Assembly (NCBI GenBank): GCA_016789725.1 | Contig: JAEUQN010000012.1 | Span: forward strand, 1,448 to 65,447 | Direction of reading: 5' to 3' | Source of the DNA: Blastocatellia bacterium | Lineage (GTDB): Bacteria > Acidobacteriota > Blastocatellia > RBC074 | Length of the DNA stretch: 64,000 nucleotides | Part shown: piece by piece, positions 1 to 64,000 of the stretch | Layout: each line of letters starts with the position of its first letter | Position numbering within the stretch: the stretch's first letter is position 1 | Program-made: the position numbers and the translations under genes | Notes under the pieces: generated by a model | The model's input: the letters and a program-made list of their open reading frames with translations, nothing else | Database searches by the model: none | Told to the model about the DNA's origin: nothing

Positions 1-2
1 AA

Positions 3-590
3 CCCTTCATTGAGTTGTGTCCCGAAGACCAGTTGTTAATCGGAAAAAAAATAATGTGGCAGCCGGACTCTGTGCCGGATGAATCGCGCCTGAGTTTGTT
101 CATGCACGAACTGATTCACGTTCCACATGACGAAGAACGAAGCCGCAACCAACTGCTGACGCTGCGCAATTTTGTCCGACAGGTAAACACGATTCCGAAC
201 GCCTGGGATCAAATTGAAACAATCGTGGGCGTGAGCATCAGCTATTTGGAAATTCGCGTTTATGATTGTGATGAATTTCTGCGTACGCTGAAAACACACG
301 GCTATGCGGTGAATTCGTGGATGGAAAAGGTCAGTCGTTGGGTGGGACACGGGCATCGCTTCGATAGCGCACGTGCTTTGACCGAGCATCGCCACGAACC
401 GCAATTGCACTTTGTGAATGATCGCGCGGACGAAGAAGCCTACGGCCCCAATTATTTTTTTGTGCATTGGGACGCGCAATCCGTGTACGCCAAACGTGGC
501 TGGATGCTGGGGCGCATCGCCGCAGGCCGCACCCACGCACACCATTCCGCGACGCCGCAGGAAGTCGAAGCCTATTTGAATGGCGTATAG
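3..590 (+). CDS. Hypothetical protein, probably truncated by the window start; contains HExxH (HELIH)
   Basis: The frame is open from position 3 (ccc ttc att gag ttg tgt...) to TAG at 588-590. It contains LFMHELIHV and a His-rich C-terminus; no family recognised. Confidence 0.55.
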   Translation, partial: PFIELCPEDQLLIGKKIMWQPDSVPDESRLSLFMHELIHVPHDEERSRNQLLTLRNFVRQVNTIPNAWDQIETIVGVSISYLEIRVYDCDEFLRTLKTHGYAVNSWMEKVSRWVGHGHRFDSARALTEHRHEPQLHFVNDRADEEAYGPNYFFVHWDAQSVYAKRGWMLGRIAAGRTHAHHSATPQEVEAYLNGV

Positions 591-657
591 GCTTGCACGA
601 ATAATTGATTCGGGCATAATTGGTTTGACCAAATACCTTCTGATTGTAGGGCAAATC

Positions 658-3600
658 ATGAACAGCAAAGCGAAAAAAAGATTCGGTCTAATCCTGGTTG
701 CCAGTGTTGTCTTGTGGATTGCGGGCGGGCACTGGGAACACTTTGTATCCGCACAGAGCAAAATAGATTTTGTCCGTGATATTCAACCGATTTTGCAGAC
801 CTCCTGTGCGCCTTGTCACTTTGGTGACAAGCCTAAAGCTGATCTGCGGCTCGACAGCAAATCGCTAACTCTCAAGCTTGTCGTGCCAGGCAATAGCAAA
901 GACTCGCGGCTTGTGCATCGTGTCCTCGGCTTGAACGGCGAAAAGCGGATGCCATTGGGACGCGAGGCGTTGAGCGCCGCGCAAATCGAACTGTTGCAAC
1001 GCTGGATTGATGAAGGTGCCAATTGGCCTGACACCGCCTCGGTCGAAGGTGGAATCAAGAAGCATTGGGCGTTCGTCGCGCCCGTTCGCGCTGCTGTTCC
1101 TGCGGTCCGAAACAAAACGTGGGTCCGCAATCCGATTGATAATTTCATCCTTGCCAAACTTGAGCAGGAAAACCTTACACCTTCACCGGAGGCCGATAAA
1201 ATCACGCTGTTGCGGCGCTTGAGCCTGGATTTGATTGGGCTGCCACCAACACCAGAAGAAGTGGATGCGTTTCTGAAAGACACTTCACCCCAAGCTTACG
1301 AAACGCAAGTTGAGCGACTATTGGCCTCGCCGCATTACGGCGAACGTTGGGCGCGTCATTGGCTGGATGCGGCGCGTTATGCGGATTCCGATGGCTTTGA
1401 AAAAGACAAGATGCGAAACGTCTGGTTTTATCGGGATTTGGTCATCAACGCGCTGAATCGTGATTTACCTTACGATCAATTTATCATCGAACAAATCGCG
1501 GGCGATCTGCTGCCCAACGCGACCCAGAATAATCTGGTCGCTACAGGCTTCCTGCGCAATTCGATGATTAATGAAGAGGGCGGTGTTGATCCTGAACAGT
1601 TTCGGATGGAAGCGATGTTTGATCGAATGGACGCCATTGGCAAAGGGGTTTTGGGCATCACCATTCAGTGTGCACAGTGCCACAATCACAAATTCGATCC
1701 GCTCAAACAGGAAGAGTATTACAAGCTCTTTGCCTTCCTGAACAATTCCGACGAAGGCAGCATTGTTGTTTACACGTCCGAAGAGCAGATGCAGCGCGCG
1801 AACATCCTTTCCGGCACACGTGAAATCGAAGCCAAATTGCAAGAGATCAAACCCGACTGGCTGGCACAAATGAACGCGTGGGAAGAGCGTGTGAAGAACG
1901 ACAAGGGCGAATGGAAAGTGATTCAGCCTGCGGTGGATGATATTTCGACGGGGGGGCAAAAATATTTTCCGCTCAAGGATGGATCGTTTTTGGCGCAAGG
2001 CTACGCGCCGACCAAACACCGCGTAAAGCTGACGACGAAAACCGATGTCCAAAATATCACCGCGTTCAGAATTGAAATGCTGAACGATCCGAATTTGCCA
2101 ATGCTCGGCCCCGGTCGTTCGCCGAAAGGCACGTTTGGCTTGACCGATGTCTTAGTCGAAGCCGCGCCTGCCAGCGACGAAAAGAAAGTCAGCAAAATCA
2201 AAATCGTCAATGCGACAGCGGACGTGAATCCGCCCGAAAAAGAACTCGACGCGATGTTCTATGACAAAAGCAATCGCCGCCGCGTCGAAGGCCCGATTGC
2301 TTTTGCGATTGACGACAAAGATGAAACGGCGTGGGGCATTGATGTTGGTCCCGGCTTGCGCAACGTCCCGCGCAAGGCGGTCTTCAATTTTGAAAAACCA
2401 ATTGCGAATGATGGCGGCACACTGCTGACGATTTACCTGCGGCAAAATCACGGCGGTTGGAACAGTGACGATAACATGAACAACAACCTCGGTCGTTTCC
2501 GGTTGTCTATCACCACCGCGCCGAATGCGGTTGCCGATCCGCTGCCCGCCAACGTGCGAGAGATTCTAAGCATCCCGCGCGATAAACGGACGAAAGCGCA
2601 AGTGGACACCGTCTTCAGTTATTGGCGCACGACGGTTAGCGAGTGGCGCGACTACAACCAACAAATTGCAGGACTTTGGAAACAATATCCGACCGGGACG
2701 TCGCAACTGGTGATGAATGAACGACACGACGCGCGGACAACCAGTATTCTCAAGCGCGGCGATTTTCTCCGACCGGATCGTCCCGTGAAGGCGGGCGTTC
2801 CCGCGTTCTTGAATCCATTGCCCGAAGGCGAGCCGGTCAATCGTTTGACGTTTGCCAAATGGTTGGTGGATCGCCAATCGCCCACCACGGCGCGAGCGGC
2901 TGTCAATCGCCTTTGGCAATCCTATTTCGGCACTGGCCTCGTGGCGACTTCGGAAGATCTAGGCAAGCAAAGCGAAGCGCCCTCGCATCCTGAGTTGTTG
3001 GATTGGTTGGCCGTCGAATTGATGGAGCCGAGTTCACAGTTCACAGTTCACAGTTCACAGCTTGCTGCCAAATCTACGGCGAACCGCGAACAACACGCTG
3101 CGAACTGGTCTCTCAAGAATGTTCATCGGTTAATTGTTAACTCGGCAACATATCGTCAATCGTCGAAAATTACACCACAATTGCAGGAAAAAGACCCCTT
3201 CAATCGGTTGCTGGCGCGTGGCCCAAGATTTCGGGTCGAGGGCGAAATCGTCCGTGATATTGCACTAGCGGCAAGCGGTTTATTAAATGCGAAAGTCGGT
3301 GGCGCATCCGTCTTCCCGCCTTCGCCGGAGTTTTTGTATTTGCCACCGACAAGTTACGGCCCCAAAAATTGGTATGAAGACAAAGGCGAGAACCGGTATC
3401 GTCGTGGCTTGTATACGTTCCGCTATCGCAGCGTGCCGTATCCGATGTTGCAAACCTTCGATGTGCCAAATGGCGATATTTCGTGTGTGCGCCGCGCGAA
3501 ATCCAACACGCCGCTGCAAGCCTTGACGACGCTGAATGAAACCACATTTTTAGAAGCGGCGCGCGCGCTGGCTGTAAAAACGATCAAGGAAGGCGGCACC

Positions 3601-3864
3601 ACCGATGCGCAAAAAGTCGAATTCGCATTTCGCCGCGTGACAGCACGTAAGCCAACCATCCAGGAAGCGACAGCCTTGCTCGCATTGATGAAGCGACAAC
3701 AAGAACGTTTCATCGCGGGAGAATTGAATCCCTGGAATTTTGCCACGAATGATCCTGACAAACCGTTTGCCTTGCCGAAAGGCATGACGATGGAACAGCT
3801 CGCAGCGTGGACGGCTGTCACGCGTGTGGTGCTGAATTTGGATGAAGCGATTACGAAAGAGTAA
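658..3864 (+). CDS. Planctomycete-type cytochrome c / DUF1549 / DUF1553 (PSD1) exported protein
   Basis: Signal peptide, IDFVRDIQPIL..SCAPCH (CxxCH), HWAF..P, NPIDNFI, YGERWARHWLDAARYADSDG, IQCAQCHNHKFDP, PSHPELLDWLA, NTPLQAL, C-terminal LNLDEAITKE. ATG 658 preferred over 580. Confidence 0.93.
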   Translation: MNSKAKKRFGLILVASVVLWIAGGHWEHFVSAQSKIDFVRDIQPILQTSCAPCHFGDKPKADLRLDSKSLTLKLVVPGNSKDSRLVHRVLGLNGEKRMPLGREALSAAQIELLQRWIDEGANWPDTASVEGGIKKHWAFVAPVRAAVPAVRNKTWVRNPIDNFILAKLEQENLTPSPEADKITLLRRLSLDLIGLPPTPEEVDAFLKDTSPQAYETQVERLLASPHYGERWARHWLDAARYADSDGFEKDKMRNVWFYRDLVINALNRDLPYDQFIIEQIAGDLLPNATQNNLVATGFLRNSMINEEGGVDPEQFRMEAMFDRMDAIGKGVLGITIQCAQCHNHKFDPLKQEEYYKLFAFLNNSDEGSIVVYTSEEQMQRANILSGTREIEAKLQEIKPDWLAQMNAWEERVKNDKGEWKVIQPAVDDISTGGQKYFPLKDGSFLAQGYAPTKHRVKLTTKTDVQNITAFRIEMLNDPNLPMLGPGRSPKGTFGLTDVLVEAAPASDEKKVSKIKIVNATADVNPPEKELDAMFYDKSNRRRVEGPIAFAIDDKDETAWGIDVGPGLRNVPRKAVFNFEKPIANDGGTLLTIYLRQNHGGWNSDDNMNNNLGRFRLSITTAPNAVADPLPANVREILSIPRDKRTKAQVDTVFSYWRTTVSEWRDYNQQIAGLWKQYPTGTSQLVMNERHDARTTSILKRGDFLRPDRPVKAGVPAFLNPLPEGEPVNRLTFAKWLVDRQSPTTARAAVNRLWQSYFGTGLVATSEDLGKQSEAPSHPELLDWLAVELMEPSSQFTVHSSQLAAKSTANREQHAANWSLKNVHRLIVNSATYRQSSKITPQLQEKDPFNRLLARGPRFRVEGEIVRDIALAASGLLNAKVGGASVFPPSPEFLYLPPTSYGPKNWYEDKGENRYRRGLYTFRYRSVPYPMLQTFDVPNGDISCVRRAKSNTPLQALTTLNETTFLEAARALAVKTIKEGGTTDAQKVEFAFRRVTARKPTIQEATALLALMKRQQERFIAGELNPWNFATNDPDKPFALPKGMTMEQLAAWTAVTRVVLNLDEAITKE
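3031..3106. repeat. In-frame heptamer inverted-repeat insertion, (AGTTCAC)x4 ... (GCGAACN)-type arm
   Basis: AGTTCAC x4 at 3031-3058; GCGAACC GCGAACA ACACGCT GCGAACT at 3079-3106 is an imperfect reverse complement. Encodes SSQFTVHSSQ...ANREQHAANW. Confidence 0.85.
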
Positions 3865-3904
3865 TTTCTATCAAGTTTTGAAACCTTAGAATCTGAGGCT
3901 GTAT

Positions 3905-5317
3905 ATGAAAATTTCTGAGAATGACAGTCACCCAAAAGTTTCCCGACGCTGGTTTCTCGAACAATGTGGCGTCGGTATGGGCGCATTGGCGTTGAATCAA
4001 CTGCTGGCGCAAACGGGCTATGCGCAATCTAACCCTCTTGCGCCGAAAAAGCCGCATTTTGCGCCGAAAGCGAAGAACGTCATTTACCTGTTTATGGCGG
4101 GCGGACCGAGCCACATGGAGATGTTCGATTACAAACCGCAACTCGCCAAATTCGATGGCACCTTGCCGCCGCCGGATTTGCTCAAGGGGTATCGCGCGGC
4201 GTTTATCAATCCGAACTCCAAATTGCTGGGGCCGAAATTCAAGTTTGCGAAATACGGTCAGGCTGGCGCAGACATTTCTGAGTTATTGCCTTACACCGCG
4301 AAGATCGTGGATGACCTTTGCATCGTCAAATCTATGGTCACGGATGCGTTCAATCATGCGCCGGGGCAGTTGATGATGAACACGGGTTCGATGATTTTCG
4401 GACGTCCGAGTTTTGGTGCGTGGTCGGTCTATGGACTCGGCAGTGAATCGCAGGATTTGCCCGCGTTTGTTGCGTTCAGCACTGGCAGCAAAGGTCCGAG
4501 TGGTGGCAACAGTTGCTGGGGCAGCGGATTCCTGCCAACCGTTTATCAAGGCGTCCAATTCCGCAATGTTGGCGATCCGGTGTTGTATCTCTCAAACCCG
4601 CGCGGGGTGGATGAGACCTTGCAGCGCGATTCGCTCGACACCATCAACAAGCTCAACAAAATGCGCCTGGATGTGACGGGCGACCCTGAAATTGCGACGC
4701 GCATCAATTCGTTTGAGACCGCGTTCAAGATGCAGAAAGTTGCGCCGGATGTCACTGACATTTCCAAAGAACCGAAACACATTTTGGAAATGTACGGCGC
4801 GGAACCGGGCAAGCCTTCGTTTGCGAATACAGTCTTGATGGCGCGGCGTCTGGTCGAAAAGGGCGTGCGCTTTGTGCAAATCATGCACGAAGCTTGGGAT
4901 CAACACGGCAGTCTGGTGCGCGACCTCACGAAGAATTGCAAAGATACCGAACAAGCTTGTGCCGCACTGGTCAAAGACCTCAAGCAACGTGGAATGCTGG
5001 AAGATACGCTCGTGATTTGGGGCGGAGAATTTGGGCGCACACCGATGGTGCAGGGCGGCGATGACGGGCGTGACCATCATCCGAATGCGTTCACGATGTG
5101 GTTGGCGGGCGGTGGCATCAAGACCGAGCAGGTCATCGGGGCGACGGATGATCTGGGCTTCAATGTGGTCGAAGATCGCGTTCATGTTCACGATTTACAC
5201 GCGACGCTACTGCACTTGCTGGGCTTCGATCACGAGAAGCTGACGTATCGGTTCCAGGGCCGTGATTTCCGGCTCACAGATGTGCATGGCATCGTCCAAA
5301 AGAAGTTGTTGGCATAA
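3905..5317 (+). CDS. DUF1501 domain protein, Tat-exported
   Basis: SRRWFL Tat motif, [67 protein letters not shown]. Usual partner downstream of DUF1553 genes. Confidence 0.93.
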
Positions 5318-5345
5318 AATCAAGGTCTGCGGAAAGGCTTGATTT
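5317..5345 (+). terminator. Possible hairpin terminator after DUF1501
   Basis: AAATCAAGGTCT-gcggaa-AGGCTTGATTT imperfect inverted repeat at the stop codon. Confidence 0.4.
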
Positions 5346-5428
5346 ATCACGATCCCTACACCTCGAAACGGCGTTCCATCGTTTGATCGGAACGGGCGTA
5401 AATCTACGCCAGGAAAGCAAAAGAATGA

Positions 5429-5457
5429 TTGACAAAACGGCATGCTTCGCAGACAAT
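5429..5457 (+). promoter_or_regulatory. Putative sigma70 promoter of the T6SS operon
   Basis: TTGACA (5429-5434), 17-nt spacer, GACAAT (5452-5457), about 180 nt upstream of tssK. Confidence 0.55.
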
Positions 5458-5639
5458 CCGCGCGTCTTAATTCGTAGCAGTACTTGATAAATACAGAAAC
5501 TGTAAAGATAACAGTCTCCGAGAGATGCCATGTTGAGTCGGAACCCGAAGTTGACCTGCCTCTTGACCGTCTTTTCCAGCCCCATTCCCCCTTCAGGTTG
5601 TTGACTCGTTCGCTCTTTTGATGTGCTAGATAAACCTTT

Positions 5640-7022
5640 ATGAGTCGTTATCGCAGGGTTGTGTGGAACGAAGGAATGCTTCTCACACCCCACCATTTCC
5701 AGCAATCCGACAACTATCACGAAGACCTCTTAAATTCGCGGATTGCGTCGCTCACGCCGTATGAATGGGGAATCCTCGAGTTACAAATCAATCGGGATGC
5801 GATTGCCAATGGCTTCGTCGAAATCCTGAGTTGTAGTGGCATCCTGCCGGATGGCCTCGCCATCAGTCTTCCACAAATGGGGCCAGCACCTGACCCGCGT
5901 CCGGTCGAAGATCACTTTGCGGCTTCTGCCACCAGCTTGGATGTTTATCTGGCGATTCCTGCTACACGCGTCGGCGCGGCGAATTTCCAAGCCAATGGCG
6001 GAGCATCGAGCGCGACCATTCGGTATTTGCAATCTGCGGGGACGGTGGTTGATGAAACGTCCGGCGAGAACGAACAACAATTGGCTTTTGCGCGCGGGAA
6101 CTTCAAAATTCTCTTTGCCGATGAACTGCGCGAGGGATATAGCGCCATCAAAGTTGCCCAGTTGGAGCGTACCGCTACAGGTCAATTAACGTTTTCTGAT
6201 AAGTACGTACCACCTGCTTTACATGTTGGCGCTTCGCCCTGGCTCGGAAATGTTTTGCGCCAGATGGTCGAATTGCTGATTGCCAAGAGCCGTTCGTTGG
6301 GAGACAAGGTTAAGCAGAGCAACACGGGCCAGGCTTCATTTACCGCGCACGACACCACGGTTTTCTGGATGCTGAACACCATCAACACGGCGATTCCGAT
6401 CATGACGCATTTGTTTCGCACCCGCATCGTCCATCCCGAACGCCTGTATCGGGAGATGATCGCCATTGCCGGAGGGCTGATGACCTTTGCTCCCAATCGG
6501 CATCCCAAAGATATTGTCAAATACGATCATCAGGATTTGTATGGAACCTTTCGCCAGTTAGAGGCGGACATTCGTGATCTCTTAAACCTTGGAGTGCCGG
6601 AACGCTGCGTGCCGATCAAGCTCGAAAAAGTTCGTGAGTCGCTGTATGTCGGGCGCGTCAATGACGATCAGTTGCTGAAAGCCGCAGAGTTTATTTTAGG
6701 TGTTGGTGCCACCACGCCGGAAGATCGGTTGATTTCGCGCGTGCCGATTGTTTTCAAAATTGCCGATGGCGATGGCATAGATGCCGTCATCAATAACGCT
6801 TTAATGGGTGTGACATTGAAGCATGCGTCACCACCGCCGGGACCGGTTCCAACACGCGTTGGGATGCACTATTTTCGTCTGGATCGCAACGCACAGGATT
6901 TGGCTTTGACCCGTTTTTGGGATCGCATCATTGGCTTGAAAACGATTGCTATCTACGTGCCACACGGCGTTCCCGATGAGTTCCCCGAAGCGAAACTGGA
7001 AATGTACGCGATCAAACCCTAG
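5640..7022 (+). CDS. tssK: T6SS baseplate subunit TssK
   Basis: VVWNEGMLLTPHHFQQ, YEWG, HPERLYREM, YDHQDL, LKHASPPPGPVP, YFRLD. Confidence 0.95.
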   Translation: MSRYRRVVWNEGMLLTPHHFQQSDNYHEDLLNSRIASLTPYEWGILELQINRDAIANGFVEILSCSGILPDGLAISLPQMGPAPDPRPVEDHFAASATSLDVYLAIPATRVGAANFQANGGASSATIRYLQSAGTVVDETSGENEQQLAFARGNFKILFADELREGYSAIKVAQLERTATGQLTFSDKYVPPALHVGASPWLGNVLRQMVELLIAKSRSLGDKVKQSNTGQASFTAHDTTVFWMLNTINTAIPIMTHLFRTRIVHPERLYREMIAIAGGLMTFAPNRHPKDIVKYDHQDLYGTFRQLEADIRDLLNLGVPERCVPIKLEKVRESLYVGRVNDDQLLKAAEFILGVGATTPEDRLISRVPIVFKIADGDGIDAVINNALMGVTLKHASPPPGPVPTRVGMHYFRLDRNAQDLALTRFWDRIIGLKTIAIYVPHGVPDEFPEAKLEMYAIKP

Positions 7023-7042
7023 CCTCAGACGTTGTAGTTTTT

Positions 7043-7762
7043 ATGTCGAGCGCAGCTACACATAAACAAATGAACGCGAGCCAACAGAGTGCAGAGAAAG
7101 ATTTAGTCAGCCTGGCAACGCCGGTGCTGGATTTGGTGATGCGGATTCGTGCCGGGCAAATCGTGCCATCGGCTGAAATGCGGCAACTGGTGGATGGTAG
7201 GCTCAAGGATTTAGAAGCTCGTGGCGTGCAATTGGGTTTCAAGGACACGCAACTGCAAAACGTCAAATTTGCGCTCGCCGCGTTTGTGGATGAAACGGTG
7301 ATGGCGGGTGGGTTTGCCGTTCGTAACGAATGGGAACGATACCCCCTTCAGCTTCAGTATTTTCAGGAGCAGTTTGCGGGCGTGAAATTTTTTGATCGCC
7401 TTGATGCCCTGCTTAAAAACGCTGAGTCCGAAGCCGATGTGATTGAAGTCTATTACTTGTGCTTGTTGTTAGGTTTCAAGGGCAAATATCATATCTATCT
7501 GGAAGATCAACTGCCGGGCGTTTTGCAAAATGTCGCCGGGCAATTGCAGCGTGTGGGACGCTTGAAAAATACGATCCTTTCGCCCCATTGGAAATTGAGC
7601 GATCAGCCCGCCCCGCCGCAGGAAACCAAAGTCCCCGAAATGCCCGCGTGGGTAAAGTTGGTGGCGCTTGGCTCCTTGGCACTGGTTGGCTTGAGTTATT
7701 TGCTATTTCAGTTTTTACTTACGAACCAGGCGAACGGAACAAACGAGATACTCTTAAAGTAA
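7043..7762 (+). CDS. tssL: T6SS membrane subunit TssL (DotU family), no OmpA/PG-binding extension
   Basis: KFALAAFVDE, W..YPLQLQYF, AGVKFFDRL, EVYYLCLLLGFKGKY, C-terminal TM helix. Confidence 0.95.
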   Translation: MSSAATHKQMNASQQSAEKDLVSLATPVLDLVMRIRAGQIVPSAEMRQLVDGRLKDLEARGVQLGFKDTQLQNVKFALAAFVDETVMAGGFAVRNEWERYPLQLQYFQEQFAGVKFFDRLDALLKNAESEADVIEVYYLCLLLGFKGKYHIYLEDQLPGVLQNVAGQLQRVGRLKNTILSPHWKLSDQPAPPQETKVPEMPAWVKLVALGSLALVGLSYLLFQFLLTNQANGTNEILLK

Positions 7763-7946
7763 CGAGAAAATCACGATAGCTTGGTGAGATGTGCGTTCCC
7801 CAGTTCGTGAGATTTCATCACCCCCCTCCCCTTTGATTGCCCCAGCATTCGCTGTTAGCGAGTGTGTTGATTTGGATGCAGCGTTTTATCTTGAACTCGC
7901 TGTCTGTGCCTCACCCAGCACGCCCCAAACTGGATAGGAAAGTACG

Positions 7947-10900
7947 ATGCCTGCACTTAGTCTGAAAAAGCTGATTATTTTTTGCGTGCTCATCACCTTG
8001 ACCGGCATAGCCCTTTTGATGGTTTTGCTCTTTAGTGATGAGATCGGCATTACTCAAATCCTTTTGATCGCCTTGATTTTGCTGTGCTGGCCGATTGGAT
8101 TTCTCCTCAATTACCTCCTCAAAAATCGTCAGGCGAAAGCGGATGGTGTGCCTGCGGAGGCCGCGCCCAAAACAAGTAAAGAGCTAACGCCCAGCCGTGA
8201 TTATGAAGAGCTGTCGCGCAGTGCGGAAGAAGCCGCTCAGTTTTTGCGCAGCAGCAATTTGGGCAATCGGGAAGTGAGCGACGCGCTTTATGGCTTGCCG
8301 TGGTATGTGCTGGCCGGGCCACCGAGTAGTGGCAAGACCTCGCTCGCGCTGTCTGCCGGATTAAGCTTCAATGCCTTGTCGAGTCAGCGTCGTTCCGATC
8401 AAAACCTGGTGCGTGCGACGCGCGATTGCGAATGGCGTGTGTCTGACAATGGCGTGCTGATTGATACGGCTGGGCGGTATTTCACCGAAGGCCCCGACCG
8501 TGACGAATGGTTGGGCTTGATCGAAACACTCAAAAAAACGCGCAAGAATCGCGCGCTTGATGGATTTGTTCTTACGGTCAACGCCGCCAATGTTTTCAAT
8601 GCCAAAGAAGCTGAAATCGAACAGCAGGCACAGGTGCTGCGCGCGCGGATAGACGAAGTCATCAAAAGCACCGGCGTTCGCTTTCCGGTTTATTTGGTTT
8701 TCACCCACGCTGATGCCATTCCGGGCTTTTCCGAATTTTTTGCTGCGCTGCCGCCGAATGAACGCGCGCAAGTTTGGGGCGCGACAATTCCGCTGGAGCA
8801 GGCACAGAACGCGCACGCTTTGTTTGATGTGGAATTCGATTACTTGCTGGATTCGCTGATGAAGCGCCGCTTGTTGCAACTGGGCAGCGCGACGACGCCA
8901 GCGCAACAATACGGCACCTTCAGCTTCCCGCTGCGATTTGCCGACACCCGGCGCAAATTGGGATTGTTCACGCTGGCGCTGTTTCGCCCGAATCCGTTCA
9001 GTGAATTGCCGCTGCTGCGCGGCTTCTATTTCACCAGCAATCCACAAGGCCAGGATGGCCGCATCAACAACACGGGCATTTACAGCGAAGATTTATTCAA
9101 GCAGGTCATCTTCCGCGATAAGGACATTGCCGCTTCGTTTCAATCACAGAAAGCCGCGCCGAACCAACTGGCAAAAGTGAAGCTGGCCATCGGGACGCTC
9201 GCCGCCGCCTGCTTATTGTGGGTTGGCGGTTCGGTTGCGTCGTTTTTCAATAATTACTCGCTGCTGTCTGAAGCACAGGATCACGCCAAACGCGTGCTGG
9301 ATCATTACGAAGCCGGGCGCGGCAAGGACAAGGTCGAGACCACCGCCGTTGAATTGGAAAACCTCGACAAGCTGCGCGTGACGCTGCAAAAGATTGACGA
9401 CAACGACCGCAGCTTTTTCGGGTCACTCGCCTATCGCTTTGGCCTCTATTCCGGCGGCAAAGTTCGCACCCGAACGCGGCAGGTATACTTTGATTTTGTC
9501 TCGCAGCGGTTCCTGAACCCGGCGATCACGGCGCTCGAAAATGACCTGGCGAATGTCACTCCGGCAGGCGAAGGCGACAAGCTTGAAGCGATGCAGGACG
9601 ATTATTATTACAAGTTGCAAGCCTACCTAATGCCTGAAAAACAGGATCGCGTTGATCCCAAGTTTTTGGAAGAAAAGCTCAGTCAATATTGGAAAGAAAA
9701 ACCATCGGATCGGGGCCGCATGGAATCGCTCGCGTTTTACTCCGAACAGGCGGCGTTGAGTGATGACGATGATGAAACGGTGCCGCGCCCTTTGGCCAAG
9801 CTTGAAGCCGTACAAAGCGCGCGCGGCAAGCTCAAGAGCTATTCGCCCACCAAACGCGTTTACAACGAAGTGATGCGCAAGATCAATAAACTGGGGCTGG
9901 CGGTTGACCTTGCCAAAGTGTTGGAAGGGCAGGAGGGGACGGAATTGTTGGAGGAATCCGAACCGCACCCCGTGCCATATGCCTTCACCAAACAGGCGTA
10001 TTACAAGCATGTCACCGGCGATGCGATGGCCTCGGTCAAAGAGGATTTGAGCGGCAAAGACGATTGGGTGATGGGCGAGAAATCCGCTGCGCAAGGCATC
10101 AACGTCGAGCAGTTGCGCGACCGCTATTCAACCGAGTACGCCGCACATTGGCAGAAGTTTCTGAACGGCATTCGCGTGCGCTCTTTCAAAGACAAGAATG
10201 CCGCGATTGATGCGCTCGGTACACTGGCGCAGGAAAACTCGCCGCTGAAAAAAGTTGTCGCTTACGTCGCCAGTGAAACCAAGCTTTCCGAACCGCCGCA
10301 AGATGGCGGCGCATTGGCCTGGCTCAAAGGTTTGTTAGCGAGCAAGGCCGGGATTACCGATCCCAAGGTCGAAACATCGTTCGCGCCGCTGCACAAATTC
10401 GTGGCGGGTGATCAACCGCCGGTTTCACGTTACCTGAGCAAGCTCGCCGAAGTGCGCGAACAATTGCGTTCTGCGCCCGGCACGAGCTGGGACGAGTTAG
10501 CGAAAGTGCCGAATGAAAATAAGGCGTGGAATAAACCCGCAAATGAGGTGAATGACCTTATCAAGCAAATGGATTTATCGCCGGGCAGCAAAGCCGCGAG
10601 CGAATTCCTGGCCCGCCCGCTCGCCAATATTGGCGCGGGTCAGAAGGCGGGCGAGGCGAAAAACCTCGAAGAAGCGTGGCGCAATTTAGTGCAAAGCGCC
10701 CGCAAGCTCGAAAGCCGCTATCCTTTCAGCAACAGTACGACAGATGTGCAATTGAATGAGTTCGTCCAATTCTTCAATCCCGCCGATGGCGAGGTCTCGA
10801 AACTCGTCAAAAACTTCCTGAGCGATAAAGTTGAAGGCGAGCCGGGACAATTGAAATCGAAGAACGCGGCGGAGTTTTCTGATGCTGCCGTGGCGTATTT

Positions 10901-11321
10901 GAATCAAGCGATCAAGCTGCAACAGGCATTTTTCCCCGGCGGACAACAACCAAAGGTCAACTATTCACTGTCGGTAAAACCACCACCGACCAAGAAAGTC
11001 GAAGTGAAAGCCGACGGCGTCACTGTCACGGCTGACGGCTCGGTTTCCAACGGCAGTTTGTCGTGGCCGCAGACGAGCGGTGAAAATGGCATCAAGGTAA
11101 TGGTGTCGAGCAAAGATGCTGCCGTCGCCGTTGGACAAACTGCGGTGCCGGGAGCGACTGAAGCTGCGAATCATCCCGGTTTGTGGGGCGTGTTTCGGAT
11201 GACAGCGGGGAATAAATATCAATTCACATGGGGCGATGTCAGCGCGACATTGCAACCGCCTGCGAATAATCCATTCGCGCTAAATTTCACCGCGCTGCGT
11301 GCGCCGGATAGTTTTAAGTAG
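7947..11321 (+). CDS. tssM: T6SS membrane subunit TssM (IcmF)
   Basis: Two N-terminal TM helices, LYGLPWYVLAGPPSSGKT (Walker A), LIDTAGRY, RFPVYLVFTHAD..GF.EFF, QVWG, LLRGFYFTS, third TM helix, RYPF, FFNPADG. The C-terminal beta region appears short. Confidence 0.95.
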   Translation: MPALSLKKLIIFCVLITLTGIALLMVLLFSDEIGITQILLIALILLCWPIGFLLNYLLKNRQAKADGVPAEAAPKTSKELTPSRDYEELSRSAEEAAQFLRSSNLGNREVSDALYGLPWYVLAGPPSSGKTSLALSAGLSFNALSSQRRSDQNLVRATRDCEWRVSDNGVLIDTAGRYFTEGPDRDEWLGLIETLKKTRKNRALDGFVLTVNAANVFNAKEAEIEQQAQVLRARIDEVIKSTGVRFPVYLVFTHADAIPGFSEFFAALPPNERAQVWGATIPLEQAQNAHALFDVEFDYLLDSLMKRRLLQLGSATTPAQQYGTFSFPLRFADTRRKLGLFTLALFRPNPFSELPLLRGFYFTSNPQGQDGRINNTGIYSEDLFKQVIFRDKDIAASFQSQKAAPNQLAKVKLAIGTLAAACLLWVGGSVASFFNNYSLLSEAQDHAKRVLDHYEAGRGKDKVETTAVELENLDKLRVTLQKIDDNDRSFFGSLAYRFGLYSGGKVRTRTRQVYFDFVSQRFLNPAITALENDLANVTPAGEGDKLEAMQDDYYYKLQAYLMPEKQDRVDPKFLEEKLSQYWKEKPSDRGRMESLAFYSEQAALSDDDDETVPRPLAKLEAVQSARGKLKSYSPTKRVYNEVMRKINKLGLAVDLAKVLEGQEGTELLEESEPHPVPYAFTKQAYYKHVTGDAMASVKEDLSGKDDWVMGEKSAAQGINVEQLRDRYSTEYAAHWQKFLNGIRVRSFKDKNAAIDALGTLAQENSPLKKVVAYVASETKLSEPPQDGGALAWLKGLLASKAGITDPKVETSFAPLHKFVAGDQPPVSRYLSKLAEVREQLRSAPGTSWDELAKVPNENKAWNKPANEVNDLIKQMDLSPGSKAASEFLARPLANIGAGQKAGEAKNLEEAWRNLVQSARKLESRYPFSNSTTDVQLNEFVQFFNPADGEVSKLVKNFLSDKVEGEPGQLKSKNAAEFSDAAVAYLNQAIKLQQAFFPGGQQPKVNYSLSVKPPPTKKVEVKADGVTVTADGSVSNGSLSWPQTSGENGIKVMVSSKDAAVAVGQTAVPGATEAANHPGLWGVFRMTAGNKYQFTWGDVSATLQPPANNPFALNFTALRAPDSFK

Positions 11322-11325
11322 TGAC

Positions 11326-11383
11326 GTGCAGAGTTCACGCTTCAGCGTGTAGATTCAGGCAGGCTGAAGCGTGAATTCTGAAC
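11326..11383. repeat. REP-like inverted doublet
   Basis: GTGCAGAGTTCACGCTTCAGCGTG and CAGGCTGAAGCGTGAATTCTGAAC are 21/24 reverse complements; internal palindrome CACGCT-TC-AGCGTG. Confidence 0.75.
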
Positions 11384-11465
11384 CCAAATGAAAAATTATT
11401 TTTCACCGATGCCACTTTTGGACAAACAGCAACGCTTTTCCAAGTGAGAGCAAAAAGAGAACGAT

Positions 11466-12290
11466 ATGGCAACTGCAAAAGAACTTTTTCGATCTGGCGA
11501 ACTCGCTGCGGCCATCACGCAGCTCATCAGCGAGGTCAAGGCACGACCGACCGATACCTCCGCCCGCATCTTTCTCTTTGAACTGCTCTGCTTCGCGGGT
11601 GAATTGGATCGTGCCGAGCGGCAATTGGATGTGATTGCGACACAGGGCGCGCAAACCGAACTCGGAGTGCTGGCCTATCGCAATTGCCTCAAAGCCGAAC
11701 GCGAACGTCGCAAGCTCTGGGCTGAAGGTGGCGAGCCGCATTTTATGGCGGACCCGCCCGCGTATGTGGATTTGCATTTGGGTGCCATTCATCAGGCGCG
11801 TGAGGGGAAGTTCGCTGAAGCGCGGGCGCTGTTGGATCAAGCGGAAGAGCAACGCCCCGCGATGCCGGGCAATGCGGATGGCGCGGAATTTTATGACCTG
11901 CGTGATGCCGATGATTTTGTCGCGCCAGTGTTGGAAGTGGCGATCAAAGATCAATACGCGTGGATTCCGTTTGAGCAGGTACGGCGGCTGCAAATTGGCA
12001 AGCCCGAACAGTTGCGCGATTTGCTGTTCACGCCAGTGCGTATCGAATTGGTAGATGGCACGCAAGGTCAGTTCTTTATGCTCGCTTTGTACGCCAGCAC
12101 GTATGAGGCCGCCAATGAGCAGGTCAAGCTGGGACGCGCCACCGAATGGTCGGCCTACAGCGATGATCTTGCAGGTGGCACGGGCGCACGCCTGTGGATG
12201 ATTGGCGACGATGACAAACTAATCTTTGATGTTGAATCAGTCGAGTTGCACGCTGCGGCTGAGAGCGAAGAAAACGAAGTAGCAAACTAA
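11466..12290 (+). CDS. tagJ: T6SS accessory protein TagJ (ImpE/SciE family)
   Basis: VKARPTD..ARIFLFELLCFAGELDRAERQL, DLRDADD..APVLE, YAWIPF, P..LRDLLF, KLGRATEW. Confidence 0.93.
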   Translation: MATAKELFRSGELAAAITQLISEVKARPTDTSARIFLFELLCFAGELDRAERQLDVIATQGAQTELGVLAYRNCLKAERERRKLWAEGGEPHFMADPPAYVDLHLGAIHQAREGKFAEARALLDQAEEQRPAMPGNADGAEFYDLRDADDFVAPVLEVAIKDQYAWIPFEQVRRLQIGKPEQLRDLLFTPVRIELVDGTQGQFFMLALYASTYEAANEQVKLGRATEWSAYSDDLAGGTGARLWMIGDDDKLIFDVESVELHAAAESEENEVAN

Positions 12291-12301
12291 GCGGGGGATT
12301 G

Positions 12302-13465
12302 ATGTCTGACACCACTTCTGTGATTGACCTGGAAGCTTTATTAACGCCGATTGATGGCGATAACCCATCGGGCGATTCGCTGCGCTACGAGGGGACCTAC
12401 GATCAAATTAAGGAAGCGCGCCGCGAGGATGAGGTCCTGGCGCAGGGCGATTGGTCACGCGATTTGAAAGTTGCCGATTGGCCGCTGGTCATCAAGCTGG
12501 CAACCAATGCGCTGACATCGAAAACCAAAGATTTGCAGATTGCTGTCTGGTTAACGGAAGGCATCGTCAAACACGACCGACATGACCGCTGGATTGCCTT
12601 GCGCGATGGCTTGAATTTGTTGCGCGGTTTGCACGAAAACTTTTGGGACACGATTTATCCCGAAATTGATCCTGAGGATGATGATGGCCCGCTGGCCTCT
12701 CGTGCCAATGTGCTGGCCGCATTTGATGCGCGGTTGGCAGGCGTTATCAAAGAGTTGCCACTGACGGCGGGACAGAAATATTCGTTCCTGCAATATCTTG
12801 AATCCAAGCAATTCGATATTCCTGAAAACATCGAAGCTTTGGAGTATGACCAGCAGGAAAAATTCAAGGCGCTCAAGCAGCAGGCCGAGGCGGAGCGGAA
12901 AGTCACCGGCGACGATTGGCGAAAGGCCAAGGCCGCCACGAACCGCGATTTTATCGAAGCGCGCTACGCCCTCATCAATGAATGCTGGGATGCTTTCAAA
13001 TCGCTTGATGCTGAGATGGACGCCAAGTTCGCACGCGAAACGCCGGGCCTGGGCGAATTTAAAAAGTCATTGGATGAAATCCGCACGCTCGTAGATTTAT
13101 TCGTCAAAGAGAAGCAAAAGGCCGAACCACGGGGCGATGAGGCGGGCGGCGATGAAAGCGGTGAGAGTGGCGAAGGCGAATCGTTGACGACCAGTACGGG
13201 CAACAGTGGCGGCGGGTTTGCCGTTTCTCAAGGGGCAATTCGTTCGCGGCAGGAAGCCCTTAATCGGCTTTCGGAAATCGCCAACTTTTTCCGGCAAACT
13301 GAGCCGCACAGCCCTGTTTCGTATGCTGTCGAACGCGCTGTCAAATGGGGCAATATGCCGCTGGAGGCCTGGTTGGCGGATGTGCTGAAAGATGGTACAG
13401 CGCTCGAATCCATGCGCGAAGTTTTAGGGTTCAATACCGGTAACAACAGTAGTGATAGCTATTGA
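12302..13465 (+). CDS. tssA: T6SS TssA (ImpA N-terminal domain, short form)
   Basis: LLTPIDGDNPSGDSLRY...YDQIKEAR, ADW, TKDLQIAVWL, IRSRQEAL..L.EIA.FF..TEPHSPVSY (EPxxP). Confidence 0.94.
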   Translation: MSDTTSVIDLEALLTPIDGDNPSGDSLRYEGTYDQIKEARREDEVLAQGDWSRDLKVADWPLVIKLATNALTSKTKDLQIAVWLTEGIVKHDRHDRWIALRDGLNLLRGLHENFWDTIYPEIDPEDDDGPLASRANVLAAFDARLAGVIKELPLTAGQKYSFLQYLESKQFDIPENIEALEYDQQEKFKALKQQAEAERKVTGDDWRKAKAATNRDFIEARYALINECWDAFKSLDAEMDAKFARETPGLGEFKKSLDEIRTLVDLFVKEKQKAEPRGDEAGGDESGESGEGESLTTSTGNSGGGFAVSQGAIRSRQEALNRLSEIANFFRQTEPHSPVSYAVERAVKWGNMPLEAWLADVLKDGTALESMREVLGFNTGNNSSDSY

Positions 13466-13554
13466 GAAATAGTTTCTAAATCGTCGGTGCGCCTGCGCTT
13501 TTGCAGGCAGCCAAAGCGAGACGCGGACGCACCCATTTTCCTAGGAGAATCGTT

Positions 13555-14067
13555 ATGGCAAAAAGAGAAAGTATCCAACAGAAAATCAGCCGGATTCGCC
13601 CTCCGCGAGTTCACATCAGTTATGAAGTTGAAACGGGCGGCGCAATCGAGATGAAAGAGCTTCCGTTTGTGATCGGTGTGCTGGGCGATTTTTCCGGCAA
13701 ACCGGTTGACCCGCTGCCGCGTGTCCGCGACCGTAAGTTCGTCGAAATTGATCGGGACAATTTTGATGGCGTCCTGGCCGGAATGAAACCGCGCTTGCAA
13801 ATGGGCGTCGAGAACAAACTCAACGACAATGGCGGCAAACTCGCCGTTGAATTGAACTTCCGCAGCATGGAAGATTTCGAGCCAGATCAGGTTGTGCAAC
13901 AAGTTGAACCGTTGCGTCGTTTGGTTGAGGCCCGCCGCAATCTTTCCGATCTGTTAGCCAAAATGGATGGCAACGACAAACTCGGCGAATTGCTGGAAGA
14001 CGTGCTGAACAATGCTGACGCGCAGAAACAGCTTGGCGATGCGTTGGGTGTCAAGAAGGAAGACTAA
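13555..14067 (+). CDS. tssB: T6SS contractile sheath small subunit TssB
   Basis: RIRPPRVHISYEVETGGA..MKELPFVIGVLGDFSG, F.SMEDFEPDQV; AGGAG RBS before ATG 13555. Confidence 0.97.
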   Translation: MAKRESIQQKISRIRPPRVHISYEVETGGAIEMKELPFVIGVLGDFSGKPVDPLPRVRDRKFVEIDRDNFDGVLAGMKPRLQMGVENKLNDNGGKLAVELNFRSMEDFEPDQVVQQVEPLRRLVEARRNLSDLLAKMDGNDKLGELLEDVLNNADAQKQLGDALGVKKED

Positions 14068-14073
14068 CCTGAA

Positions 14074-14108
14074 ACCGTGAACAGTTAACAGGGAATCGTT
14101 AACAGTCA
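14074..14108. repeat. Degenerate heptamer tandem repeat between tssB and tssC
   Basis: ACCGTGA ACAGTTA ACAGGGA ATCGTTA ACAGTCA. Confidence 0.6.
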
Positions 14109-14120
14109 AAAGGAGAATCC

Positions 14121-15602
14121 ATGAGCGAGCAAGTAGAAAGACAAGCCCAAACCGTCACCCAGGAAGCCGAAGGCGATTTGCTTGGACAAATCCTGGACAA
14201 GGGAATGCGGGCCAAAAATGAAACCCAGACCGCACGCGCGAAAGACATCATTGCTGAATTTGTGGGGCAGGTGATGGAAGGCCAAATGGTGATGTCCAAA
14301 GATATGGAAACCACCATCAATGCACGCATCGCGGCGATTGATAAAGTGATTTCTGCGCAACTCAATGAAATCATGCACCACGAAGAATTTCAGAAACTCG
14401 AAGGTTCGTGGCGCGGACTCCATCACCTCGTCTTTGAGAGCGAAACCGGCACCGGACTCAAGATCAAGGTGATGAACGTCAACAAAAAAGAATTACTGAA
14501 AGACCTGGAAAAAGCGCCGGAGTTTGATCAATCCGCGCTCTTCAAGAAAGTGTATGAAGAGGAATTCGGCACCTTCGGCGGCGCGCCGTTTGGGGCCTTG
14601 ATTGGCGATTATGAATTCGGCAACCACCCGCAGGACATGATGTTGCTCGAAAAGATTTCGCAAGTCGCAGCGGCGGCGCACGCGCCCTTTGTCTCGGCGG
14701 CGGGCGCGGGGCTGTTTGGTTGGGACGATTTCGCGCAGCTTTCCGAAGTGCGTGATCTGGCGAAAATCTTCGATCAGGTGGAATACGCGAAATGGCGTTC
14801 ATTCCGCGAATCAGAAGACTCGCGCTATGTGGGTTTGACGTTGCCGCACACGCTGATGCGGTTGCCGTATGGCAGCGCCACGGTTCCCACTGAAAGTTTC
14901 AATTTTGAAGAAGATGTGGACGGCACGGATCACAAGAAATATTTGTGGGGCAATGCGGCGTATTCGTTTGGCACGCGCCTGACCGAAGCGTTTGCGATGT
15001 ACAACTGGTGCGTAGCGATTCGCGGCGTCGAAGGCGGCGGCCTGGTGCAGGGCTTACCGACGCATACCTTTGCCACTGACGAAGGCGAAGTCGCGCTGAA
15101 ATGCCCGACCGAAATCGCCATCACAGATCGGCGTGAAAAAGAATTTTCCGACCTCGGTTTCATTCCGCTCGTGCATTGCAAAGGCACCGATTATGCGGCG
15201 TTCTTCGGCGCACAATCGGCCAACAAAGCGGCAAAATATGATACCGAAGCGGCCAATGCCAACGCGCGGCTTTCGACCCAACTGCAATACATCTTTGCGG
15301 TGTCGCGGTTTGCGCATTATCTGAAATCCATGATGCGCGACAAGATCGGCAGTTTCATGTCGCGCACCGAATGCGAAACCTTCCTGAATCGGTGGATTCG
15401 CAATTACGTCACCGAAGACGACACGGCTTCGCAAGCCACCAAAGCCCAATTCCCCTTGCGGGAAGCGCGCGTAGATGTCGTCGAAGTGCCGGGTAAACCG
15501 GGCGTTTACAAAGCCGTCGCTTTCCTGCGACCGCATTTCCAACTGGACGAATTGTCCGTCTCGTTGCGCCTGGTTGCGGAACTCCCCAAATCTGCCAAGT
15601 AA
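14121..15602 (+). CDS. tssC: T6SS contractile sheath large subunit TssC
   Basis: FQKLEGSWRGL, FKKVYEEEFGTFGGAPFG, AAAAHAPF, YLWGNAA, KCPTEIAITDRREKE, FLRPHFQL. Confidence 0.98.
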   Translation: MSEQVERQAQTVTQEAEGDLLGQILDKGMRAKNETQTARAKDIIAEFVGQVMEGQMVMSKDMETTINARIAAIDKVISAQLNEIMHHEEFQKLEGSWRGLHHLVFESETGTGLKIKVMNVNKKELLKDLEKAPEFDQSALFKKVYEEEFGTFGGAPFGALIGDYEFGNHPQDMMLLEKISQVAAAAHAPFVSAAGAGLFGWDDFAQLSEVRDLAKIFDQVEYAKWRSFRESEDSRYVGLTLPHTLMRLPYGSATVPTESFNFEEDVDGTDHKKYLWGNAAYSFGTRLTEAFAMYNWCVAIRGVEGGGLVQGLPTHTFATDEGEVALKCPTEIAITDRREKEFSDLGFIPLVHCKGTDYAAFFGAQSANKAAKYDTEAANANARLSTQLQYIFAVSRFAHYLKSMMRDKIGSFMSRTECETFLNRWIRNYVTEDDTASQATKAQFPLREARVDVVEVPGKPGVYKAVAFLRPHFQLDELSVSLRLVAELPKSAK

Positions 15603-15777
15603 GCGCCTGGCAGAGAACTTTTATTACTCGCAGTGGGCTTGCGATGATTTCAATTCGCTCACTGAACTTTGGTAGTCGCAAACAGAAAAACGCCGATGTC
15701 ACAGCCAGTGTTGCAAGCTCTACCGTGTCCATCCGCGTTTGTCTGTCGTTCTTAACCTTTGAGGAGGTACTTACATT

Positions 15778-16266
15778 ATGGCAGCAGTTGATTATTTTCT
15801 GAAGATTGAAGGGATCCCCGGCGAAAGTCAGGATCACAAACATAAAGACGAAATCCAGATCGAATCCTGGTCCTGGGGCGAAACCCAAGTGGGCAGTCAT
15901 AGTAGTGGTGGTGGTGGCGGCGCAGGCAAAGTTCAGATGCAGGACTTTCATTTCGTGATGAAAGTGAACAAAGCCAGCCCGAAGCTGTTGCTCGCTTGCG
16001 CCAATGGTGAACATATCAAGAGCGCCTCGTTGGTCTGCCGCAAAGCCGGAAAAGAACAGCAGGAATTTCTGAAATATAAGTTTTCGGACATCCTGATTTC
16101 TTCTTACCAGACCGGTGGATCAGGCGGCAGCGATGTGATTCCGATGGATCAGCTCTCGCTCAACTTCACCAAGATCGAAGTGGAATACTATACCCAGAAA
16201 CCCGATGGCGGCGTCGTGTTGGGGGCGAAGGCCGGATATGATCTGAAGCAGAATAAGGCCGTGTAA
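15778..16266 (+). CDS. hcp: T6SS tube protein Hcp (TssD)
   Basis: FLKIEGIPGESQD..HKDEI.I.SWSWG, ASPKLLLACANGEHI, YDLKQNK; GAGGAGG RBS. Confidence 0.98.
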   Translation: MAAVDYFLKIEGIPGESQDHKHKDEIQIESWSWGETQVGSHSSGGGGGAGKVQMQDFHFVMKVNKASPKLLLACANGEHIKSASLVCRKAGKEQQEFLKYKFSDILISSYQTGGSGGSDVIPMDQLSLNFTKIEVEYYTQKPDGGVVLGAKAGYDLKQNKAV

Positions 16267-16449
16267 TGTCTCTGGCAATCGCTATAAAAAGGCGTTGGTC
16301 GTTTGATTGTGCCGGATTGCTTCACTTTGCTGAAGCTCTGGCACAATCGAATGGCTACGCCTCTTTGCATTGCAGGTGTGCTTGAGAAAGTGATCCTGAT
16401 GGGAATTGATTTCAAGAATCCTGAGCGTTAAGTCTGCGAGCATCTTTTG

Positions 16450-16938
16450 ATGAGTAGATTCGATAACGAAATTCGCATTACTTCTTCGGTTCTTGATCGG
16501 CTCATTGACTACGAGCCGGAAGTGAAATCCGAAGCGCCTGCTTCGCGGCAAAAGAGCCTGCGCGATTTGAAAGCGGCGGTCAAACGCGATCTGGAATGGT
16601 TGCTCAATTCGCGGCAAGTGGTCGGCGGTGTGCCGGAGGAATTGAAAGAAACCAGTCATTCGCTGGCGGCGTTCGGGTTGCCGGATTTTACTGGTGTGAG
16701 TTTGAAAAATGTCGCCGAGCAAGCCTTTGTGCGCCGTACTATCGAACGCGCCATTAGTTTATTTGAGCCGCGCCTGGAAGACGTCATGGTGATTTTGATT
16801 CCCGGCAATAACGGTGAACAGGTGATGCGCTTTCGCATTGATGCCCGGCTGAAAATTGAACCTGCACCGGAACCCGTGACGTTCGACACGCTCCTGCAAT
16901 TGGACAACGGGCAATATGTGGTGAAAGAACAGCGGTGA
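16450..16938 (+). CDS. tssE: T6SS baseplate subunit TssE (gp25-like)
   Basis: SVLDRLID, VKRDLEWLLNSR, FGLPD, I..FEPRL, FRIDARL. Confidence 0.95.
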   Translation: MSRFDNEIRITSSVLDRLIDYEPEVKSEAPASRQKSLRDLKAAVKRDLEWLLNSRQVVGGVPEELKETSHSLAAFGLPDFTGVSLKNVAEQAFVRRTIERAISLFEPRLEDVMVILIPGNNGEQVMRFRIDARLKIEPAPEPVTFDTLLQLDNGQYVVKEQR

Positions 16939-16974
16939 TGACAACGGTGATGATGACACACCGGAGTTGAAACT

Positions 16975-18558
16975 ATGACTGAGAACAACCCCTACGATCA
17001 GATTCCTTACACCAGTTATCCGTTCGCGCAAACGCATCCGAATCGGTTGGCGACGTTGGCGAGGCTGCACAGCTTGCAGCCCACGCCCATTACGAACTGC
17101 CGTGTCTTGGAGGTTGGTTGCGGCGATGGCGCAAATCTGATTCCGATGGCATTGATGCTGCCGAACAGCCAGTTTGTGGGATTCGACCTGGCCGCAAAAC
17201 CTGTCCAGCAGGGACAACAAATCATCGCTGATCTTGAACTCACAAACATCAAGCTGCTTCAGGCTGACTTGATGGAGTTTGAGGACGAACCCTTCGATTA
17301 CATCATCACGCACGGTTTGTATGCCTGGGTTCCGCAGGTTGTGCAGGAGGGCTTGATGGCCCTGTGCGAACGATTGCTGACGCCGAACGGTGTTGCCTAC
17401 ATTAGCTACAACGCTTATCCCGGCTGCCACCTGCGCGAGATGACGCGTGAGATGATGCTCTTTCATATTCGTGGCAACGACAACCCGCACGACCGCATGA
17501 ATCAAGGCTTGTCGTTGCTGAAATTTATTCTCAGCCAGTATCCATCAGAGTCAAAAGCGCGCGAAGATTTGTATGGAGCTATCGTGTTTGAGCAATTCGA
17601 TACGCTTGCGCGGCATCGGCATCGGGAACAGGTATATCACGACCACTTGGCCGAGTATTATCGGCCTGCCTATTTCTATCAATTTGCCGCACACGCGGCG
17701 CAGCACGGCATGCAATATCTGGCCGAGGCCACTTTCTCCGACATGCAGGATTATCAATTTCCTCCCTCGGTGCGCGAATTACTGGCCCAGTTTGACGATG
17801 AGCATATCGTTCACCGCGAGCAATATCTGGATTTCCTCAAAGGCCGCTCGTTTCGACAGACCTTGTTATGCCGCGATGATCTCAAAGTGCAACGCGCGAT
17901 CAAGGCTGAACAAATCAAGGCGTTTTATTTCTCTTCCGAGATTGAAACGATGTCGGCGCAACCGGATTTGTCGCCTCACGTGGTCGAGGCCTTTGAAGGC
18001 CCCAAAGGCGCACGGTTGCAAATTGATTTCCCCTTAGCCAAAGCAGCGTTGGTGATTTTGAAAGAATCGTGGCCGCGTCAATTCGATTGGGAAGAGTTGC
18101 AATCCGCAGCGGTCGCGCGCGTGATGGAATTTCAGCGCGAATCTGTCACCGCAGACGAACTGCAAGCTTTGACCGAAATCATGTTTGCCGCTTACGGTTC
18201 CGGCGTGATTCATCTGCATTCGCACCGCCCTGAAATGCAACTCCAGGTCACAACGCATCCGGTGGCGAATCGTCTGGCACGTTGGCAGGCGCAACACGGT
18301 GCAGTTGTGACAAATGTGCTGCACGCCAGTGTGATTCTGGAAAATGAATTGAGCCAGCGACTGTTACAATTGATGGATGGCACGCGCGATCACGATGCGT
18401 TGAGAGCCGATTTGACGACAGCGATGGAAACTCGCCTGCCTCTCAAATTGAACGAAGAAACCACGATTGAGGATCGCGCTGCGTTGCAGAAAATGATTAC
18501 CGAAACGCTCGACGCGAACCTGCAAAGCTGTGCCCGGCTGGCCTTGTTGGTCGGATAA
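16975..18558 (+). CDS. Class I SAM-dependent methyltransferase with methyltransferase-regulatory domain (Rickettsia PKMT-like)
   Basis: YDQIPYTSYPFAQTHP, RVLEVGCGDGANLIPMA, FDYIITHGLYAWVP, NGVAYISYNAYPG, HDHLAEYYRPAYFYQF, REQYLDFL.GRSFRQTLLC. Confidence 0.88.
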   Translation: MTENNPYDQIPYTSYPFAQTHPNRLATLARLHSLQPTPITNCRVLEVGCGDGANLIPMALMLPNSQFVGFDLAAKPVQQGQQIIADLELTNIKLLQADLMEFEDEPFDYIITHGLYAWVPQVVQEGLMALCERLLTPNGVAYISYNAYPGCHLREMTREMMLFHIRGNDNPHDRMNQGLSLLKFILSQYPSESKAREDLYGAIVFEQFDTLARHRHREQVYHDHLAEYYRPAYFYQFAAHAAQHGMQYLAEATFSDMQDYQFPPSVRELLAQFDDEHIVHREQYLDFLKGRSFRQTLLCRDDLKVQRAIKAEQIKAFYFSSEIETMSAQPDLSPHVVEAFEGPKGARLQIDFPLAKAALVILKESWPRQFDWEELQSAAVARVMEFQRESVTADELQALTEIMFAAYGSGVIHLHSHRPEMQLQVTTHPVANRLARWQAQHGAVVTNVLHASVILENELSQRLLQLMDGTRDHDALRADLTTAMETRLPLKLNEETTIEDRAALQKMITETLDANLQSCARLALLVG

Positions 18559-18562
18559 AATT

Positions 18563-20419
18563 ATGCGTGACGAATTATTAGGGTATTACGAACGCGAATT
18601 GATTTTCCTGCGACAAATGGGCGCGGAGTTCGCCGAGAAATATCCAAAGATCGCTGGACGATTGTCGCTTGAACCGGACAAATGCGAAGACCCGCACGTG
18701 GAGCGGATGATCGAAGCGTTTGCCTTTTTGACGAGCCGCGTTCATCTGAAGATTGACGACGAGTTTCCTGAAATTACGGAATCGCTGCTGAATGTCCTCT
18801 ATCCGCATTACCTCGCGCCGATTCCTTCGATGTCTATCGCACAATTTGGCCTGGACCCACAGCAAGGAAAGCTGACGACGGGATACCAAATCGAACGGGG
18901 GACGACGCTTTATTCGCGTCCGGTGCAGGGCACGCCGTGTCGCTTTCGGAGCAGTTATCCCGTGACATTGTGGCCGATTGAAGTCGCTTCTGCCGCGCTC
19001 GAATCGCTTGATCCGGTGGGCGCGCGTGGCAAATGGTCAGACGCCGTTGTCCGCATCAATCTGCGCTGTTTGCACAATACCAAACTCAGCGAATTAAAAA
19101 TCAAAACGGGCGAAACAGAAGTCGGTATTGCGTCGTTGCGCTTTTACCTGAACGGCGAACCACAGCTTGTTTATCCGCTCTATGAATTGATCTTTAACGA
19201 ACAGGCGCACATCACGAAAGTCGAATTGCGCGACAGCAAATCCCGCAAGACGATTGAGTTGCCGCCGAGCGTCATTCAACCGGTTGGTTTTGCTGGCGAT
19301 GAAGCTCTGCTTGAATATTCGCCGCGTTCGTTTCAGGGCTATCGGTTGCTGACGGAATACTTCGCCTTTCCTGACAAGTTTTTATTCTTTGATGTGAACG
19401 GATTGGACCAGGCGGCGCGGGCCGGATTTGGGGAGCAAGTTGAAATTTTGCTATACCTGAAAGATGTCACGCCGCCGCGCGCAAAAGTGGATGCAGGCAC
19501 CTTCCAACTCGGCTGCACTCCGATCATCAATCTCTTCAAAAAAGTTGCCGAGCCGATCCAACTCACCCAACAACAGAACGAATACCACGTCATCCCCGAC
19601 ATTCATCGGCAATCTGTGACCGAAATTGCTTCGATTGATGCGGTGACAACGGTTGATCCGTACTTACAGCAATCGCGCGAATTCCAGCCCTTTTATTCGT
19701 ATCGTCACGCGTATGAGCGCGAACAGCAGGGCGCGTTCTGGTATGCGTCGCGGCGACCTTCTCATCGAATGGAAGATGCTGGAACAGAGATTTATTTATC
19801 GCTGGTGGATTTGAATTTCAGCCCAAAAGTGCCTGCTGTCGAAACGATTACCTGCCACGTTACCTGCACCAATCGGGACCTGCCCGCGCGCTTACCGTTT
19901 GGCGGACGCGAAGGTGATTTTGAGGTCGAAAATGCCGGGCCGCTCGCGCGCGTAAAATGTTTGCGCAAACCGACCGAAACGCTGCGGCCACCGATGCGGC
20001 GCGGCGCGCATTGGCGTTTGATTTCGCATCTGTCGCTCAATCATTTGTCCATTGTCGAGGGCCAGCGCGCTGGAGACCCAGAGGCGTTGCGCGAAATCCT
20101 GATGCTCTATGACTTCATGGATTCATCCGCAACGCGCAAACAGATTTTAGGTCTGAGCAAAATCAACAGTCGTCGTGTTGTCCGTCAAACTGGTTCGCGC
20201 ATCGGAACCGGCTTTGTGCGCGGCATCGAAACCACGATGGAATTTGATGAAACGCAATTCGTTGGCAGTGGCGTGTTTTTGTTCGCGTCGGTGCTGGAAC
20301 GATTTTTAGGTTTGTACGCCTCCGTGAACTCATTTACGCAACTGGTCGCCAAAAGCGAACAGCGTGAAGGAATCTTGAAAAAGTGGAAGCCACGAGCGGG
20401 CGAAATGAGCCTCTTGTAA
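18563..20419 (+). CDS. tssF: T6SS baseplate subunit TssF
   Basis: YYERELIFLRQMGAEFAEKYPKIAGRL, DPHVERMIEAFAFL, GYRLLTEYFAFPDKF, CTPIINLF, WRLISHLSLNHL, YASVNSFTQL. Confidence 0.97.
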   Translation: MRDELLGYYERELIFLRQMGAEFAEKYPKIAGRLSLEPDKCEDPHVERMIEAFAFLTSRVHLKIDDEFPEITESLLNVLYPHYLAPIPSMSIAQFGLDPQQGKLTTGYQIERGTTLYSRPVQGTPCRFRSSYPVTLWPIEVASAALESLDPVGARGKWSDAVVRINLRCLHNTKLSELKIKTGETEVGIASLRFYLNGEPQLVYPLYELIFNEQAHITKVELRDSKSRKTIELPPSVIQPVGFAGDEALLEYSPRSFQGYRLLTEYFAFPDKFLFFDVNGLDQAARAGFGEQVEILLYLKDVTPPRAKVDAGTFQLGCTPIINLFKKVAEPIQLTQQQNEYHVIPDIHRQSVTEIASIDAVTTVDPYLQQSREFQPFYSYRHAYEREQQGAFWYASRRPSHRMEDAGTEIYLSLVDLNFSPKVPAVETITCHVTCTNRDLPARLPFGGREGDFEVENAGPLARVKCLRKPTETLRPPMRRGAHWRLISHLSLNHLSIVEGQRAGDPEALREILMLYDFMDSSATRKQILGLSKINSRRVVRQTGSRIGTGFVRGIETTMEFDETQFVGSGVFLFASVLERFLGLYASVNSFTQLVAKSEQREGILKKWKPRAGEMSLL

Positions 20420-20422
20420 ATG

Positions 20423-20580
20423 AAATCAAAAGGCAAAAGGCAAAAAGCAAAAGGTTGGCACTTTATTTTTCTCTTTGTTTTCCTGTGGTAACAACGATGG
20501 CTTTTAGAAATCCTAAAAATTATGGCTTGGGTTCCGAACAGACGTTTGCCCTTTGCCTTTTGCCTGTTGCCTTTTGATTT
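20423..20580. repeat. Heptamer (AGGCAAA)n / (TTTGCCT)n inverted-repeat element between tssF and tssG
   Basis: AAATCAAA AGGCAAA AGGCAAA AAGCAAA AGG (20423-20454) and TTTGCCC TTTGCCT TTTGCCT GTTGCCT TTTGATTT (20545-20580) flank an AT-rich ~90-nt loop. Confidence 0.88.
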
Positions 20581-20590
20581 TCCCAGTTTT

Positions 20591-21625
20591 ATGTCTGAGT
20601 CCACTACAACTCAAAAACCGACTACTCTCGAAGACGTGCTCTTCGCAGAACCCTATCGGTTTGATTTCTTTCAGGCGGTGCGCTTATTGGAGCGCGTGTA
20701 CGCTCTGCGCCGTCCGGTCGGACACGCCGCCGAACCTGCCCGCGAAGCCGTTCGCTTTCGCACGATGACGGGCTTGAATTTCCCGGCGAGTCAAATTTAC
20801 GCTCTGCAACGCGAGAGCGATGACCCCGACCACCCCGCGCCGCCACAGATGACCGTGGCCTTTATGGGGTTGACCGGGCCGTCGGGCGTGATGCCCCATG
20901 CTTACACCGAGTTGTTGATGGAACGGTTGCGCAACAAAGACCGGGCGATGATTGAGTTTTTGGATCAATTCAATCATCGCGTGCTGTCGCTGTTTTTTCG
21001 GGCGTGGGAAAAGTATCGCTTCCCGATTGGGGTCGAACGCGGACTGGATGATCGCTTCACCGAATTCCTCTTTGACATCGTTGGTTTAGGCACACGCGGC
21101 TTGCGCCATCGCTTCAGCTTTGCCGATGAAGGATTATTGAGTTACGGCGGGTTGATTGCGAACCAACCACATTCGGCAAGCGCGATGACAGGCATCCTGA
21201 GCGATTATTTCGGCGTCTCTGCGGAGATCGAACAATTCAAAGGGCAATGGCTCAAACTTGACCCCGAAAGCCTGTCCACGCTTGGTCGTGCGAATCATCA
21301 ATTAGGCGTCAGCACTGTTGCGGGTGCGCGTGTGTGGGATCAGCAATCCAAGTTGCGGGTGCGCTTCGGACCGCTGAGCTTTGACAAATTCACAGCGTTT
21401 CTTCCCAACGGCACAGCTTATAAATCAGCGACCGAACTCACTCAGTTTTTTGCCGGGATGGAATTTGATTTCGACCTCCAGTTGGTGCTGCAAAAAGCTC
21501 AGGTTCCATTCTGCAAATTGTCCACGAAGTCCAAACCGGCGTTAGGTTGGACGACGTGGTTGAAAACGAAACCCTTTCGTCAAGACGACACGCAAGTCGT
21601 TTTGCGCGCTGGTCACTCGGCGTAA
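20591..21625 (+). CDS. tssG: T6SS baseplate subunit TssG
   Basis: PYRFDFFQAVRLLE, FMGLTGPSGVMP..YTE, FLDQFNHR..SLFFRAW.KYR, LGWTTWL. ATG 20591; the upstream extension in the ORF track translates the repeat arm. Confidence 0.96.
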   Translation: MSESTTTQKPTTLEDVLFAEPYRFDFFQAVRLLERVYALRRPVGHAAEPAREAVRFRTMTGLNFPASQIYALQRESDDPDHPAPPQMTVAFMGLTGPSGVMPHAYTELLMERLRNKDRAMIEFLDQFNHRVLSLFFRAWEKYRFPIGVERGLDDRFTEFLFDIVGLGTRGLRHRFSFADEGLLSYGGLIANQPHSASAMTGILSDYFGVSAEIEQFKGQWLKLDPESLSTLGRANHQLGVSTVAGARVWDQQSKLRVRFGPLSFDKFTAFLPNGTAYKSATELTQFFAGMEFDFDLQLVLQKAQVPFCKLSTKSKPALGWTTWLKTKPFRQDDTQVVLRAGHSA

Positions 21626-21704
21626 AGAACCGACATGTTTTGCGAAGCAATGCTCGTTCAAGATGACCAGTGAAAATTCGCAAATTTCAGAGGAGAAAAA
21701 GCGT

Positions 21705-22697
21705 ATGTTCAGAAAAACAACAGCATTCATCATCGCCGCAATTTTATTGGCTGGCATCAGTCTTACCACCAGCGCACAACAAAAGAAACGCATCGCCATT
21801 TTGGATTTTGATTATGCCACCGTGTACAGCGATGTTGGCTACATCTTCGGCTCCAACGTAGACGTGGGCAAAGGCATCGCCGATTTGCTGGTGACCAAAT
21901 TGGTACAGGGCGGGCAATACAGTGTCATCGAACGCAAACAGCTCGACAAAATCATTGCCGAACAAAATCTCGGTGCGAGCGGGCGCGTAGATGAAGCGAC
22001 CGCCGCCCGCATTGGAAAAATCCTTGGCGTAGATGCGTTGATTATGGGCAGCATTCACACGTTTGGCCGCGACGATAAAAATCGTGGTGGTGGCGGCGGT
22101 GTGAACGTTCCTGTTCCCGTCTTTGGTGGTGTTCGGGTTGGTTCCAAAAAAGCCAAGGCCATCGTCGGCATCAACTTTCGCCTGGTAGCGACTGACACTG
22201 CTGAAATCTTTTCTGCCGGAGACGCGCGCGGCGAATCCAAACGCGAAGGCGCAAGCATTCAAGCTTCCGGCGGTGTCAAAGGTGTCTACACTGACGGCGC
22301 ACTCGGTATGAATTCCACCAACTTTGCCGAAACGATCATTGGCGAAGCTGTCTACGATTGCGTCAATAAACTGGCGGCACAGTTGGAAGAGAAGGCCAAC
22401 AATCTGCCTGCTCGCACGGCGGCAGCCGTGAAGACCGAAGGCGTAATTGCCGATGTGGCTGGTTCGACCGTCATCATCAACATTGGTCGCAATGCAGGTT
22501 TGAAGAAAGGCGACCGCCTGGAAGTGAAACGCGTTGCCCGCGAAGTTAAAGACCCGGACACCGGCAAAGTCATTCGCGTGGTGGCGGAGACCATCGGCGA
22601 AGTCGTCTTGACGGACGTGGATGATGCGAGTGCGGAAGGGAAGTTCACCGGGAGTGGTCCCGCGAAGATCAAGGATAAGGTGATGCCAATTCAATAA
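21705..22697 (+). CDS. CsgG/HfaB-family exported protein with FlgT-C-like C-terminal domain
   Basis: Sec signal without lipobox Cys; KKRIAILDF, YSVIERKQLDKIIAEQNL, IGKILGVDALIMGSI, two Gly-rich hairpin-like insertions; C-terminal VIINIGRNAGLKKGDRLEV...VKDPDTGKVI. Confidence 0.82.
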   Translation: MFRKTTAFIIAAILLAGISLTTSAQQKKRIAILDFDYATVYSDVGYIFGSNVDVGKGIADLLVTKLVQGGQYSVIERKQLDKIIAEQNLGASGRVDEATAARIGKILGVDALIMGSIHTFGRDDKNRGGGGGVNVPVPVFGGVRVGSKKAKAIVGINFRLVATDTAEIFSAGDARGESKREGASIQASGGVKGVYTDGALGMNSTNFAETIIGEAVYDCVNKLAAQLEEKANNLPARTAAAVKTEGVIADVAGSTVIINIGRNAGLKKGDRLEVKRVAREVKDPDTGKVIRVVAETIGEVVLTDVDDASAEGKFTGSGPAKIKDKVMPIQ

Positions 22698-22805
22698 AAT
22701 ATCGTCTGTAACACTTTTCGCCAGGAAATATCGCTTTTGAGATTAGATGCCAAATCGTATTTGGTAAGTTCGGCAACTTAACTCATTCTGGAAAGGAATT
22801 ACTCT

Positions 22806-23588
22806 ATGGCGACATTAATCCTCGCGGGTTCCGTCGGCACGGGCGGGCCGCAAAATGGAAAACCACATAACGATCCGGCAGATGTGGCAAAGGTGCGAGC
22901 ACGTCTCACCGAACTTGGCTTTCAATGGGTGAGCGGAATTACGACGGGAACCGATAAAGAATTCATTCGCACCATTAAATTGTTTCAGTCCATTTACAAA
23001 GGGAAAGGGCAGGCGGACGAAGGCGACGGACGCATTGACCTTCACGGTACAACACATCGTTGGTTGGCAGCGCAAAACGCTCCCGGCTGGGTAAAGGTGG
23101 GCAGTGAAGGGTATGGCTGGAAATTTACGACCCCCTTAGCCCACGGCGATGACAATGGCGGATACACCACGACGTGGATGGCCGACCGCATTCGCTGGGC
23201 CGCCTTTGAATACGCAACGACGGCATTCTTTTCAGTCGAAAATGCTCCGCCGCTCTGGATTCGGGATTGTTCACCCGATAAGGGCGGCAATGCCATCGGC
23301 CACAAAAGCCACGAAACGGGTTTGGACGTAGATATGCGATTGCCATTGCTGCCGCCGTATACCGACAAATGGGATCGGTTAGAAGGGAAAGAGTACAGCG
23401 TGAAATTCCATTACGATGCGGCGCTCGCACAACTCAAAGCGATTCGCTCGATGATGGAACCGAAACTGGTTCTCTTCAATGATCCCCGGTGCATCAAACA
23501 GGGATTATGTACGCACGAAGCCAACCACGGCAATCACTATCACATTCGCATCAAACCGCCGACCCGCGTGGAAGGAATTTATAAGTGA
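22806..23588 (+). CDS. MepA-like (LAS) murein endopeptidase with N-terminal PG-binding-like domain
   Basis: GHKSHETGLDVD (E. coli MepA has GHASHQTGLDVD) and HGNHYHIR; N-terminal SVG...NDPADVAKVRARL...IKLFQ...DGRID. No signal peptide. Confidence 0.8.
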   Translation: MATLILAGSVGTGGPQNGKPHNDPADVAKVRARLTELGFQWVSGITTGTDKEFIRTIKLFQSIYKGKGQADEGDGRIDLHGTTHRWLAAQNAPGWVKVGSEGYGWKFTTPLAHGDDNGGYTTTWMADRIRWAAFEYATTAFFSVENAPPLWIRDCSPDKGGNAIGHKSHETGLDVDMRLPLLPPYTDKWDRLEGKEYSVKFHYDAALAQLKAIRSMMEPKLVLFNDPRCIKQGLCTHEANHGNHYHIRIKPPTRVEGIYK

Positions 23589-23608
23589 CTCCCTTGATGG
23601 AGGTCGTT

Positions 23609-24922
23609 ATGAGCGCACTAAAGGGACAGAAATATATGCGACAAAAAAATCGCTTTACGGGGCTTTTCTTTCAGGTGTTGGTGGTCGTTGCGGTGATTGG
23701 TGGCAGTGTCAAGGCGCAACCAAGTAGCCGTGACAACCCGCTTCCGCTCCTGCAAAACGAATTGAAAGGCAATATCGCACCGAACGTGCCGATCAATCGC
23801 TTCTATGCGTTTGAAGCGGGGCCGGGCGATGTGTCATTTTCGCTCGAAGTCAAAACCAATGAGCAATGGGCCAACATCGGTGTTGAGATGTTGGATAGGG
23901 ATGGACAAGCTCTCATCAAATTTGATGCGTCATCGAGCGGTGACAAGAAAGACGCCAAGCTGCGATTGGAACAACGACAAGTCGTGACGATGCGTGTTTT
24001 TGGCCCGCGCAATAATCAAAGCGGTTTCTTCACCCTCAAGCTCAAAGGGCCAGTGTTTTTCAATAAAACGCTGGCCTCAAATACCACTCCACCAAAACTT
24101 AACGAACCGGCTCTCCCCAGCAACAATGCACTGCCGGTCGAAAAGAAACCAGACGCGACAACCCCGACAACCGCGCGCAGCGATGGCAACGCCACTGTCA
24201 CAACGAATCCAAATGTCACCTCAAGCGGAGTCAACGAAATCAGTACGAATGAGCGCGTAGCCTTAGTCATCGGCAATAGCAATTATCAGGTTGGTCCGCT
24301 GGCAAATCCGGCGAACGATGCCAAGGCGATGGCGCAATCGTTGCGCGATTCAGGCTTTGACGTGATGCAGTATACGAATCTGAACAAACGCGATTTTGAA
24401 GAAAGTCTGCGCGCGTTCGGCAGCAAGGTTCCGCGCGGCGGCGTGGCGTTGTTTTACTTTGCTGGTCATGGCGTTCAGGTCAAAGGCGTGAATTTTCTGT
24501 TGCCGGTTGGCGCGCGCATTGAAAAGGAAGGCGACATCGAATTTGAAGCTGTAGACGCCGGGCGGATTATGAACGAACTGGAGTCAGCCGGATCGCGCCT
24601 GAACATCGTGATTCTGGATGCCTGTCGCAATAATCCGTTTGCTCAACGCGTGCGTTCATTGCAACGCGGACTGGCGGTCATCAGTGCGCCGAGCGGAACG
24701 GTCGTGGCCTATGCGACCGGCCCCGGCGAAGTGGCGAGCGATGGCGATGGCAACAATGGTTTGTATACGCAGGAATTGCTGCGAAATATGCGCGAACCAA
24801 ATTTGAGAATTGAAGATGTGCTCAAACGCACGCGCATTTCGGTCAAGGAAAAAACCAACGGCCAACAAGTGCCGTGGGAAAACACATCGCTGGATGGCGA
24901 TTTTTATTTTCGGAAACAGTAA
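23609..24922 (+). CDS. Exported caspase-family (peptidase C14) protein
   Basis: Signal peptide, beta-sandwich-like N-domain, Pro/Thr linker, RVALVIGNSNY...LANPANDA, FYFAGHG, VILDACR, NGLYTQELL, QQVPW; GGAGG RBS before ATG 23609. Confidence 0.9.
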   Translation: MSALKGQKYMRQKNRFTGLFFQVLVVVAVIGGSVKAQPSSRDNPLPLLQNELKGNIAPNVPINRFYAFEAGPGDVSFSLEVKTNEQWANIGVEMLDRDGQALIKFDASSSGDKKDAKLRLEQRQVVTMRVFGPRNNQSGFFTLKLKGPVFFNKTLASNTTPPKLNEPALPSNNALPVEKKPDATTPTTARSDGNATVTTNPNVTSSGVNEISTNERVALVIGNSNYQVGPLANPANDAKAMAQSLRDSGFDVMQYTNLNKRDFEESLRAFGSKVPRGGVALFYFAGHGVQVKGVNFLLPVGARIEKEGDIEFEAVDAGRIMNELESAGSRLNIVILDACRNNPFAQRVRSLQRGLAVISAPSGTVVAYATGPGEVASDGDGNNGLYTQELLRNMREPNLRIEDVLKRTRISVKEKTNGQQVPWENTSLDGDFYFRKQ

Positions 24923-24934
24923 GTCAAATAACCA

Positions 24935-25073
24935 ACCACTGGGAACACCGGGACACAGGGAAGAAAAATAGGAATAATGAGATGAATTTTGAAAGCGCGA
25001 GTGAGGTTGGCTTATCAAGCAAGACGCGATTATCCCTGTAATTTCTCCCCGTGTCCCCCGTGTTCCCAGTGGT
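24935..25073. repeat. 8-9-mer-period inverted-repeat element upstream of clpV
   Basis: ACCACTGGGAACACCGGGACACAGGGAAGAAA ... TTTCTCCCCGTGTCCCCCGTGTTCCCAGTGGT. Confidence 0.82.
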
Positions 25074-25117
25074 AAATTGAAAAATCATGCCCCTCAAATT
25101 AACCCGGAGAGAATCTG

Positions 25118-27787
25118 ATGAACGTCAATTTGAAATCACTCGTTGCTCGTTTGAATGAACCCTGTCAAAGCGCATTGCAAGGGGCAGCAGGGCTATGTCT
25201 GTCCCGCACCAACTACGACATCGAACTTGAGCATTTGTTCGTGAAGTTGTTGGAAGCGTCAGACACTGACCTGACGAAAATCCTGCGCCAATACGAATTG
25301 AATCCGTCGCGCCTGTCCAAAGACATCACGGTGGCAATGGAAAAGTTAAAGACCGGCAACACGCGGACGCCCGGTATTGCGCGCGAAATCAGCGATTTGA
25401 TTCAGAACGCGTGGTTATTGGCTTCGGTGGAATTTGGTGAAGCAAAAGTTCGCTCCGGGCATTTGTTGCTGGCGCTGCTGACGAATGAAACGCTGGCGCG
25501 GTTGGCGCGCGAAATCTCCAAGGATTTCACGAAGATCAATGTGGATGAGTTGAAAGAAAACTTTGCCGCCTTGACCAATGGCTCTGGCGAAGCGCGCTCC
25601 GCTGAAGGCTTCTCCTCGCAACCGATGGGCGAGGGCGGTGGCGATGCAACTGCGCCCGGCATCGCTGCGGCAGGCAAAACCAAAGCCCTTGATCAGTTCA
25701 CCGTTGACCTGACCGCGCGCGCCAAAGCGGGCAAAATTGATCCTGTGCTGGGCCGTGATTTTGAAGTGCGCCAAGTCGTAGACATCCTGACGCGCCGTCG
25801 TCAAAACAATCCGATTCTGACGGGCGAAGCGGGCGTTGGTAAAACGGCTGTCGTCGAAGGTTTCGCGCTGCGCATCGCACAAGGCGATGTGCCGGAGCCG
25901 CTTCGCAATGTGGCGGTGCGAACATTAGATTTGGGCTTGCTGCAAGCGGGCGCGGGCGTCAAAGGCGAATTTGAAAACCGCTTGAAGACCGTGATTGAAG
26001 AGGTCAAATCCTCACCCCAACCCATCATCATTTTCATTGATGAAGCGCACACGATGATTGGCGCGGGCGGACAGGCCGGACAAAACGACGCGGCGAACTT
26101 GCTCAAGCCTGCACTCGCGCGCGGCGAACTACGCACGATTGCGGCGACGACCTGGGCGGAGTACAAAAAATACTTTGAAAAAGACCCTGCGCTCGCACGT
26201 CGTTTTCAGGTCGTCAAAGTCGAAGAGCCTGACGAAGAAAAAGGCATCATCATGATGCGTGGCATTGTTGGCGCGCTCGAAAATCACCATAAAGTACGCA
26301 TCCTGGACGAAGCGGTCGAAGATTCTGTGCGCTTTTCCAGTCGTTATATTTCCGGTCGCCAATTGCCCGACAAATCCGTCAGCGTTCTTGACACCGCTTG
26401 CGCGAAAGTAGCGATTGGGCAAGGCGCAACGCCCGCCGCGATTGAAGACGCAACGCGGCACATTACAAACCTGACGACCGAAATCAACGTCCTCGAACGC
26501 GAGACGATTACCGGTGCGAAACACGAGGAACGCATCGCCGAACTGAAAGCCGAACGCGCTACGACCGAAGAAACGCTCGCCAAGCTGACGTCGCAATGGG
26601 ACAAGGAAAAAGAATTGATCGGAAAGATTCGGGAATTGCGCGAAAAGCTCGAGGCTATGGCAAAAGAGGGGGCGAAAGAGGGCGCGACCGACGGCGCGGC
26701 AGAATTGCGCACAGAGCTGGCGAATCTCAATGGCGAACTCTCCAGCGTGCAGGGCGAGACACCGTTGATGCAACCTGTCGTCACTTCTCAAACCATCGCC
26801 GAAGTCATCTCCGGTTGGACGGGCATTCCGGTTGGCAAAATGGTGTCCGACGAAATCCAGGCGATTCTGCATTTGTCGGATACGCTGAAGCAACGGGTCA
26901 TCGGGCAGGATCACGCACTGGCGACGATTGCCGAACGCATCAAGACTTCGCGCGCCGGTTTGACCGATCCGAAGCGTCCGATTGGCGTGTTCATTTTGGT
27001 TGGCACCAGCGGTGTCGGTAAAACGGAAACCGCGCTGGCTTTGGCCGAAACGCTATACGGAGGTGAACGCAATCTCGTCTCAATTAACATGAGCGAGTAT
27101 CAGGAAGCGCATACGGTTTCGTCGCTGAAAGGCTCGCCGCCCGGTTACGTTGGTTACGGCGAAGGCGGCGTGTTGACTGAAGCAGTGCGGCGCAAACCGT
27201 ATTCAGTCGTGCTCCTGGATGAAGTCGAAAAGGCGCATCCCGATGTGATGGAATTGTTCTATCAGGTCTTTGACAAAGGCACGCTCGAAGACGGCGAAGG
27301 CCGCGACATTGATTTCAAGAACACGGTGATTTTGCTGACATCAAACATCGCAACCGACACGATTATGAAGCTCTGCGCCGATCCCGATACGAAGCCGGAG
27401 CCGGAAGGTTTGATCGAAGCGATTCGGCCCGAACTCGTCAAAGCCTTCAAACCTGCGTTGCTCGGTCGTATGACGGTCGTGCCGTACTATCCCATTTCGG
27501 ACGACATCCTGCGCCTCATCATCAGGCTTCAACTCAAGAAGATCGGTCAGCGCATTGCGGAAAATCATGGCGCTTCGTTCACCTATGACGATGCGGTGAT
27601 TGACGCTGTTGCCAAGCGTTGTACGGATGTGGACAGCGGCGCGCGCAATGTTCACAACATTCTGAACGGCACGTTGTTGCCTGCGATGTCCGGCGAATTC
27701 CTGTCGAAGATGGCGGCGGGCGAACCGGTCAGCAAGGTTCACATCAGCTTGAGTGATGATGGGCAATTCCAGTATGCGATCAGTTAA
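25118..27787 (+). CDS. clpV: T6SS AAA+ ATPase ClpV (TssH)
   Basis: ILTRRRQNNPILTGEAGVGKT, LQAGAGVKGEFENRLK, GRQLPDKSV, GTSGVGKTETA, LKGSPPGYVGYGEGGVLTEAVRRKPY. Confidence 0.98.
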   Translation: MNVNLKSLVARLNEPCQSALQGAAGLCLSRTNYDIELEHLFVKLLEASDTDLTKILRQYELNPSRLSKDITVAMEKLKTGNTRTPGIAREISDLIQNAWLLASVEFGEAKVRSGHLLLALLTNETLARLAREISKDFTKINVDELKENFAALTNGSGEARSAEGFSSQPMGEGGGDATAPGIAAAGKTKALDQFTVDLTARAKAGKIDPVLGRDFEVRQVVDILTRRRQNNPILTGEAGVGKTAVVEGFALRIAQGDVPEPLRNVAVRTLDLGLLQAGAGVKGEFENRLKTVIEEVKSSPQPIIIFIDEAHTMIGAGGQAGQNDAANLLKPALARGELRTIAATTWAEYKKYFEKDPALARRFQVVKVEEPDEEKGIIMMRGIVGALENHHKVRILDEAVEDSVRFSSRYISGRQLPDKSVSVLDTACAKVAIGQGATPAAIEDATRHITNLTTEINVLERETITGAKHEERIAELKAERATTEETLAKLTSQWDKEKELIGKIRELREKLEAMAKEGAKEGATDGAAELRTELANLNGELSSVQGETPLMQPVVTSQTIAEVISGWTGIPVGKMVSDEIQAILHLSDTLKQRVIGQDHALATIAERIKTSRAGLTDPKRPIGVFILVGTSGVGKTETALALAETLYGGERNLVSINMSEYQEAHTVSSLKGSPPGYVGYGEGGVLTEAVRRKPYSVVLLDEVEKAHPDVMELFYQVFDKGTLEDGEGRDIDFKNTVILLTSNIATDTIMKLCADPDTKPEPEGLIEAIRPELVKAFKPALLGRMTVVPYYPISDDILRLIIRLQLKKIGQRIAENHGASFTYDDAVIDAVAKRCTDVDSGARNVHNILNGTLLPAMSGEFLSKMAAGEPVSKVHISLSDDGQFQYAIS

Positions 27788-27813
27788 GGCTATCGCGCTA
27801 AGTCGTTGGCAAC

Positions 27814-27868
27814 GGGCAGTGCATCGCGGGAAAGATGCACTGCTCAATGTCACTGCTCAATGTCACTG
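27814..27868. repeat. Hairpin plus 13-nt direct repeat after clpV (possible terminator)
   Basis: GGGCAGTGCATC-gcgggaaa-GATGCACTGCTC hairpin; CACTGCTCAATGT x2 (27838-27863) followed by CACTG. Confidence 0.65.
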
Positions 27869-27917
27869 ATTGACGCATTACTTTCGCTTATTTAGCAGGA
27901 GAGCAGGGAGGAAACAT

Positions 27918-28295
27918 ATGAGTGAAATTCGGTGCGGTATCATTCACAACGACATTGAAGAAGCGATTCGTCACGCGCGGCAAAGTTTAGCCTGCGTAGA
28001 TTCGGAACCGTATTGGGCGATGCGTGCCAATCGCAATGCGAATTTCGGCAATGTAATTGGCTATCAAACGGTGGACAAGTTGAAACGATGGCGGCTGGAT
28101 TACGACGAAAAAGGGGCGCACGTGAATGAAGAGGATTTTACGTGTGCGCCAGCGCGAAAAGTCCGACACGAGGTTCATCCGTTCATTTCCAAAGACCTGA
28201 TGGTCACGCTCTTTTGGCAAAAGTGGACGCGCCGCTACGATAAGCCCGCTGAGTTGTTGGAGCGCGAAGAAATACTGCGCAAGCAACGGCAATAA
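27918..28295 (+). CDS. Small hypothetical protein with a toxin-like RWRLDYDEKGAHVN motif
   Basis: GGAGG RBS before ATG 27918; 125 aa, no signal peptide; lies between clpV and the GH19 gene. Confidence 0.7.
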   Translation: MSEIRCGIIHNDIEEAIRHARQSLACVDSEPYWAMRANRNANFGNVIGYQTVDKLKRWRLDYDEKGAHVNEEDFTCAPARKVRHEVHPFISKDLMVTLFWQKWTRRYDKPAELLEREEILRKQRQ

Positions 28296-28317
28296 GCAAA
28301 GGAAAAGGAGTCTTCCA

Positions 28318-29109
28318 ATGGGCGGACGAATTCCTGGCCCGCTGTGTCAGGTGCGAAATTGGTATGACATTGATGACGGCACGATGGTGCGGCAGATGTC
28401 GCCTTTGCCTGGCTCGCTGGACTTCATTGGCAAACAACCAAATGCGCAGAATAACGACGAGCCACTGGTGCTGACGGGCGAAATCCTTTTGAAAATTGTC
28501 CCCAAAGTTGGCGTGCAGGCAGATGTGGTTGCCAGTAGCTTAAATCAAGCGATCAAGGAAGCGAACGTTACGACGCGCACGGGACAGGCGATGTTTATTG
28601 CGCAACTCGCACACGAAAGCGCTGGTTTTACACGGCTCGAAGAAATGGGTGGCAAGGTTAAATACACCTTTACGAAATATCAGGAGAAAGAGGCGGACGA
28701 CAAGGAGTACGACTATTTCTTTTTTATGTACGATAAAGACAGCCCCAGTCCCCGCCGCCAAAAAGTCGCGCTGCGTTTGGGCAACGACAAAGCGGGCGAC
28801 GGCGCGTTGTACAAAGGACGCGGCTACATTCAGCTAACCGGGCGCAGCAATTATCGGCAGGCGGGCGCGGCCTTGGGATTGGAGTTGGAGCGAAATCCGG
28901 GAGAAGCGGCGACGCCGTCCGTCGCCGCGCGCATTGCCGGATGGTTTTGGCGGACCCGCAAGCTGAATACGTACGCCAACGTGGATAATGCCGAGAACTT
29001 CAAGCAAGTCACACTGCGCATTAACGGCGGTTATCGCGGCTTGGAAGATCGGCAGAAATATTATCAGCAGGCAAAGTTCGTGTTGATGGTGGGGGCAACG
29101 AATGAGTGA
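28318..29109 (+). CDS. Glycoside hydrolase family 19 (lysozyme/chitinase-like) protein, putative T6SS effector
   Basis: AMFIAQLAHESAGFTRLEE, LGN...GDG..YKGRGYIQLTGRSNY, AGWFW, VTLRINGG..GLEDR. No signal peptide. Confidence 0.92.
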   Translation: MGGRIPGPLCQVRNWYDIDDGTMVRQMSPLPGSLDFIGKQPNAQNNDEPLVLTGEILLKIVPKVGVQADVVASSLNQAIKEANVTTRTGQAMFIAQLAHESAGFTRLEEMGGKVKYTFTKYQEKEADDKEYDYFFFMYDKDSPSPRRQKVALRLGNDKAGDGALYKGRGYIQLTGRSNYRQAGAALGLELERNPGEAATPSVAARIAGWFWRTRKLNTYANVDNAENFKQVTLRINGGYRGLEDRQKYYQQAKFVLMVGATNE

Positions 29110-29115
29110 TCGAAT

Positions 29116-29227
29116 GAACCACGAAGTACACAAAGACCACGGAGAGAAAAGGCAAAAATTGGGCAATATGGATTATGCGGTTCTTTCTACCAATAAGCCT
29201 TCGTGAACTTGGTGTTCTTCGTGGCTC
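29116..29227. repeat. Nonamer-period inverted-repeat element upstream of vgrG
   Basis: GAACCACGAAGTACACAAAGACCACGGAG ... CTTCGTGAACTTGGTGTTCTTCGTGGCTC. Confidence 0.78.
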
Positions 29228-29271
29228 AATCATAAACGACTCCTAAATGGACGAGTTGAAAGAGGACGACC

Positions 29272-31602
29272 TTGGCAACATATACGCAAGACAATCGGCA
29301 AATCCAAATCACGACGCCGCTCGGCAAAGACGAATTGCTGTTGACGGGACTCACCGGACAGGAAGGCGTGTCGCGGCTGTTTTCGTTTGACCTGCGGATG
29401 CTGTCGGAAAATCGCAGCGTCAAATTGGAAGACCTCGTCGGTAAAAAAGCCACGATCAAAATGACATTGCCCGATGGCACGGAACGGTTGATAAACGGCA
29501 TCGTCAGCACTTTTTCGCAAGGCGGCTCGACGATGATGGAAGACGGCACGACACCGAAAATCTTTGCGCAATATTCGGCGACGCTCGTCCCCTGGTTGTG
29601 GATGCTGACGCGCACCAGTGATTGTCGCATCTTTCAGGAAATGTCAGTGCCGGACATCCTCGAAAAGGTTTTCAAGGATAACGGATTCACAGATTTCAAA
29701 AATCGGTTGCAGGGCAGTTTCCAACCGCGTGAATACTGCGTGCAATACCGCGAAACGGCTTTCAATTTCGTGTCGCGGTTGATGGAAGAAGAAGGCATCT
29801 TTTATTTCTTTGAGCACGAGCAGGACAAGCACACCTTGATCCTGGCTAACAGTCCGAACGAGTTCAAGCCGTGTCCGCTGCAGGCGAAGGTGAGTTATAA
29901 AACGATTGCCGGGCAGGAACGCGATGAAGATGTCATCACAGATTTTGTGATGAGCCGCGAAGTGCGTCCGGGAGCATATACGATCCGCGACTTCAACTTT
30001 GAAAAGCCGACGATGGATTTGACTGCGAACTTGTCGGGCAAAGGCGAAAAGCAATTTGAAATTTACGACTATCCCGGCGAATACAAAACCAAGGACGAAG
30101 GGGAACGTCTGGTCGGCATTCGCGTGCAGGAAGAAGATTCACCGCAAATCGTCATCAACGGGGCCAGCACTTGTCGTAGTTTAGTCCCCGGCTTTCGCTT
30201 TGAGTTGCAGGATCATTATCGGCGCGACTTTAATAAATCGTATGTGCTGACGGCGATCTATCATTCGGCAGATGTCAGCGAGGCGTATCGCTCCAGCGAT
30301 GGGAACGAGACCGCGATGGAATACTACAATACGTTGCAGTGTGTCGTGCATCCATCCCCCTTCCGCCCATCACGCCTCACGCCTGTTCCGGTGGTTCACG
30401 GGACGCAAACCGCCATCGTCGTTGGTCCTTCTGGCGAGGAAATATTTTCTGACAAATACGGGCGCGTGAAAGTGCAATTCCATTGGGACCGCGATGGAAA
30501 GTACGATGACAAAAGCTCGTGTTGGATTCGCGTGTCCAGCACCTGGGCCGGCAAAGGCTGGGGGCAGATTTCAATCCCGCGCATTGGGCAGGAAGTCATT
30601 GTAGATTTTCTGGAAGGCGACCCTGACCGTCCGATCATCGTGGGGCGTGTCTACAACGCCGAATCCATGCCGCCCTATGCTTTGCCCGATGAGCAAACGA
30701 AAAGCACGATCAAAACCTATTCGTCCAAAGGCGGCGGCGGTTTCAACGAACTGCGGTTTGAAGATAAAAAGGGCAGTGAACAAATTTTCATTCACGCCGA
30801 AAAAGATACAGACTTTCGCGTCAAAAATGACCAGCGCGAATGGATTGGGCGCGACTCGCACGAAGTCATCAAACGTGACAAACGTAAGCTCGTCGAACGT
30901 GATGAACAGGTCGTCATCAAACGCGATGAAGTCGAAGAAATCGGACGCGATCACCATCTGAAAATCAAAGGCAAAGAAGCCATCGAAATTGCCCAAACGC
31001 AATCCATCAAGGTTAAAGGCAACAAGGCTGAAGAAGTCGGCGGCAATTATGGGCAAGCCGTGACGGGTAACATTTACCTGAAGGGGAACATGGTCGTGAT
31101 TGAGTCCAGCTCCGGCTTGACCCTGAAATGCGGCGGCAATTTCATCACGCTCTTGCCCGCTGGCGTCTTTATTCAAGGCACGATGGTGATGATTAATAGC
31201 GGGGGCGCGGCCTTGCCCGGAGTCCCTGGAATGCTCGTCCCGCCGACGGCCCCAGCGGAAGCAGAAGTGGCCGATAACGCTGATCCCGGCAGCAAAGAGC
31301 CGACCTATAAACAGCAGCGCGAACGGAAATCGGCGGCAGAGCAGGCTGCTGCAAATGCCGCTTCACATAATCCAAATTCTGAAGAAAACAAAGAGAAGAA
31401 AAACTGGGTCGAAATTCAAATGGTAAATGAAGATGACAAGCCTGTGCCGGGCGTGCGCTATCGCGTGACGTTGCCCGATGGCGAAACGTTGGCCGAAGGC
31501 ACGACCGATGAAAAAGGCTCGGCGCGCGTGGATGGCATTGATCCGGGGAGTTGCAAAGTCACCTTCCCCGATTTAGACAAAGAGGCCTGGTCGAAGAGTT
31601 AA
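29272..31602 (+). CDS. vgrG: T6SS spike protein VgrG (TssI) with C-terminal transthyretin-like extension
   Basis: REYCVQYRETAFNFVSRLMEEEGIFYFF, DKYGRVKVQFHWDR, IPRIGQEVIVDFLEGDPDRPI, NELRFEDKKGSEQIFIHAEKD; extension WVEIQMVNEDDKPVPGVRYRVTLPDG...GTTDEKG. TTG start with AGAGGA RBS. Confidence 0.97.
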   Translation: MATYTQDNRQIQITTPLGKDELLLTGLTGQEGVSRLFSFDLRMLSENRSVKLEDLVGKKATIKMTLPDGTERLINGIVSTFSQGGSTMMEDGTTPKIFAQYSATLVPWLWMLTRTSDCRIFQEMSVPDILEKVFKDNGFTDFKNRLQGSFQPREYCVQYRETAFNFVSRLMEEEGIFYFFEHEQDKHTLILANSPNEFKPCPLQAKVSYKTIAGQERDEDVITDFVMSREVRPGAYTIRDFNFEKPTMDLTANLSGKGEKQFEIYDYPGEYKTKDEGERLVGIRVQEEDSPQIVINGASTCRSLVPGFRFELQDHYRRDFNKSYVLTAIYHSADVSEAYRSSDGNETAMEYYNTLQCVVHPSPFRPSRLTPVPVVHGTQTAIVVGPSGEEIFSDKYGRVKVQFHWDRDGKYDDKSSCWIRVSSTWAGKGWGQISIPRIGQEVIVDFLEGDPDRPIIVGRVYNAESMPPYALPDEQTKSTIKTYSSKGGGGFNELRFEDKKGSEQIFIHAEKDTDFRVKNDQREWIGRDSHEVIKRDKRKLVERDEQVVIKRDEVEEIGRDHHLKIKGKEAIEIAQTQSIKVKGNKAEEVGGNYGQAVTGNIYLKGNMVVIESSSGLTLKCGGNFITLLPAGVFIQGTMVMINSGGAALPGVPGMLVPPTAPAEAEVADNADPGSKEPTYKQQRERKSAAEQAAANAASHNPNSEENKEKKNWVEIQMVNEDDKPVPGVRYRVTLPDGETLAEGTTDEKGSARVDGIDPGSCKVTFPDLDKEAWSKS

Positions 31603-31607
31603 GCACT

Positions 31608-32345
31608 ATGCCCGAAGATTACACTGTACAAACTGGAGATTGCATCAGCAGCATCGCCTTTGAGCGCGGCTTTTTCTGGGAGACAATTTGGAATCATCCC
31701 AAGAATGCTGAACTCAAACAAAAGCGCCAAGACCCGAACATCCTCAAGGAAGGTGACCTCGTTCACATTCCTGACAAGGAACTGAAAGAAGAATCGTGCG
31801 CGACCGATCAGAAGCATAAATTCAAAATGAAAGGCGTGCCGGCCAAGTTGAAATTGAAAGTGATGGAGCCGCCGAAAGCCGACGACGAACCGGCAGATGA
31901 TCCGGCAGGCGGTGCTGAAGATGGCTCGCACGTCGAAGACCCGGATTACAACCCCGAACCCGTTGAAGACGTGCCGGTGAAAAATGCGCCGTATCGGTTG
32001 GAGGTTGATGGCCAAGTGGTCAGTGAAGGCTCCACCGACGGCGAAGGCCAGGTCGAAATCGAATTGCCTCCCAACGCGCGCGAAGGCCGACTGGTCATTC
32101 GTCCAGGCACACCCGAAGAGCGCGTGTTGCCCTTGAATCTGGGCGGCATGGACCCGATTTCGGAAGTCTCCGGGGTGCGCAAGCGCCTTTCCAATTTGGG
32201 CTTTCCCTGCAACGCGACCGGCGATGAACTGACCGATGATTTGGCGTCTGCCCTACGGATGTTTCAGCAAAACAACAAGCTGGATGTGACCGGCAAAATT
32301 GATAGCGCAACCAAAGACAAGTTGAAGCAAATGCACGGCAGCTAA
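31608..32345 (+). CDS. LysM-like + TTR-like + peptidoglycan-binding domain protein
   Basis: YTVQTGDCISSIA...PNILKEGDLVHIP (LysM-like); PVKNAPYRLEVDG...GSTDGEG; RKRLSNLGF...ALRMFQQNNKLDVTGKID (PG_binding_1). Confidence 0.85.
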   Translation: MPEDYTVQTGDCISSIAFERGFFWETIWNHPKNAELKQKRQDPNILKEGDLVHIPDKELKEESCATDQKHKFKMKGVPAKLKLKVMEPPKADDEPADDPAGGAEDGSHVEDPDYNPEPVEDVPVKNAPYRLEVDGQVVSEGSTDGEGQVEIELPPNAREGRLVIRPGTPEERVLPLNLGGMDPISEVSGVRKRLSNLGFPCNATGDELTDDLASALRMFQQNNKLDVTGKIDSATKDKLKQMHGS

Positions 32346-32382
32346 AATGACCTGTTAACCTTGAAGGAGTAACCAAGACTCG

Positions 32383-34215
32383 ATGCCAGTAACGAAGATA
32401 AAAGTGACCTTCAATAAAGTCTACGCCAACGACTGTGGCGACATCGTTGGTGCAGGCGAATGGAAGCTGACCGCCAAGATTGACGGCAAAACGGTCGGCG
32501 ATCCGAACCATGAATTCGAGGTGCGGGACAAGGAAATGATCACCCTGTCCGACAAATGGTCGCGGGAGCTTGACCTGACGGACAAACTGCCGGGCGATAA
32601 AATCGAACTCTCGATGAAAGGGGTGGACGTGGATGTGATCAGCGATGACGAGTTGGGCGAAGCCAAGCTGACGCTGAAGTATCCGTTTGCGACCAAATAC
32701 GATAATGTCCCGATAGCTTCTTCCGTGGTCAAAGGGTTCTTCAAAGACAAACAATATTTTCAGGTGTACGTCTCGGTCCAGCAACTGGAAGTTAAAGCCA
32801 CCATCACCCCGGACAAGACCAAGGGCATTTTGGTCAGTCGCCAGAACGACGGCAGCAGCACGTTCACGACGATTTCGGGCAAGGCGGTGACGCCCCGGAT
32901 CGAAGTTTGTCCGGTCGTTCCGGTGCCGGTTTCTCCGACCAAGTTGCCACCGCGCCCGAAGGCGATGGAGGCGCTCAAAGCCGAATTAGCGCCAGGCGCT
33001 GACACCGAACATGCGGTGGCCATTGAATTGGATCCCGCCATGGAATGGAATTGTTTGGCCAATCCATCCTTTATCCCGTTCCTGAAAAAAAGCGATCCTG
33101 ATTTGACGAAAAAAGCGGCCCTGATCGGGGTGACCTGGGCGTGGCCGGGTGATTTGGAACTCAGCAAATTAACCTGGCACGTCAAAGAAGGGCCGATTGA
33201 GTTTGTCGGGGAAGCGACAGGTAGTTGGGTCAAAGTGCGTGGCACCGATTCGTCCGCCGATAAGATGGCGGTTATCGAAGTGCGTTGGGATGGCGAGAAA
33301 GGGCCGTTGATGGCGACCTTTCGCGCCTGGACAGGGCCGGTGAAAGAAATACGCTATCGGGTCAATGTCATCAATTGTGTGGACCCGATCAAGCACCCTG
33401 AACGCAACCCTACGGTGACCGCTGACGATTGTCTGAACTACATGAAAATCTCCCAGCTTATTTGGTGGCAATGCGGCATTGAATTTGTACCCGACCCTGA
33501 CACCACCGCCTGGGATAAAGCCGTGGCTTCCACGCACACGGGGATTTTTACCGTGCCTGCTGAAAAGGATAATTGGACGGTCAACGTCAATAACAACGTC
33601 TCGCCCATTGCGACGCGCTTGAATTTCAATCCAGGCGTCATCAACGTCGCGTTTGTTCGTTCGACGACCGGGACGAATGCCGCAGCGGTAGACCTGCAAG
33701 GTGTCTCAGGCAAAAAGGAAGAGCTGGATGGTTTCCCCAGCACGTCCTGGGTTTTGCCGAGCGGCGTGCCTCCCGATGGGGCCGCCAAAAAAATCAAGAT
33801 GGATACCTTCCCGCATCAGAACCGTTCCAATGCGTCTGACGCGGCGTATGTCAAAGCGCGCAAGAAGGTGCAGGCCAGCTTTTCCACGGACGACATAAAG
33901 AAGCGTTTGTACGGCGTTATCTATCCGTCAGACTGGACGGCGAGTTCCTCGGTGCACGCCTCCGGGCAAAATATGGCGCACGAGTTGGGGCATATTTTGT
34001 GTCTGTTTCATCGCGGCAGCGGTGGCGAAAACAATTGGAGTACGAAGACGAAGCTTTCGGATGATGGCGTGAACTCGGAAGACGACAAGGGCAAAAAGCG
34101 CGGGCATCCGTGGCGCGAAAATGTGATGGGCTATGATGTCCAGCGCGGGCTGGATGTGGACTTGATTCAAACCGCCGCCGTGCGCAAGCATCCGGGGCTG
34201 AAAAACAAAGCGTAG
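32383..34215 (+). CDS. Putative T6SS effector: C2-like N-domain and metzincin-type zinc metalloprotease motif
   Basis: AHELGHILCLFH and downstream ENVMGY (Met-turn-like); N-terminal DIVGAGEW...GVDVDVISDDELG. No signal peptide; two genes downstream of vgrG. Confidence 0.7.
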   Translation: MPVTKIKVTFNKVYANDCGDIVGAGEWKLTAKIDGKTVGDPNHEFEVRDKEMITLSDKWSRELDLTDKLPGDKIELSMKGVDVDVISDDELGEAKLTLKYPFATKYDNVPIASSVVKGFFKDKQYFQVYVSVQQLEVKATITPDKTKGILVSRQNDGSSTFTTISGKAVTPRIEVCPVVPVPVSPTKLPPRPKAMEALKAELAPGADTEHAVAIELDPAMEWNCLANPSFIPFLKKSDPDLTKKAALIGVTWAWPGDLELSKLTWHVKEGPIEFVGEATGSWVKVRGTDSSADKMAVIEVRWDGEKGPLMATFRAWTGPVKEIRYRVNVINCVDPIKHPERNPTVTADDCLNYMKISQLIWWQCGIEFVPDPDTTAWDKAVASTHTGIFTVPAEKDNWTVNVNNNVSPIATRLNFNPGVINVAFVRSTTGTNAAAVDLQGVSGKKEELDGFPSTSWVLPSGVPPDGAAKKIKMDTFPHQNRSNASDAAYVKARKKVQASFSTDDIKKRLYGVIYPSDWTASSSVHASGQNMAHELGHILCLFHRGSGGENNWSTKTKLSDDGVNSEDDKGKKRGHPWRENVMGYDVQRGLDVDLIQTAAVRKHPGLKNKA

Positions 34216-34230
34216 CTTGAGGACAACACG

Positions 34231-35022
34231 ATGGCTGGTAACAATCCAAATGAACCGACGCCGCAAGAATTAGTCCGGCAAGCAATCGCCTGGGCCAATG
34301 GCAAGACGCCCGCCGAGCAATCGCAATTGCTGTCATTTTTGAGTTCGCCTGATTACCTGAATCGCATAGATTCGCGCGAAGATTACATCAAATATCCACC
34401 GCGTATGTTGCGCTTCGCCCGTATTTTCAAGGCGCTGCTGAACAACGACTCTCTCGCCGCCCAGCAAACTTTGGTGGCGCTGACGCAGGTGCCGACCTTC
34501 AAAGATTCAGACGCCCGCGAAGAAATGTTAGTGAAGGCCTTGGCTATCGTGCGGCCTGCGCCCTCCGTTGTGGTGCAGTACTGGGATGCGCATAGCACGC
34601 CGGATTCGATCCACCTGCACTTCACGATTGATGCGCTGTGCCGCAACGGCTCAGACCCGGCCATCGCTTTGTTGGAGAAAAAGCTGATTGATCCCGATCA
34701 GGAAGTCGAATACAAGCTGGCCTGGATGCGTGGCCCGATCCTGGAACATCGCAACGACCTGCCGCTGTTGCGCGGTTGTCATCGCTTGTTGCAATCCACG
34801 ATGGACCCGGATTTGAAAGGCGCTTTGGTGGAGGCGTTGTGCGCGTACCGCAAGGTTGATTGGTACAAATCCTGTGATGCGCCGGTGCCGCCCCCTCGAT
34901 CCCTAGCCTCGCAGGAAGCGTTAGCCGAATTGCGCGCGATTTGTGAATATGCGAAAGAAAACCTGACGCTCCAACCATTAGAAAAAGTAGCAGTAGATAC
35001 AACGCTGATCGGATCACCCTAA
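34231..35022 (+). CDS. Helical hypothetical protein, putative cytoplasmic immunity/partner protein
   Basis: Directly after the protease gene; clear paralog of 35050-35952 (IVRPA...W.AHS.PDSI.L.FTIDALC.NGS.PA.ALLEK). No signal peptide. Confidence 0.75.
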   Translation: MAGNNPNEPTPQELVRQAIAWANGKTPAEQSQLLSFLSSPDYLNRIDSREDYIKYPPRMLRFARIFKALLNNDSLAAQQTLVALTQVPTFKDSDAREEMLVKALAIVRPAPSVVVQYWDAHSTPDSIHLHFTIDALCRNGSDPAIALLEKKLIDPDQEVEYKLAWMRGPILEHRNDLPLLRGCHRLLQSTMDPDLKGALVEALCAYRKVDWYKSCDAPVPPPRSLASQEALAELRAICEYAKENLTLQPLEKVAVDTTLIGSP

Positions 35023-35049
35023 CTTTCCGATCCGGTCGAAAGGCGACGC

Positions 35050-35952
35050 GTGATGAATGCCAAAACTCTTTTCAATCCGCTTTGGGGGCTACCGCTGCTT
35101 TCGATGCTGTATCTGTTCGCGTGTGAAGGGCATTCCAACGTAGTCAATTCAAAAGTCGAATCGGCTGAGTTAAGCAGTCAAGCCAGAACCCCGGACGAAG
35201 TGTTGCAGCAACTGCTGAAACTGGCGGCGAGCACCACTCCTGCGGACCAAAAACAATTGCTCGAATTTTTATCTTCAAAGGAAGCACTCTACCAGCTTGA
35301 TCGCCGCGAAGATCACATCCGCCTGCCCGTGCTGAAATTGCGCCTGGCGCAGGTTTATCAGGCGATCAAGGCCAATAATTCTGCGCCGATGCGTGACACG
35401 CTAATCACCTTGGCGCGTTCTGGGAAGCCGGAAAATTGCGATGCCTGCGACACGTTGCTCATCAACGCCTTGACGATTGTTCGGCCTGCCACACCGGAGG
35501 TCATCAAGTTTTGGGAAGCGCATAGTTCGCCTGATTCGATCCAGTTGAAATTCACGATTGATGCGCTGTGTGAAAATGGCTCCGCGCCCGCCGTCGCGTT
35601 ATTGGAAAAACGATTGCTCAATCCGCAGATCGAACCGGAACAGAAAATCGCGTGGATGCACGAAGCCATTCTTCAGCATCGGCGAAGTGCATCGCTGCTC
35701 GCGGGACTGGACCGCATTTTGACGACCACGTTGCCAAAAGCCCTGCGCCCGGCTTTGGTGGAATCGTTGTTTGATTACCGCCCGAACGAATGGTTCCGCA
35801 ACAGTCGAACCCCACCTGAGCCTGACGCACGACCGCTGACGCCCGAAGCCAAAAAGCTCTTGCAAAAAATCGGTGCGACCGCGTTGAAGAAAGTTTCGCT
35901 CAATGCCAATCAGCGCCGCGCCGTCACGAAATCATTGGCTGAATTGAAATAG
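35050..35952 (+). CDS. Lipoprotein paralog of the preceding gene, putative periplasmic immunity protein
   Basis: Hydrophobic N-terminus with lipobox LFAC; full-length similarity to 34231-35022. Confidence 0.75.
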   Translation: MMNAKTLFNPLWGLPLLSMLYLFACEGHSNVVNSKVESAELSSQARTPDEVLQQLLKLAASTTPADQKQLLEFLSSKEALYQLDRREDHIRLPVLKLRLAQVYQAIKANNSAPMRDTLITLARSGKPENCDACDTLLINALTIVRPATPEVIKFWEAHSSPDSIQLKFTIDALCENGSAPAVALLEKRLLNPQIEPEQKIAWMHEAILQHRRSASLLAGLDRILTTTLPKALRPALVESLFDYRPNEWFRNSRTPPEPDARPLTPEAKKLLQKIGATALKKVSLNANQRRAVTKSLAELK

Positions 35953-35968
35953 CAAAAGGAGTTTCACT

Positions 35969-36256
35969 ATGCCGCCAGCCGCCAGAATTACCGATATGCA
36001 CACTTGTCCAATGGTGACGGGCGTGGTGCCGCACGTCGGCGGACCGATTTTGCCACCAGGTTGTCCGACCGTGCTGATCGGCATGTTACCCGCCGCCCGT
36101 GTTGGCGATATGGCGACTTGTGTTGGGCCGCCGGATGTCATTGTGCTTGGCTCGTTCACGGTTCTGATTGGCGGCCAGCCTGCCGCGCGAATGGGGGATA
36201 TGACCGCGCACGGCGGCGTGATTGTGATGGGCTATCCGACGGTGATGATTGGTTGA
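35969..36256 (+). CDS. PAAR domain spike-tip protein
   Basis: Three PAAR motifs (PAARITD, PAARVGD, PAARMGD), HTCP, CVGPPD, TAHGG. Confidence 0.97.
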   Translation: MPPAARITDMHTCPMVTGVVPHVGGPILPPGCPTVLIGMLPAARVGDMATCVGPPDVIVLGSFTVLIGGQPAARMGDMTAHGGVIVMGYPTVMIG

Positions 36257-36293
36257 CGCGCAAGCTAGTGCTTTGTAATTCAAGTTATTGGAG

Positions 36294-36359
36294 GTAACGC
36301 GATTTGCCAAATCGCGGAGCTTCTCTTGGCGGTACACGCGATTTGGCAAATCGCGCTAC
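36294..36359. repeat. GTAG-type REP inverted doublet
   Basis: GTAACGCGATTTGCCAAATCGCG (36294-36316) and CGCGATTTGGCAAATCGCGCTAC (36337-36359), 22/23 complementary and each self-palindromic. Confidence 0.85.
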
Positions 36360-36485
36360 GACTTTCCCAAAAAACTAAAATTACACAGCACTAGGGCAAA
36401 ATAGTTTTGACGAATGGCTTCCTGTTTTTGCCCTGCAATCTCGCTTATGGAAATGAATCGGTACGAAACATAACTCGGAGGAATT

Positions 36486-37301
36486 GTGAGCACTTCAAAG
36501 AAACTGTGGGTTTGGGGATTGATTTTGCTATTGGACCTTTTTCTATTGAGCTGCAAAAGCTCAACTCCAACGGGGGAAACTGCCAGCAGCGGAGCTTCCT
36601 CGCCGGTTTCTTCATCTGGCAATGCAGCGAAATCAGGGTGCTATAACGCCTACTATCCCGCCAGCGCGACCATGAAGAAGACCTACAAAATTAGCTACGG
36701 AAACGGCGCGGCGTCCGCCTCCAACTACAGCGAATCCTATAGCAATTTGACCAGCGATGGCTTTGTCCAAAAGCTGGAATTCGCGCCGATGGAAAAGAGT
36801 GCCAAAGCGGGCGCGGCAACCGGCGTGACGGTCGAAGGCGGCATCAAATGCAAGCCGGATGGACTCGCCATTTTGGAATATGGCAACTTAACTGCCGGGC
36901 AAAATCTGAAGTACAAATACAAAACCATCAACACCAATGGCATCTCATTTCCGAACGACAGTGAATGGAAGGTCGGGAAGAAATGGCAGATGGTGTATGA
37001 TGTCGAAGGACAAATGACGGAAGCCCCGATTGAAGCAATGAAAATGTCACCGAAAGGCACGATCACGATTAGCTGCGAAATCCTTGGTAGCGAATCCGTG
37101 ACGGTGGCGACCGGAACCTATGATGCGTTCAAGGTTGCAATGACCTACAATTCAAACCTGAAGCTCAATATGATGGGCCGCGAAATGCCTATGAATATGA
37201 CCTTCAAATCAAATACCTGGTTTGCCAAAGATATTGGCATGATTAAATCCAGCACAGACGAATTTAAGGCCATCACGGAACTGGTGGCCTTGACCAAATA
37301 A
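36486..37301 (+). CDS. Lipoprotein, DUF3108/TapB-like beta-rich fold
   Basis: Lipobox LLSC, Ser-rich tether, CYNAYYP, ESVTVATGTYDAFKV, WFAKDIGMIK. Confidence 0.7.
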   Translation: MSTSKKLWVWGLILLLDLFLLSCKSSTPTGETASSGASSPVSSSGNAAKSGCYNAYYPASATMKKTYKISYGNGAASASNYSESYSNLTSDGFVQKLEFAPMEKSAKAGAATGVTVEGGIKCKPDGLAILEYGNLTAGQNLKYKYKTINTNGISFPNDSEWKVGKKWQMVYDVEGQMTEAPIEAMKMSPKGTITISCEILGSESVTVATGTYDAFKVAMTYNSNLKLNMMGREMPMNMTFKSNTWFAKDIGMIKSSTDEFKAITELVALTK

Positions 37302-37401
37302 CGTTTCCACGATTCACGAACTCATCCAACGCAAACGCCCCGTCCATCTGGTTTGCGTCGCACACAACCACCTGCCCCCACGAGATTAGAAGGAGAAGCG
37401 A

Positions 37402-40400
37402 ATGCTTACCCGTACGATCAGCAAACTCACTACAAAACTCGCTTTGTTCGTTGGAACCTCTCTCGCCTTAGTGGCGGGCGGCGTTGTCACTTTTGTCAGT
37501 CAATCCGCAATTATACCCACGACTCCATCCGCGCAAGCGCGCGTCAAATTGCAAACGATTCACAAATCCATCCGGCTGAGCGATGCGGTGTCTTTGGGCG
37601 CGCCCGCTCTGGAGCAATCATCCGCCAGCCCGTTAACATTGGCTATGGCAGACTTTGACGAAGATGGAACGCCAGATTTGCTGAGCGGTTCGGTGAATGC
37701 CGGAGTAGGGTTTCTCAGTTTCTATCGCGGCAACAGTGAGGCGATTTATCCGACTCAACGGGGCGCGAATTCAAGCTCGCCATTTTCCCCGGCCAACATC
37801 TTTACCAACCTGCCCGCCGCACCGGATTTTTTGGTGGCAGGCGATTTTAATGCCGATGGACACAGCGATCTTGTGACCGCTGCGCGCAATGGTTCATCGC
37901 TGTATCTGCTTGTCGGCGATGGCAAAGGAGCGTTTGCAGAAGCGACCACGCTGGAATTGAGCGCCGCTGTGACATCGCTTGCAGCGGGCGAAATCAATCG
38001 CGTCGATGGCCTGGCGGATTTGGCGGTGGCCGTGACGGATCAATCGGGCGCACGCGTGATGTTGTTCGCCGGGGCAGAAGGCGCTTGGCGAGCAGTGCCG
38101 AAATCGTTCGCGCTGAAACAGGCTGCGAGCGCCTTGGAATTTGCCCATCTGACGCGCGATGGATTATCGGATTTGGCGATTGCTGCTGGCAATGAATTGG
38201 TCGTGTTGGAAGGCGGACAGCAAGTGCCGCGCCTGACCCGCACCGCGCTGTCCTTTACGGTGGATTCATTGGCTGTCGGGCGTTTTACCCGCACCACGCA
38301 CGACGAAATTGCCTTGCTGGCGCGGGACGGGTCGCTCTCTGTTGCCAGTTATCAAAGCGCCGCAGCGCAGCGAGGACGCCAATCGAACCGCGCTCGTTCC
38401 AACAGTAATTGGCAAGTGACCTCGTATCTTTCGGATGCTACGGCGCGCCTGGAAAATACTGGCACACGCCAATTATTGCGCGCCCGCGTTTCGGCCAGCA
38501 AACACGATGATTTGCTGACGTTGCAACACAATCAATTGCAATTTGTTACCCACAATGACACGCCGCAAATCGCGGTGGCAACATTGGAAGGCAATGCGGA
38601 GCTGATCGCTGCCTTGCCCTTGCGGACTACTGCGAGCGCGTTGCAAGGAGTGGTTTTGCTGAGCCGCAATCACACTGCGCCGTTACTGGTGCAGCCGGTG
38701 CCGGAGGCGTCATTCACGGTCAATTCCACGGCAGATGCGCCTGATTTGAATCCGGGAGATGGCACCTGTGCTGCCGCCGCAGGCGCACCGATTTGCACCT
38801 TGCGCGCCGCGATTCAGGAAGCCAATGCCAGCGCGGGGGCCGATACGATCACGTTCAATATTGGTGCCGGAACACAAGACATCAACCTGAACTCGGTTTT
38901 ACCACCGATTACAGAAACGCTGACGATTGACGCCTTTCCTCTCGCACCTGCCCCGGCGAGCCAGATTATTGCGCTGAACGCAACCGGGCAGATCACGGGT
39001 GGAATTGCCTTGCTAACCGTTGTTAGCGGGAACACAGCGATTCGTGGATTGGTCATCAACAATCTGTCTGGGTTTGCTGGCATTCGCTTGCAAAGCGGCG
39101 GAAACAACCGCATCGAAGGCAATGATATTCTTAATGGTTTCGATGGTGTCCAGATTGAACAGTCCGCGCAAAATATTATTGGTGGCACGACCGTCGCCGC
39201 GAGCAATATCATCAGTGGTAACTTTGATGCAGGCGTGGTGATTTCAGGAGCACTTTCCACAGGCAATCAGATTCTTGGGAACTACATCGGCACCGAAGAT
39301 ACTGGCGTCAGGTCGGTTGCCAACGGAGTTGGTATTTCTATTGATCTGGCGGTGAATAACATCATCGGTGGCACGACGACGACCGCACGCAACCTGATCT
39401 CCGGCAACTTTGAGGAAGGGATTGAAGTGATCGGAAATCAACAAATCCCGGCTCTTGCTGAAGCCGCAGATGGAAACGTGATTCAAGGGAACTATATCGG
39501 TGTTGATGCCACTGGTACTGCCGCGCTTGGCAATGGGGTTCTTTCAGAAGGCGGCTATCCTGGCATTACGCTGAGCGGCGCAAGCAACACCACTATTGGC
39601 GGGACCGTCGCCGGCGCTGGCAATGTGATCGCCAACAACGGGGACGACGGTGTCTCAATTCCGCCGCGCGGCACTTTTCCGGGATCGGAAGCATCGCTGA
39701 ACAACGCGATTCTGGGCAACTCCATTTTCAATAACAGCAGCTTGGGAATTGATCTTGAAGCTTCGGGCGTTACGACCAATGACCCCGGCGATGGAGATGC
39801 CGGATCAAATAATATTCAGAATTACCCAATCCTGACGGCGGCTTTGGCGCGTCCGACTGGCACCACCATCACTGGCACGCTCAACAGCACGGCGAGCAGC
39901 ACCTTTACGATAGAGTTTTTTAGTAATGCGGCTTGTGATAGTTCCGGCAATGGCGAAGGCGAAACGTTCATCGCCCGCACGACCGTTTCGACCAATGCCG
40001 CAGGTGTAGCGAATTTTTCCTTCGTCGCGCCCACTTCGATTGCTGCCGGACGCCTCGTGACGGCGACCGCAACCGATGCTAACAACAATACCTCAGAATT
40101 TTCGACCTGTGTGGCTGTCCAAAGTGCAGCCGCTGACCTGGACGTCACGCAAACCGTTTCGCCCAATCCAATTCTGGTTGGCAATAATTTGACCTATAAC
40201 ATTACCGTGACGAATAGTGGCCCAGACGATGCGACCGGCGTTTTGCTAACGAACGCCATCTCAATTCCCAACGGGCAATTTACGCTTGTTTCCGTGACGC
40301 CTTCACAAGGAACTTGCACGGGAACCGGACCCATTACCTGTTCTTTGGGAACGATTGTCTCGACGGCGAATGCGACTGTCAGGATTGTCGTAGCTCCCAC

Positions 40401-41940
40401 GATCCCAACGACAGGGACCCCACCACAATCTGTGACGGCCACAAACATCGCCAACGTTATTAGCAGCGAATTGGATCGCGTGATAGCGAACAACACCAAT
40501 GTAGCAGGAGCCACGGTGAACGCTTCAGCCGATTTAGCTGTGAGCCAAACGGTCTCGCCCAATCCGGCGGCAAGCGGCAGCGTCGTTACCTATACGATTA
40601 CGCTCACGAACAATGGACCGAGTACGGCAGGTAGTCCTTTTGCGCGGTTTGACCCTTCGCTTTTGCTAACGAATGTGACCTGCACGGCACCGGCGGGCTG
40701 GTCGTGCAATCGAGATGGCAATCCGTTCTTTGCTTCGGCAGCCAATTTTGCGCCCGGAACCGCAGTGTTTACGGTGCAGGGAACGTTGTCTTGCCTGGGG
40801 CAAAATGCGACCTTGACCAGTTCGGCAACGGTTTCCAGTTCGACGACAGATGTGAATGCCGCGAACAATGCCTCGACGCTCAATAGCGCAGCGCAAGCGG
40901 GGGCAGCCATCGGCACGATTGCCTATGACGTCGCCAATACAACGTCCTTACAGTTGGGGCCAGTCGTTGCGGGCAGTAGCGGTACGCCACCATCAGGGAC
41001 CTTTACCCTGACGAACACGGGATGTTTGCCGATGAATCTGACCACGGCGCAATTTGTTCGGGCGGGGAACACCACCAATCTGTCTGGCGTGGATGACAGT
41101 CGCTATTTCTCCTTGCGACTGGTTCCGGCGACTGGCGCAGAAATTTCACTGCCTCCGACAGCGAACCCTGACCGCAATGCGCCGCAACCGATTCCCGTCG
41201 GTCGCACACTGCAAAGCGGGCAATCGTTGCGGTTCCGCGTGGTTTTCAGCCCGTCGTTGCCGTTCTTTGCCGGAGTCTTTGCCGTGCGCGATCAGGGGTT
41301 GTTTGCCAATCAGGTTCTGCCGGATTTATTCAGCTCGCGGATTGTCTTTAACTTCATCACGGGCAATTCCACGCCCTTGCCTGAAGCGGCTGGTGATCCG
41401 GGGACTGCGGCGGCAGATTTGACTGCCCGTGTCGCGCCTGCCATTCAAATCATTCCGCGCGATGGCAACACCATTGGCAATCCTGCGACCACTCCGCTGG
41501 TCATTATGGAAACCTTGCGCGGTGATTTCCGCGTGCGTGTTTCGATGTATGATGCCAACAAGAACGCTACTCGCATTACCTATCAATTCTTCGATACGTT
41601 CCGACAACCCGCGAGCAATCCAATTGCGGTGGATTTGACCAGCCTGATTAGTTCCTCGGCCTTGTTGCCGGGGCAGGCGTTCACGATCCAGCAGGATTTC
41701 AGTGGCGCGGCGGGACGACCTGATATTGTGTATGTTCGCGTCAGCGTGACGGATGGAGATGGGACGACCGTAGCGGCTTCGTCCAGCTCTTTGCTTCCGG
41801 CGCTTGCGCCTTCCATTTTAGGTTCAACCGAAGCGTTCAATTCAGACGTGATAACATTACCTGCCCTCAGAATAAATGGCAGTGCTGGCTTGGGTCAGAC
41901 GGACTTTCGTCAAGACACCAAGGCCAGAAGGGAGAATTAA
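37402..41940 (+). CDS. Large exported protein: FG-GAP-like repeats, CSLREA domain, parallel beta-helix, two DUF11 domains
   Basis: ADFDEDGTPDL, GDFNADGHSDL, FTVNSTAD...CTLRAAIQEAN, repeated N.IGGT...N.ISGN, NNTSEFS, ADL.V.QTVSPNP...TY.IT.TN.GP x2. Confidence 0.87.
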   Translation: MLTRTISKLTTKLALFVGTSLALVAGGVVTFVSQSAIIPTTPSAQARVKLQTIHKSIRLSDAVSLGAPALEQSSASPLTLAMADFDEDGTPDLLSGSVNAGVGFLSFYRGNSEAIYPTQRGANSSSPFSPANIFTNLPAAPDFLVAGDFNADGHSDLVTAARNGSSLYLLVGDGKGAFAEATTLELSAAVTSLAAGEINRVDGLADLAVAVTDQSGARVMLFAGAEGAWRAVPKSFALKQAASALEFAHLTRDGLSDLAIAAGNELVVLEGGQQVPRLTRTALSFTVDSLAVGRFTRTTHDEIALLARDGSLSVASYQSAAAQRGRQSNRARSNSNWQVTSYLSDATARLENTGTRQLLRARVSASKHDDLLTLQHNQLQFVTHNDTPQIAVATLEGNAELIAALPLRTTASALQGVVLLSRNHTAPLLVQPVPEASFTVNSTADAPDLNPGDGTCAAAAGAPICTLRAAIQEANASAGADTITFNIGAGTQDINLNSVLPPITETLTIDAFPLAPAPASQIIALNATGQITGGIALLTVVSGNTAIRGLVINNLSGFAGIRLQSGGNNRIEGNDILNGFDGVQIEQSAQNIIGGTTVAASNIISGNFDAGVVISGALSTGNQILGNYIGTEDTGVRSVANGVGISIDLAVNNIIGGTTTTARNLISGNFEEGIEVIGNQQIPALAEAADGNVIQGNYIGVDATGTAALGNGVLSEGGYPGITLSGASNTTIGGTVAGAGNVIANNGDDGVSIPPRGTFPGSEASLNNAILGNSIFNNSSLGIDLEASGVTTNDPGDGDAGSNNIQNYPILTAALARPTGTTITGTLNSTASSTFTIEFFSNAACDSSGNGEGETFIARTTVSTNAAGVANFSFVAPTSIAAGRLVTATATDANNNTSEFSTCVAVQSAAADLDVTQTVSPNPILVGNNLTYNITVTNSGPDDATGVLLTNAISIPNGQFTLVSVTPSQGTCTGTGPITCSLGTIVSTANATVRIVVAPTIPTTGTPPQSVTATNIANVISSELDRVIANNTNVAGATVNASADLAVSQTVSPNPAASGSVVTYTITLTNNGPSTAGSPFARFDPSLLLTNVTCTAPAGWSCNRDGNPFFASAANFAPGTAVFTVQGTLSCLGQNATLTSSATVSSSTTDVNAANNASTLNSAAQAGAAIGTIAYDVANTTSLQLGPVVAGSSGTPPSGTFTLTNTGCLPMNLTTAQFVRAGNTTNLSGVDDSRYFSLRLVPATGAEISLPPTANPDRNAPQPIPVGRTLQSGQSLRFRVVFSPSLPFFAGVFAVRDQGLFANQVLPDLFSSRIVFNFITGNSTPLPEAAGDPGTAAADLTARVAPAIQIIPRDGNTIGNPATTPLVIMETLRGDFRVRVSMYDANKNATRITYQFFDTFRQPASNPIAVDLTSLISSSALLPGQAFTIQQDFSGAAGRPDIVYVRVSVTDGDGTTVAASSSSLLPALAPSILGSTEAFNSDVITLPALRINGSAGLGQTDFRQDTKARREN

Positions 41941-41942
41941 CT

Positions 41943-42983
41943 ATGCGAAACAACAAATCCACGATTTTACTGCTCATCATTGCGGTGACGATGGCCCCGA
42001 TCACTTTGCTGGCACGGACGGAACCCGTCAGCCTGCGCTCCAACGCTTCGCCGCGTATGGCCGCACCAATCGGTTCGGTCGAATCTTTGGAGACGATTCA
42101 AATCAATGGGACGCCGAGCGGTCAGCAAAGTTTGATTTGGAATGGTGATCTGGTGAAAGCTTCCGCTGGGGCCAGCGCCCAGGTGATGCTTTCTGCCATT
42201 GGCAAAGTCGCCTTGCGTGGCGGGTCAACCGTCAAGCTGTCAACCAACCCGGAAGCGCAAACCTTGCGCGCTGATTTGCTCAAAGGCGAATTAAACGTCG
42301 CGCTCAAACCGGAGTCCTCCGCGACGCTTGAAATCGCTGGCACCGCATTTGTCACGACCAAAGGCGCACAGTTTCGCGCCAGCGTCCGCGAAGGCCAGCC
42401 CGTTGTGCGGGCTACGGTGGGCAGCGTGGTAATGCTGGGAAGTTTTGGCTTGCTTTCGGTGGCGGAGGCGGCAGCGCAGCAGCAGCAAACGGCTCCGCGC
42501 AAATATCTCATCAAGCCGCTCAACCTTGGCACCAATACTGAAATCCGCGCGCGCTCCACACGCAACTTGCAGGTTCAGGTGACAGATGAAAATGATCGCC
42601 CGGTGCCTGATGCGCCCGTGTTATTCCTGCTCGGTGCGGGCGGTTCCGGCAGCGGCGGCGCAGGAACGCTGGCGGGGCAAACCAGCTTGCGCGTAGTGAC
42701 GAATTCGCAAGGTGTCGCGGAAGTAAATTTCACCGCCGGAGACACCGTCGGCAGCTCGACTCGCATCGAAGCGCGAGTCGAAGGTTCAGATGCCGTGTGG
42801 CAAGGCACGATCAATATTATTCGCGCCGCCGCCGGGTTCTGGTCTCCGCAAAATGCGGTGCCGATTTTCGGTGTGTTGGGTGCCGCTGTCGGCGTTGGCA
42901 TTTACAAGATAACGACGCGCGATCCCGTACGGACAACGCCCAATATTGAACCGCGCACGGGTGGTTCTGTGATCTTGCCGTAG
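41943..42983 (+). CDS. Exported protein with FecR-like N-domain, Ig-like (Big_1-like) domain and C-terminal membrane anchor
   Basis: Signal peptide; LIWNGDLV...LLKGEL...GAQF; VQVTDENDRPVPDAPVLF...TNSQGVA; hydrophobic segment near the C-terminus. Confidence 0.7.
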   Translation: MRNNKSTILLLIIAVTMAPITLLARTEPVSLRSNASPRMAAPIGSVESLETIQINGTPSGQQSLIWNGDLVKASAGASAQVMLSAIGKVALRGGSTVKLSTNPEAQTLRADLLKGELNVALKPESSATLEIAGTAFVTTKGAQFRASVREGQPVVRATVGSVVMLGSFGLLSVAEAAAQQQQTAPRKYLIKPLNLGTNTEIRARSTRNLQVQVTDENDRPVPDAPVLFLLGAGGSGSGGAGTLAGQTSLRVVTNSQGVAEVNFTAGDTVGSSTRIEARVEGSDAVWQGTINIIRAAAGFWSPQNAVPIFGVLGAAVGVGIYKITTRDPVRTTPNIEPRTGGSVILP

Positions 42984-43027
42984 CCGTGAATGGGGCTGCG
43001 AATCGTTATTGAGAGCAAGAAAATAAA

Positions 43028-43093
43028 ACCACGAAGAACACGAAGAAAAGGGCAAAAAAGCCTGAAGAGATAAGTCGTCGTGTTCTTCGTGGT
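43028..43093. repeat. Nonamer-period inverted-repeat element, same family as 29116-29227
   Basis: ACCACGAAGAACACGAAGAA ... GTCGTCGTGTTCTTCGTGGT. Confidence 0.8.
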
Positions 43094-43127
43094 GAAAATT
43101 TGTGCAATACCAGTTTTCAGGAGCTTT

Positions 43128-45539
43128 ATGTACTATTTCAATCGCGTTCTCCTAACAATCCTGCTGCTTGGCCTTCCGTTTCTGGCTTCCTCGCAAACGC
43201 GTGAACGCGGGCTTTCTGTCAAAGTGGGCGCAACCAAAGAAGACCTCACTGCAAAACGCGATGTGAATTTATGGGCCGTCGTGATTGGCGTTTCGCGCTA
43301 CAAGATGGGCGACCAAAACGTTGACGGCAATCAAATCTCGAATCTGAAAAATGCTGCCGAAGACGCCACCGAAATCTACAAGTTTTTGCGTAGCCCCGAA
43401 GGCGGCAGCTTCCCCGAATCCAATATCTCGCTGCTCGTAGATGACCAGGCGACAAAAGCCAATATTGAAGCGGCCCTGGACAAGCTCAAGCAATCCAAGC
43501 CCGATGATTATTTTGTCGTTTTTATCGCAGCGCACGGTGTGATTTGGCAGGAGCGCGGCGCATCCGGTCGGACAGAAGAATATCCATACTTTGTGGTGTA
43601 TGACACCGACCCACGGGCAATTGCCAAAACCAGTATTCGGATGGAAAGCTTCAAGCGTACGGTCAACAGCGTGCCAGCGAAAAAAGGTTTGGTGATTTCC
43701 GATACCTGTCACAGCGCGGGCGTGATGCTCGACAGTGGTTCGCGCGGACTCGCGGTGACGCAGCGCGCGCAGAATCAATGGTTGGAAGAGTTGAAAGAAA
43801 TTCCGCGTGGCGTCGGGTATTTGTCCGCCGCCGATCAAAATGAATCGTCGCTGGAAAAAGATGATCTCGGTCACGGCGTGTTCACGTATTGCTTGCTCGA
43901 AGCCGTGCGCGGTAATGCGGATTTCGATGCCGATGGCAAAGTGACGTTTGAAGAACTGCGCACTTATGTTCGTGATGAAGTGCCGAAGATGACCGACAAT
44001 CGCCAGCATCCGCAATACGCGACCACCATGCTGAGCGCGAATAATTTGCCGTTGTCAGTTGTCACCTATCCTGAGGTTGGCAAGTGCAGCGCGGCGTCGC
44101 CCTGCGGCACCTTGCGCATCACGAACCCTGAAGTTGAAGGCGTCGAAATTCTGATTGATGACAAATCGCTCGGACCATTGGCGACCGGCGGTCAACGCAC
44201 GATTCGCGTGCCTGCGGGCGAACGCCGCCTGACGTTGGCGAAAGGCTCGGTCAAGCAAACGCAAGCCGCCAAAGTTGAGCCAAACAAAACGACTTCGTAT
44301 GAAATCAACGCCGCCTTTACACAGAGCAATGCTGAAGAAGTTGTCGAGCAAACGGCGCAACAAAAGACGGTCTATTTAGGCGAAGAAAAACAACCGACCA
44401 AAGACGCCGAAAAGAAATTGCAGGAGGGCGTTGACCTCTTCAATAAGCAAAAGTTCCGCGAGGCGATTGCGCTCTTCAACGAAGCCGTTCGGCTCAACGG
44501 CGGCGGCTATCATCAAGCCTTCACCTATCGCGGTCGCGCCGAACAATCGCTCGGTGCAAAAGAAGACGCGATCAAAAGTTTCACCGAAGCTCTTGCTGTT
44601 CGTCCGACCGATTACCAGACCAAAACTCTGTTGGCAGAGGCCAAATTCAACGCCGGGCGCAACACCGAAGAAATCGCCAACGAATTGCGGGCGATCAATA
44701 AACGATACCCGCTCTACGATTTCGCTTACGTTGTGCTGGGCGATGTGTTGTTTGCACGTGGCGACAAAATCGGCGCAGAAAAAGCTCTGCGCAAAGCCAT
44801 CGGCATCAATCCGAAATTTCCTCCGGCACGCATGATCCTCGCGCACGTTTTGATGTCGAAAGACCCAGCGGCGAAGTTCATTGATATGGGCAAAGAAGTG
44901 AACGCCATGCCGTTCAAGGAAGCCACCGAACAGGCCGAAGAATCGTTGCGGCTTTTCAATGAAGTGGCGAAGAAAAAAGTTTCGGCGCTCAAAGCCGCCA
45001 AATCACTTTCCATCTCGCATCTGATTTTTGGCGGCGGTCGTTATGAAGATAACTCCGCGCTGGCCGAAGCGAATTATATTCTCGGCAAAGCTTACACGCG
45101 TTATGCAGGCTGGGAAGAAGGAAATCTGCCCGACGCCGTGCGAATGAGTTACATTGACAAAGGTCGCGTTAATATTCAGGAAGCATTACGTCTGTCGCAA
45201 AATTCGCCGGACAAGATGCGCCAGTTTTTATCGCTTTGGATCAGCGCCGACAACGCCTTTTTGAAGGGCGATTCGCCGCGCGCGATCAAGGATGCCGAAG
45301 CTGCTCTGAAGTTGGCGGACGCCATGCCGAATGTCGAATTATCGGGCGACCGATTTGAACTGTATACGATCCTCTATCAATCGTTTTACACCTCACAGGA
45401 ATACACCAAAGCCGCCGAAGCCTTGCGCAAAGGGTTGAACATTTACGGCAATCGTCTGCCCGCTGACGAGCGCCAACGCATTGCCGATATGCTGCGCGAA
45501 GTTGAAGAACGGGGCAAAGCAAATCGCAAGAAGAAATAA
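43128..45539 (+). CDS. Exported caspase-family (C14) protein with PEGA-like and TPR domains
   Basis: Signal peptide, WAVVIGVSRY, FIAAHG, ISDTCHS, GHGVFTYCLLEA, ADFDADGKVTFEEL, PEGA-like segment, multiple TPR-like helices; AGGAG RBS before ATG 43128. Confidence 0.9.
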   Translation: MYYFNRVLLTILLLGLPFLASSQTRERGLSVKVGATKEDLTAKRDVNLWAVVIGVSRYKMGDQNVDGNQISNLKNAAEDATEIYKFLRSPEGGSFPESNISLLVDDQATKANIEAALDKLKQSKPDDYFVVFIAAHGVIWQERGASGRTEEYPYFVVYDTDPRAIAKTSIRMESFKRTVNSVPAKKGLVISDTCHSAGVMLDSGSRGLAVTQRAQNQWLEELKEIPRGVGYLSAADQNESSLEKDDLGHGVFTYCLLEAVRGNADFDADGKVTFEELRTYVRDEVPKMTDNRQHPQYATTMLSANNLPLSVVTYPEVGKCSAASPCGTLRITNPEVEGVEILIDDKSLGPLATGGQRTIRVPAGERRLTLAKGSVKQTQAAKVEPNKTTSYEINAAFTQSNAEEVVEQTAQQKTVYLGEEKQPTKDAEKKLQEGVDLFNKQKFREAIALFNEAVRLNGGGYHQAFTYRGRAEQSLGAKEDAIKSFTEALAVRPTDYQTKTLLAEAKFNAGRNTEEIANELRAINKRYPLYDFAYVVLGDVLFARGDKIGAEKALRKAIGINPKFPPARMILAHVLMSKDPAAKFIDMGKEVNAMPFKEATEQAEESLRLFNEVAKKKVSALKAAKSLSISHLIFGGGRYEDNSALAEANYILGKAYTRYAGWEEGNLPDAVRMSYIDKGRVNIQEALRLSQNSPDKMRQFLSLWISADNAFLKGDSPRAIKDAEAALKLADAMPNVELSGDRFELYTILYQSFYTSQEYTKAAEALRKGLNIYGNRLPADERQRIADMLREVEERGKANRKKK

Positions 45540-45567
45540 GCAATTGCCTGAAAATACTGTGTTTTTA

Positions 45568-45814
45568 GAGCGTGTTTGGAAATTTGATGGTCATAACCCG
45601 CGCAGGCGGGTGCTAGCATAAAGCCTGGGGTGCAGGCGCAAGCCGTAACCCCAGGACCACGTGATCATCCGTGCCTAGCCTGTGTAACAGGCGACAGCGC
45701 ATTGGCTCTCGCCCGTGACACGGGCTGCGACATTCTTGTTCACGTCTACCTGGGGCTACACGCCCCAGGCTTTATGCTGCCGCTTGCTTCGCCAGCTAAT
45801 TTCCAAACACGCTG
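45568..45814. mobile_element. 247-bp MITE with IS5-like terminal inverted repeats and TTA target duplication
   Basis: AGCGTGTTTGGAAATT (45569-45584) and AATTTCCAAACACGCT (45798-45813) form a perfect 16-bp IR; TTA at 45565-45567 and 45815-45817; nested internal palindromes; no transposase. Confidence 0.8.
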
Positions 45815-45828
45815 TTAGGGAAGTTGGA

Positions 45829-45868
45829 CAGGATGAGCAAGAGGTAGAATAAATCTTTGCTCATCCTG
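45829..45868. repeat. Hairpin CAGGATGAGCAA / TTGCTCATCCTG
   Basis: 12-bp perfect inverted repeat just downstream of the MITE. Confidence 0.6.
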
Positions 45869-46039
45869 GTTCAGCTTGAAAATCCTGCCTGATCTGCTTT
45901 CGCGTGTTCTGCATTCTCAGCGGGCTAATCTTTTCCCTTTCCTGCTCACTCCTGACTTTTCTCCAAGCCATTTCCAGTTTATTCTTTCCCTTCATTTGCA
46001 CTCACAACTCAACCCCTTTGGAATTACAACAGGAGCGAT

Positions 46040-47557
46040 ATGAAGCAGGACAAATTCTCTCGACGTAAATTTGTAGTCGGCACAGGTAGTGCCGCACTGA
46101 GCGCGATGATTGTGCCGCGTCACGTGTTGGGCGGCGTGGGTTATCAAGCGCCGAGCAATAAACTCAACTTCGCGGTTGTCGGCTGCGGTGGACAAGGCGC
46201 GTCTGATTCGACAGAACTCGTCGCAGCGGGCGAAAACATCGTCGCACTCGCGGACGTGGATTTTGGTTATGTGGACAAAGCCGTCGCCGAAAGCACAAAG
46301 AACCGCGATGGCTCGCCGAATCCCGCCCGCATGAAATTGCAGGAAGCGTACGGCAAGGCGAAACGCTATGCGGATTTCCGCGAGATGCTCGACAAACAAA
46401 AAGACATTGACGCGGTGTTAGTTGCTACGCCCGATCATATCCACGCCATAGCCGCCAAGGCAGCAATGGACGCTGGCAAGCACGTGTATTGCGAAAAGCC
46501 GTTGACGTGGTCGGTGCAGGAAGCACGCGTGCTGCGCGAAACTGCCGCCAAGAATCCTAAGCTTGTTACGCAAATGGGTAATCAAGGGCACTCCAGCCCT
46601 GAAGCACGCCTCATCAACGAATGGATTCAAGCCGGGATCATTGGCAAGGTCCGCGAAGTGTACGTCTGGACGAATCGTCCGATCTGGCCGCAAGGCGTGC
46701 CGCGTCCAAACGTGCCGCAAGCCATGAACGGCGGCGGCTTTGGCAATGATTGGGGCATGCGCAAAATCAATCGCACACTTGGCAACGCGATGATGTTCAA
46801 TGTCTCGACCCCCTCGACGTTGAATTGGGACTTGTATCTTGGCCCCGCACCCGAAGTTCCGTTCCATCCGATCTATCACCCGTTTAATTGGCGTGGTTGG
46901 GTGGATTGGGGAACCGGTGCGATTGGTGATATGGCCGCGCACCTGGTTGACCATCCGTATTGGGCTTTGGGCTTGCGGTATCCTGACACGATTGAAACAA
47001 CGTCTTCGCCGTTTGGCACAGACGATAAAGGCCAACCTGCCAGCTATCCGGTCGCGGCGCAAACGGTCTACAACTTCCCGGCGCGCGGTAATCAACCGCC
47101 CGTGCGAATGATTTGGGGCGATGGCGGCCTGATGGCTCCACGTCCAGCGGCCTTGCCCGAAAACGTGCCGCTGCAACGCGGTGGTGGCGTGATCTTTGTC
47201 GGCGAAAAAGGCATCCTGATGCACGAAACCTACGGCAAGAACCCGCAACTCTATCCGCAATCGCTGATGGAAGACGCGAAGAAGGTCAAGCCAACCTATG
47301 AACGCGTCGTCGCCGATGAACAAGGCAACGCGCTGCATCGCGTGAACTGGGCAAATGCGTGCAAAGGCGTTGGCAAATCCAGCACGCCGTTTGAGTACGC
47401 GGGCCGTTTGACCGAGACGATGTTGCTTGGAGTCGTAGCTTTGAAAGCAGGGCAGGGCGTACAAATTCGATACGATGGCGAAACGGGCCGCATCACCAAC
47501 AACGCCGACGCGAATCAATATTTGCACCGCGAATATCGCAAAGGCTGGACGCTGTAA
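46040..47557 (+). CDS. Gfo/Idh/MocA family oxidoreductase, Tat-exported
   Basis: [53 protein letters not shown]. Confidence 0.95.
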
Positions 47558-47567
47558 AAGACGACAT

Positions 47568-47631
47568 GGGGAAGGGGCGACGGGGAGACAGGGAGATCTT
47601 TTCGCCGTGTCGCCCTATCGCCCCCTCGCCG
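47568..47631. repeat. Octamer-period inverted-repeat element
   Basis: GGGGAAGGGGCGACGGGGAGACAGGGAGA-tctt-TTCGCCGTGTCGCCCTATCGCCCCCTCGCCG. Confidence 0.75.
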
Positions 47632-47649
47632 TATCTTATAAAACAAAAC

Positions 47650-48597
47650 ATGACCACAGAACTTCTACGCAATTCCTCTGGCATTCCACTTCGACCGCTT
47701 GGCAAAACAGGCGAACACATTACGGCACTTGGGATCGGTGGCTATCATCTCGGCATCATCACAGAAGAAACAGATGCGATTCGTCTCTGCCAACAGGCGA
47801 TTGACGAAGGCATCGGGTTTATGGACAACGCCTGGGAATACCACGACGGGCGCAGCGAAATCCTGATGGGCAAAGCCATTCACGACCGCCGCGATAAAGT
47901 GTTTCTGATGACCAAAGTTTGCACGCACGGACGCGACAAACACGAGGCGATGCGGCAACTCGAAGATTCCCTGCGCCGCCTGCAAACGGATTACCTCGAC
48001 CTTTGGCAGATTCACGAAGTCGTCTACGAGAACGATCCTGAATGGCATTTCGCGCCTGATGGTGTGATTGAAGCGTTAGAGCTGGCGAAGGAACAAGGCA
48101 AAGTGCGCTATGTCGGATTCACCGGCCACAAAAGCCCCGAAATTCATTTGCGAATGTTGTCCTATCAATATCCCTTCGATGCATGCCAATTACCCTTGAA
48201 TGCACTCGACGGCACGTTCCGCAGTTTTGAGCGAATGGTCTTGCCTGAGTTGCAACGGCAGGGCATTGCGGCTTTGGGAATGAAGACGATGGGCGGCAGC
48301 GGGCGCATGATTAAGGAAAATATTCTGTCCGTCGAAGAGGCTTTACGCTACGCCATGAGCCTGCCCGTCGCGACAACCATCAGCGGCATTCTCTCGCCAC
48401 GCATGCTGCAACATAACGTTAGCATCGCGCGCGAATTTACGCCGATGACGCCGGATGAAATGGAAGCCCTGCGCCAACGTGTCGCTAAAGCGGGCGGCGA
48501 TGGACGCTACGAAATCTACAAAGTTTCCGCCAAGCATGAAGGCCCAGTGGGGCGATCACAACACGGTTTCCCGCCGTTTGCAGAGATGGCGATGTGA
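47650..48597 (+). CDS. Aldo/keto reductase
   Basis: RPLGKTG, DNAWEYH.GRSE, FLMTK, SLRRLQTDYLDLWQIH, GKVRYVGFTGH. ATG 47650; the upstream extension translates the repeat. Confidence 0.95.
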   Translation: MTTELLRNSSGIPLRPLGKTGEHITALGIGGYHLGIITEETDAIRLCQQAIDEGIGFMDNAWEYHDGRSEILMGKAIHDRRDKVFLMTKVCTHGRDKHEAMRQLEDSLRRLQTDYLDLWQIHEVVYENDPEWHFAPDGVIEALELAKEQGKVRYVGFTGHKSPEIHLRMLSYQYPFDACQLPLNALDGTFRSFERMVLPELQRQGIAALGMKTMGGSGRMIKENILSVEEALRYAMSLPVATTISGILSPRMLQHNVSIAREFTPMTPDEMEALRQRVAKAGGDGRYEIYKVSAKHEGPVGRSQHGFPPFAEMAM

Positions 48598-48607
48598 CGG
48601 AGGCGCT

Positions 48608-49189
48608 ATGGTCACAAATCTAAATCGCAAACAGCATTACTACACGTTGGAAGAATATTTCGCGCTCGAAAAAGTGGGCGATGCGCGCTACGAATATTGG
48701 GACGGCGAAATCTTTTGCATGAGCGGCGGCTCGAAAGAGCATTATCGTTTGACGCGCAATATTTATAGGTGGCTTGATCGTGTTGTTCAGGGCGGAAAAT
48801 GTGAGGCTTTTATGCCTGACACGCCAATCACAACGCCAAAACTTCCGCCCTATCGGTATCCCGATGCGAGCGTCGTGTGTGGCGAAAGCAGATTTGAAAA
48901 CATTCATGGCATTGATGCATTGGTGAATCCGATACTGATTGTCGAAGTGCTTTCACCCACCACAGAACTAGCGGACAAAGAAGACAAACGAATTGCTTAT
49001 CAAGCTATAGAAAGCCTGCAAGAATATGTGCTGATTGCGCAGGATAAGGTCGAAGTCACGCACTACACGCGCAAGGGCGATTTGTGGTTCCGCGACGTTG
49101 TTTCCGACCTTTCAACCTCCCTTCAATTGACCTCGCTCGCAAGCACGATCACACTGGCAGAACTCTATCGCGGCGTCGTTTCGCAATAG
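48608..49189 (+). CDS. Uma2-family (DUF820) PD-(D/E)XK endonuclease-like protein
   Basis: TLEEYFALE, RYEYWDGEIFCMSGGS..H, YPDASVVC, NPILIVEVLSPTT, LQEYVLIAQD. Confidence 0.93.
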   Translation: MVTNLNRKQHYYTLEEYFALEKVGDARYEYWDGEIFCMSGGSKEHYRLTRNIYRWLDRVVQGGKCEAFMPDTPITTPKLPPYRYPDASVVCGESRFENIHGIDALVNPILIVEVLSPTTELADKEDKRIAYQAIESLQEYVLIAQDKVEVTHYTRKGDLWFRDVVSDLSTSLQLTSLASTITLAELYRGVVSQ

Positions 49190-49209
49190 ACCTACGGAGC
49201 AAATACGCT

Positions 49210-52200
49210 ATGAAACACCGCGCAAAATCCGCCCAACATTTTCTTGTCGTGTTGTTCGTAGCGGCGGCTGTTGCCCTCTTTACCTTCGAGCAATCTTCGC
49301 ACACGCAGACCAAAATTGATTTCAATCGCGACATTCGCCCGATCCTGTCGGACAAATGTTTTGCCTGCCACGGCCCTGACGCTGCAGCGAAAAAGATCAA
49401 ATTGCGCCTGGATTCAGAACCCGCTGCTCTGACAGCGATTGCACCTGGTAAGCCGGAAGAATCAAAGCTCATCAAACGCATCACCCACAAAGACGAAACG
49501 TTGCGCATGCCGCCTGTGGATTCTGGGCGCACGCTCGCGCCACGCGAAATTGAATTGCTGACGGAATGGATTCGACAGGGCGCAAACTGGCAATCGCATT
49601 GGTCATTTATTCCGCCCATTCGCCCGGCCTTGCCTCCAGTCAAAAACACCGCGTGGCCGAAAAATGCCATTGATTATTTCGTCCTGGCACGGCTGGAAAA
49701 AGAAGGGGGGCAGCCTTCACCCGAAGCGGATCGCGCGACATTGTTGCGACGCGTATCGCTTGATTTGACGGGCTTGCCGCCGACAGTGCAGGAATTGGAT
49801 GCCTTTCTCAACGACAAGTCGCCGAACGCGTATGAAAAGGTGGTGGATCGCCTGCTCGCTTCACCTCGCTACGGCGAGCGGATGGCGTTCAAATGGCTCG
49901 ACGCGGCGCGGTATGCGGACACGAATGGCTACCAGATTGACGGCGAACGTTCGATGTGGCGCTGGCGCGATTGGGTCATTGCGGCGTTCAATGCGAACAA
50001 GCCGTTTGATGAATTCACCATCGAACAGCTCGCAGGCGATTTGTTGCCGAACCCCCGCAAAGACCAGATCATTGCCACCGCCTTCAATCGCAACCATCGC
50101 ACGAATTCGGAAGATGGTCTCATACCCGAAGAATATCGCGTCGAATATGTCGTAGATCGCGTGGACACGACTTCGACGGTGTTTCTGGGCCTGACGATGG
50201 GCTGCGCGCGTTGCCACAATCACAAATACGACCCGCTCACACAGAAAGAGTATTACCAGCTTTTCGCGTACTTCAATTCGATTCCCGAAGACGGGCGCGC
50301 GAACAATTACGGCAACTCTGCGCCTTGGATTTCGGCTCCGACGGCGGCGCAGGAAGCCGAGATGCAGAAGATTGAGCGCGACATCAACCGCATCAAAACC
50401 CGGCTCAGTCAGGAGATCAAACTGCACGCTGCGGACCAAAGCCGCTGGGAAAAATCGTTGCGCGCCGAGTCCCGAACGCAGTGGTTTCCAAAGGATAATT
50501 TGCTCTTTCAGCATGCGCTGGATGATGGCGCGCAGCCATTCGTCAGCGAGACGATGATGAAGGTTGCAATGGATAAGCCGGATGAAGAGGTCGTCGAAAG
50601 GAAAGACGCCAAAAAGCTCGAACAGAGCTTCAAAAACGGCACGCCGAAATTCGTCGCTGCACCAACCGGGCAGGGCGTCGCATTCGACAAAAACCTTTTG
50701 TTTGATGCAGGCAAAATCGCTGATTTCAATTTCCGCGACCGGCTAAAGGATTACAAAGATCAGTTCACCATCTCGGCGTGGTTTTATGCGGAATCGGAAC
50801 AAAGCGGCGCGCTGGTCACGCATATGCAAGATAGTGCGGGCGAGACGGACAACAACCTGCCGAAAGGACGTGGTTACGGTTTGTTCGTGGCGAACGGCAA
50901 ACTGCATTTCAATCTCGTCAGCGTGTGGGCAGACGATTCGTTTCGCGTCGAAACCGAAAGCGCGATCCCGCTGAAAGAATGGCAGCACGTGATTGCGACG
51001 TTCGATGCGACGGAGCCGTACGAGAGGGTGCAGATTTTCCTGAACGGACAAAAGCAAAAGCTGAAAATCAATTTGCCACGCCTGTTCCGCACGTTCGGTG
51101 ATGCGAATGCAAATTTGCGCATCGGTGCAGGCGGCGGCCCAGCGTTTCGCTTTGCGGGAATGATTGATGAAGTGCGTGTGTACAAATCGCTGCCGGATGC
51201 GAATGACATAGCGATGCTGTCGTGCGCGGATTCGCTCGAAAAGATTGCTGCGACCCCTGTTGCCAAGCGGACGGAAGCGCAACGACTCAAAATCACAAAC
51301 GCTTGGTTGGACGCCGCTGCGCCTGCGACGGCGGCTGACCTTTTGCAGCAACTGCGCCAACAGAAGCAACGCAAGACCGCGCTCGAAGCCGAATTTTCGA
51401 CGTTGATGGTGATGCAGGAAATGCCGGAGCCGCGTCCGACCTTTTTGTTACGACGTGGCGCGTACGATTTGCCGACCGAAAAAGTCGCGCGTGCACTGCC
51501 TGCTTCTTTGCACGGTACAAGTGTGCAACCAAGCAATCGCCTTGAATTCGCGCGTTGGCTCGTCAGCCCGGAAAATCCATTGACAGCGCGTGTGACGGTG
51601 AACCGCTTCTGGCAACAATTCTTTGGCATCGGCTTGGTGAAAACAACGGAAGACTTTGGGGCACAAGGCGAGTTGCCGTCGCATCCTGAGTTGTTGGATT
51701 GGCTGGCGGTGGAATTTATGCGACCGAGTTCACAGTTAGCAGTTCACAGTTCACCGGAAAAAGGCCGCGAACTGCGAACCGCGAACTGGGATGTCAAAGC
51801 CTTGCTCAAAACTATTGTGACGAGTGCGACGTACCGGCAAGCCAGTAAAATTACTCCGACCACCGACCACCGACCACCGACCACCGATGATTCCGACAAC
51901 CGCCTGCTCGCCCGTGGCCCGCGCTATCGCCTCTCTGCCGAAATGATCCGTGACCAGGCGTTGTTTGTCTCCGGCTTGCTGGTTGAAAAGCTCGGCGGCC
52001 CTTCGGTCAAACCGTATCAGCCGGAAGGGCTGTGGAAGGATATGACCTTCTCGAACATGACCAATTACGGTCAAGCGAAAGGCGAAGGGTTGTGGCGGCG
52101 CAGTCTGTACACGTTCTGGAAACGGACGGTGCTGAATCCGAGCATGTTGGTCTTCGATGCGACGGCGCGCGAATTCTGCAACGTGCGCGAAACCCGCACC

Positions 52201-52548
52201 AATTCGCCGTTGCAGGCATTGAACCTGATGAACGACGTCACCTACGTCGAAGCCGCTCGCTTCATTGCTGAGCGCATGTTGCAGGGAAACGGCTCCGCTG
52301 AACAGCGCCTGACGTGGGCTTTTCGCGCTTTGACATCGCGCCTGCCCGATGCGCAAGAGTTGCAAGTGCTGCGCGACAATTTGAACGCGCAATTAGATTA
52401 CTTTCGCGCGCATCCAGACGACGCTGCGAAGTTGTTGGCGATGGGAGAGAAGCGCAATGATGCAGCATTAAAACCCACGGAACTTGCCGCCTACACGACT
52501 GTTGCCAGCTTGCTGCTGAATCTGGATGAAGTGATTACCAAACAGTAA
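49210..52548 (+). CDS. Cytochrome c / DUF1549 / LamG-like / DUF1553 exported protein
   Basis: IDFNRDIRPILSDKCFACHGPD, WLDAARYADTNG, GCARCHNHKYDP, FTISAWF...WQHV...FAGMIDEVRVY (LamG), PSHPELLDWLA, TNSPLQAL, LLNLDEVITK. Confidence 0.93.
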   Translation: MKHRAKSAQHFLVVLFVAAAVALFTFEQSSHTQTKIDFNRDIRPILSDKCFACHGPDAAAKKIKLRLDSEPAALTAIAPGKPEESKLIKRITHKDETLRMPPVDSGRTLAPREIELLTEWIRQGANWQSHWSFIPPIRPALPPVKNTAWPKNAIDYFVLARLEKEGGQPSPEADRATLLRRVSLDLTGLPPTVQELDAFLNDKSPNAYEKVVDRLLASPRYGERMAFKWLDAARYADTNGYQIDGERSMWRWRDWVIAAFNANKPFDEFTIEQLAGDLLPNPRKDQIIATAFNRNHRTNSEDGLIPEEYRVEYVVDRVDTTSTVFLGLTMGCARCHNHKYDPLTQKEYYQLFAYFNSIPEDGRANNYGNSAPWISAPTAAQEAEMQKIERDINRIKTRLSQEIKLHAADQSRWEKSLRAESRTQWFPKDNLLFQHALDDGAQPFVSETMMKVAMDKPDEEVVERKDAKKLEQSFKNGTPKFVAAPTGQGVAFDKNLLFDAGKIADFNFRDRLKDYKDQFTISAWFYAESEQSGALVTHMQDSAGETDNNLPKGRGYGLFVANGKLHFNLVSVWADDSFRVETESAIPLKEWQHVIATFDATEPYERVQIFLNGQKQKLKINLPRLFRTFGDANANLRIGAGGGPAFRFAGMIDEVRVYKSLPDANDIAMLSCADSLEKIAATPVAKRTEAQRLKITNAWLDAAAPATAADLLQQLRQQKQRKTALEAEFSTLMVMQEMPEPRPTFLLRRGAYDLPTEKVARALPASLHGTSVQPSNRLEFARWLVSPENPLTARVTVNRFWQQFFGIGLVKTTEDFGAQGELPSHPELLDWLAVEFMRPSSQLAVHSSPEKGRELRTANWDVKALLKTIVTSATYRQASKITPTTDHRPPTTDDSDNRLLARGPRYRLSAEMIRDQALFVSGLLVEKLGGPSVKPYQPEGLWKDMTFSNMTNYGQAKGEGLWRRSLYTFWKRTVLNPSMLVFDATAREFCNVRETRTNSPLQALNLMNDVTYVEAARFIAERMLQGNGSAEQRLTWAFRALTSRLPDAQELQVLRDNLNAQLDYFRAHPDDAAKLLAMGEKRNDAALKPTELAAYTTVASLLLNLDEVITKQ
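51727..51787. repeat. In-frame heptamer inverted-repeat insertion, same element as 3031-3106
   Basis: AGTTCAC AGTTAGC AGTTCAC AGTTCAC (51727-51754) and GCGAACT GCGAACC GCGAACT (51767-51787). Confidence 0.85.
51856..51887. repeat. Perfect coding heptamer tandem repeat (CCGACCA)x4 + CCGA
   Basis: Read directly; encodes PTTDHRPPTTD. Confidence 0.9.
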
Positions 52549-52574
52549 ACGTGGTGTCACATCAGCCGCAGTTC

Positions 52575-52603
52575 TTGACACCCACTTTGCTCTTAGGCAC
52601 ACT
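52575..52603 (+). promoter_or_regulatory. Possible sigma70 promoter
   Basis: TTGACA, 17 nt, CACACT; GTGTCACAT occurs at both 52554-52562 and 52682-52690. Confidence 0.4.
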
Positions 52604-52707
52604 CAGGCCCGATGGCAACGCCATCACTTTACGCAATCAAATCCACGCAAGAAATTCAATACTTTCGCAGGTCAAATACCTGTGTCACATATTTACGGAG
52701 GGAATTC

Positions 52708-53949
52708 ATGGCAGTCGCAAATTTCAAACCAAAATTTATGAAAGTGGGCGTGCTTACTGCTGCTTTGCAGGAGCTGACACCACGCAAAAAACGGGACAAA
52801 GACCCCGATCTGGCTATCGAAGAGTGGGTCGCATTCGCGCAGGAATTAGGCGTCAATTACATTCAGCTTTCGGCTGCGGTTCATCCCGATCAAGCCGACA
52901 TTCCACCCGAAGCGATGCTTGATCCGGTGGCAAACACGCTCGACCTGCGCCAACCCTTCACGAAAGATCGTGCCAAGCGCGTGAAGGCTTGTTTGAAGGC
53001 GGCAAAGGTGGGGATTTCAGACATCGGCTATTTCGACAACATGCTGCATCACGATCCTGCGATTCGGAAATCCAAACACGACTTTATGATTCGTGCCATG
53101 GATGCTGCGGTTGCGCTGGGAGCCGAAGCCGTATGCGGGTTCGTCGGTCGCAATCAGCAACTGAACATGGATGCAAACCTGATTGATTTTGAAGAGAATT
53201 TCATCCCTCTGCTGAAAGCGTGCAAAGATCGCGGCCTGCAATATCGCAATGAACAATGCCCGATGCCGGGTTGGGTTCCCGGCGACAATTGGCACAACAA
53301 CATTGCGTATACGCCGGGCACTTGGATCGCGCTGCATCGCATTTGTGAAAAGCACGGCGTCGGTGATCAATTCCGCATTCACTACGATCCGTCGCACGCA
53401 ATTTTGATGGGGCAGGACACGCGCTCGATTTTCCAATACCTGAAAGATGAAGGCTACAACTTCCTGATCGGAGGCTTCCATGTCAAAGGTCAGGTGACAG
53501 ATGTCAAAGGTGTCTCGGCGTGGGGCTATGGCGGACAGACCGTCGAGCGTGGAGATATGGTCAACGGCAAGCCATCGGAGAATCCGGCAGACTTGTTGAA
53601 TGCATGGAAAAAACAGGTGATTCTGTGCGAACACGAATTGCCCGGCACAGCGAAACATGATCCGCTTGCGTATTTGCAAAACCGCACGGTGGATTGGCTG
53701 GATCATCAATTGGCGGCGCGCGAATTATTACAACTCGATGTCGCCAACACGTTCCTGATCGTCGAGCACGAATACCCGAAAGCGCGCATTCAGGATAAGA
53801 AGGCGTTGAAGCCCATCCTGCAAGGCTCGATTGCCTTCACACGCAAGATTGATGAGGCGGCGGCGTGTATGTACGCGCTGCAAAATGAAGTGCTGGCGGC
53901 GCAAGGTATTCCGGTGCAGGGCGTTGGACGGCAGGCATATCGGTCGTAG
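52708..53949 (+). CDS. Sugar phosphate isomerase/epimerase family TIM-barrel protein
   Basis: [39 protein letters not shown]; GGAGG RBS before ATG 52708. Confidence 0.85.
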
Positions 53950-53952
53950 TAG

Positions 53953-53988
53953 AATGTGGTGCAGTCAACGAGATTGCACCACATTTTT
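53953..53988 (+). terminator. Intrinsic terminator-like hairpin
   Basis: AATGTGGTGCAGTC-aacga-GATTGCACCACATT followed by TTT. Confidence 0.7.
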
Positions 53989-54001
53989 CATGGAGGTAGT
54001 T

Positions 54002-54607
54002 ATGGACGCAGCATTGCGTTGGACATCGGCGGATTTAGAGGTAATGCCGGACAATGGCAAACGCTACGAAATCATTGACGGAGAACTCTACGTGTCACGC
54101 TCACCAACTTATCATCATCAATTTGCATGCGGTCGCATCTATCGTTATTTGGATCAATGGAGTGAAGAAACAGGCTCAGGGGAAGCGAACTTTGGTACTG
54201 GTGTGATCTTTGCCGACGACGATGATGTGATTCCTGATGTAGCCTGGATCAGCCGGGATCGCTTGCGACAAATCATTGGCAAAGACGGGCATTTTCATGC
54301 CGCACCAGATTTAGTTGTTGAGGTGCTTTCGCCCGGCAGTGCAAATGAACGACGTGATCGTGAAACGAAACTCAAACTGTATTCGCGTCGCGGCGTGCTG
54401 GAGTATTGGATCGTAAATTGGATTATGCGTGACATCACCGTGTTCCGCCGCAAGGGAAAAAAGCTCAAACAAGTCGAAACGTTCAGATCGGCGGATGAAT
54501 TGACCTCGCCATTGTTGCCAGGGTTCAAAATGTCTGTGAAGAGTGTTTTCAATACCTATGCCGAATATTCCAACGGTTCTTCTGAAAATGGCCGAAGCGA
54601 TTTGTAA
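54002..54607 (+). CDS. Uma2-family endonuclease-like protein
   Basis: WTSADLEVMPDNGKRYEIIDGEL, VIPDVAWIS, APDLVVEVLSPG...RDR..KLKLY...GVLEYWIV. Confidence 0.93.
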   Translation: MDAALRWTSADLEVMPDNGKRYEIIDGELYVSRSPTYHHQFACGRIYRYLDQWSEETGSGEANFGTGVIFADDDDVIPDVAWISRDRLRQIIGKDGHFHAAPDLVVEVLSPGSANERRDRETKLKLYSRRGVLEYWIVNWIMRDITVFRRKGKKLKQVETFRSADELTSPLLPGFKMSVKSVFNTYAEYSNGSSENGRSDL

Positions 54608-54627
54608 TTTAAGGTTGGAAGGAAATT

Positions 54628-55542
54628 ATGCCTAAAAGAGAATTCTCTATCTTGAAACTAATCACCGTTCCACTTATCACATTTGTTTGTTTGATCGGGA
54701 TCGTCGGTTGGATCGTCGCCCCTCATTGTGCTTGTTCAGATGCTGATGTTGTTGCTGCTGATGTTGCTGATGAAGCTGTGACTCCAACTCCGATAAATGT
54801 TACCGACGCGGCTCCTGCCCGGAACATCCGCATCACCTACGTCACCGAATCCAAAGGCTTCAAGCACGGTGTCTTACCCGAATCCGAAAAGATTATGCAG
54901 AGCCTCGGCGCGCAAAATAACTTTGACGTGACGATCTCGCAGGAATCCGCGAAAGTTATTACAGCGGAAAACCTGAAGAACGTGGACGTGCTCATTTTTT
55001 ACACGACGGGCGAATTGCCGTGGAGCGATGAACAGAAAAAACTGTTCCTCGACTTCGTGCGCAACGGCAAAGGCTTCATCGGCATTCACAGTGCAACCGA
55101 CACGTTTTACAAATGGCCTGAATATGGCGAGTTGATTGGTGGCTATTTTGACGGGCATCCGTGGGGATCGAATGACAAAGTTGTGGTGCAAAAAGTGGAC
55201 AAGAAATTCTCCGTCACGAAACATTGGGACGATCTGTTTACCTGGGTCGAAGAAACCTATCAGTACAAGAATTTCAACTTCAAAGAAAACAAAGTGCTAA
55301 TGAGCCTGGACGCGCAGCCGACGAAAATGGACATGACCAAAAAAGGGATCAAAGGCATCCACGCAGTTGAAGGCAATCCCAATATCAAGCCTGATTCGTT
55401 CCCGCTCGTGTGGTATCGCACTTACGGCAAAGGCCGCATCTTTTATTCCGAGCCGGGGCACAATTCTTCGGTATGGAATAACCCGAAATATCAGACGATG
55501 TTAGTGAACGCGATCAAATGGACAGCGAAGAAGATGAAGTAA
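54628..55542 (+). CDS. ThuA domain exported protein
   Basis: GFKH, DVLIFYTTGEL, GKGFIGIHSATDT, LIGGYFDGHPW, EETY, YGKGRIFY..PGH. Confidence 0.9.
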   Translation: MPKREFSILKLITVPLITFVCLIGIVGWIVAPHCACSDADVVAADVADEAVTPTPINVTDAAPARNIRITYVTESKGFKHGVLPESEKIMQSLGAQNNFDVTISQESAKVITAENLKNVDVLIFYTTGELPWSDEQKKLFLDFVRNGKGFIGIHSATDTFYKWPEYGELIGGYFDGHPWGSNDKVVVQKVDKKFSVTKHWDDLFTWVEETYQYKNFNFKENKVLMSLDAQPTKMDMTKKGIKGIHAVEGNPNIKPDSFPLVWYRTYGKGRIFYSEPGHNSSVWNNPKYQTMLVNAIKWTAKKMK

Positions 55543-55634
55543 CAGCGGCAGCATTAGATGAGCCAATCCACTGAACAACAAGGGTGGGGTTGGACATTCA
55601 TACGCTTTGTGATTTCTCTTTCCTGAAATCCGGC

Positions 55635-55682
55635 AAAAAATCAAACGGGCGAGATCATTGCTGACCTCGCCCGTTTGGTTTT
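55635..55682. terminator. Bidirectional intrinsic terminator between convergent genes
   Basis: AAAAAA-T-CAAACGGGCGAG ... CTCGCCCGTTTG-GTTTT. Confidence 0.85.
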
Positions 55683-55704
55683 CCGGCTGAAGACGTGGAT
55701 TGAA

Positions 55705-57627
55705 TTAATTGCCTTTGACCAGCGGAATGATCGCTAATTGCGGGCGACTGAGTTCAAAGTTCGGATCTTTGATAAGTGCGCGATACACCGGGACGGCTCG
55801 TCCGTCAATCATCTGATACCCGATGGCTTCGCTTTCCGGCACGACTTCCAATGATTGCGTCGCATTCGGTTTGGCCGAGTTGCCGAAGCGTTGCAGGGCT
55901 GTCTGACGCACTTGCTCAAGCGAAGTTTCCATTTCGCTCTCAACTGTTTCGACCGGGCCGCGAAGGCGACGAAGTGAGCTGCGAACGCGGGTGGCCTGAC
56001 CATTGCGAGCATCGAAGGTGACTTCGAGATGACCGGCATCGGGATCAATGAACGCCACACCATCAATGGTTTGGTCAATGATGATCGTCTTTTCGATGGT
56101 GCGCGCTGCTTCGGCGAATCCTTCAAACCCGCCACTTTCTTTGGTGTCACGGATCATGCCGATGCGATATTGCTGACCGCGCAGAACGCTGAGTTGGGCG
56201 GCGATGTCGGTGGCACGGCTCATCAATTCCTGATCGGAGACTTCGCTGTCGCGGGCGGCAACGTCATCGGACGGATCAATCAGCATTTCAAAGTTGCCAT
56301 TCTTTTCGACGATCAAGGTTGCGTTGTTGGTTTTCACTGCACGTAACCCCATCGGACGTTCCTGAATCAGATTGGTGTCTTCCACATTGATGCCGAGCGA
56401 ATGGCTCAACTCAACGACTTCTTCGGTGGAATTGCTTTGGGCTTCGACTTGTTGCAAGCGAGCCTGACGCGGAATCGTTAGTGTTTGTCGTTGCCCTACC
56501 TGACGACCGAAGCGTGAGCCTTGATCTGCCTCAGCGGTCGCTTCAGTGGTGATGGCGGAAAAGCTTGCTGCACTGCGGGCGATGTACCAGCGCCATTGCC
56601 CCCAGTTGTTCGCGGCTGCGCCCGCATATAGATAGCGTTCATTGTACAAGCGGTCGGTCGCTTCGGTCTGATTCGCACCAAAGGCCACAACAGCGGGGCT
56701 TTGACGCGTGTTGATGCGCCAACTGGCATCAAGAAACGCGGTGGACAAGCTCTTGCCTTTGTTCCATTCTTCCCAGAAATATTTGCCGTAATTCGGACTG
56801 TCAATCGAAACCGTTTCATAGCCAAACACCATACGGATGCCTTTGGAACGCACGCCCCACGTTGAATAGGGGTTGTTGCCGCCGCTGACCATCACGCTGT
56901 TGCAGGTGTCCCAGAATAAATAGCGCAGCCGTTCATCGCCATAACCGTAGTAGTTTCCGCCGAGCGCCATATTGGATGAGCGGGCGTTCCAGCCGTTGTT
57001 TGACCAATTGGCTCCCATTGGTACAAAGAAATTGTTGGGTGAGGACATGCCACCGTGACCGGAGTGAAACATCACGCGCACACCATCTACGCCATAGTCC
57101 GTGCCGCCGGAGTTCCACAGGTCATAGTTGTAGCTGCCGGAATCGTGAAATTGCCAGACTGAAACCGCACTGTCACGACGCGCGAAATTCGGCGTGTACC
57201 AGGTGTTGAAGTAATTGCGGAAGCCATCGGCGGATTCGTGTGTGTGCGATAAGTTTGATTGCATTCCCTGAAAGTTTTCGACGCTGGTGGTGCCGACCAT
57301 ATCGGACACACCGCTGGTGGATTCGACGCGCGAGAAATTGTCGCGGCGATCCGAAACGATGATGTCGCTGGATTGTCTGTGATCGCTGGTGGGATTGGCC
57401 TGATACGCTTCGGGCAAGGATTTGGGCGTTAACGCTTCGGCCTTGATTCCCAAACGCGCGGCAACCTTGGCGCGCGTTTGTTCGATGTCTTGCGCGGAGG
57501 TTGGCGTGCTGGGAGCGGCGGAAAAAATTGCTGCTAACAACAACGGAGCGACGACCGTTTGGCGCAGGGAAAAACGGGATTGATGGGTTGAATGAGCTTG
57601 CGGATTTTTGGGTGTGATGCTGGTCAT
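55705..57627 (-). CDS. Exported DUF6345-like protein with clan CD-like His/Cys motifs
   Basis: Signal peptide; GVDGVRVMFHSGHG, LRYLFWDTCNSV, GIRMVFGYETVS.DSP..GK.FW...AFLDA. Confidence 0.7.
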   Translation of the reverse strand: MTSITPKNPQAHSTHQSRFSLRQTVVAPLLLAAIFSAAPSTPTSAQDIEQTRAKVAARLGIKAEALTPKSLPEAYQANPTSDHRQSSDIIVSDRRDNFSRVESTSGVSDMVGTTSVENFQGMQSNLSHTHESADGFRNYFNTWYTPNFARRDSAVSVWQFHDSGSYNYDLWNSGGTDYGVDGVRVMFHSGHGGMSSPNNFFVPMGANWSNNGWNARSSNMALGGNYYGYGDERLRYLFWDTCNSVMVSGGNNPYSTWGVRSKGIRMVFGYETVSIDSPNYGKYFWEEWNKGKSLSTAFLDASWRINTRQSPAVVAFGANQTEATDRLYNERYLYAGAAANNWGQWRWYIARSAASFSAITTEATAEADQGSRFGRQVGQRQTLTIPRQARLQQVEAQSNSTEEVVELSHSLGINVEDTNLIQERPMGLRAVKTNNATLIVEKNGNFEMLIDPSDDVAARDSEVSDQELMSRATDIAAQLSVLRGQQYRIGMIRDTKESGGFEGFAEAARTIEKTIIIDQTIDGVAFIDPDAGHLEVTFDARNGQATRVRSSLRRLRGPVETVESEMETSLEQVRQTALQRFGNSAKPNATQSLEVVPESEAIGYQMIDGRAVPVYRALIKDPNFELSRPQLAIIPLVKGN

Positions 57628-57794
57628 AGTGTCTCCTTACTCTGCTTGATGATTGATCGTTAATCTTTGCGATTGGTTCGTTCCAAATCGCTTTCAATCA
57701 GGTAAGCGAGAAACACAGAAAACATTTCACCCGGTCAGCAAAATATTTTAGAAAAATTTTGCGAAGCGAATTTTGCCCGCCTCATAAGCCGCCT

Positions 57795-60700
57795 TTACTG
57801 ACAGGTTGGTGCCGAAATCGGAACCGTCAAACTGACGGCTCCTGCCAGCGCGCCGTGCTGCAAATTGTATCCACCGACAAACGCATTCGGGGTGCGGAGG
57901 TTCGCGGGCAAATTCATCACTGATCCAATAATTCCCCAGCTTGAATCCGTCCACGCTTTCATCCATCCGGTTTGTCCGGCAGGGATGAACGTGTCAAAGC
58001 GTGTCGTCAGGCGAGGGAACGTGTTGGAAAGACTGCTGACGAATTGTGGTGCGGAACTGCTGAACGAAAAATCCTGAGCCGTGCGGTTGCCATTGTAAAT
58101 CTTGCCCGAAATCGCCCCCAACCCGCCTGCCGTTCCGACCAGGCTGCCGCCCACCCGTGTCAGAATCAGCCGCGTGTTATTGCCGTCCTTGAGGCTCGGC
58201 AAATTATCCACCACGACCAATCGGGGCAATCGTCCATAACTGGTCCCATCAAAATTCAAGGTTGTCGAAGTGTTGCCCGTCGCGCACGTGGTTGGGTTGG
58301 TTGCCAAGGCTGCCACTGCCACTGCGCCCAAATTCGTGATATGCCCCGATGCCAGTTTGACAGACGCGCTGCCAGCCAGATGGTTGAAATTGACTGGGCA
58401 ACCCGTGGTTTTGTCCACTGCCACCGCGATGACGTATCCCGTAATATTGGGGTCAGTTTCCGACATCAGAAGGCTAATGGTTTGATTGGCCGGGAGACAG
58501 TAAAACAAGCTAAAAACAGACGCTGTCTGCCCATCCACAAAATACAGCCGCACCGTGGTGTCCTGTGTGTCGTGGGTGTTGGTCAGACGAATCTGGGTAT
58601 TTTCTGCGGCTCGATTGCCCAGGTTCGAGGTGTAATAGCTGTAGAGCAAAACCGAGCCAGCGCGTTGATCGCTGCCGGAGGTGTCAGCAATTTGCAAAAA
58701 GCAGCTTGTGTTGGCAGCTACATTCACCGTGAGGTTCGCCTGCGCCGTTGCTCCTTGTGCGTCGGTGACTTTTAGCGCAATGGTATTGGCTCCCACGGTG
58801 GCGGAGCAGTCGGCGGTAATGATGGCGGAGATCGTCCCATTCGTATTGGTGATCCCGGCGACGCTGAGGCCCGTTGGAACAGAGGTGGTCGTGACGACCA
58901 GATTGGTGGCTGCGGTTTCGGTGTCACTGATGGTCGCAATCGTCACGGCATTGGCGGTTGCGCCTTGTTGCCGCGTAAGTGCGGCGGCGGGCGTGATTGT
59001 CGGAGCCGCATTCGCCGCTTGATTGATGGTGAACGTGCGTCCGCCAACGAAGATGGTTCCGCTGCGAGCGGCCCCGGCATTGGCGGCAACGGCGTAATTG
59101 ACCGATCCATTCCCGCTCCCGTTGCCTTGCGTAAATGTAATCCACCCATCGCTGGTTGAAGCGTTCCAGGTGCAACCCGTTTGCGTCGTGATGGTGAAAC
59201 TCCCTGTGCCGCCAGTGGCCGCAACACTTTGGCTGGTTGCGCCGAGCGCATAGGTGCAGGATGAAGCGGGCGACAATGTTCTTGACCCGCTCACGCTGAA
59301 GCTCACGCCATCAAACGAAACAGAACCCATGAACGTCTTGTTGCCCGTTTCTCCGCTTGGAGGCGTGATGACATAGGTCAAACTACGCGCCGCATTGTCG
59401 AAGTATGGTCCCCATTTGACCTTGCGATTGGTGTTATCAAATGCGCCACCATTGTTGATGCTGGTGACAGTCCAACCCGGTGGCACTGTCTCCTCGATAG
59501 CATAGACCTGTGTGCTGGCATCCGGGGTGACATTGATAGTGACAGTAATCCCGACTCCTGGCGTGTAGCTGGCGGCACTGAAACTCGCCGCTGCGGTGCC
59601 GCCTGCGAACGCGGTAGAGCTTGCCTCCATCATCGCATCAATCGCCGCGACCATGCCAAATCCAAGGCCTGGCGCGTATCCCATTGCGCGGAGCATTTTC
59701 AGGGCCTGCTCTTCGGTTGCGAACGACGCGATCTTTTCCGTTGAAGTTGGAAGATCGGATTGTCGCAAGCTGATACTGGCCCCCGCCGCAAATGGCGGTG
59801 ATTTGGAACCATCGTAGTGATAAATCTCGCCGAGCTTCCAAATCAGCCCGGCATTGGTCAGGTAATTGATGTCAATCGGAGCCGTACCCGCTTTCCAGGC
59901 AGCCCCGTAGGCTGTTAACTCATTGATCTCAATTCTGAGATTGGTGTTCAGATCTGCCGGATGAAAGAGGTTCGCCGCTTCAATGGTGGTATTCCCGCAA
60001 ATCGTGTTGCTCGTACCGTTGAGAGAGGCTGTTCCGCCGAATGTTCTTTGTCCCGTCGTTCCCACTGGGGGTGTTACTGAGTACAAAAATGTCCGCGCCG
60101 TCGCATCGAAAAATGGTCCCCATTTGACTTTGCCGTTGACGGAATCAAATTGACCGTTGTTATCAATCGCAGAGACGGTCCAGCCGGTCGGAGGCGTTTC
60201 TTCAACGGCGTAGGATTGAGTGCTGGCCGACGGTGTAACCTGGACCGAAACTTGAAACGCTACACCCGGAGTATATTGCGTGGGCAAGGTGCGCTGAGCG
60301 ATACAGGTGCTTTGAGTCGCGTCCTGTGTCACGGTGAAAGTGATTCCGGCAATCGTCAGCGTTCCCGTGCGTGCCGCGCCTGTATTGGCTGCGACTGCAA
60401 AATTGACTACGCCACTGCCATTGCCACTGCCACTGCCCGCATTGATCGTGATCCAGGTATCATTGCTGATTGAGGTCCAGGCACAGCCAGTTGCCGTCGT
60501 GACATTCACGCTGCTGCCGCTGCCTGTCGCCGCGAAGCTTTGTGCCGTGGGCGAAATCGAAAAGCTGCACGTAGATGTGGTGGTGAAGGTGGACGCATTG
60601 GACGTTCCGCCGCCGGGTGTCGGATTGAAAACCGTCACATTGGCATTGCCTGCCGCTGCCACATCAGCCGCTGTAATGCTGGCAGTGAGTTGTGTGCTGC

Positions 60701-63700
60701 TGCCGAAGGTCGTAGTGCGATCCGTACCATTCCACCGCACGATAGAATTTGACAGGAACCCGGTTCCATTGACTATCAAAGAGAAAGCGTTGCCGCCTGC
60801 CCCGGTTGTGTTGGGGGCGAGGCTGGTAATCGCTGGCGTTGGGTTATTGATCGTGAAGGTAGCGGCACTGGACGTTCCGCCGCCGGGGGTTGGATTGAAT
60901 ACGGTCACGCTGGCGGTCCCAGCGTTCGCCAAATCTGTGGCCGGGATCGTCGCTGTTAGTTGCGATGCGTTGACTACGGTTGTTGTGCGATTCGCTCCAT
61001 TCCATCGAACGATAGACGAGCTGATGAAATTCGAGCCGTTGACGGTCAGGATCAAATCGCTGCTGCCTCGTGTGGCTGACGTCTGACCCAGACTGGTCAG
61101 CGTTGGAGCCGGGTTGTTGATGGTGAGCGTTCTGGTTTCAGAGGTTCCTCCGCCCGGCGCTGGCGTTACGACGGCGATACTGAGTGTTCCCGCATTTGCA
61201 ATGTCTGCGGCGGTCATAGCAATCGTGAGTTGCGTGCTACTCACTACGGTGGTTGTCCGGCTGATTCCATTGACCTGTGCCGCAGAGGTCGCCACGAAGC
61301 CTGTTCCATTGAGCGTGAGGCTGAAGGCGGCGCTGCCCGCAGTGACCGTTGCTGGTTCGATACTGGCGAGAGTTGGGGCGGGATTGTTGCTGGCTTGCGT
61401 GATGGTCACTGTTTGCCCGGCAATGGTCAGCGTGCCAATCCGCGTGCCTCCCGTGTTGGCGGCGACAGTGAAATTCACGGTACCGTTGCCTGAACCGCTG
61501 GCGCTGCCAGCATTGATCGTGATCCAGGCGTCATTACTGGTGGCTGTCCAGGTACAGCCCGTTCCAACAGTAATATCTATGCTGCTGACCCCGCCACTGT
61601 TAGAGATACTTTGACTGGTGGTTGAAAGTACATACTGACAGTTAATGGTTTTGGTGAGACCCAATTTAGTAGGTATCGCCGTATCCCAGTTGCCGATGAA
61701 TGCCCACCAGTTGGTTAGCTCCTCGGAGTCGAAACGCTTGATGGCGTTATTGAGTCCGGGAATGGATTGCATCCAGTAAATATACCACTGGCATTCTACC
61801 GGGTTACTGGGAGGCGTTGGCCAGGAATAAGAGCGCGATCCCCACGTATCACCGTTCACGAATGCGATTACTCCGGTTCCATCCGGTGTCCAATCGGCAA
61901 TGTCGCTTTCAAAGAGGCTGGGGTCATTGAATTCAAAAGCCATCGTCGTATTTGGCGGCTGGTTTGTCTTTCCACAACGGCCTTGTAAGAATGAGCCATC
62001 TGTATTGCGCCCGATAAATGCTTCCTGAAATAACAAGTCATCACGATCCTGCCGGATATTGGCGTAGGTCAACACGGCTTCAATATGGTGTCCGTGATTG
62101 CGGGCCGCCAGATTTTCGGATCGTGTAAAGTCAATTCCAAAGACAGTATACGACTTGGGGTAGACAGGCAAATCATCGTTGGTTTGCGCACTGCTGGAAA
62201 TATCTCCTGAAAAGGGACTGGCCATATTGGATTCATTCAGCGCAATATTTGAGTTGACATATTGTTCCAGCCAAACTTCTTTCACCCCATCTGTGTTGAC
62301 CATGCTTTCAACATTGAAGCGTGCGAAAATTTGTTTGTAGTCCGGGTAATACTGTTCTGGTGTGCCAGTGGGCAATCCAGGGGGAACCTCTTCATAAACG
62401 TTGATGATTTTGACAACCCGATAGCCGAGAGAGGGAACTACTGCCCCATTTCTATAGGCACGGAATCGGCTGCCTTCTTCCAGCATGAATTTAAGATTGG
62501 TTTCCAAAATTCTCTGTTTATTTTGTAGGGCAGATAGTGAGGAAGCAAAACCAGACAGACTTTCATCAACATCCACATCATCTTTGGCAGGTAAATAACG
62601 AATGATCGCTACCGGGATGCTATAAACCGCATTGTTGATTGGCGTGCTGAGGGCAGCATCAATAAATTCTTCTGTCTGTGGTTCTTTTTTAGGCGTCAAC
62701 ACCTCGACACCAATGTCAAATGAAAGGCCGTTCAGCGTCGCTCTGACCGTTGTCGTTCCCGGTGCGATGGCTTTAATCCGCCCTGTCGTGGAATCCGTTT
62801 CAGCAATTCCTGAAGGTGTACTGGAAATGGCAGCGGCCAGAAAAGGCAGAGAAATATCCCCTGCATTTGATGTCACTGCTGAGAATCGTAAATCTTTCCA
62901 ATACGACCAGCCCGGATATAGTCTTACGCTGGGGGAAGGTGGCGGCAGCGTGACAGATGTGATCGCCAGATTTTGTATCATGCGCGCTGCAATTTCCTGC
63001 GAAGTGCGTGGGCCACTACTGATGACTACTTCATCAATGGTGGCAAGGAGAGGTGTTCGGATTCCGTCCCCTCCAATTTGCAGCGTTGAGTTGGTGATGT
63101 TGTCAATGGTGGGCAGCGTGGTGGTGGTGGCCAGAGAGCGTTCGGACATGAGCGTGCCATCCACATACAACCGCAAAAATTTTTCCGAGTTGCTCCACGA
63201 AGCAGCGACGTGATGCCATTGCCCTTGCGTCCAATCCTGGATACTGGTGAGAACGTCGAGTTCCAGAGAGCCATCATCACTGGAACGATTGAAGGACAAG
63301 CGCAGATTATTTCCTTCCTTGCCCAGCAACATGCCTCCATTATTTCCATATTTCAAGATGGTTCGACTCTGACCATCATTACCATTCCAACTTGGTTTGA
63401 GCCAGATTTCGATGGTCCCGGCGGTCGCGTCAATATTTCCATTACTGGTGTAAGTCAGGCGACTGTTGCGATCTACGACGACTCCTTGTCCGCTAATTCC
63501 GGGCTGAAACAGAACCGAAGAGGATTGTGTGGGCGTCTCACTCTGTTCGCCCGTGAGGTTCCCTTCAAGATGCAACACGAGTAAGGATTGGACCGCTTGT
63601 ACGGCAGCAACTTTAGGGGCTGCCAGGAGAGCGCGTGGTGAGAGCATCGTTCCGTTGGGCGGCGCTTGCAACGCGGATTGCGCCCCGGAATAGGCGCTTT

Positions 63701-63809
63701 TAGCAACCGTACCTATCAACAGAAACAGGGCAATGAGCAAACCAAGAAAGAAGACTTTCCGGGTGGAAAGAACAGGTGAGGGCAACAGCATATTCAACTC
63801 CAATACCAT
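57795..63809 (-). CDS. 2004-aa exported surface protein: LamG, Ig-like, BACON x3, IPT/TIG x3, duplicated cohesin-like domains
   Basis: GTIEIWLKP...[13 protein letters not shown] (LamG); GC.W...SND.WIT...GNG.V...VAAN.G..R.GT x3; NP.P.L.S...L.VNG..F...TQLT x3; YTPGV...YA.EET.P.GWTV..I.N.G.FD....KVKWGP.FD x2. Confidence 0.88.
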
Positions 63810-64000
63810 CTGATTGTGTCAGGTACGGGCCATGACAGCTAGACTGAGCGTTAAGAGCAGCACCTGACACGCTCAACAAAAGAATGAGATACAAGCGAAG
63901 CGCCACAAGCTTCTGAGGTTGCCGGGCATCGGAAGGATAGACGACTTCATGAGGAATGCGGCGGGATTGGGACCGCAATTTAATAGCTTAACTGAATGTA

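Follow-up and report, generated by a model that had tools for sequence, protein, structure and literature searches.

Introduction

Heptamer simple repeats are a long-noted and unexplained feature of several bacterial phyla. The STRR of heterocystous cyanobacteria consist of particular units, and Haemophilus has 7-bp repeats that undergo phase variation. The primary papers on the palindromic repeats called RPE are reportedly those of Ogata et al. Described heptamer families include the heptanucleotide LSSR, whose unit is GGGAATC in Xanthomonas but GGGGAYT in Nostoc (Rehm et al. 2015, PMC4692102), and the TAACTGA repeats of Beggiatoaceae (MacGregor 2015, PMC4679880). The accessible text of both papers credits Mrazek et al. 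2007 with the general excess of heptamers and also cites the heptanucleotides of Calothrix (STRR). RPE, according to the passage on them in a review of MITE (PMC10969869), are small dispersed palindromic repeats of Rickettsia, about 150 bp long, that lie in frame in unrelated genes, are translated in a manner compatible with the fold of the host protein, and have a conserved family sequence and peptide. Neither for Acidobacteria nor for DUF1553 genes did a literature search outside subscription journals list a paper that deals with heptamer repeats.

The repeats described here come from a Blastocatellia (Acidobacteriota) genome and share with the LSSR, as the accessible text of PMC4692102 and PMC4679880 presents them, a head-to-tail unit within the 5–11-nt range, here of 7 bases and typically in about four copies, a marked surplus of period 7 across the genome, a mostly intergenic position near gene ends, some inverted pairs able to make stem-loops, and a length and sequence that vary even between close relatives. 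They differ in their Acidobacteriota host, in the coexistence of 84 unit classes in one genome, in the pairing of half of the arrays into hairpins, and in that a fifth of the arrays are read through in frame in proteins; coding DNA is reported to be poor in the published repeats, for which those texts also describe no concerted evolution among paralogs. From the cyanobacterial STRR they are set apart by host lineage. The inserts resemble RPE, so far as the available part of PMC10969869 goes, in being palindromic repeats in frame within translated ORFs; unlike RPE they measure 57–72 nt, are built from 7-base units with variable spacers, encode a peptide that is unconserved between species and occur in another host lineage. 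Like REP/BIME elements (the RAYT system) and MITE they are short intergenic sequences that form hairpins and recur many times, and a separate REP-like palindrome of this genome sits in the same PSD1 loop of a sister species. The heptamer hairpins show no fixed ends and, at sites A and B, no visible target-site duplication, and their spread among PSD1 paralogs brings donor flanks with it, as gene conversion would.

Results

Two heptamer hairpins lie in frame in PSD1 genes. The window, by which we mean the whole 64,000-nt stretch analyzed, belongs to a metagenome-assembled genome (G000; 636 contigs, 88.6% complete, 2.6% contamination) of a soil or sludge Acidobacterium. ORF and Pfam analysis identifies gene A (580..3864, + strand) as encoding a PSCyt1/PSCyt2(DUF1549)/PSD1(DUF1553) protein of 1094 residues (PSCyt2, 1.3e-90; PSD1, 1.7e-88; PSCyt1, 1.1e-07) and gene B (49084..52548, + strand) as encoding a PSCyt1/PSCyt2/Laminin_G_3/PSD1 protein of 1154 residues (PSD1, 4.7e-94; PSCyt2, 1.8e-91). 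The PSD1 domain (PF07587) scores 296.6 bits in gene A and 314.8 bits in gene B against a gathering cut-off of 28.5, and both proteins also contain the PSCyt2 and PSCyt1 domains of the usual PSCyt1-PSCyt2-PSD1 architecture. In gene A the PSD1 match falls into two stretches, and the split lies at the insert. A DUF1501 gene (E 3.7e-156) lies downstream of gene A.

The initial annotation had described in-frame heptamer hairpins in two DUF1553 genes, and both are confirmed within the long ORFs, at 3031–3106 and 51727–51787, each flanked by LLDWLAVE(L/F)M before and W(S/D)(L/V)K after. Hairpin A consists, on the + strand, of a left arm of four exact AGTTCAC units (3031..3058; TRF period 7, 4.3 copies, 100% matches) that reads as SSQFTVHSS, a 20-nt spacer forming the loop of the predicted fold (3059..3078), and a right arm (3079..3106) of GCGAACC, GCGAACA, 7 further nt and GCGAACT, with GCGAAC at 3079, 3086 and 3100. 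Hairpin B, also on the + strand, has a left arm detected by TRF (51727..51754) with the units AGTTCAC, AGTTAGC, AGTTCAC and AGTTCAC that reads as SSQLAVHSS, a 12-nt spacer (51755..51766; sequence and fold) and a right arm, again found by TRF (51767..51787), of GCGAACT, GCGAACC and GCGAACT. With at most one mismatch, AGTTCACAGTTCAC has four matches in the window against 0.01 expected, and none of 100 shuffles reached four. The DNA upstream of both hairpins is identical over the 22-mer GCATCCTGAGTTGTTGGATTGG, of which the genome has one further copy, in the paralog C616 (three in all). The right arm is an imperfect complement of the left: A.C mismatches result in the sense strand, where the opposite strand forms G.U pairs.

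In homologs outside Blastocatellia the place of the insert is usually short, as had been supposed for DUF1553 proteins: exactly 7 residues separate LLDWLA from W in 32 of 53 resolved loci (79 loci in all, with 26 unresolved by the motif used). Relative to these, gene A therefore has 24 and gene B 19 extra residues. Gene B contains a second in-frame array, (CCGACCA)x4.6, on the + strand at 51856..51887 (TRF), which reads as PTTDHRPPTTD in PSD1 loop 2, after TYRQAS; in other paralogs this second loop is filled by (AAAATCC)n, read as PKSKIQNPKS. Site A is bridged with 0 gaps by contigs of three DNA studies and of one RNA-library run, so the insert is not peculiar to the present assembly; the run data are all contigs, with shares of at most 0.55, from which rare variants drop out, and the RNA-library contig across the insert is no proof of transcription. 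Many contigs end at 2968–3031; because many paralogs share this region, these ends and the uncovered parts are uninformative. Judged from the open frame, the hairpin segment is translated as extra protein.

The hairpins belong to a large class of period-7 arrays. Exact tandem arrays of at least three copies number 144 for period 7 in G000, compared with 19, 26, 4 and 4 for periods 5, 6, 8 and 9, and TRF returned 486 period-7 arrays (482 after merging) against 42 each for periods 6 and 8. An inverted partner lies within 200 nt of 200 of the 381 intergenic arrays and of 24 of the 101 coding arrays, whereas a control with the unit written backwards gave 0 and 2. The genome-wide count that had been proposed, taken over all units, places 101 of 482 arrays (21%) in ORFs that run through them and the rest in intergenic DNA, where "coding" denotes stop-free frames and not gene models; 67% of 2000 random positions fall in such frames. 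Three recurrent places in PSCyt/PSD1-family ORFs hold 27 of the 101 coding arrays. Among other ORFs with in-frame arrays all 20 tested have bona fide Pfam domains, and the unrelated hosts include CHAT-TPR proteins, Ser/Thr kinases, AcrB, ArgRS and RsmB. The coding AAAATCC arrays are read 17 times as KIQNPKS and never in the hydrophobic opposite sense.

The excess of period 7 extends to relatives: in the four genomes sampled there were 35 arrays per Mb in G006, 47 in G016 and 89 in G014, and 0 in 400 kb of G029. Two consecutive AGTTCRC units are present in 14 of 41 genomes of the bacterial family, the richest of which has 144 matches, and in four relatives the AGTTCRC/GCGAACT pattern has 85, 51, 144 and 57 matches against 0–1 for the backwards control. 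Such matches are mostly intergenic, often form +/− pairs 40–100 nt apart, and some copies share their spacers. An exact 22-mer with imperfect units recurs at 8 loci in G003 and 2 in G012; a search for the shared imperfect right arm at two mismatches also catches perfect tandem arrays, which confounds its counts. Besides the heptamers, G000 contains a REP-like palindrome without heptamer units in at least 10 dispersed copies, and this palindrome fills the same PSD1 loop in G011 (L118, L129) and at L069.

The loop differs between orthologs and is shared between paralogs. Where the initial annotation named two hairpin genes, nine PSD1 paralogs of G000 carry an AGTTCAC hairpin at the same codon, with four left-arm units in all nine. 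Alignment of paralogs and relatives at this loop, also proposed initially, and a tree of 70 rows from which the loop columns were left out place the nine carriers in seven ortholog groups, each adjoining genes of other species with different loops. The other-species members of these groups are 83–95% identical in the flanks and have unrelated loops, and the loop peptide differs even between orthologs with 95% flanking identity. Other heptamer arrays occupy the loop in orthologs from 13 genomes of the same genus and two sister genera, and all 64 loops measured have lengths that are multiples of 3 nt. Between genomes, 57 of the 73 pairs with flanks at least 85% identical share no loop 10-mer and five share at least 0.2 of them. 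For pairs less than 80% identical, at least 0.2 of the loop 10-mers are shared by 35 of 95 pairs within genomes (8 of 50 without G000) and by 17 of 1238 between genomes; because 2–5 paralogs were sampled per relative and the relatives are non-independent, these counts are descriptive and carry no test. A related SSQF(T/A)V...TANW loop occurs in G012 (L122) and in one other metagenome-assembled genome (L049, L088), and the hairpin type therefore predates the present species.

Identity profiles point to exchange between the paralogs. On the + strand, gene A has a stretch of raised identity to C599 at 3007..3165 (93%, compared with 74% elsewhere) and its left part resembles C185b at 2994–3059 (91%, compared with 53% elsewhere). 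In gene B the corresponding stretch, at 51672..51819 on the + strand, is 95% identical to C616 (148 nt), 96% to C127 and 94% to C185a, whereas identity over the rest of the PSD1 region is 55–57% for these three paralogs. The initial annotation had named gene conversion as one possible origin of the hairpins, and the identity of 94–96% over some 140–150 nt centred on the hairpin supports this; the loop DNA itself is 94–100% identical between paralogs as distant as this. In gene B the stretch extends about 30–55 nt past the hairpin on either side; for the pair C33b and C616 the values are 95% over 148 nt and 55% in the remainder. The paralog C185b joins a left part of type A to a right part of type B, as a mosaic would, and the downstream flank of C616 reads WDVKALLKT, as in the G000 paralogs, where its ortholog has WDVKHIIRT. 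These stretches, including those at 3007..3165, 2994–3059 and 51672..51819, would be the signature of short-tract gene conversion; identity profiles are what they are drawn from, and HPELLDWLAVE, just before the loop, is in any case conserved at the protein level. Chimeric joins of paralogs are also conceivable in an assembly of 636 contigs, through the roughly 140 nt of repeat that they have in common, and would blur the pairing of N-terminal and C-terminal parts.

Folding is stronger on the antisense strand. Hairpin A is predicted to fold with −25.5 kcal/mol on the sense strand (z −1.8) and −35.9 kcal/mol on the antisense strand (z −3.6), and hairpin B with −26.0 kcal/mol (z −3.2) and −35.3 kcal/mol (z −5.9), respectively. 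Among 56 loops, z falls below −2 for 17 on the sense and for 29 on the antisense strand (medians −1.3 and −2.2); 31 fold significantly on at least one strand and 25 on neither. The suggestion that the element acts as an mRNA hairpin is not supported by these values, as the sense strand is the poorer folder in both genes and 25 of the 56 loops from relatives have no significant hairpin on either strand. A search of the whole window with Rfam gave 0 matches at gathering scores. An AlphaFold2 model of the PSD1 domain from a 30-row alignment had a mean pLDDT of 58.5 and a pTM of 0.43, too poor for a fold search, and hints that the insert (residues 72–99 of the modelled piece, pLDDT 35–43) may be a coil between two helices. 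Profile searches of the genome for SbcD and SbcC, prompted by the idea that the hairpins are cleaved, gave only matches below cut-off, of 56.9 and 85 bits, on different contigs.

Discussion

We consider it probable that the insert is a translated, lineage-wide, heptamer-armed palindromic repeat that is tolerated in a loop and kept alike in paralogs by short-tract gene conversion. The repeat class consists of an array of a 7-base unit, a spacer and an array of a roughly complementary unit, and such arrays fill intergenic spacers in this family of Blastocatellia. Survival within a gene would require a protein tolerant of disorder, a length that is a multiple of three and a unit with no stop in any frame, and the PSD1 loop after HPELLDWLAVEx, between two predicted helices, may be such a tolerated place, and it is filled across the genus. 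In any one genome the loop would be homogenised among distant paralogs by conversion tracts of about 100–160 nt centred on the hairpin, and between species its turnover is fast enough to leave near-identical orthologs with unrelated sequences there. We infer that the spread is recombinational and possibly begun by breaks or stalls at the hairpin, which would then act as DNA and not in mRNA. The peptide is probably a passenger and not an adaptation; the proposed peptide novelty is real in that the segment is translated, and true only as a description.

Descent of a single ancestral PSD1 insert through later duplications, with a peptide conserved in the subfamily, would account for the nine carriers all lying in one broad PSD1 subfamily and for the SSQF(T/A)V...TANW loops at L122, L049 and L088. 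It is largely refuted by the tree, in which seven ortholog groups have other-species members with unrelated loops despite their flank identity, and it sits badly with loop DNA that is nearly identical between otherwise distant paralogs and with the mosaic C185b, which points to an exchange inside the hairpin; we regard it as extremely improbable. A contingency locus, in which 7-base slippage switches PSCyt/PSD1 genes on and off, is in our view equally hard to credit. Many members of a large paralog family do have in-frame arrays of 4–5 heptamer units, and a change of one unit would shift the frame, but the left arm has four units in nine of nine paralogs, neither insertions nor deletions are listed for the contigs of four runs (from which rare variants are lost), the reading frame is intact in all 64 loops, and an internal stop (TAG) occurs in only one among the matches listed; among these copies and contigs the unit number does not vary in the way that defines such loci.

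A mobile element of the MITE or REP kind, autonomous-like, inserting independently at a preferred target and served by a transposase encoded elsewhere, deserves more weight and still seems unlikely. The mobile mini-element of the initial annotation has indirect support in a dispersed AGTTCRC/GCGAACT family whose hairpins in relatives share imperfect units and spacers, and the palindrome without heptamers that occupies the same PSD1 loop at L118, L129 and L069 speaks for it as well. The arms are inverted arrays. The copies differ, however, in spacer and arm lengths, and no direct target-site duplication is visible at the borders of site A or B. The tracts moreover enter the coding flanks by some 30–55 nt and switch residues to the version of the paralog, for which insertion alone is insufficient. 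The accompanying idea that a permissive loop of a paralog family is targeted agrees with the genus-wide hot spot but not with the in-frame arrays in 20 of 20 unrelated ORFs; tolerance and conversion among paralogs therefore suffice without specific targeting. There may instead be a function, the hairpin regulating translation or mRNA decay or the peptide being a selected, species-specific surface loop, and this we hold to be very unlikely. On one strand or both, 31 of 56 loops fold better than shuffled sequences, so selection for a structure may be at work; the orientation within genes is strongly biased to hydrophilic readings, and the loop is occupied in 13 of 13 same-genus genomes sampled. 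Folding is nevertheless weaker on the mRNA strand, 25 of 56 loops are without a significant hairpin, the peptide is unconserved even where ortholog flanks are 95% identical, and the window is without an Rfam match.

The preferred reading, a tolerated repeat homogenised by conversion, admits a bolder form that we think rather unlikely, in which the loops are self-renewing cassettes: the hairpin would provoke breaks or template switches, and repair that copies any array with that unit, whether paralogous or intergenic, would rewrite the loop. If true, this would be a transposase-free movement of short palindromes, through which exposed loops of a large family of proteins that are probably periplasmic diversify between species and stay uniform within a genome. 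To the record of heptamer repeats the case adds a clear natural example of their translation in many real proteins, a hot-spot loop whose content is exchanged before the protein has diverged by 5% (orthologs with 95% identical flanks share no loop 10-mer) and a clean signature of hairpin-centred short-tract gene conversion between distant paralogs. It offers a concrete system in which to study the spread of small palindromes where no transposase is obvious, and to gauge their share in the protein length variation of uncultured lineages. Such loops break assemblies and split domain matches, as with the PSD1 match of gene A in two pieces, and can therefore mislead orthology and annotation pipelines.

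Avoidance of stop codons was considered as the reason for the GCGAAC of the right arm, because the exact complement of the left arm has TGA in one frame. It is not the whole reason, since the same AGTTCAC...GCGAACT asymmetry occurs in an intergenic copy in another genome (L224).

The heptamer hairpins and their host genes

The left arm of hairpin A consists of four exact AGTTCAC units on the forward strand (3031-3058), followed by a 20-nt spacer (3059-3078) and a right arm of three GCGAAC-type units, the third of which is displaced by 7 nt (3079-3106). Hairpin B has the left arm AGTTCAC, AGTTAGC, AGTTCAC, AGTTCAC (51727-51754), then a 12-nt spacer and a right arm of GCGAACT, GCGAACC and GCGAACT ending at 51787; Tandem Repeats Finder (TRF) detects the same arrays at both sites. 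The arms and some 40 nt of flanking sequence on the left are common to the two hairpins, which differ in their spacers, and the two-unit 14-mer gave 4 matches in the window versus 0.01 expected from shuffles. Both lie in frame within long ORFs (580-3864, gene A; 49084-52548, gene B) that Pfam identifies as PSCyt1/PSCyt2/PSD1 proteins, and the PSD1 (DUF1553) match of gene A is broken into two pieces at the insert. Arrays, ORFs and Pfam matches thereby confirm the proposal of an in-frame heptamer hairpin at the same place in two DUF1553 paralogs, and the paralogs of G000, the metagenome-assembled genome (MAG) holding the window, widen it: the AGTTCAC hairpin occupies the same codon in nine of them, one truncated by a contig end.

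The interval between LLDWLA and the conserved tryptophan spans 31 residues in gene A and 26 in gene B, as against exactly 7 in 32 of 53 resolved homologs from Bryobacterales, Terriglobia, Planctomycetota and Verrucomicrobiota (79 loci were surveyed, 26 being unresolved by the motif). Other PSD1 paralogs of G000 carry different heptamer peptides in the same loop, and a second loop, after TYRQSS, is filled by (CCGACCA)n in gene B (51856-51887) and by (AAAATCC)n in other paralogs. Beyond the PSD1 family, the AGTTCAC hairpin was found at two places in G000. The insertion is supported outside this assembly: contigs from one RNA-library run and from three DNA studies span site A with 0 gaps. Phase variation was considered and left no sign: each of the 64 loops measured has a length divisible by three, the left arm has four units in all nine G000 copies, and the bridging contigs list no insertions or deletions at site A, although contigs can mask rare variants.

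Loop content, gene tree and proposed gene conversion

Orthologs of genes A and B in two sister genera (one represented by G015, flagged unpublished) and in 13 same-genus genomes have an insert at the same place built from other units, including GCGGATT/AATCCGC, ACGCGGA, CCGACCA and AATCTCA, and in G011 from a non-heptamer palindrome. PSD1 genes of more distant genera (G017, G023 and G027) were without the insert. In a tree of 70 PSD1 domains from which the loop columns had been removed, the hairpin carriers of G000 split into seven groups, each beside genes of other species with different loops (gene A with L003 and gene B with L111, both of G005; C185b with L112/L115; C616 with L136). Loop content thus does not follow the gene tree, and the loop is a hot spot. 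Five MAG loci with PSD1 genes 67-82% identical to a window gene (L032, L048, L049, L054 and L088) are labelled Heliobacteriaceae or Heliomicrobium; since their gene content is of Blastocatellia type, the labels look like mislabelling.

We counted shared 10-mers between 55 loops measuring 36 nt or more, as a description rather than a test, because related genomes are non-independent and each genome's paralogs were sampled in part: among 73 pairs from different genomes with flanks at least 85% identical, 57 had no common 10-mer and 5 shared 0.2 or more, whereas among 95 pairs from the same genome with flanks less than 80% identical the numbers were 47 and 35 (30 and 8 of 50 pairs when G000 was left out), and among 1238 pairs from different genomes with such divergent flanks they were 1046 and 17. 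Identity profiles over the PSD1 region showed that DNA identity between paralogs peaks around the hairpin. Gene B matches C616 at 95% over 51672-51819 (148 nt) versus 55% in the rest of the region, C127 at 96% over 51687-51825 (139 nt) versus 57%, and C185a at 94% over 51673-51819 (147 nt) versus 57%; gene A matches C599 at 93% over 3007-3165 (159 nt) versus 74%. These tracts reach past the hairpin into the flanking coding sequence. On the 3' side of the hairpin, C616 reads WDVKALLKT, as in the G000 paralogs, versus WDVKHIIRT in its own ortholog, and C185b is a mosaic whose left part is of the gene A type and right part of the gene B type. Together, the tracts, the C616 flank and the mosaic support the earlier suggestion of an element gene-converted among paralogs. 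On the best reading, short-tract gene conversion keeps the hairpin loops alike among paralogs, and between species their content is rapidly replaced. To the picture of heptamer hairpins, this analysis contributes the conversion tracts and the comparison between pairs of paralogs and pairs of orthologs.

Heptamer arrays and dispersed palindromes in G000 and its relatives

G000 (7.77 Mb in 636 contigs, 88.6% complete) contains 144 exact arrays of at least three copies with period 7, versus 19, 26, 4 and 4 with periods 5, 6, 8 and 9. TRF gave 482 merged period-7 arrays in 84 unit classes, led by AAAAGGC (91 arrays), AAAATCC (51) and ACCACCG (33). The coding-versus-intergenic count proposed in the initial annotation, made over all period-7 arrays, came to 101 coding and 381 intergenic. 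An inverted partner (two or more copies of the complementary unit no further than 200 nt away) accompanies 200 of the intergenic and 24 of the coding arrays (0 and 2 for a backwards-unit control); hairpins make up about half of all arrays. The window itself holds an intergenic member of the commonest class, AAAAGGC: (CAAAAGG)x4 at 20427-20454, 8 nt past the stop codon of ORF 18530-20419, and about 90 nt beyond it the inverted (TTTGCCT)x4.6 at 20545-20576, whose end is separated by about 15 nt from an ATG at 20592.

TRF density was 63 period-7 arrays per Mb in G000, 35 in G006 (same genus), and 47 and 89 in G016 and G014 (other genera of the family), with none in 400 kb of the more distant G029 (same class); the relatives' values come from 280-400 kb sampled per genome. 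The relatives use units other than those of G000. An excess of period-7 arrays is characteristic of the family. Tandem AGTTCRC x2 is patchily present in 14 of 41 sampled genomes of the family (144 matches in G038, 85 in G012, 57 in G056, 51 in G003, 23 in G009 and 21 in G000; backwards control, 0-1 per genome), often as plus/minus pairs 40-100 nt apart, intergenic or beside tRNA genes. Some copies have spacer sequence in common, and one exact 22-mer of imperfect units recurs at 8 loci in G003 and 2 in G012. Because AGTTCRC is dispersed between genes in relatives, the hairpin type is not PSD1-specific; in G000 it survives chiefly in PSD1 loops. A separate REP-like palindrome (GGTAC..GAGCGGTAGCGAC, a loop and the complement) is dispersed over G000 in at least 10 copies (contigs C122, C185, C244, C432 and others) and occupies the same loop of PSD1, in frame, in G011 (L118, L129) and in another MAG (L069); the loop therefore accepts more than one kind of dispersed palindrome.

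Folding and relation to known repeats

The mRNA-hairpin role initially envisaged fared poorly. Hairpin A folds at -25.5 kcal/mol (z -1.8) as sense and -35.9 kcal/mol (z -3.6) as antisense strand, and hairpin B at -26.0 (z -3.2) and -35.3 kcal/mol (z -5.9). The two arms differ by transitions, which produce A.C mismatches in the sense strand and G.U pairs in the antisense strand. Among 56 PSD1 loops, z fell below -2 for 17 sense and 29 antisense strands (31 on either), and this stronger antisense folding argues against a conserved mRNA structure. Strand-biased transition pressure and selection against stable mRNA hairpins are both possible sources of the bias. The same AGTTCAC...GCGAACT asymmetry was seen in an intergenic copy (L224) upstream of a same-strand gene.

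According to Rehm et al. 2015 (PMC4692102), the heptamer repeats of Xanthomonas and Nostoc are largely intergenic, sometimes inverted and variable from one relative to another; the authors credit Mrazek 2007 with a general heptamer excess and the polymerase-slippage idea. In MacGregor 2015 (PMC4679880), TAACTGA repeats sit upstream of start codons, with stop codons limiting coding insertion; Rickettsia palindromic elements (RPEs) are in frame according to a MITE review (PMC10969869). Our literature search found nothing on heptamer repeats in Acidobacteria or DUF1553 genes. The G000 hairpins have features of both heptamer repeats and RPEs, but are members of neither the RPEs nor the cyanobacterial STRRs. 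The insert is best read as a copy, translated and tolerated, of a palindromic repeat with heptamer arms, and any function is more likely to lie at the level of DNA than of mRNA or protein.

Arrays inside other genes

With in-gene arrays defined by a frame that continues without a stop for 60 codons or more in both directions, 21% of G000 arrays fall in through-ORFs versus 67% of random positions; the arrays avoid genes, yet are not excluded from them. PSCyt/PSD1-family ORFs hold 27 of the 101. Good Pfam domains were present in all 20 other host ORFs checked (from 33 of at least 450 aa), so the array-bearing ORFs are real genes. Hosts include three CHAT-TPR proteins, five Ser/Thr kinases, AcrB, ArgRS, RsmB, a P450-reductase fusion, an FecCD-ABC fusion and DUF1501, and the arrays are mostly located between domains. 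AAAATCC is read as KIQNPKS in 17 cases and in no case in the opposite, hydrophobic sense, which indicates that orientation within genes is selected.

The three CHAT-TPR paralogs share one and the same in-frame hairpin, with CCGACCA-type arms, at the same place of the CHAT domain (C110:46319-46390, C30:10005-10125 and C77:46316-46387), read as PVVGGRWSV and NQPPVTSHQP, suggesting a second paralog family with the same concerted behavior. A third hot spot, (AAAATCC)n in frame just ahead of PSCyt2 (DUF1549) at protein positions of about 147-180, was seen in the PSCyt/PSD1 paralogs C206, C233, C24, C521 and C616.

Follow-up and report, generated by a model that had tools for sequence, protein, structure and literature searches.

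A PKMT1/2-family lysine methyltransferase gene within a type VI secretion operon of an acidobacterium and its candidate role in modifying secretion system proteins

Introduction

The protein-lysine methyltransferases PKMT1 and PKMT2 of Rickettsia target outer-membrane proteins, among them the autotransporter OmpB. Enzymes of this type act in the cytoplasm, on many lysines, and on proteins that are then exported, as described in passages of PMC8232902 and PMC11784438. Sections of the latter source also assign an AdoMet-binding role to D102 and H146 of RpPKMT1 and describe KmtA of Acinetobacter sp. Tol 5, a member of the 'OM PKMT A' subfamily, which multiply methylates the abundant exported fiber AtaA and shares only 16% identity with PKMT1 over its C-terminal half. 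The same sections hold the KmtA/PKMT family to be widespread, with carriers that lack such adhesins having, according to the authors, to possess other substrates (PMC11784438). A more distant protein-lysine methyltransferase, Rv2067c of Mycobacterium tuberculosis, acts on host histone H3K79, as stated in PMC10739865.

The locus described here brings a member of the PKMT family together with a type VI secretion system (T6SS). Accessory genes of T6SS clusters have been catalogued for fifteen years. To our knowledge, threonine phosphorylation, through the cluster-encoded PpkA/PppA/Fha system, is the only post-translational modification regularly associated with the machine, and we know of no T6SS genes in Rickettsia. 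No description of a link between PKMTs and T6SSs was found in a literature search; the terms 'methyltransferase,' 'methylat,' and 'PKMT' do not occur in a 2026 review of T6SS accessory factors (PMC13584744), nor do 'type VI,' 'T6SS,' or 'Hcp' in the main text of PMC11784438. On balance, we lean toward an explanation in which the PKMT is a cytoplasmic accessory enzyme that would, ahead of export, methylate lysines in cargo or tail components of the T6SS.

Results

The window, i.e., the whole 64,000-nucleotide stretch of a Blastocatellia contig that was analyzed, contained a complete T6SS cluster around the PKMT gene, with all of the genes described here on the forward strand and assigned by Pfam. 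The cluster comprised tssK, tssL, tssM, tagJ (ImpE), and tssA (5640 to 13465); the sheath genes tssB and tssC (13501 to 15602); hcp, encoding the tube protein (15778 to 16266); tssE, encoding a gp25-like baseplate wedge protein (16450 to 16938; PF04965); tssF (18563 to 20419; PF05947, E of 1.2e-231); tssG (20522 to 21625; PF06996); clpV (25118 to 27787); and a vgrG gene with a C-terminal extension (29272 to 31602). Genes for CsgG-like, M74-like, and caspase-like (Peptidase_C14) proteins were located between tssG and clpV (21663 to 24922), and this insert was missing from the corresponding position in 7 related loci. Large surface-protein genes with DUF11/FG-GAP and Big_1 matches in Pfam were present further downstream in the window.

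The PKMT-family gene (16975 to 18558, forward strand) was a single open frame of 527 codons with an ATG start and no internal stop. The tssE frame, starting with an ATG at 16450, ended in a TGA at 16936 to 16938 and was followed by 36 nt and then the methyltransferase ATG at 16975; the methyltransferase stop (TAA, 18556 to 18558) was separated by 4 nt from the ATG of tssF at 18563, a start for which residue 1 of TssF matched position 1 of the Pfam profile. The frame listing and translations thus bore out an earlier note on this DNA, which had described an intact gene at these distances from tssE and tssF, and the two gaps place the gene within the core structural operon. A consensus scan of the two gaps detected neither promoter-like nor terminator-like sites, and tssE, the PKMT gene, and tssF are probably co-transcribed. 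Exact metatranscriptome contigs (4 runs from 3 studies) covered hcp only (15700 to 16211), and their absence over tssE, the PKMT gene, and tssF in these runs is not evidence either way. DNA of the organism was present in sequencing runs from wetland, bioreactor, biofilm, and sludge samples. Comparison with the homolog of related locus L005 indicated purifying selection on the PKMT gene (dN/dS of ∼0.16).

A direct repeat overlapping the tssE stop had also been pointed out. Two copies of CGGTGATGA were present on the forward strand at 16933 to 16941 and 16945 to 16953, but they were uninformative because two other repeats of 9 to 10 nt occurred by chance within the same 500 nt and because the intergenic sequence at this junction was not conserved in related loci L004, L005, and L014. 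On the same grounds, the reading of the repeat as an insertion scar was rejected.

The relationship of the encoded protein to PKMT1 and PKMT2 was examined by Pfam, phmmer, and structural comparison. A class I (Rossmann) methyltransferase core was detected at residues 41 to 147 (17095 to 17415; PF13847/PF13649), followed by the PF10119 'methyltransferase regulatory' domain, which is the dimerization domain of PKMT1, at residues 219 to 300 (17629 to 17874; E of 1.7e-20; 74 bits against a cutoff of 25.5) and by the PF21782 PKMT C-terminal winged-helix domain at residues 429 to 524 (18259 to 18546; E of 4.9e-17; 62.6 bits against a cutoff of 27.8). Together with a middle domain, these domains make up the four-domain PKMT architecture. 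Among PDB sequences, PKMT1 was matched over its full length (phmmer E of 3.8e-77, query residues 2 to 517 against chain residues 34 to 545) and PKMT2 with an E of 9.3e-68; identity to the Rickettsia structures was only 26 to 30%. The N-terminal YDxxPYxSYP motif noticed previously was present as PYDQIPYTSYPF and aligned with PYDEVPYESYPY of PKMT1; across 27 homologs, Y7 and Y12 of the motif were invariant and Y15 was nearly so. In or adjoining the core, D71 and H113 aligned with the AdoMet-binding residues D102 and H146 of RpPKMT1 and were invariant in the 27 homologs, so the catalytic residues are intact, while L72 and L99 occupied the places of L103 and I130. An AF2 model of the protein (pLDDT of 91) had PKMT1 and PKMT2 as its best PDB matches, with TM scores of 0.83 to 0.88 over ∼530 columns (525 to 535). 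PADLOC returned only a generic methyltransferase-core match (mad2). With full-length homology, Pfam domains, AdoMet residues, and predicted fold all in agreement, the proposed likeness to PKMT1/PKMT2 was upheld, and the window protein belongs to the Rickettsia PKMT1/2 family of protein-lysine methyltransferases. Mono- to trimethylation of protein lysines would be the activity predicted from this sequence relationship.

Of 8 related T6SS stretches from Acidobacteriota, 7 had tssE directly adjoining tssF with no gene, PKMT or other, in between, in agreement with the earlier assertion that these genes are normally contiguous. Since 17 of the 30 T6SS-positive genomes among 300 Acidobacteriota surveyed likewise had no PKMT, the PKMT is dispensable for T6SS in general. 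Its absence from these 7 loci would be expected if the gene were a sporadic insertion without a T6SS role, or an enzyme with a non-protein substrate, and if its wider association with T6SS genes were an artifact of sampling close relatives; class I methyltransferases use many kinds of substrate, and the loci surveyed below were those most like the query (best 80 of at least 599). We regard this explanation as very unlikely. A clade comprising at least 6 other loci retained the position beside tssE while PKMT identity had fallen to 47 to 62%, the gene was under purifying selection with its catalytic residues and its full four-domain architecture, including the C-terminal domains, retained, and linkage recurred in unrelated arrangements. 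The check for a sporadic insertion that the earlier note had set out gave a divided result, with the gene missing from 7 related loci but maintained in the tssE-side clade and linked to T6SS/CIS genes in other phyla.

The neighborhoods of PKMT homologs were surveyed in the best 80 of at least 599 genomic loci. Because ranking was by similarity to the query, this set is biased, and the related genomes within it are not independent of one another. Within 10 kb of the PKMT gene, T6SS or eCIS-like genes were found in 43 of these 80 loci, from several phyla (the taxonomic labels of several MAGs being doubtful). The 43 linked loci consisted of 39 T6SS loci and 4 eCIS-like loci of Chloroflexota with tube, spike, PAAR, gp25, and baseplate J genes. 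Linkage was observed in 18 of the 33 loci flanked on each side by 9 kb or more (among the best 80 of at least 599) and, for loci from metagenomes, linkage to T6SS-type genes was observed in 24 of 26. No T6SS gene was seen in 37 of the best 80 of at least 599 loci, 15 of them with full flanks. A collection of plasmids yielded four records and a single full-length match, on a Methylococcus plasmid, without T6SS genes nearby.

Gene order varied from lineage to lineage. The PKMT gene was found as tssE-PKMT-tssF, as hcp-PKMT-tssE, divergent from tssB or tssA, as the first gene ahead of tssB or tssK, and convergent with tssE or vgrG. The nearest T6SS gene encoded TssB in 11 loci, TssA in 7, Hcp in 6, TssE in 5, TssM in 4, VgrG in 4, and TssK in 2 (best 80 of at least 599), and this variation singles out no one partner. 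On the tree, 17 changes were required for the linked state, and well-supported branches forced at least 8 of them. Small modules were also detected: orphan hcp-PKMT pairs (L012, L024, L071, and L080), a six-domain Hcp followed by a PKMT (L053), and a fused TssB-TssC followed by a PKMT (L031, L011, L035, L070, and L131/L136). A kinase and PP2C pair adjoined the PKMT gene in a Bosea locus (L064). Genes for ubiquitin-like conjugation (Prok-E2_C/ThiF, Metal_CEHH, and DUF2604) were located upstream of the fused sheath-PKMT module of L131; as only L131 and its identical copy L132 carry them, this was taken as coincidence and a link between such conjugation and the PKMT was rejected. Overall, the survey indicated that T6SS/CIS linkage is recurrent, as for an accessory ('Tag')-type gene found within T6SS clusters of more than one lineage, and not a one-off insertion, yet is a property of a subset of PKMTs.

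The PKMT and the T6SS also co-occurred at the level of whole genomes. Among the 300 Acidobacteriota genomes, TssC was present in 13 of 13 PKMT-positive genomes versus 17 of 287 PKMT-negative ones. Of 14 genomes whose PKMT was unlinked, 10 likewise had TssC. In random samples, only 1 of 14 PKMT copies of Acidobacteriota lay within a T6SS locus, and none of 8 copies of Verrucomicrobiota shared a contig with TssC, which was present in only 3 of those 8 genomes. The family as a whole comprised 3741 cluster representatives at an E of ≤1e-30. The abundance of members outside T6SS loci (37 of the best 80 of at least 599 loci, 13 of 14 Acidobacteriota copies, and the Methylococcus plasmid) is what would be seen if the PKMT acted on envelope or surface proteins unrelated to the T6SS and owed its placement to co-regulation or joint horizontal transfer. 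Outer-membrane proteins are the targets of all characterized relatives, and the surface-protein genes downstream in the window would be potential targets. Furthermore, G016 and G251, same-family relatives of the window genome, had neither PKMT nor TssC, which would fit acquisition of the entire cluster as a single block. Action on the envelope nevertheless appears rather unlikely. Hitchhiking leaves unexplained the varied gene orders across phyla, the orphan hcp-PKMT and fused-sheath-PKMT modules, the Chloroflexota eCIS-like loci, and gaps of 36 and 4 nt inside a core structural operon. Neither known class of substrate, the OmpB-type autotransporter or the AtaA-type trimeric adhesin, was found: no PF03797 autotransporter or PF03895 YadA anchor was detected in the window genome, whereas control genomes matched, although this genome is 88.6% complete and the absence is thus not proven.

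Methylation of T6SS proteins in the producing cell, as preferred here, differs from the possibility that the PKMT is itself a T6SS effector, delivered into target cells in order to methylate proteins there. Genes directly 3' of an orphan hcp often encode effectors, a pattern that the orphan hcp-PKMT pairs fit, and eCIS payloads are often encoded past the baseplate genes, which is where the PKMT gene occurs in the eCIS-like loci. The next structural match after PKMT1/2 was the secreted enzyme Rv2067c (PDB 8hkr; TM scores of 0.53 by query length and 0.69 by target length), which acts on host histone H3. We judge delivery quite unlikely, as the alignment to PKMT1 spans residues 2 to 517, leaving no extra delivery domain (PAAR, MIX, or Rhs); neither FIX nor an adjoining adaptor or immunity gene was found, the neighbors being tssE and tssF. 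Cargo thought to fit the Hcp lumen is far smaller than a 527-aa protein with a dimerization domain. In addition, effectors are not typically encoded between tssE and tssF or in divergent orientation to tssB or tssA, relatives are present in genomes that yielded no TssC match, and known members work cell-intrinsically in the cytoplasm of the producer.

If T6SS proteins are methylated in the producing cell, lysine content could in principle point to the substrate. The description of VgrG as visibly lysine-rich did not hold up, its 7.0% lysine not being notable against 5.5% across the 27 window proteins counted; the 32383 protein had 9.2% lysine. The window Hcp was rich in lysine and poor in arginine (17 Lys and 1 Arg). 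However, the mean K/(K+R) of Hcp was 0.89 for 11 sequences from PKMT-positive genomes versus 0.84 for 9 from PKMT-negative T6SS genomes (Mann-Whitney P of 0.03, for sequences that are related and not independent), and this bias was discarded as a pointer to the substrate since Hcp of PKMT-negative genomes is almost equally biased. Hcp and the TssBC sheath are the leading candidate substrates, ahead of VgrG and cargo.

Discussion

The comparative genomic results raise the likelihood that components or cargo of the T6SS undergo methylation. In the proposed explanation, this T6SS would have co-opted the PKMT gene for an accessory role, with the enzyme produced alongside the baseplate proteins. 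The epsilon-amino groups of several lysines on at least one T6SS protein would be methylated before assembly or firing, with the high-copy tail polymers (Hcp tube and TssBC sheath) as first targets and VgrG and cargo next. By analogy with OmpB and AtaA, the consequence may be that lysines are shielded from modification or lysine-directed cleavage in the target cell or, alternatively, that surface charge, hydrophobicity, or abundance is altered.

A broader version, which we offer tentatively and consider possible but doubtful as a whole, is that a dedicated PKMT multi-methylates CIS tail polymers (the Hcp tube and/or TssBC sheath, or the tube or sheath of eCIS-like systems) in a widespread, unrecognized maturation step of environmental bacteria, in some lineages together with a second, MTS-type methyltransferase and a fused TssB-TssC paralog. 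Just as Rickettsia is protected by methylation of OmpB, an injected lysine-rich, arginine-poor tube or its cargo might then be protected from lysine-directed attack in the target cell, whether by Lys/Arg-specific proteases or by tagging of the ubiquitin type. A conserved lysine methyltransferase encoded in T6SS and eCIS-like loci would introduce a new layer in which the apparatus or what it carries is covalently modified, and it would widen the substrates of the PKMT family to a third kind, in addition to OmpB and AtaA. If injected proteins were shielded from lysine-directed host defenses, the 'lysine camouflage' of Rickettsia would extend from the surface to injected weapons.

Of the known systems, Rickettsia PKMT1/PKMT2 (PDB 5dnk, 5do0, 5doo, and 5dpl) share with the window protein the family, the four-domain fold, the AdoMet-binding Asp and His, and the N-terminal motif. 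They differ in setting: the Rickettsia enzymes modify OmpB and other outer-membrane proteins, whereas the window gene sits within a T6SS operon of a free-living member of the Acidobacteriota, whose MAG (88.6% complete) gave no autotransporter match. KmtA belongs to the same superfamily, and the window protein, by its match to PF21782 rather than by comparison with KmtA, is probably a member of 'cluster R' of PMC11784438. Rv2067c is shorter, secreted, and only 13% identical to the window protein and serves as a model for delivery as an effector, not for family membership. PpkA/PppA/Fha constitutes a reversible regulatory switch on an accessory protein, in contrast to the lysine methylation proposed for the PKMT.

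Identification of the methyltransferase as a PKMT family member

The 527-codon open frame between tssE and tssF (PKMT; 16975 to 18558, plus strand) was compared with the Rickettsia lysine methyltransferases PKMT1 and PKMT2. Pfam searches placed, above cut-off, a class I methyltransferase core at residues 41 to 147, a PF10119 domain at residues 219 to 300 and a C-terminal winged-helix domain (PF21782) at residues 429 to 524. The top two matches among all PDB sequences were R. prowazekii PKMT1 (E = 3.8e-77, query residues 2 to 517) and R. typhi PKMT2 (E = 9.3e-68); the third match (1e-7) covered the core alone. With 27 homologues as input, AlphaFold2 gave a model with a mean pLDDT of 91 and a pTM of 0.89. 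The structure comparison proposed in the earlier note was run on this model with Foldseek and ranked PKMT1 and PKMT2 first, with TM values of 0.83 to 0.88 over approximately 530 columns, followed by Rv2067c (TM, 0.53/0.69). Asp102 and His146 of RpPKMT1, described as critical AdoMet contacts in the available text of PMC11784438, aligned in the PDB sequence alignment with D71 and H113 of the window protein, and both residues were invariant in an alignment of 27 sequences. The conserved PKMT motif was located at the very start of the protein, with no extra domain apparent from Pfam or the PKMT1 alignment. As sequence, domains, AdoMet residues and predicted fold all agreed with the family on every feature tested, the protein is assigned to it, in line with the earlier note, and lysine methyltransferase activity is predicted.

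The window's genome, a 7.77-Mb MAG of 636 contigs, contained one copy of PKMT. Comparison with the closest genomic relative (locus L005, 62% identity) yielded a dN/dS of approximately 0.16 for PKMT, similar to the 0.13 of hcp, and lower values of 0.04 to 0.07 for tssE, tssF and tssC, all of these being rough values with dS near saturation. Source names of close homologues pointed to Acidobacteriota (Blastocatellia, Pyrinomonadaceae), and near-identical DNA was detected in wetland, bioreactor, biofilm and sludge metagenome runs. Clustered at 50%, the whole family comprised 3741 representatives (E <= 1e-30).

Position of PKMT within the T6SS cluster

The ORF listing and Pfam annotation revealed a complete T6SS cluster on the plus strand, in the order tssK (start at 5640), tssL, tssM, tagJ, tssA, tssB, tssC, hcp (15778), tssE (16450), PKMT, tssF (18563) and tssG. 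Downstream of tssG were CsgG-like (with a FlgT_C domain), M74-like peptidase and caspase-like (Peptidase_C14) genes (21663 to 24922), then clpV (25118), a GH19-like gene and vgrG (29272), beyond which lay several genes of no known family. The sequence bore out the description of PKMT as intact, 36 nt past the tssE stop and 4 nt ahead of the tssF ATG. A consensus scan of both gaps detected no promoter-like or terminator-like site, which makes co-transcription of tssE, PKMT and tssF likely. A short direct repeat at the tssE stop, also put forward in the earlier note, was present but lacked conservation across related loci, and the vicinity contained comparable chance repeats. Contiguity of tssE and tssF was confirmed as the normal state: among eight related T6SS stretches from Acidobacteriota, seven had tssF directly after tssE and clpV directly after tssG, and the eighth showed only tssC and hcp.

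Parts of the insert between tssG and clpV were common to three other loci (L005, L014 and L084), and seven other related loci were without them. Caspase-like genes also adjoined PKMT in four Bosea loci and lay near it in L010, L011 and L035. No TssJ-like lipoprotein was recognised among ORFs of at least 150 amino acids at 5640 to 31602, TssJ being expected in smaller ORFs, and the CsgG-like lipoprotein was the only candidate outer-membrane part seen in the cluster. Exact contigs from four metatranscriptome libraries (three studies) spanned hcp only (15700 to 16211), which would fit hcp being the cluster's most abundant transcript, although contigs cannot rank expression.

Linkage of PKMT relatives to T6SS and eCIS-like loci

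At least 599 loci encoding a PKMT relative (L numbers) were detected when one genome was scanned for each prokaryote species, and the best 80 were annotated by tblastn and by iterative HMMs seeded with T6SS proteins of the window. In this neighbourhood survey, 43 of the best 80 had at least one T6SS-type gene in their flanks and the rest had none. Linkage was observed in 18 of the 33 loci whose two flanks each reached 9 kb or more and in 25 of the 47 shorter ones; one T6SS cluster with 10 kb on each side makes up an estimated 0.6% of the 7.8-Mb window genome. The order tssE-PKMT-tssF was found in the window, L005, L014 and L084 (genome G050), and tssE was upstream of PKMT in two loci cut by contig ends (L004 and L015). 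Other arrangements were hcp-PKMT-tssE-tssF (L006), PKMT as the first gene ahead of tssB (L020) or tssK (L021 and L046), PKMT divergent from tssB or tssA (eleven loci of Verrucomicrobiota and Solibacteraceae) and PKMT convergent with tssE (Thermomonas, L050) or vgrG (Methylomirabilota, L054), while in four Bosea genomes it adjoined caspase-like genes and a kinase, PP2C, tssM and tssL block.

Four of the 43 linked loci, all from Chloroflexota MAGs (L048, L057, L062 and L066), were not T6SS but eCIS-like, with eCIS_core, CIS tube, VgrG-like spike, PAAR, gp25, baseplate J, Tail_P2_I and DUF4159 genes followed by PKMT. No TssC was found in G304, which holds L062 and was the sole genome searched of these four carriers. 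PKMT was followed by FHA-like and VWA/Big_7 proteins in L057, L062 and L066 and by a kinase-FHA protein in L048. In an Anaeromyxobacteraceae MAG, an ORF with a T4 gp19-like tail-tube domain (L018, 1606 to 3711, minus strand) adjoined PKMT at the contig end, the ORF call being uncertain at this high GC content.

A rapidly built maximum-likelihood tree of 96 PKMTs required 17 changes of the linked state, and well-supported branches forced at least 8 of these. The window PKMT fell in a well-supported clade of eight rows, of which seven were linked and the eighth was the contig-cut L015. An independent metagenome scan found T6SS genes beside PKMT in 24 of 26 loci, all 26 being mutually related. 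The refutation named in the earlier note, absence from orthologous loci as a sporadic insertion, had a mixed outcome: PKMT was absent between tssE and tssF in 7 of 8 related loci, but its place beside tssE was kept in the window's clade, and linkage recurred in other arrangements and lineages. That PKMT is an insertion without function, or one not directed at proteins, is very improbable.

Minimal modules with tube or sheath genes

Hcp was the only T6SS-type gene found in five loci. In L024, L071 and L080, hcp was directly upstream of PKMT, and in L012 two hcp genes and a Kelch gene preceded it. In the fifth (L053, Planctomycetia MAG), a single 1107-amino-acid frame with six tandem Hcp domains (6647 to 9967, plus strand; PF05638, six stretches, E = 2.1e-189) ended 19 nt upstream of PKMT and is predicted to amount to an Hcp ring with covalently joined subunits. 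Five separate hcp-like ORFs in tandem were present instead in L067 (Lacipirellulaceae). The hcp beside PKMT was close to Acidobacteriota hcp in three MAGs labelled Gram-positive, with identities of 65% in L071 (Thermoleophilaceae), 55% in L007 (Heliobacteriaceae) and 34% in L080 (Solirubrobacterales); L007 also had a tssC, 91% identical. These contigs may have been misbinned, and hence phylum counts from record titles need care. Although hcp-PKMT pairs and the likeness to secreted Rv2067c would fit a role of PKMT itself as injected cargo, this is distinctly improbable: PKMT is large, has no delivery domain and is encoded within the baseplate operon, and its relatives act cell-intrinsically.

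A fused VipA-VipB (TssB-TssC) of approximately 520 to 545 amino acids, without the C-terminal VipB_2 domain, adjoined PKMT in L031, L011, L035, L070 and L131/L136 (Pfam) and in L037 (HMM and tblastn). These modules (L031, 8422 to 13067; L131, 4326 to 9753; also most of L127 to L152) had the order VipA-VipB fusion, PKMT and second methyltransferase and often lay immediately ahead of a canonical tssB-tssC-hcp operon. The usual second methyltransferase, of the MTS type (PF05175; approximately 500 amino acids, with DUF7059 in L131), adjoined PKMT in 32 loci across phyla, including Verrucomicrobiota and Methylomirabilota (tblastn), and was not found in the window's genome. A ubiquitin-like conjugation set divergent from the module (Prok-E2_C plus ThiF, Metal_CEHH and DUF2604; L131, 1266 to 4141, minus strand) was set aside, as it occurred only in L131 and the identical L132. 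Because the minimal modules share polymer-forming tail proteins, tube and sheath, Hcp and TssBC were ranked first among candidate substrates through guilt by association.

Co-occurrence of PKMT and TssC

In an even sample of 300 Acidobacteriota genomes, PKMT was found in 13 and TssC in 30; TssC was present in 13 of 13 PKMT carriers versus 17 of 287 others, related genomes not being independent. Neither was found in the sample's two genomes of the window's own family. Co-occurrence was weaker in 200 Verrucomicrobiota genomes, with PKMT in 8, TssC in 11 and both in 3 (TssC in 8 of 192 without PKMT). Among the best 80 of at least 599 loci, 10 of 14 genomes with a full-flank unlinked PKMT had TssC elsewhere. 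Only 1 of 14 PKMT copies in the Acidobacteriota sample was in a T6SS locus, and 0 of 8 in the Verrucomicrobiota sample shared a contig with TssC. Unlinked loci had miscellaneous genes and no common neighbour theme. As related loci lacked PKMT and most sampled copies were unlinked, these results indicated that only part of the family has the T6SS/CIS link, chiefly the PKMTs closest to the window protein, and that PKMT is an optional T6SS accessory and not a core part.

Discussion

Known PKMT relatives work in the bacterial cytoplasm and methylate many lysines on abundant exported proteins, according to the available text of PMC8232902 and PMC11784438. A search of the window's genome (88.6% complete) detected neither the autotransporter beta-domain nor the YadA anchor, the marks of the only two substrate classes known. 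Because T6SS tail parts and cargo are put together in the cytoplasm before being expelled, a cytoplasmic PKMT would have direct access to them. On the basis of this access, the action of the relatives, the bare architecture of the protein and the known substrate classes not being found, we propose that PKMT methylates T6SS proteins. It is unlikely that PKMT instead acts on envelope proteins unrelated to the T6SS and is simply carried along with this system.

For methylation of T6SS proteins, Hcp is a plausible substrate. In the window Hcp, Lys occurs 17 times and Arg once, and several of these lysines were kept in most of 20 aligned homologues; this bias is not counted as evidence, since it was also present where PKMT was absent. 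Lys strongly outnumbered Arg in two other window proteins as well: a DUF3108-like protein (36486 to 37301) had 10.0% K and 0.4% R, and a 610-amino-acid protein of no family downstream of vgrG (32383 to 34215) had 9.2% K and 3.4% R.

No description of a link between T6SS or contractile injection and lysine methylation or PKMT was found in the full-text literature searched, most subscription journals lying outside it, and two candidate passages proved unrelated. The terms "methyltransferase," "methylat" and "PKMT" did not occur in the available text of a 2026 review of T6SS accessory factors. "Type VI," "T6SS" and "Hcp" were absent from the main text of the paper on KmtA, the Acinetobacter relative (PMC11784438), which surveys family distribution.

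In the target cell, methylated lysines could escape tagging or cleavage, by analogy with OmpB, the precedent for lysine protection in the available text of PMC8232902. Methylation might also alter surface hydrophobicity, as for flagellin, or control protein abundance, as for AtaA, both being precedents in the available text of PMC11784438.
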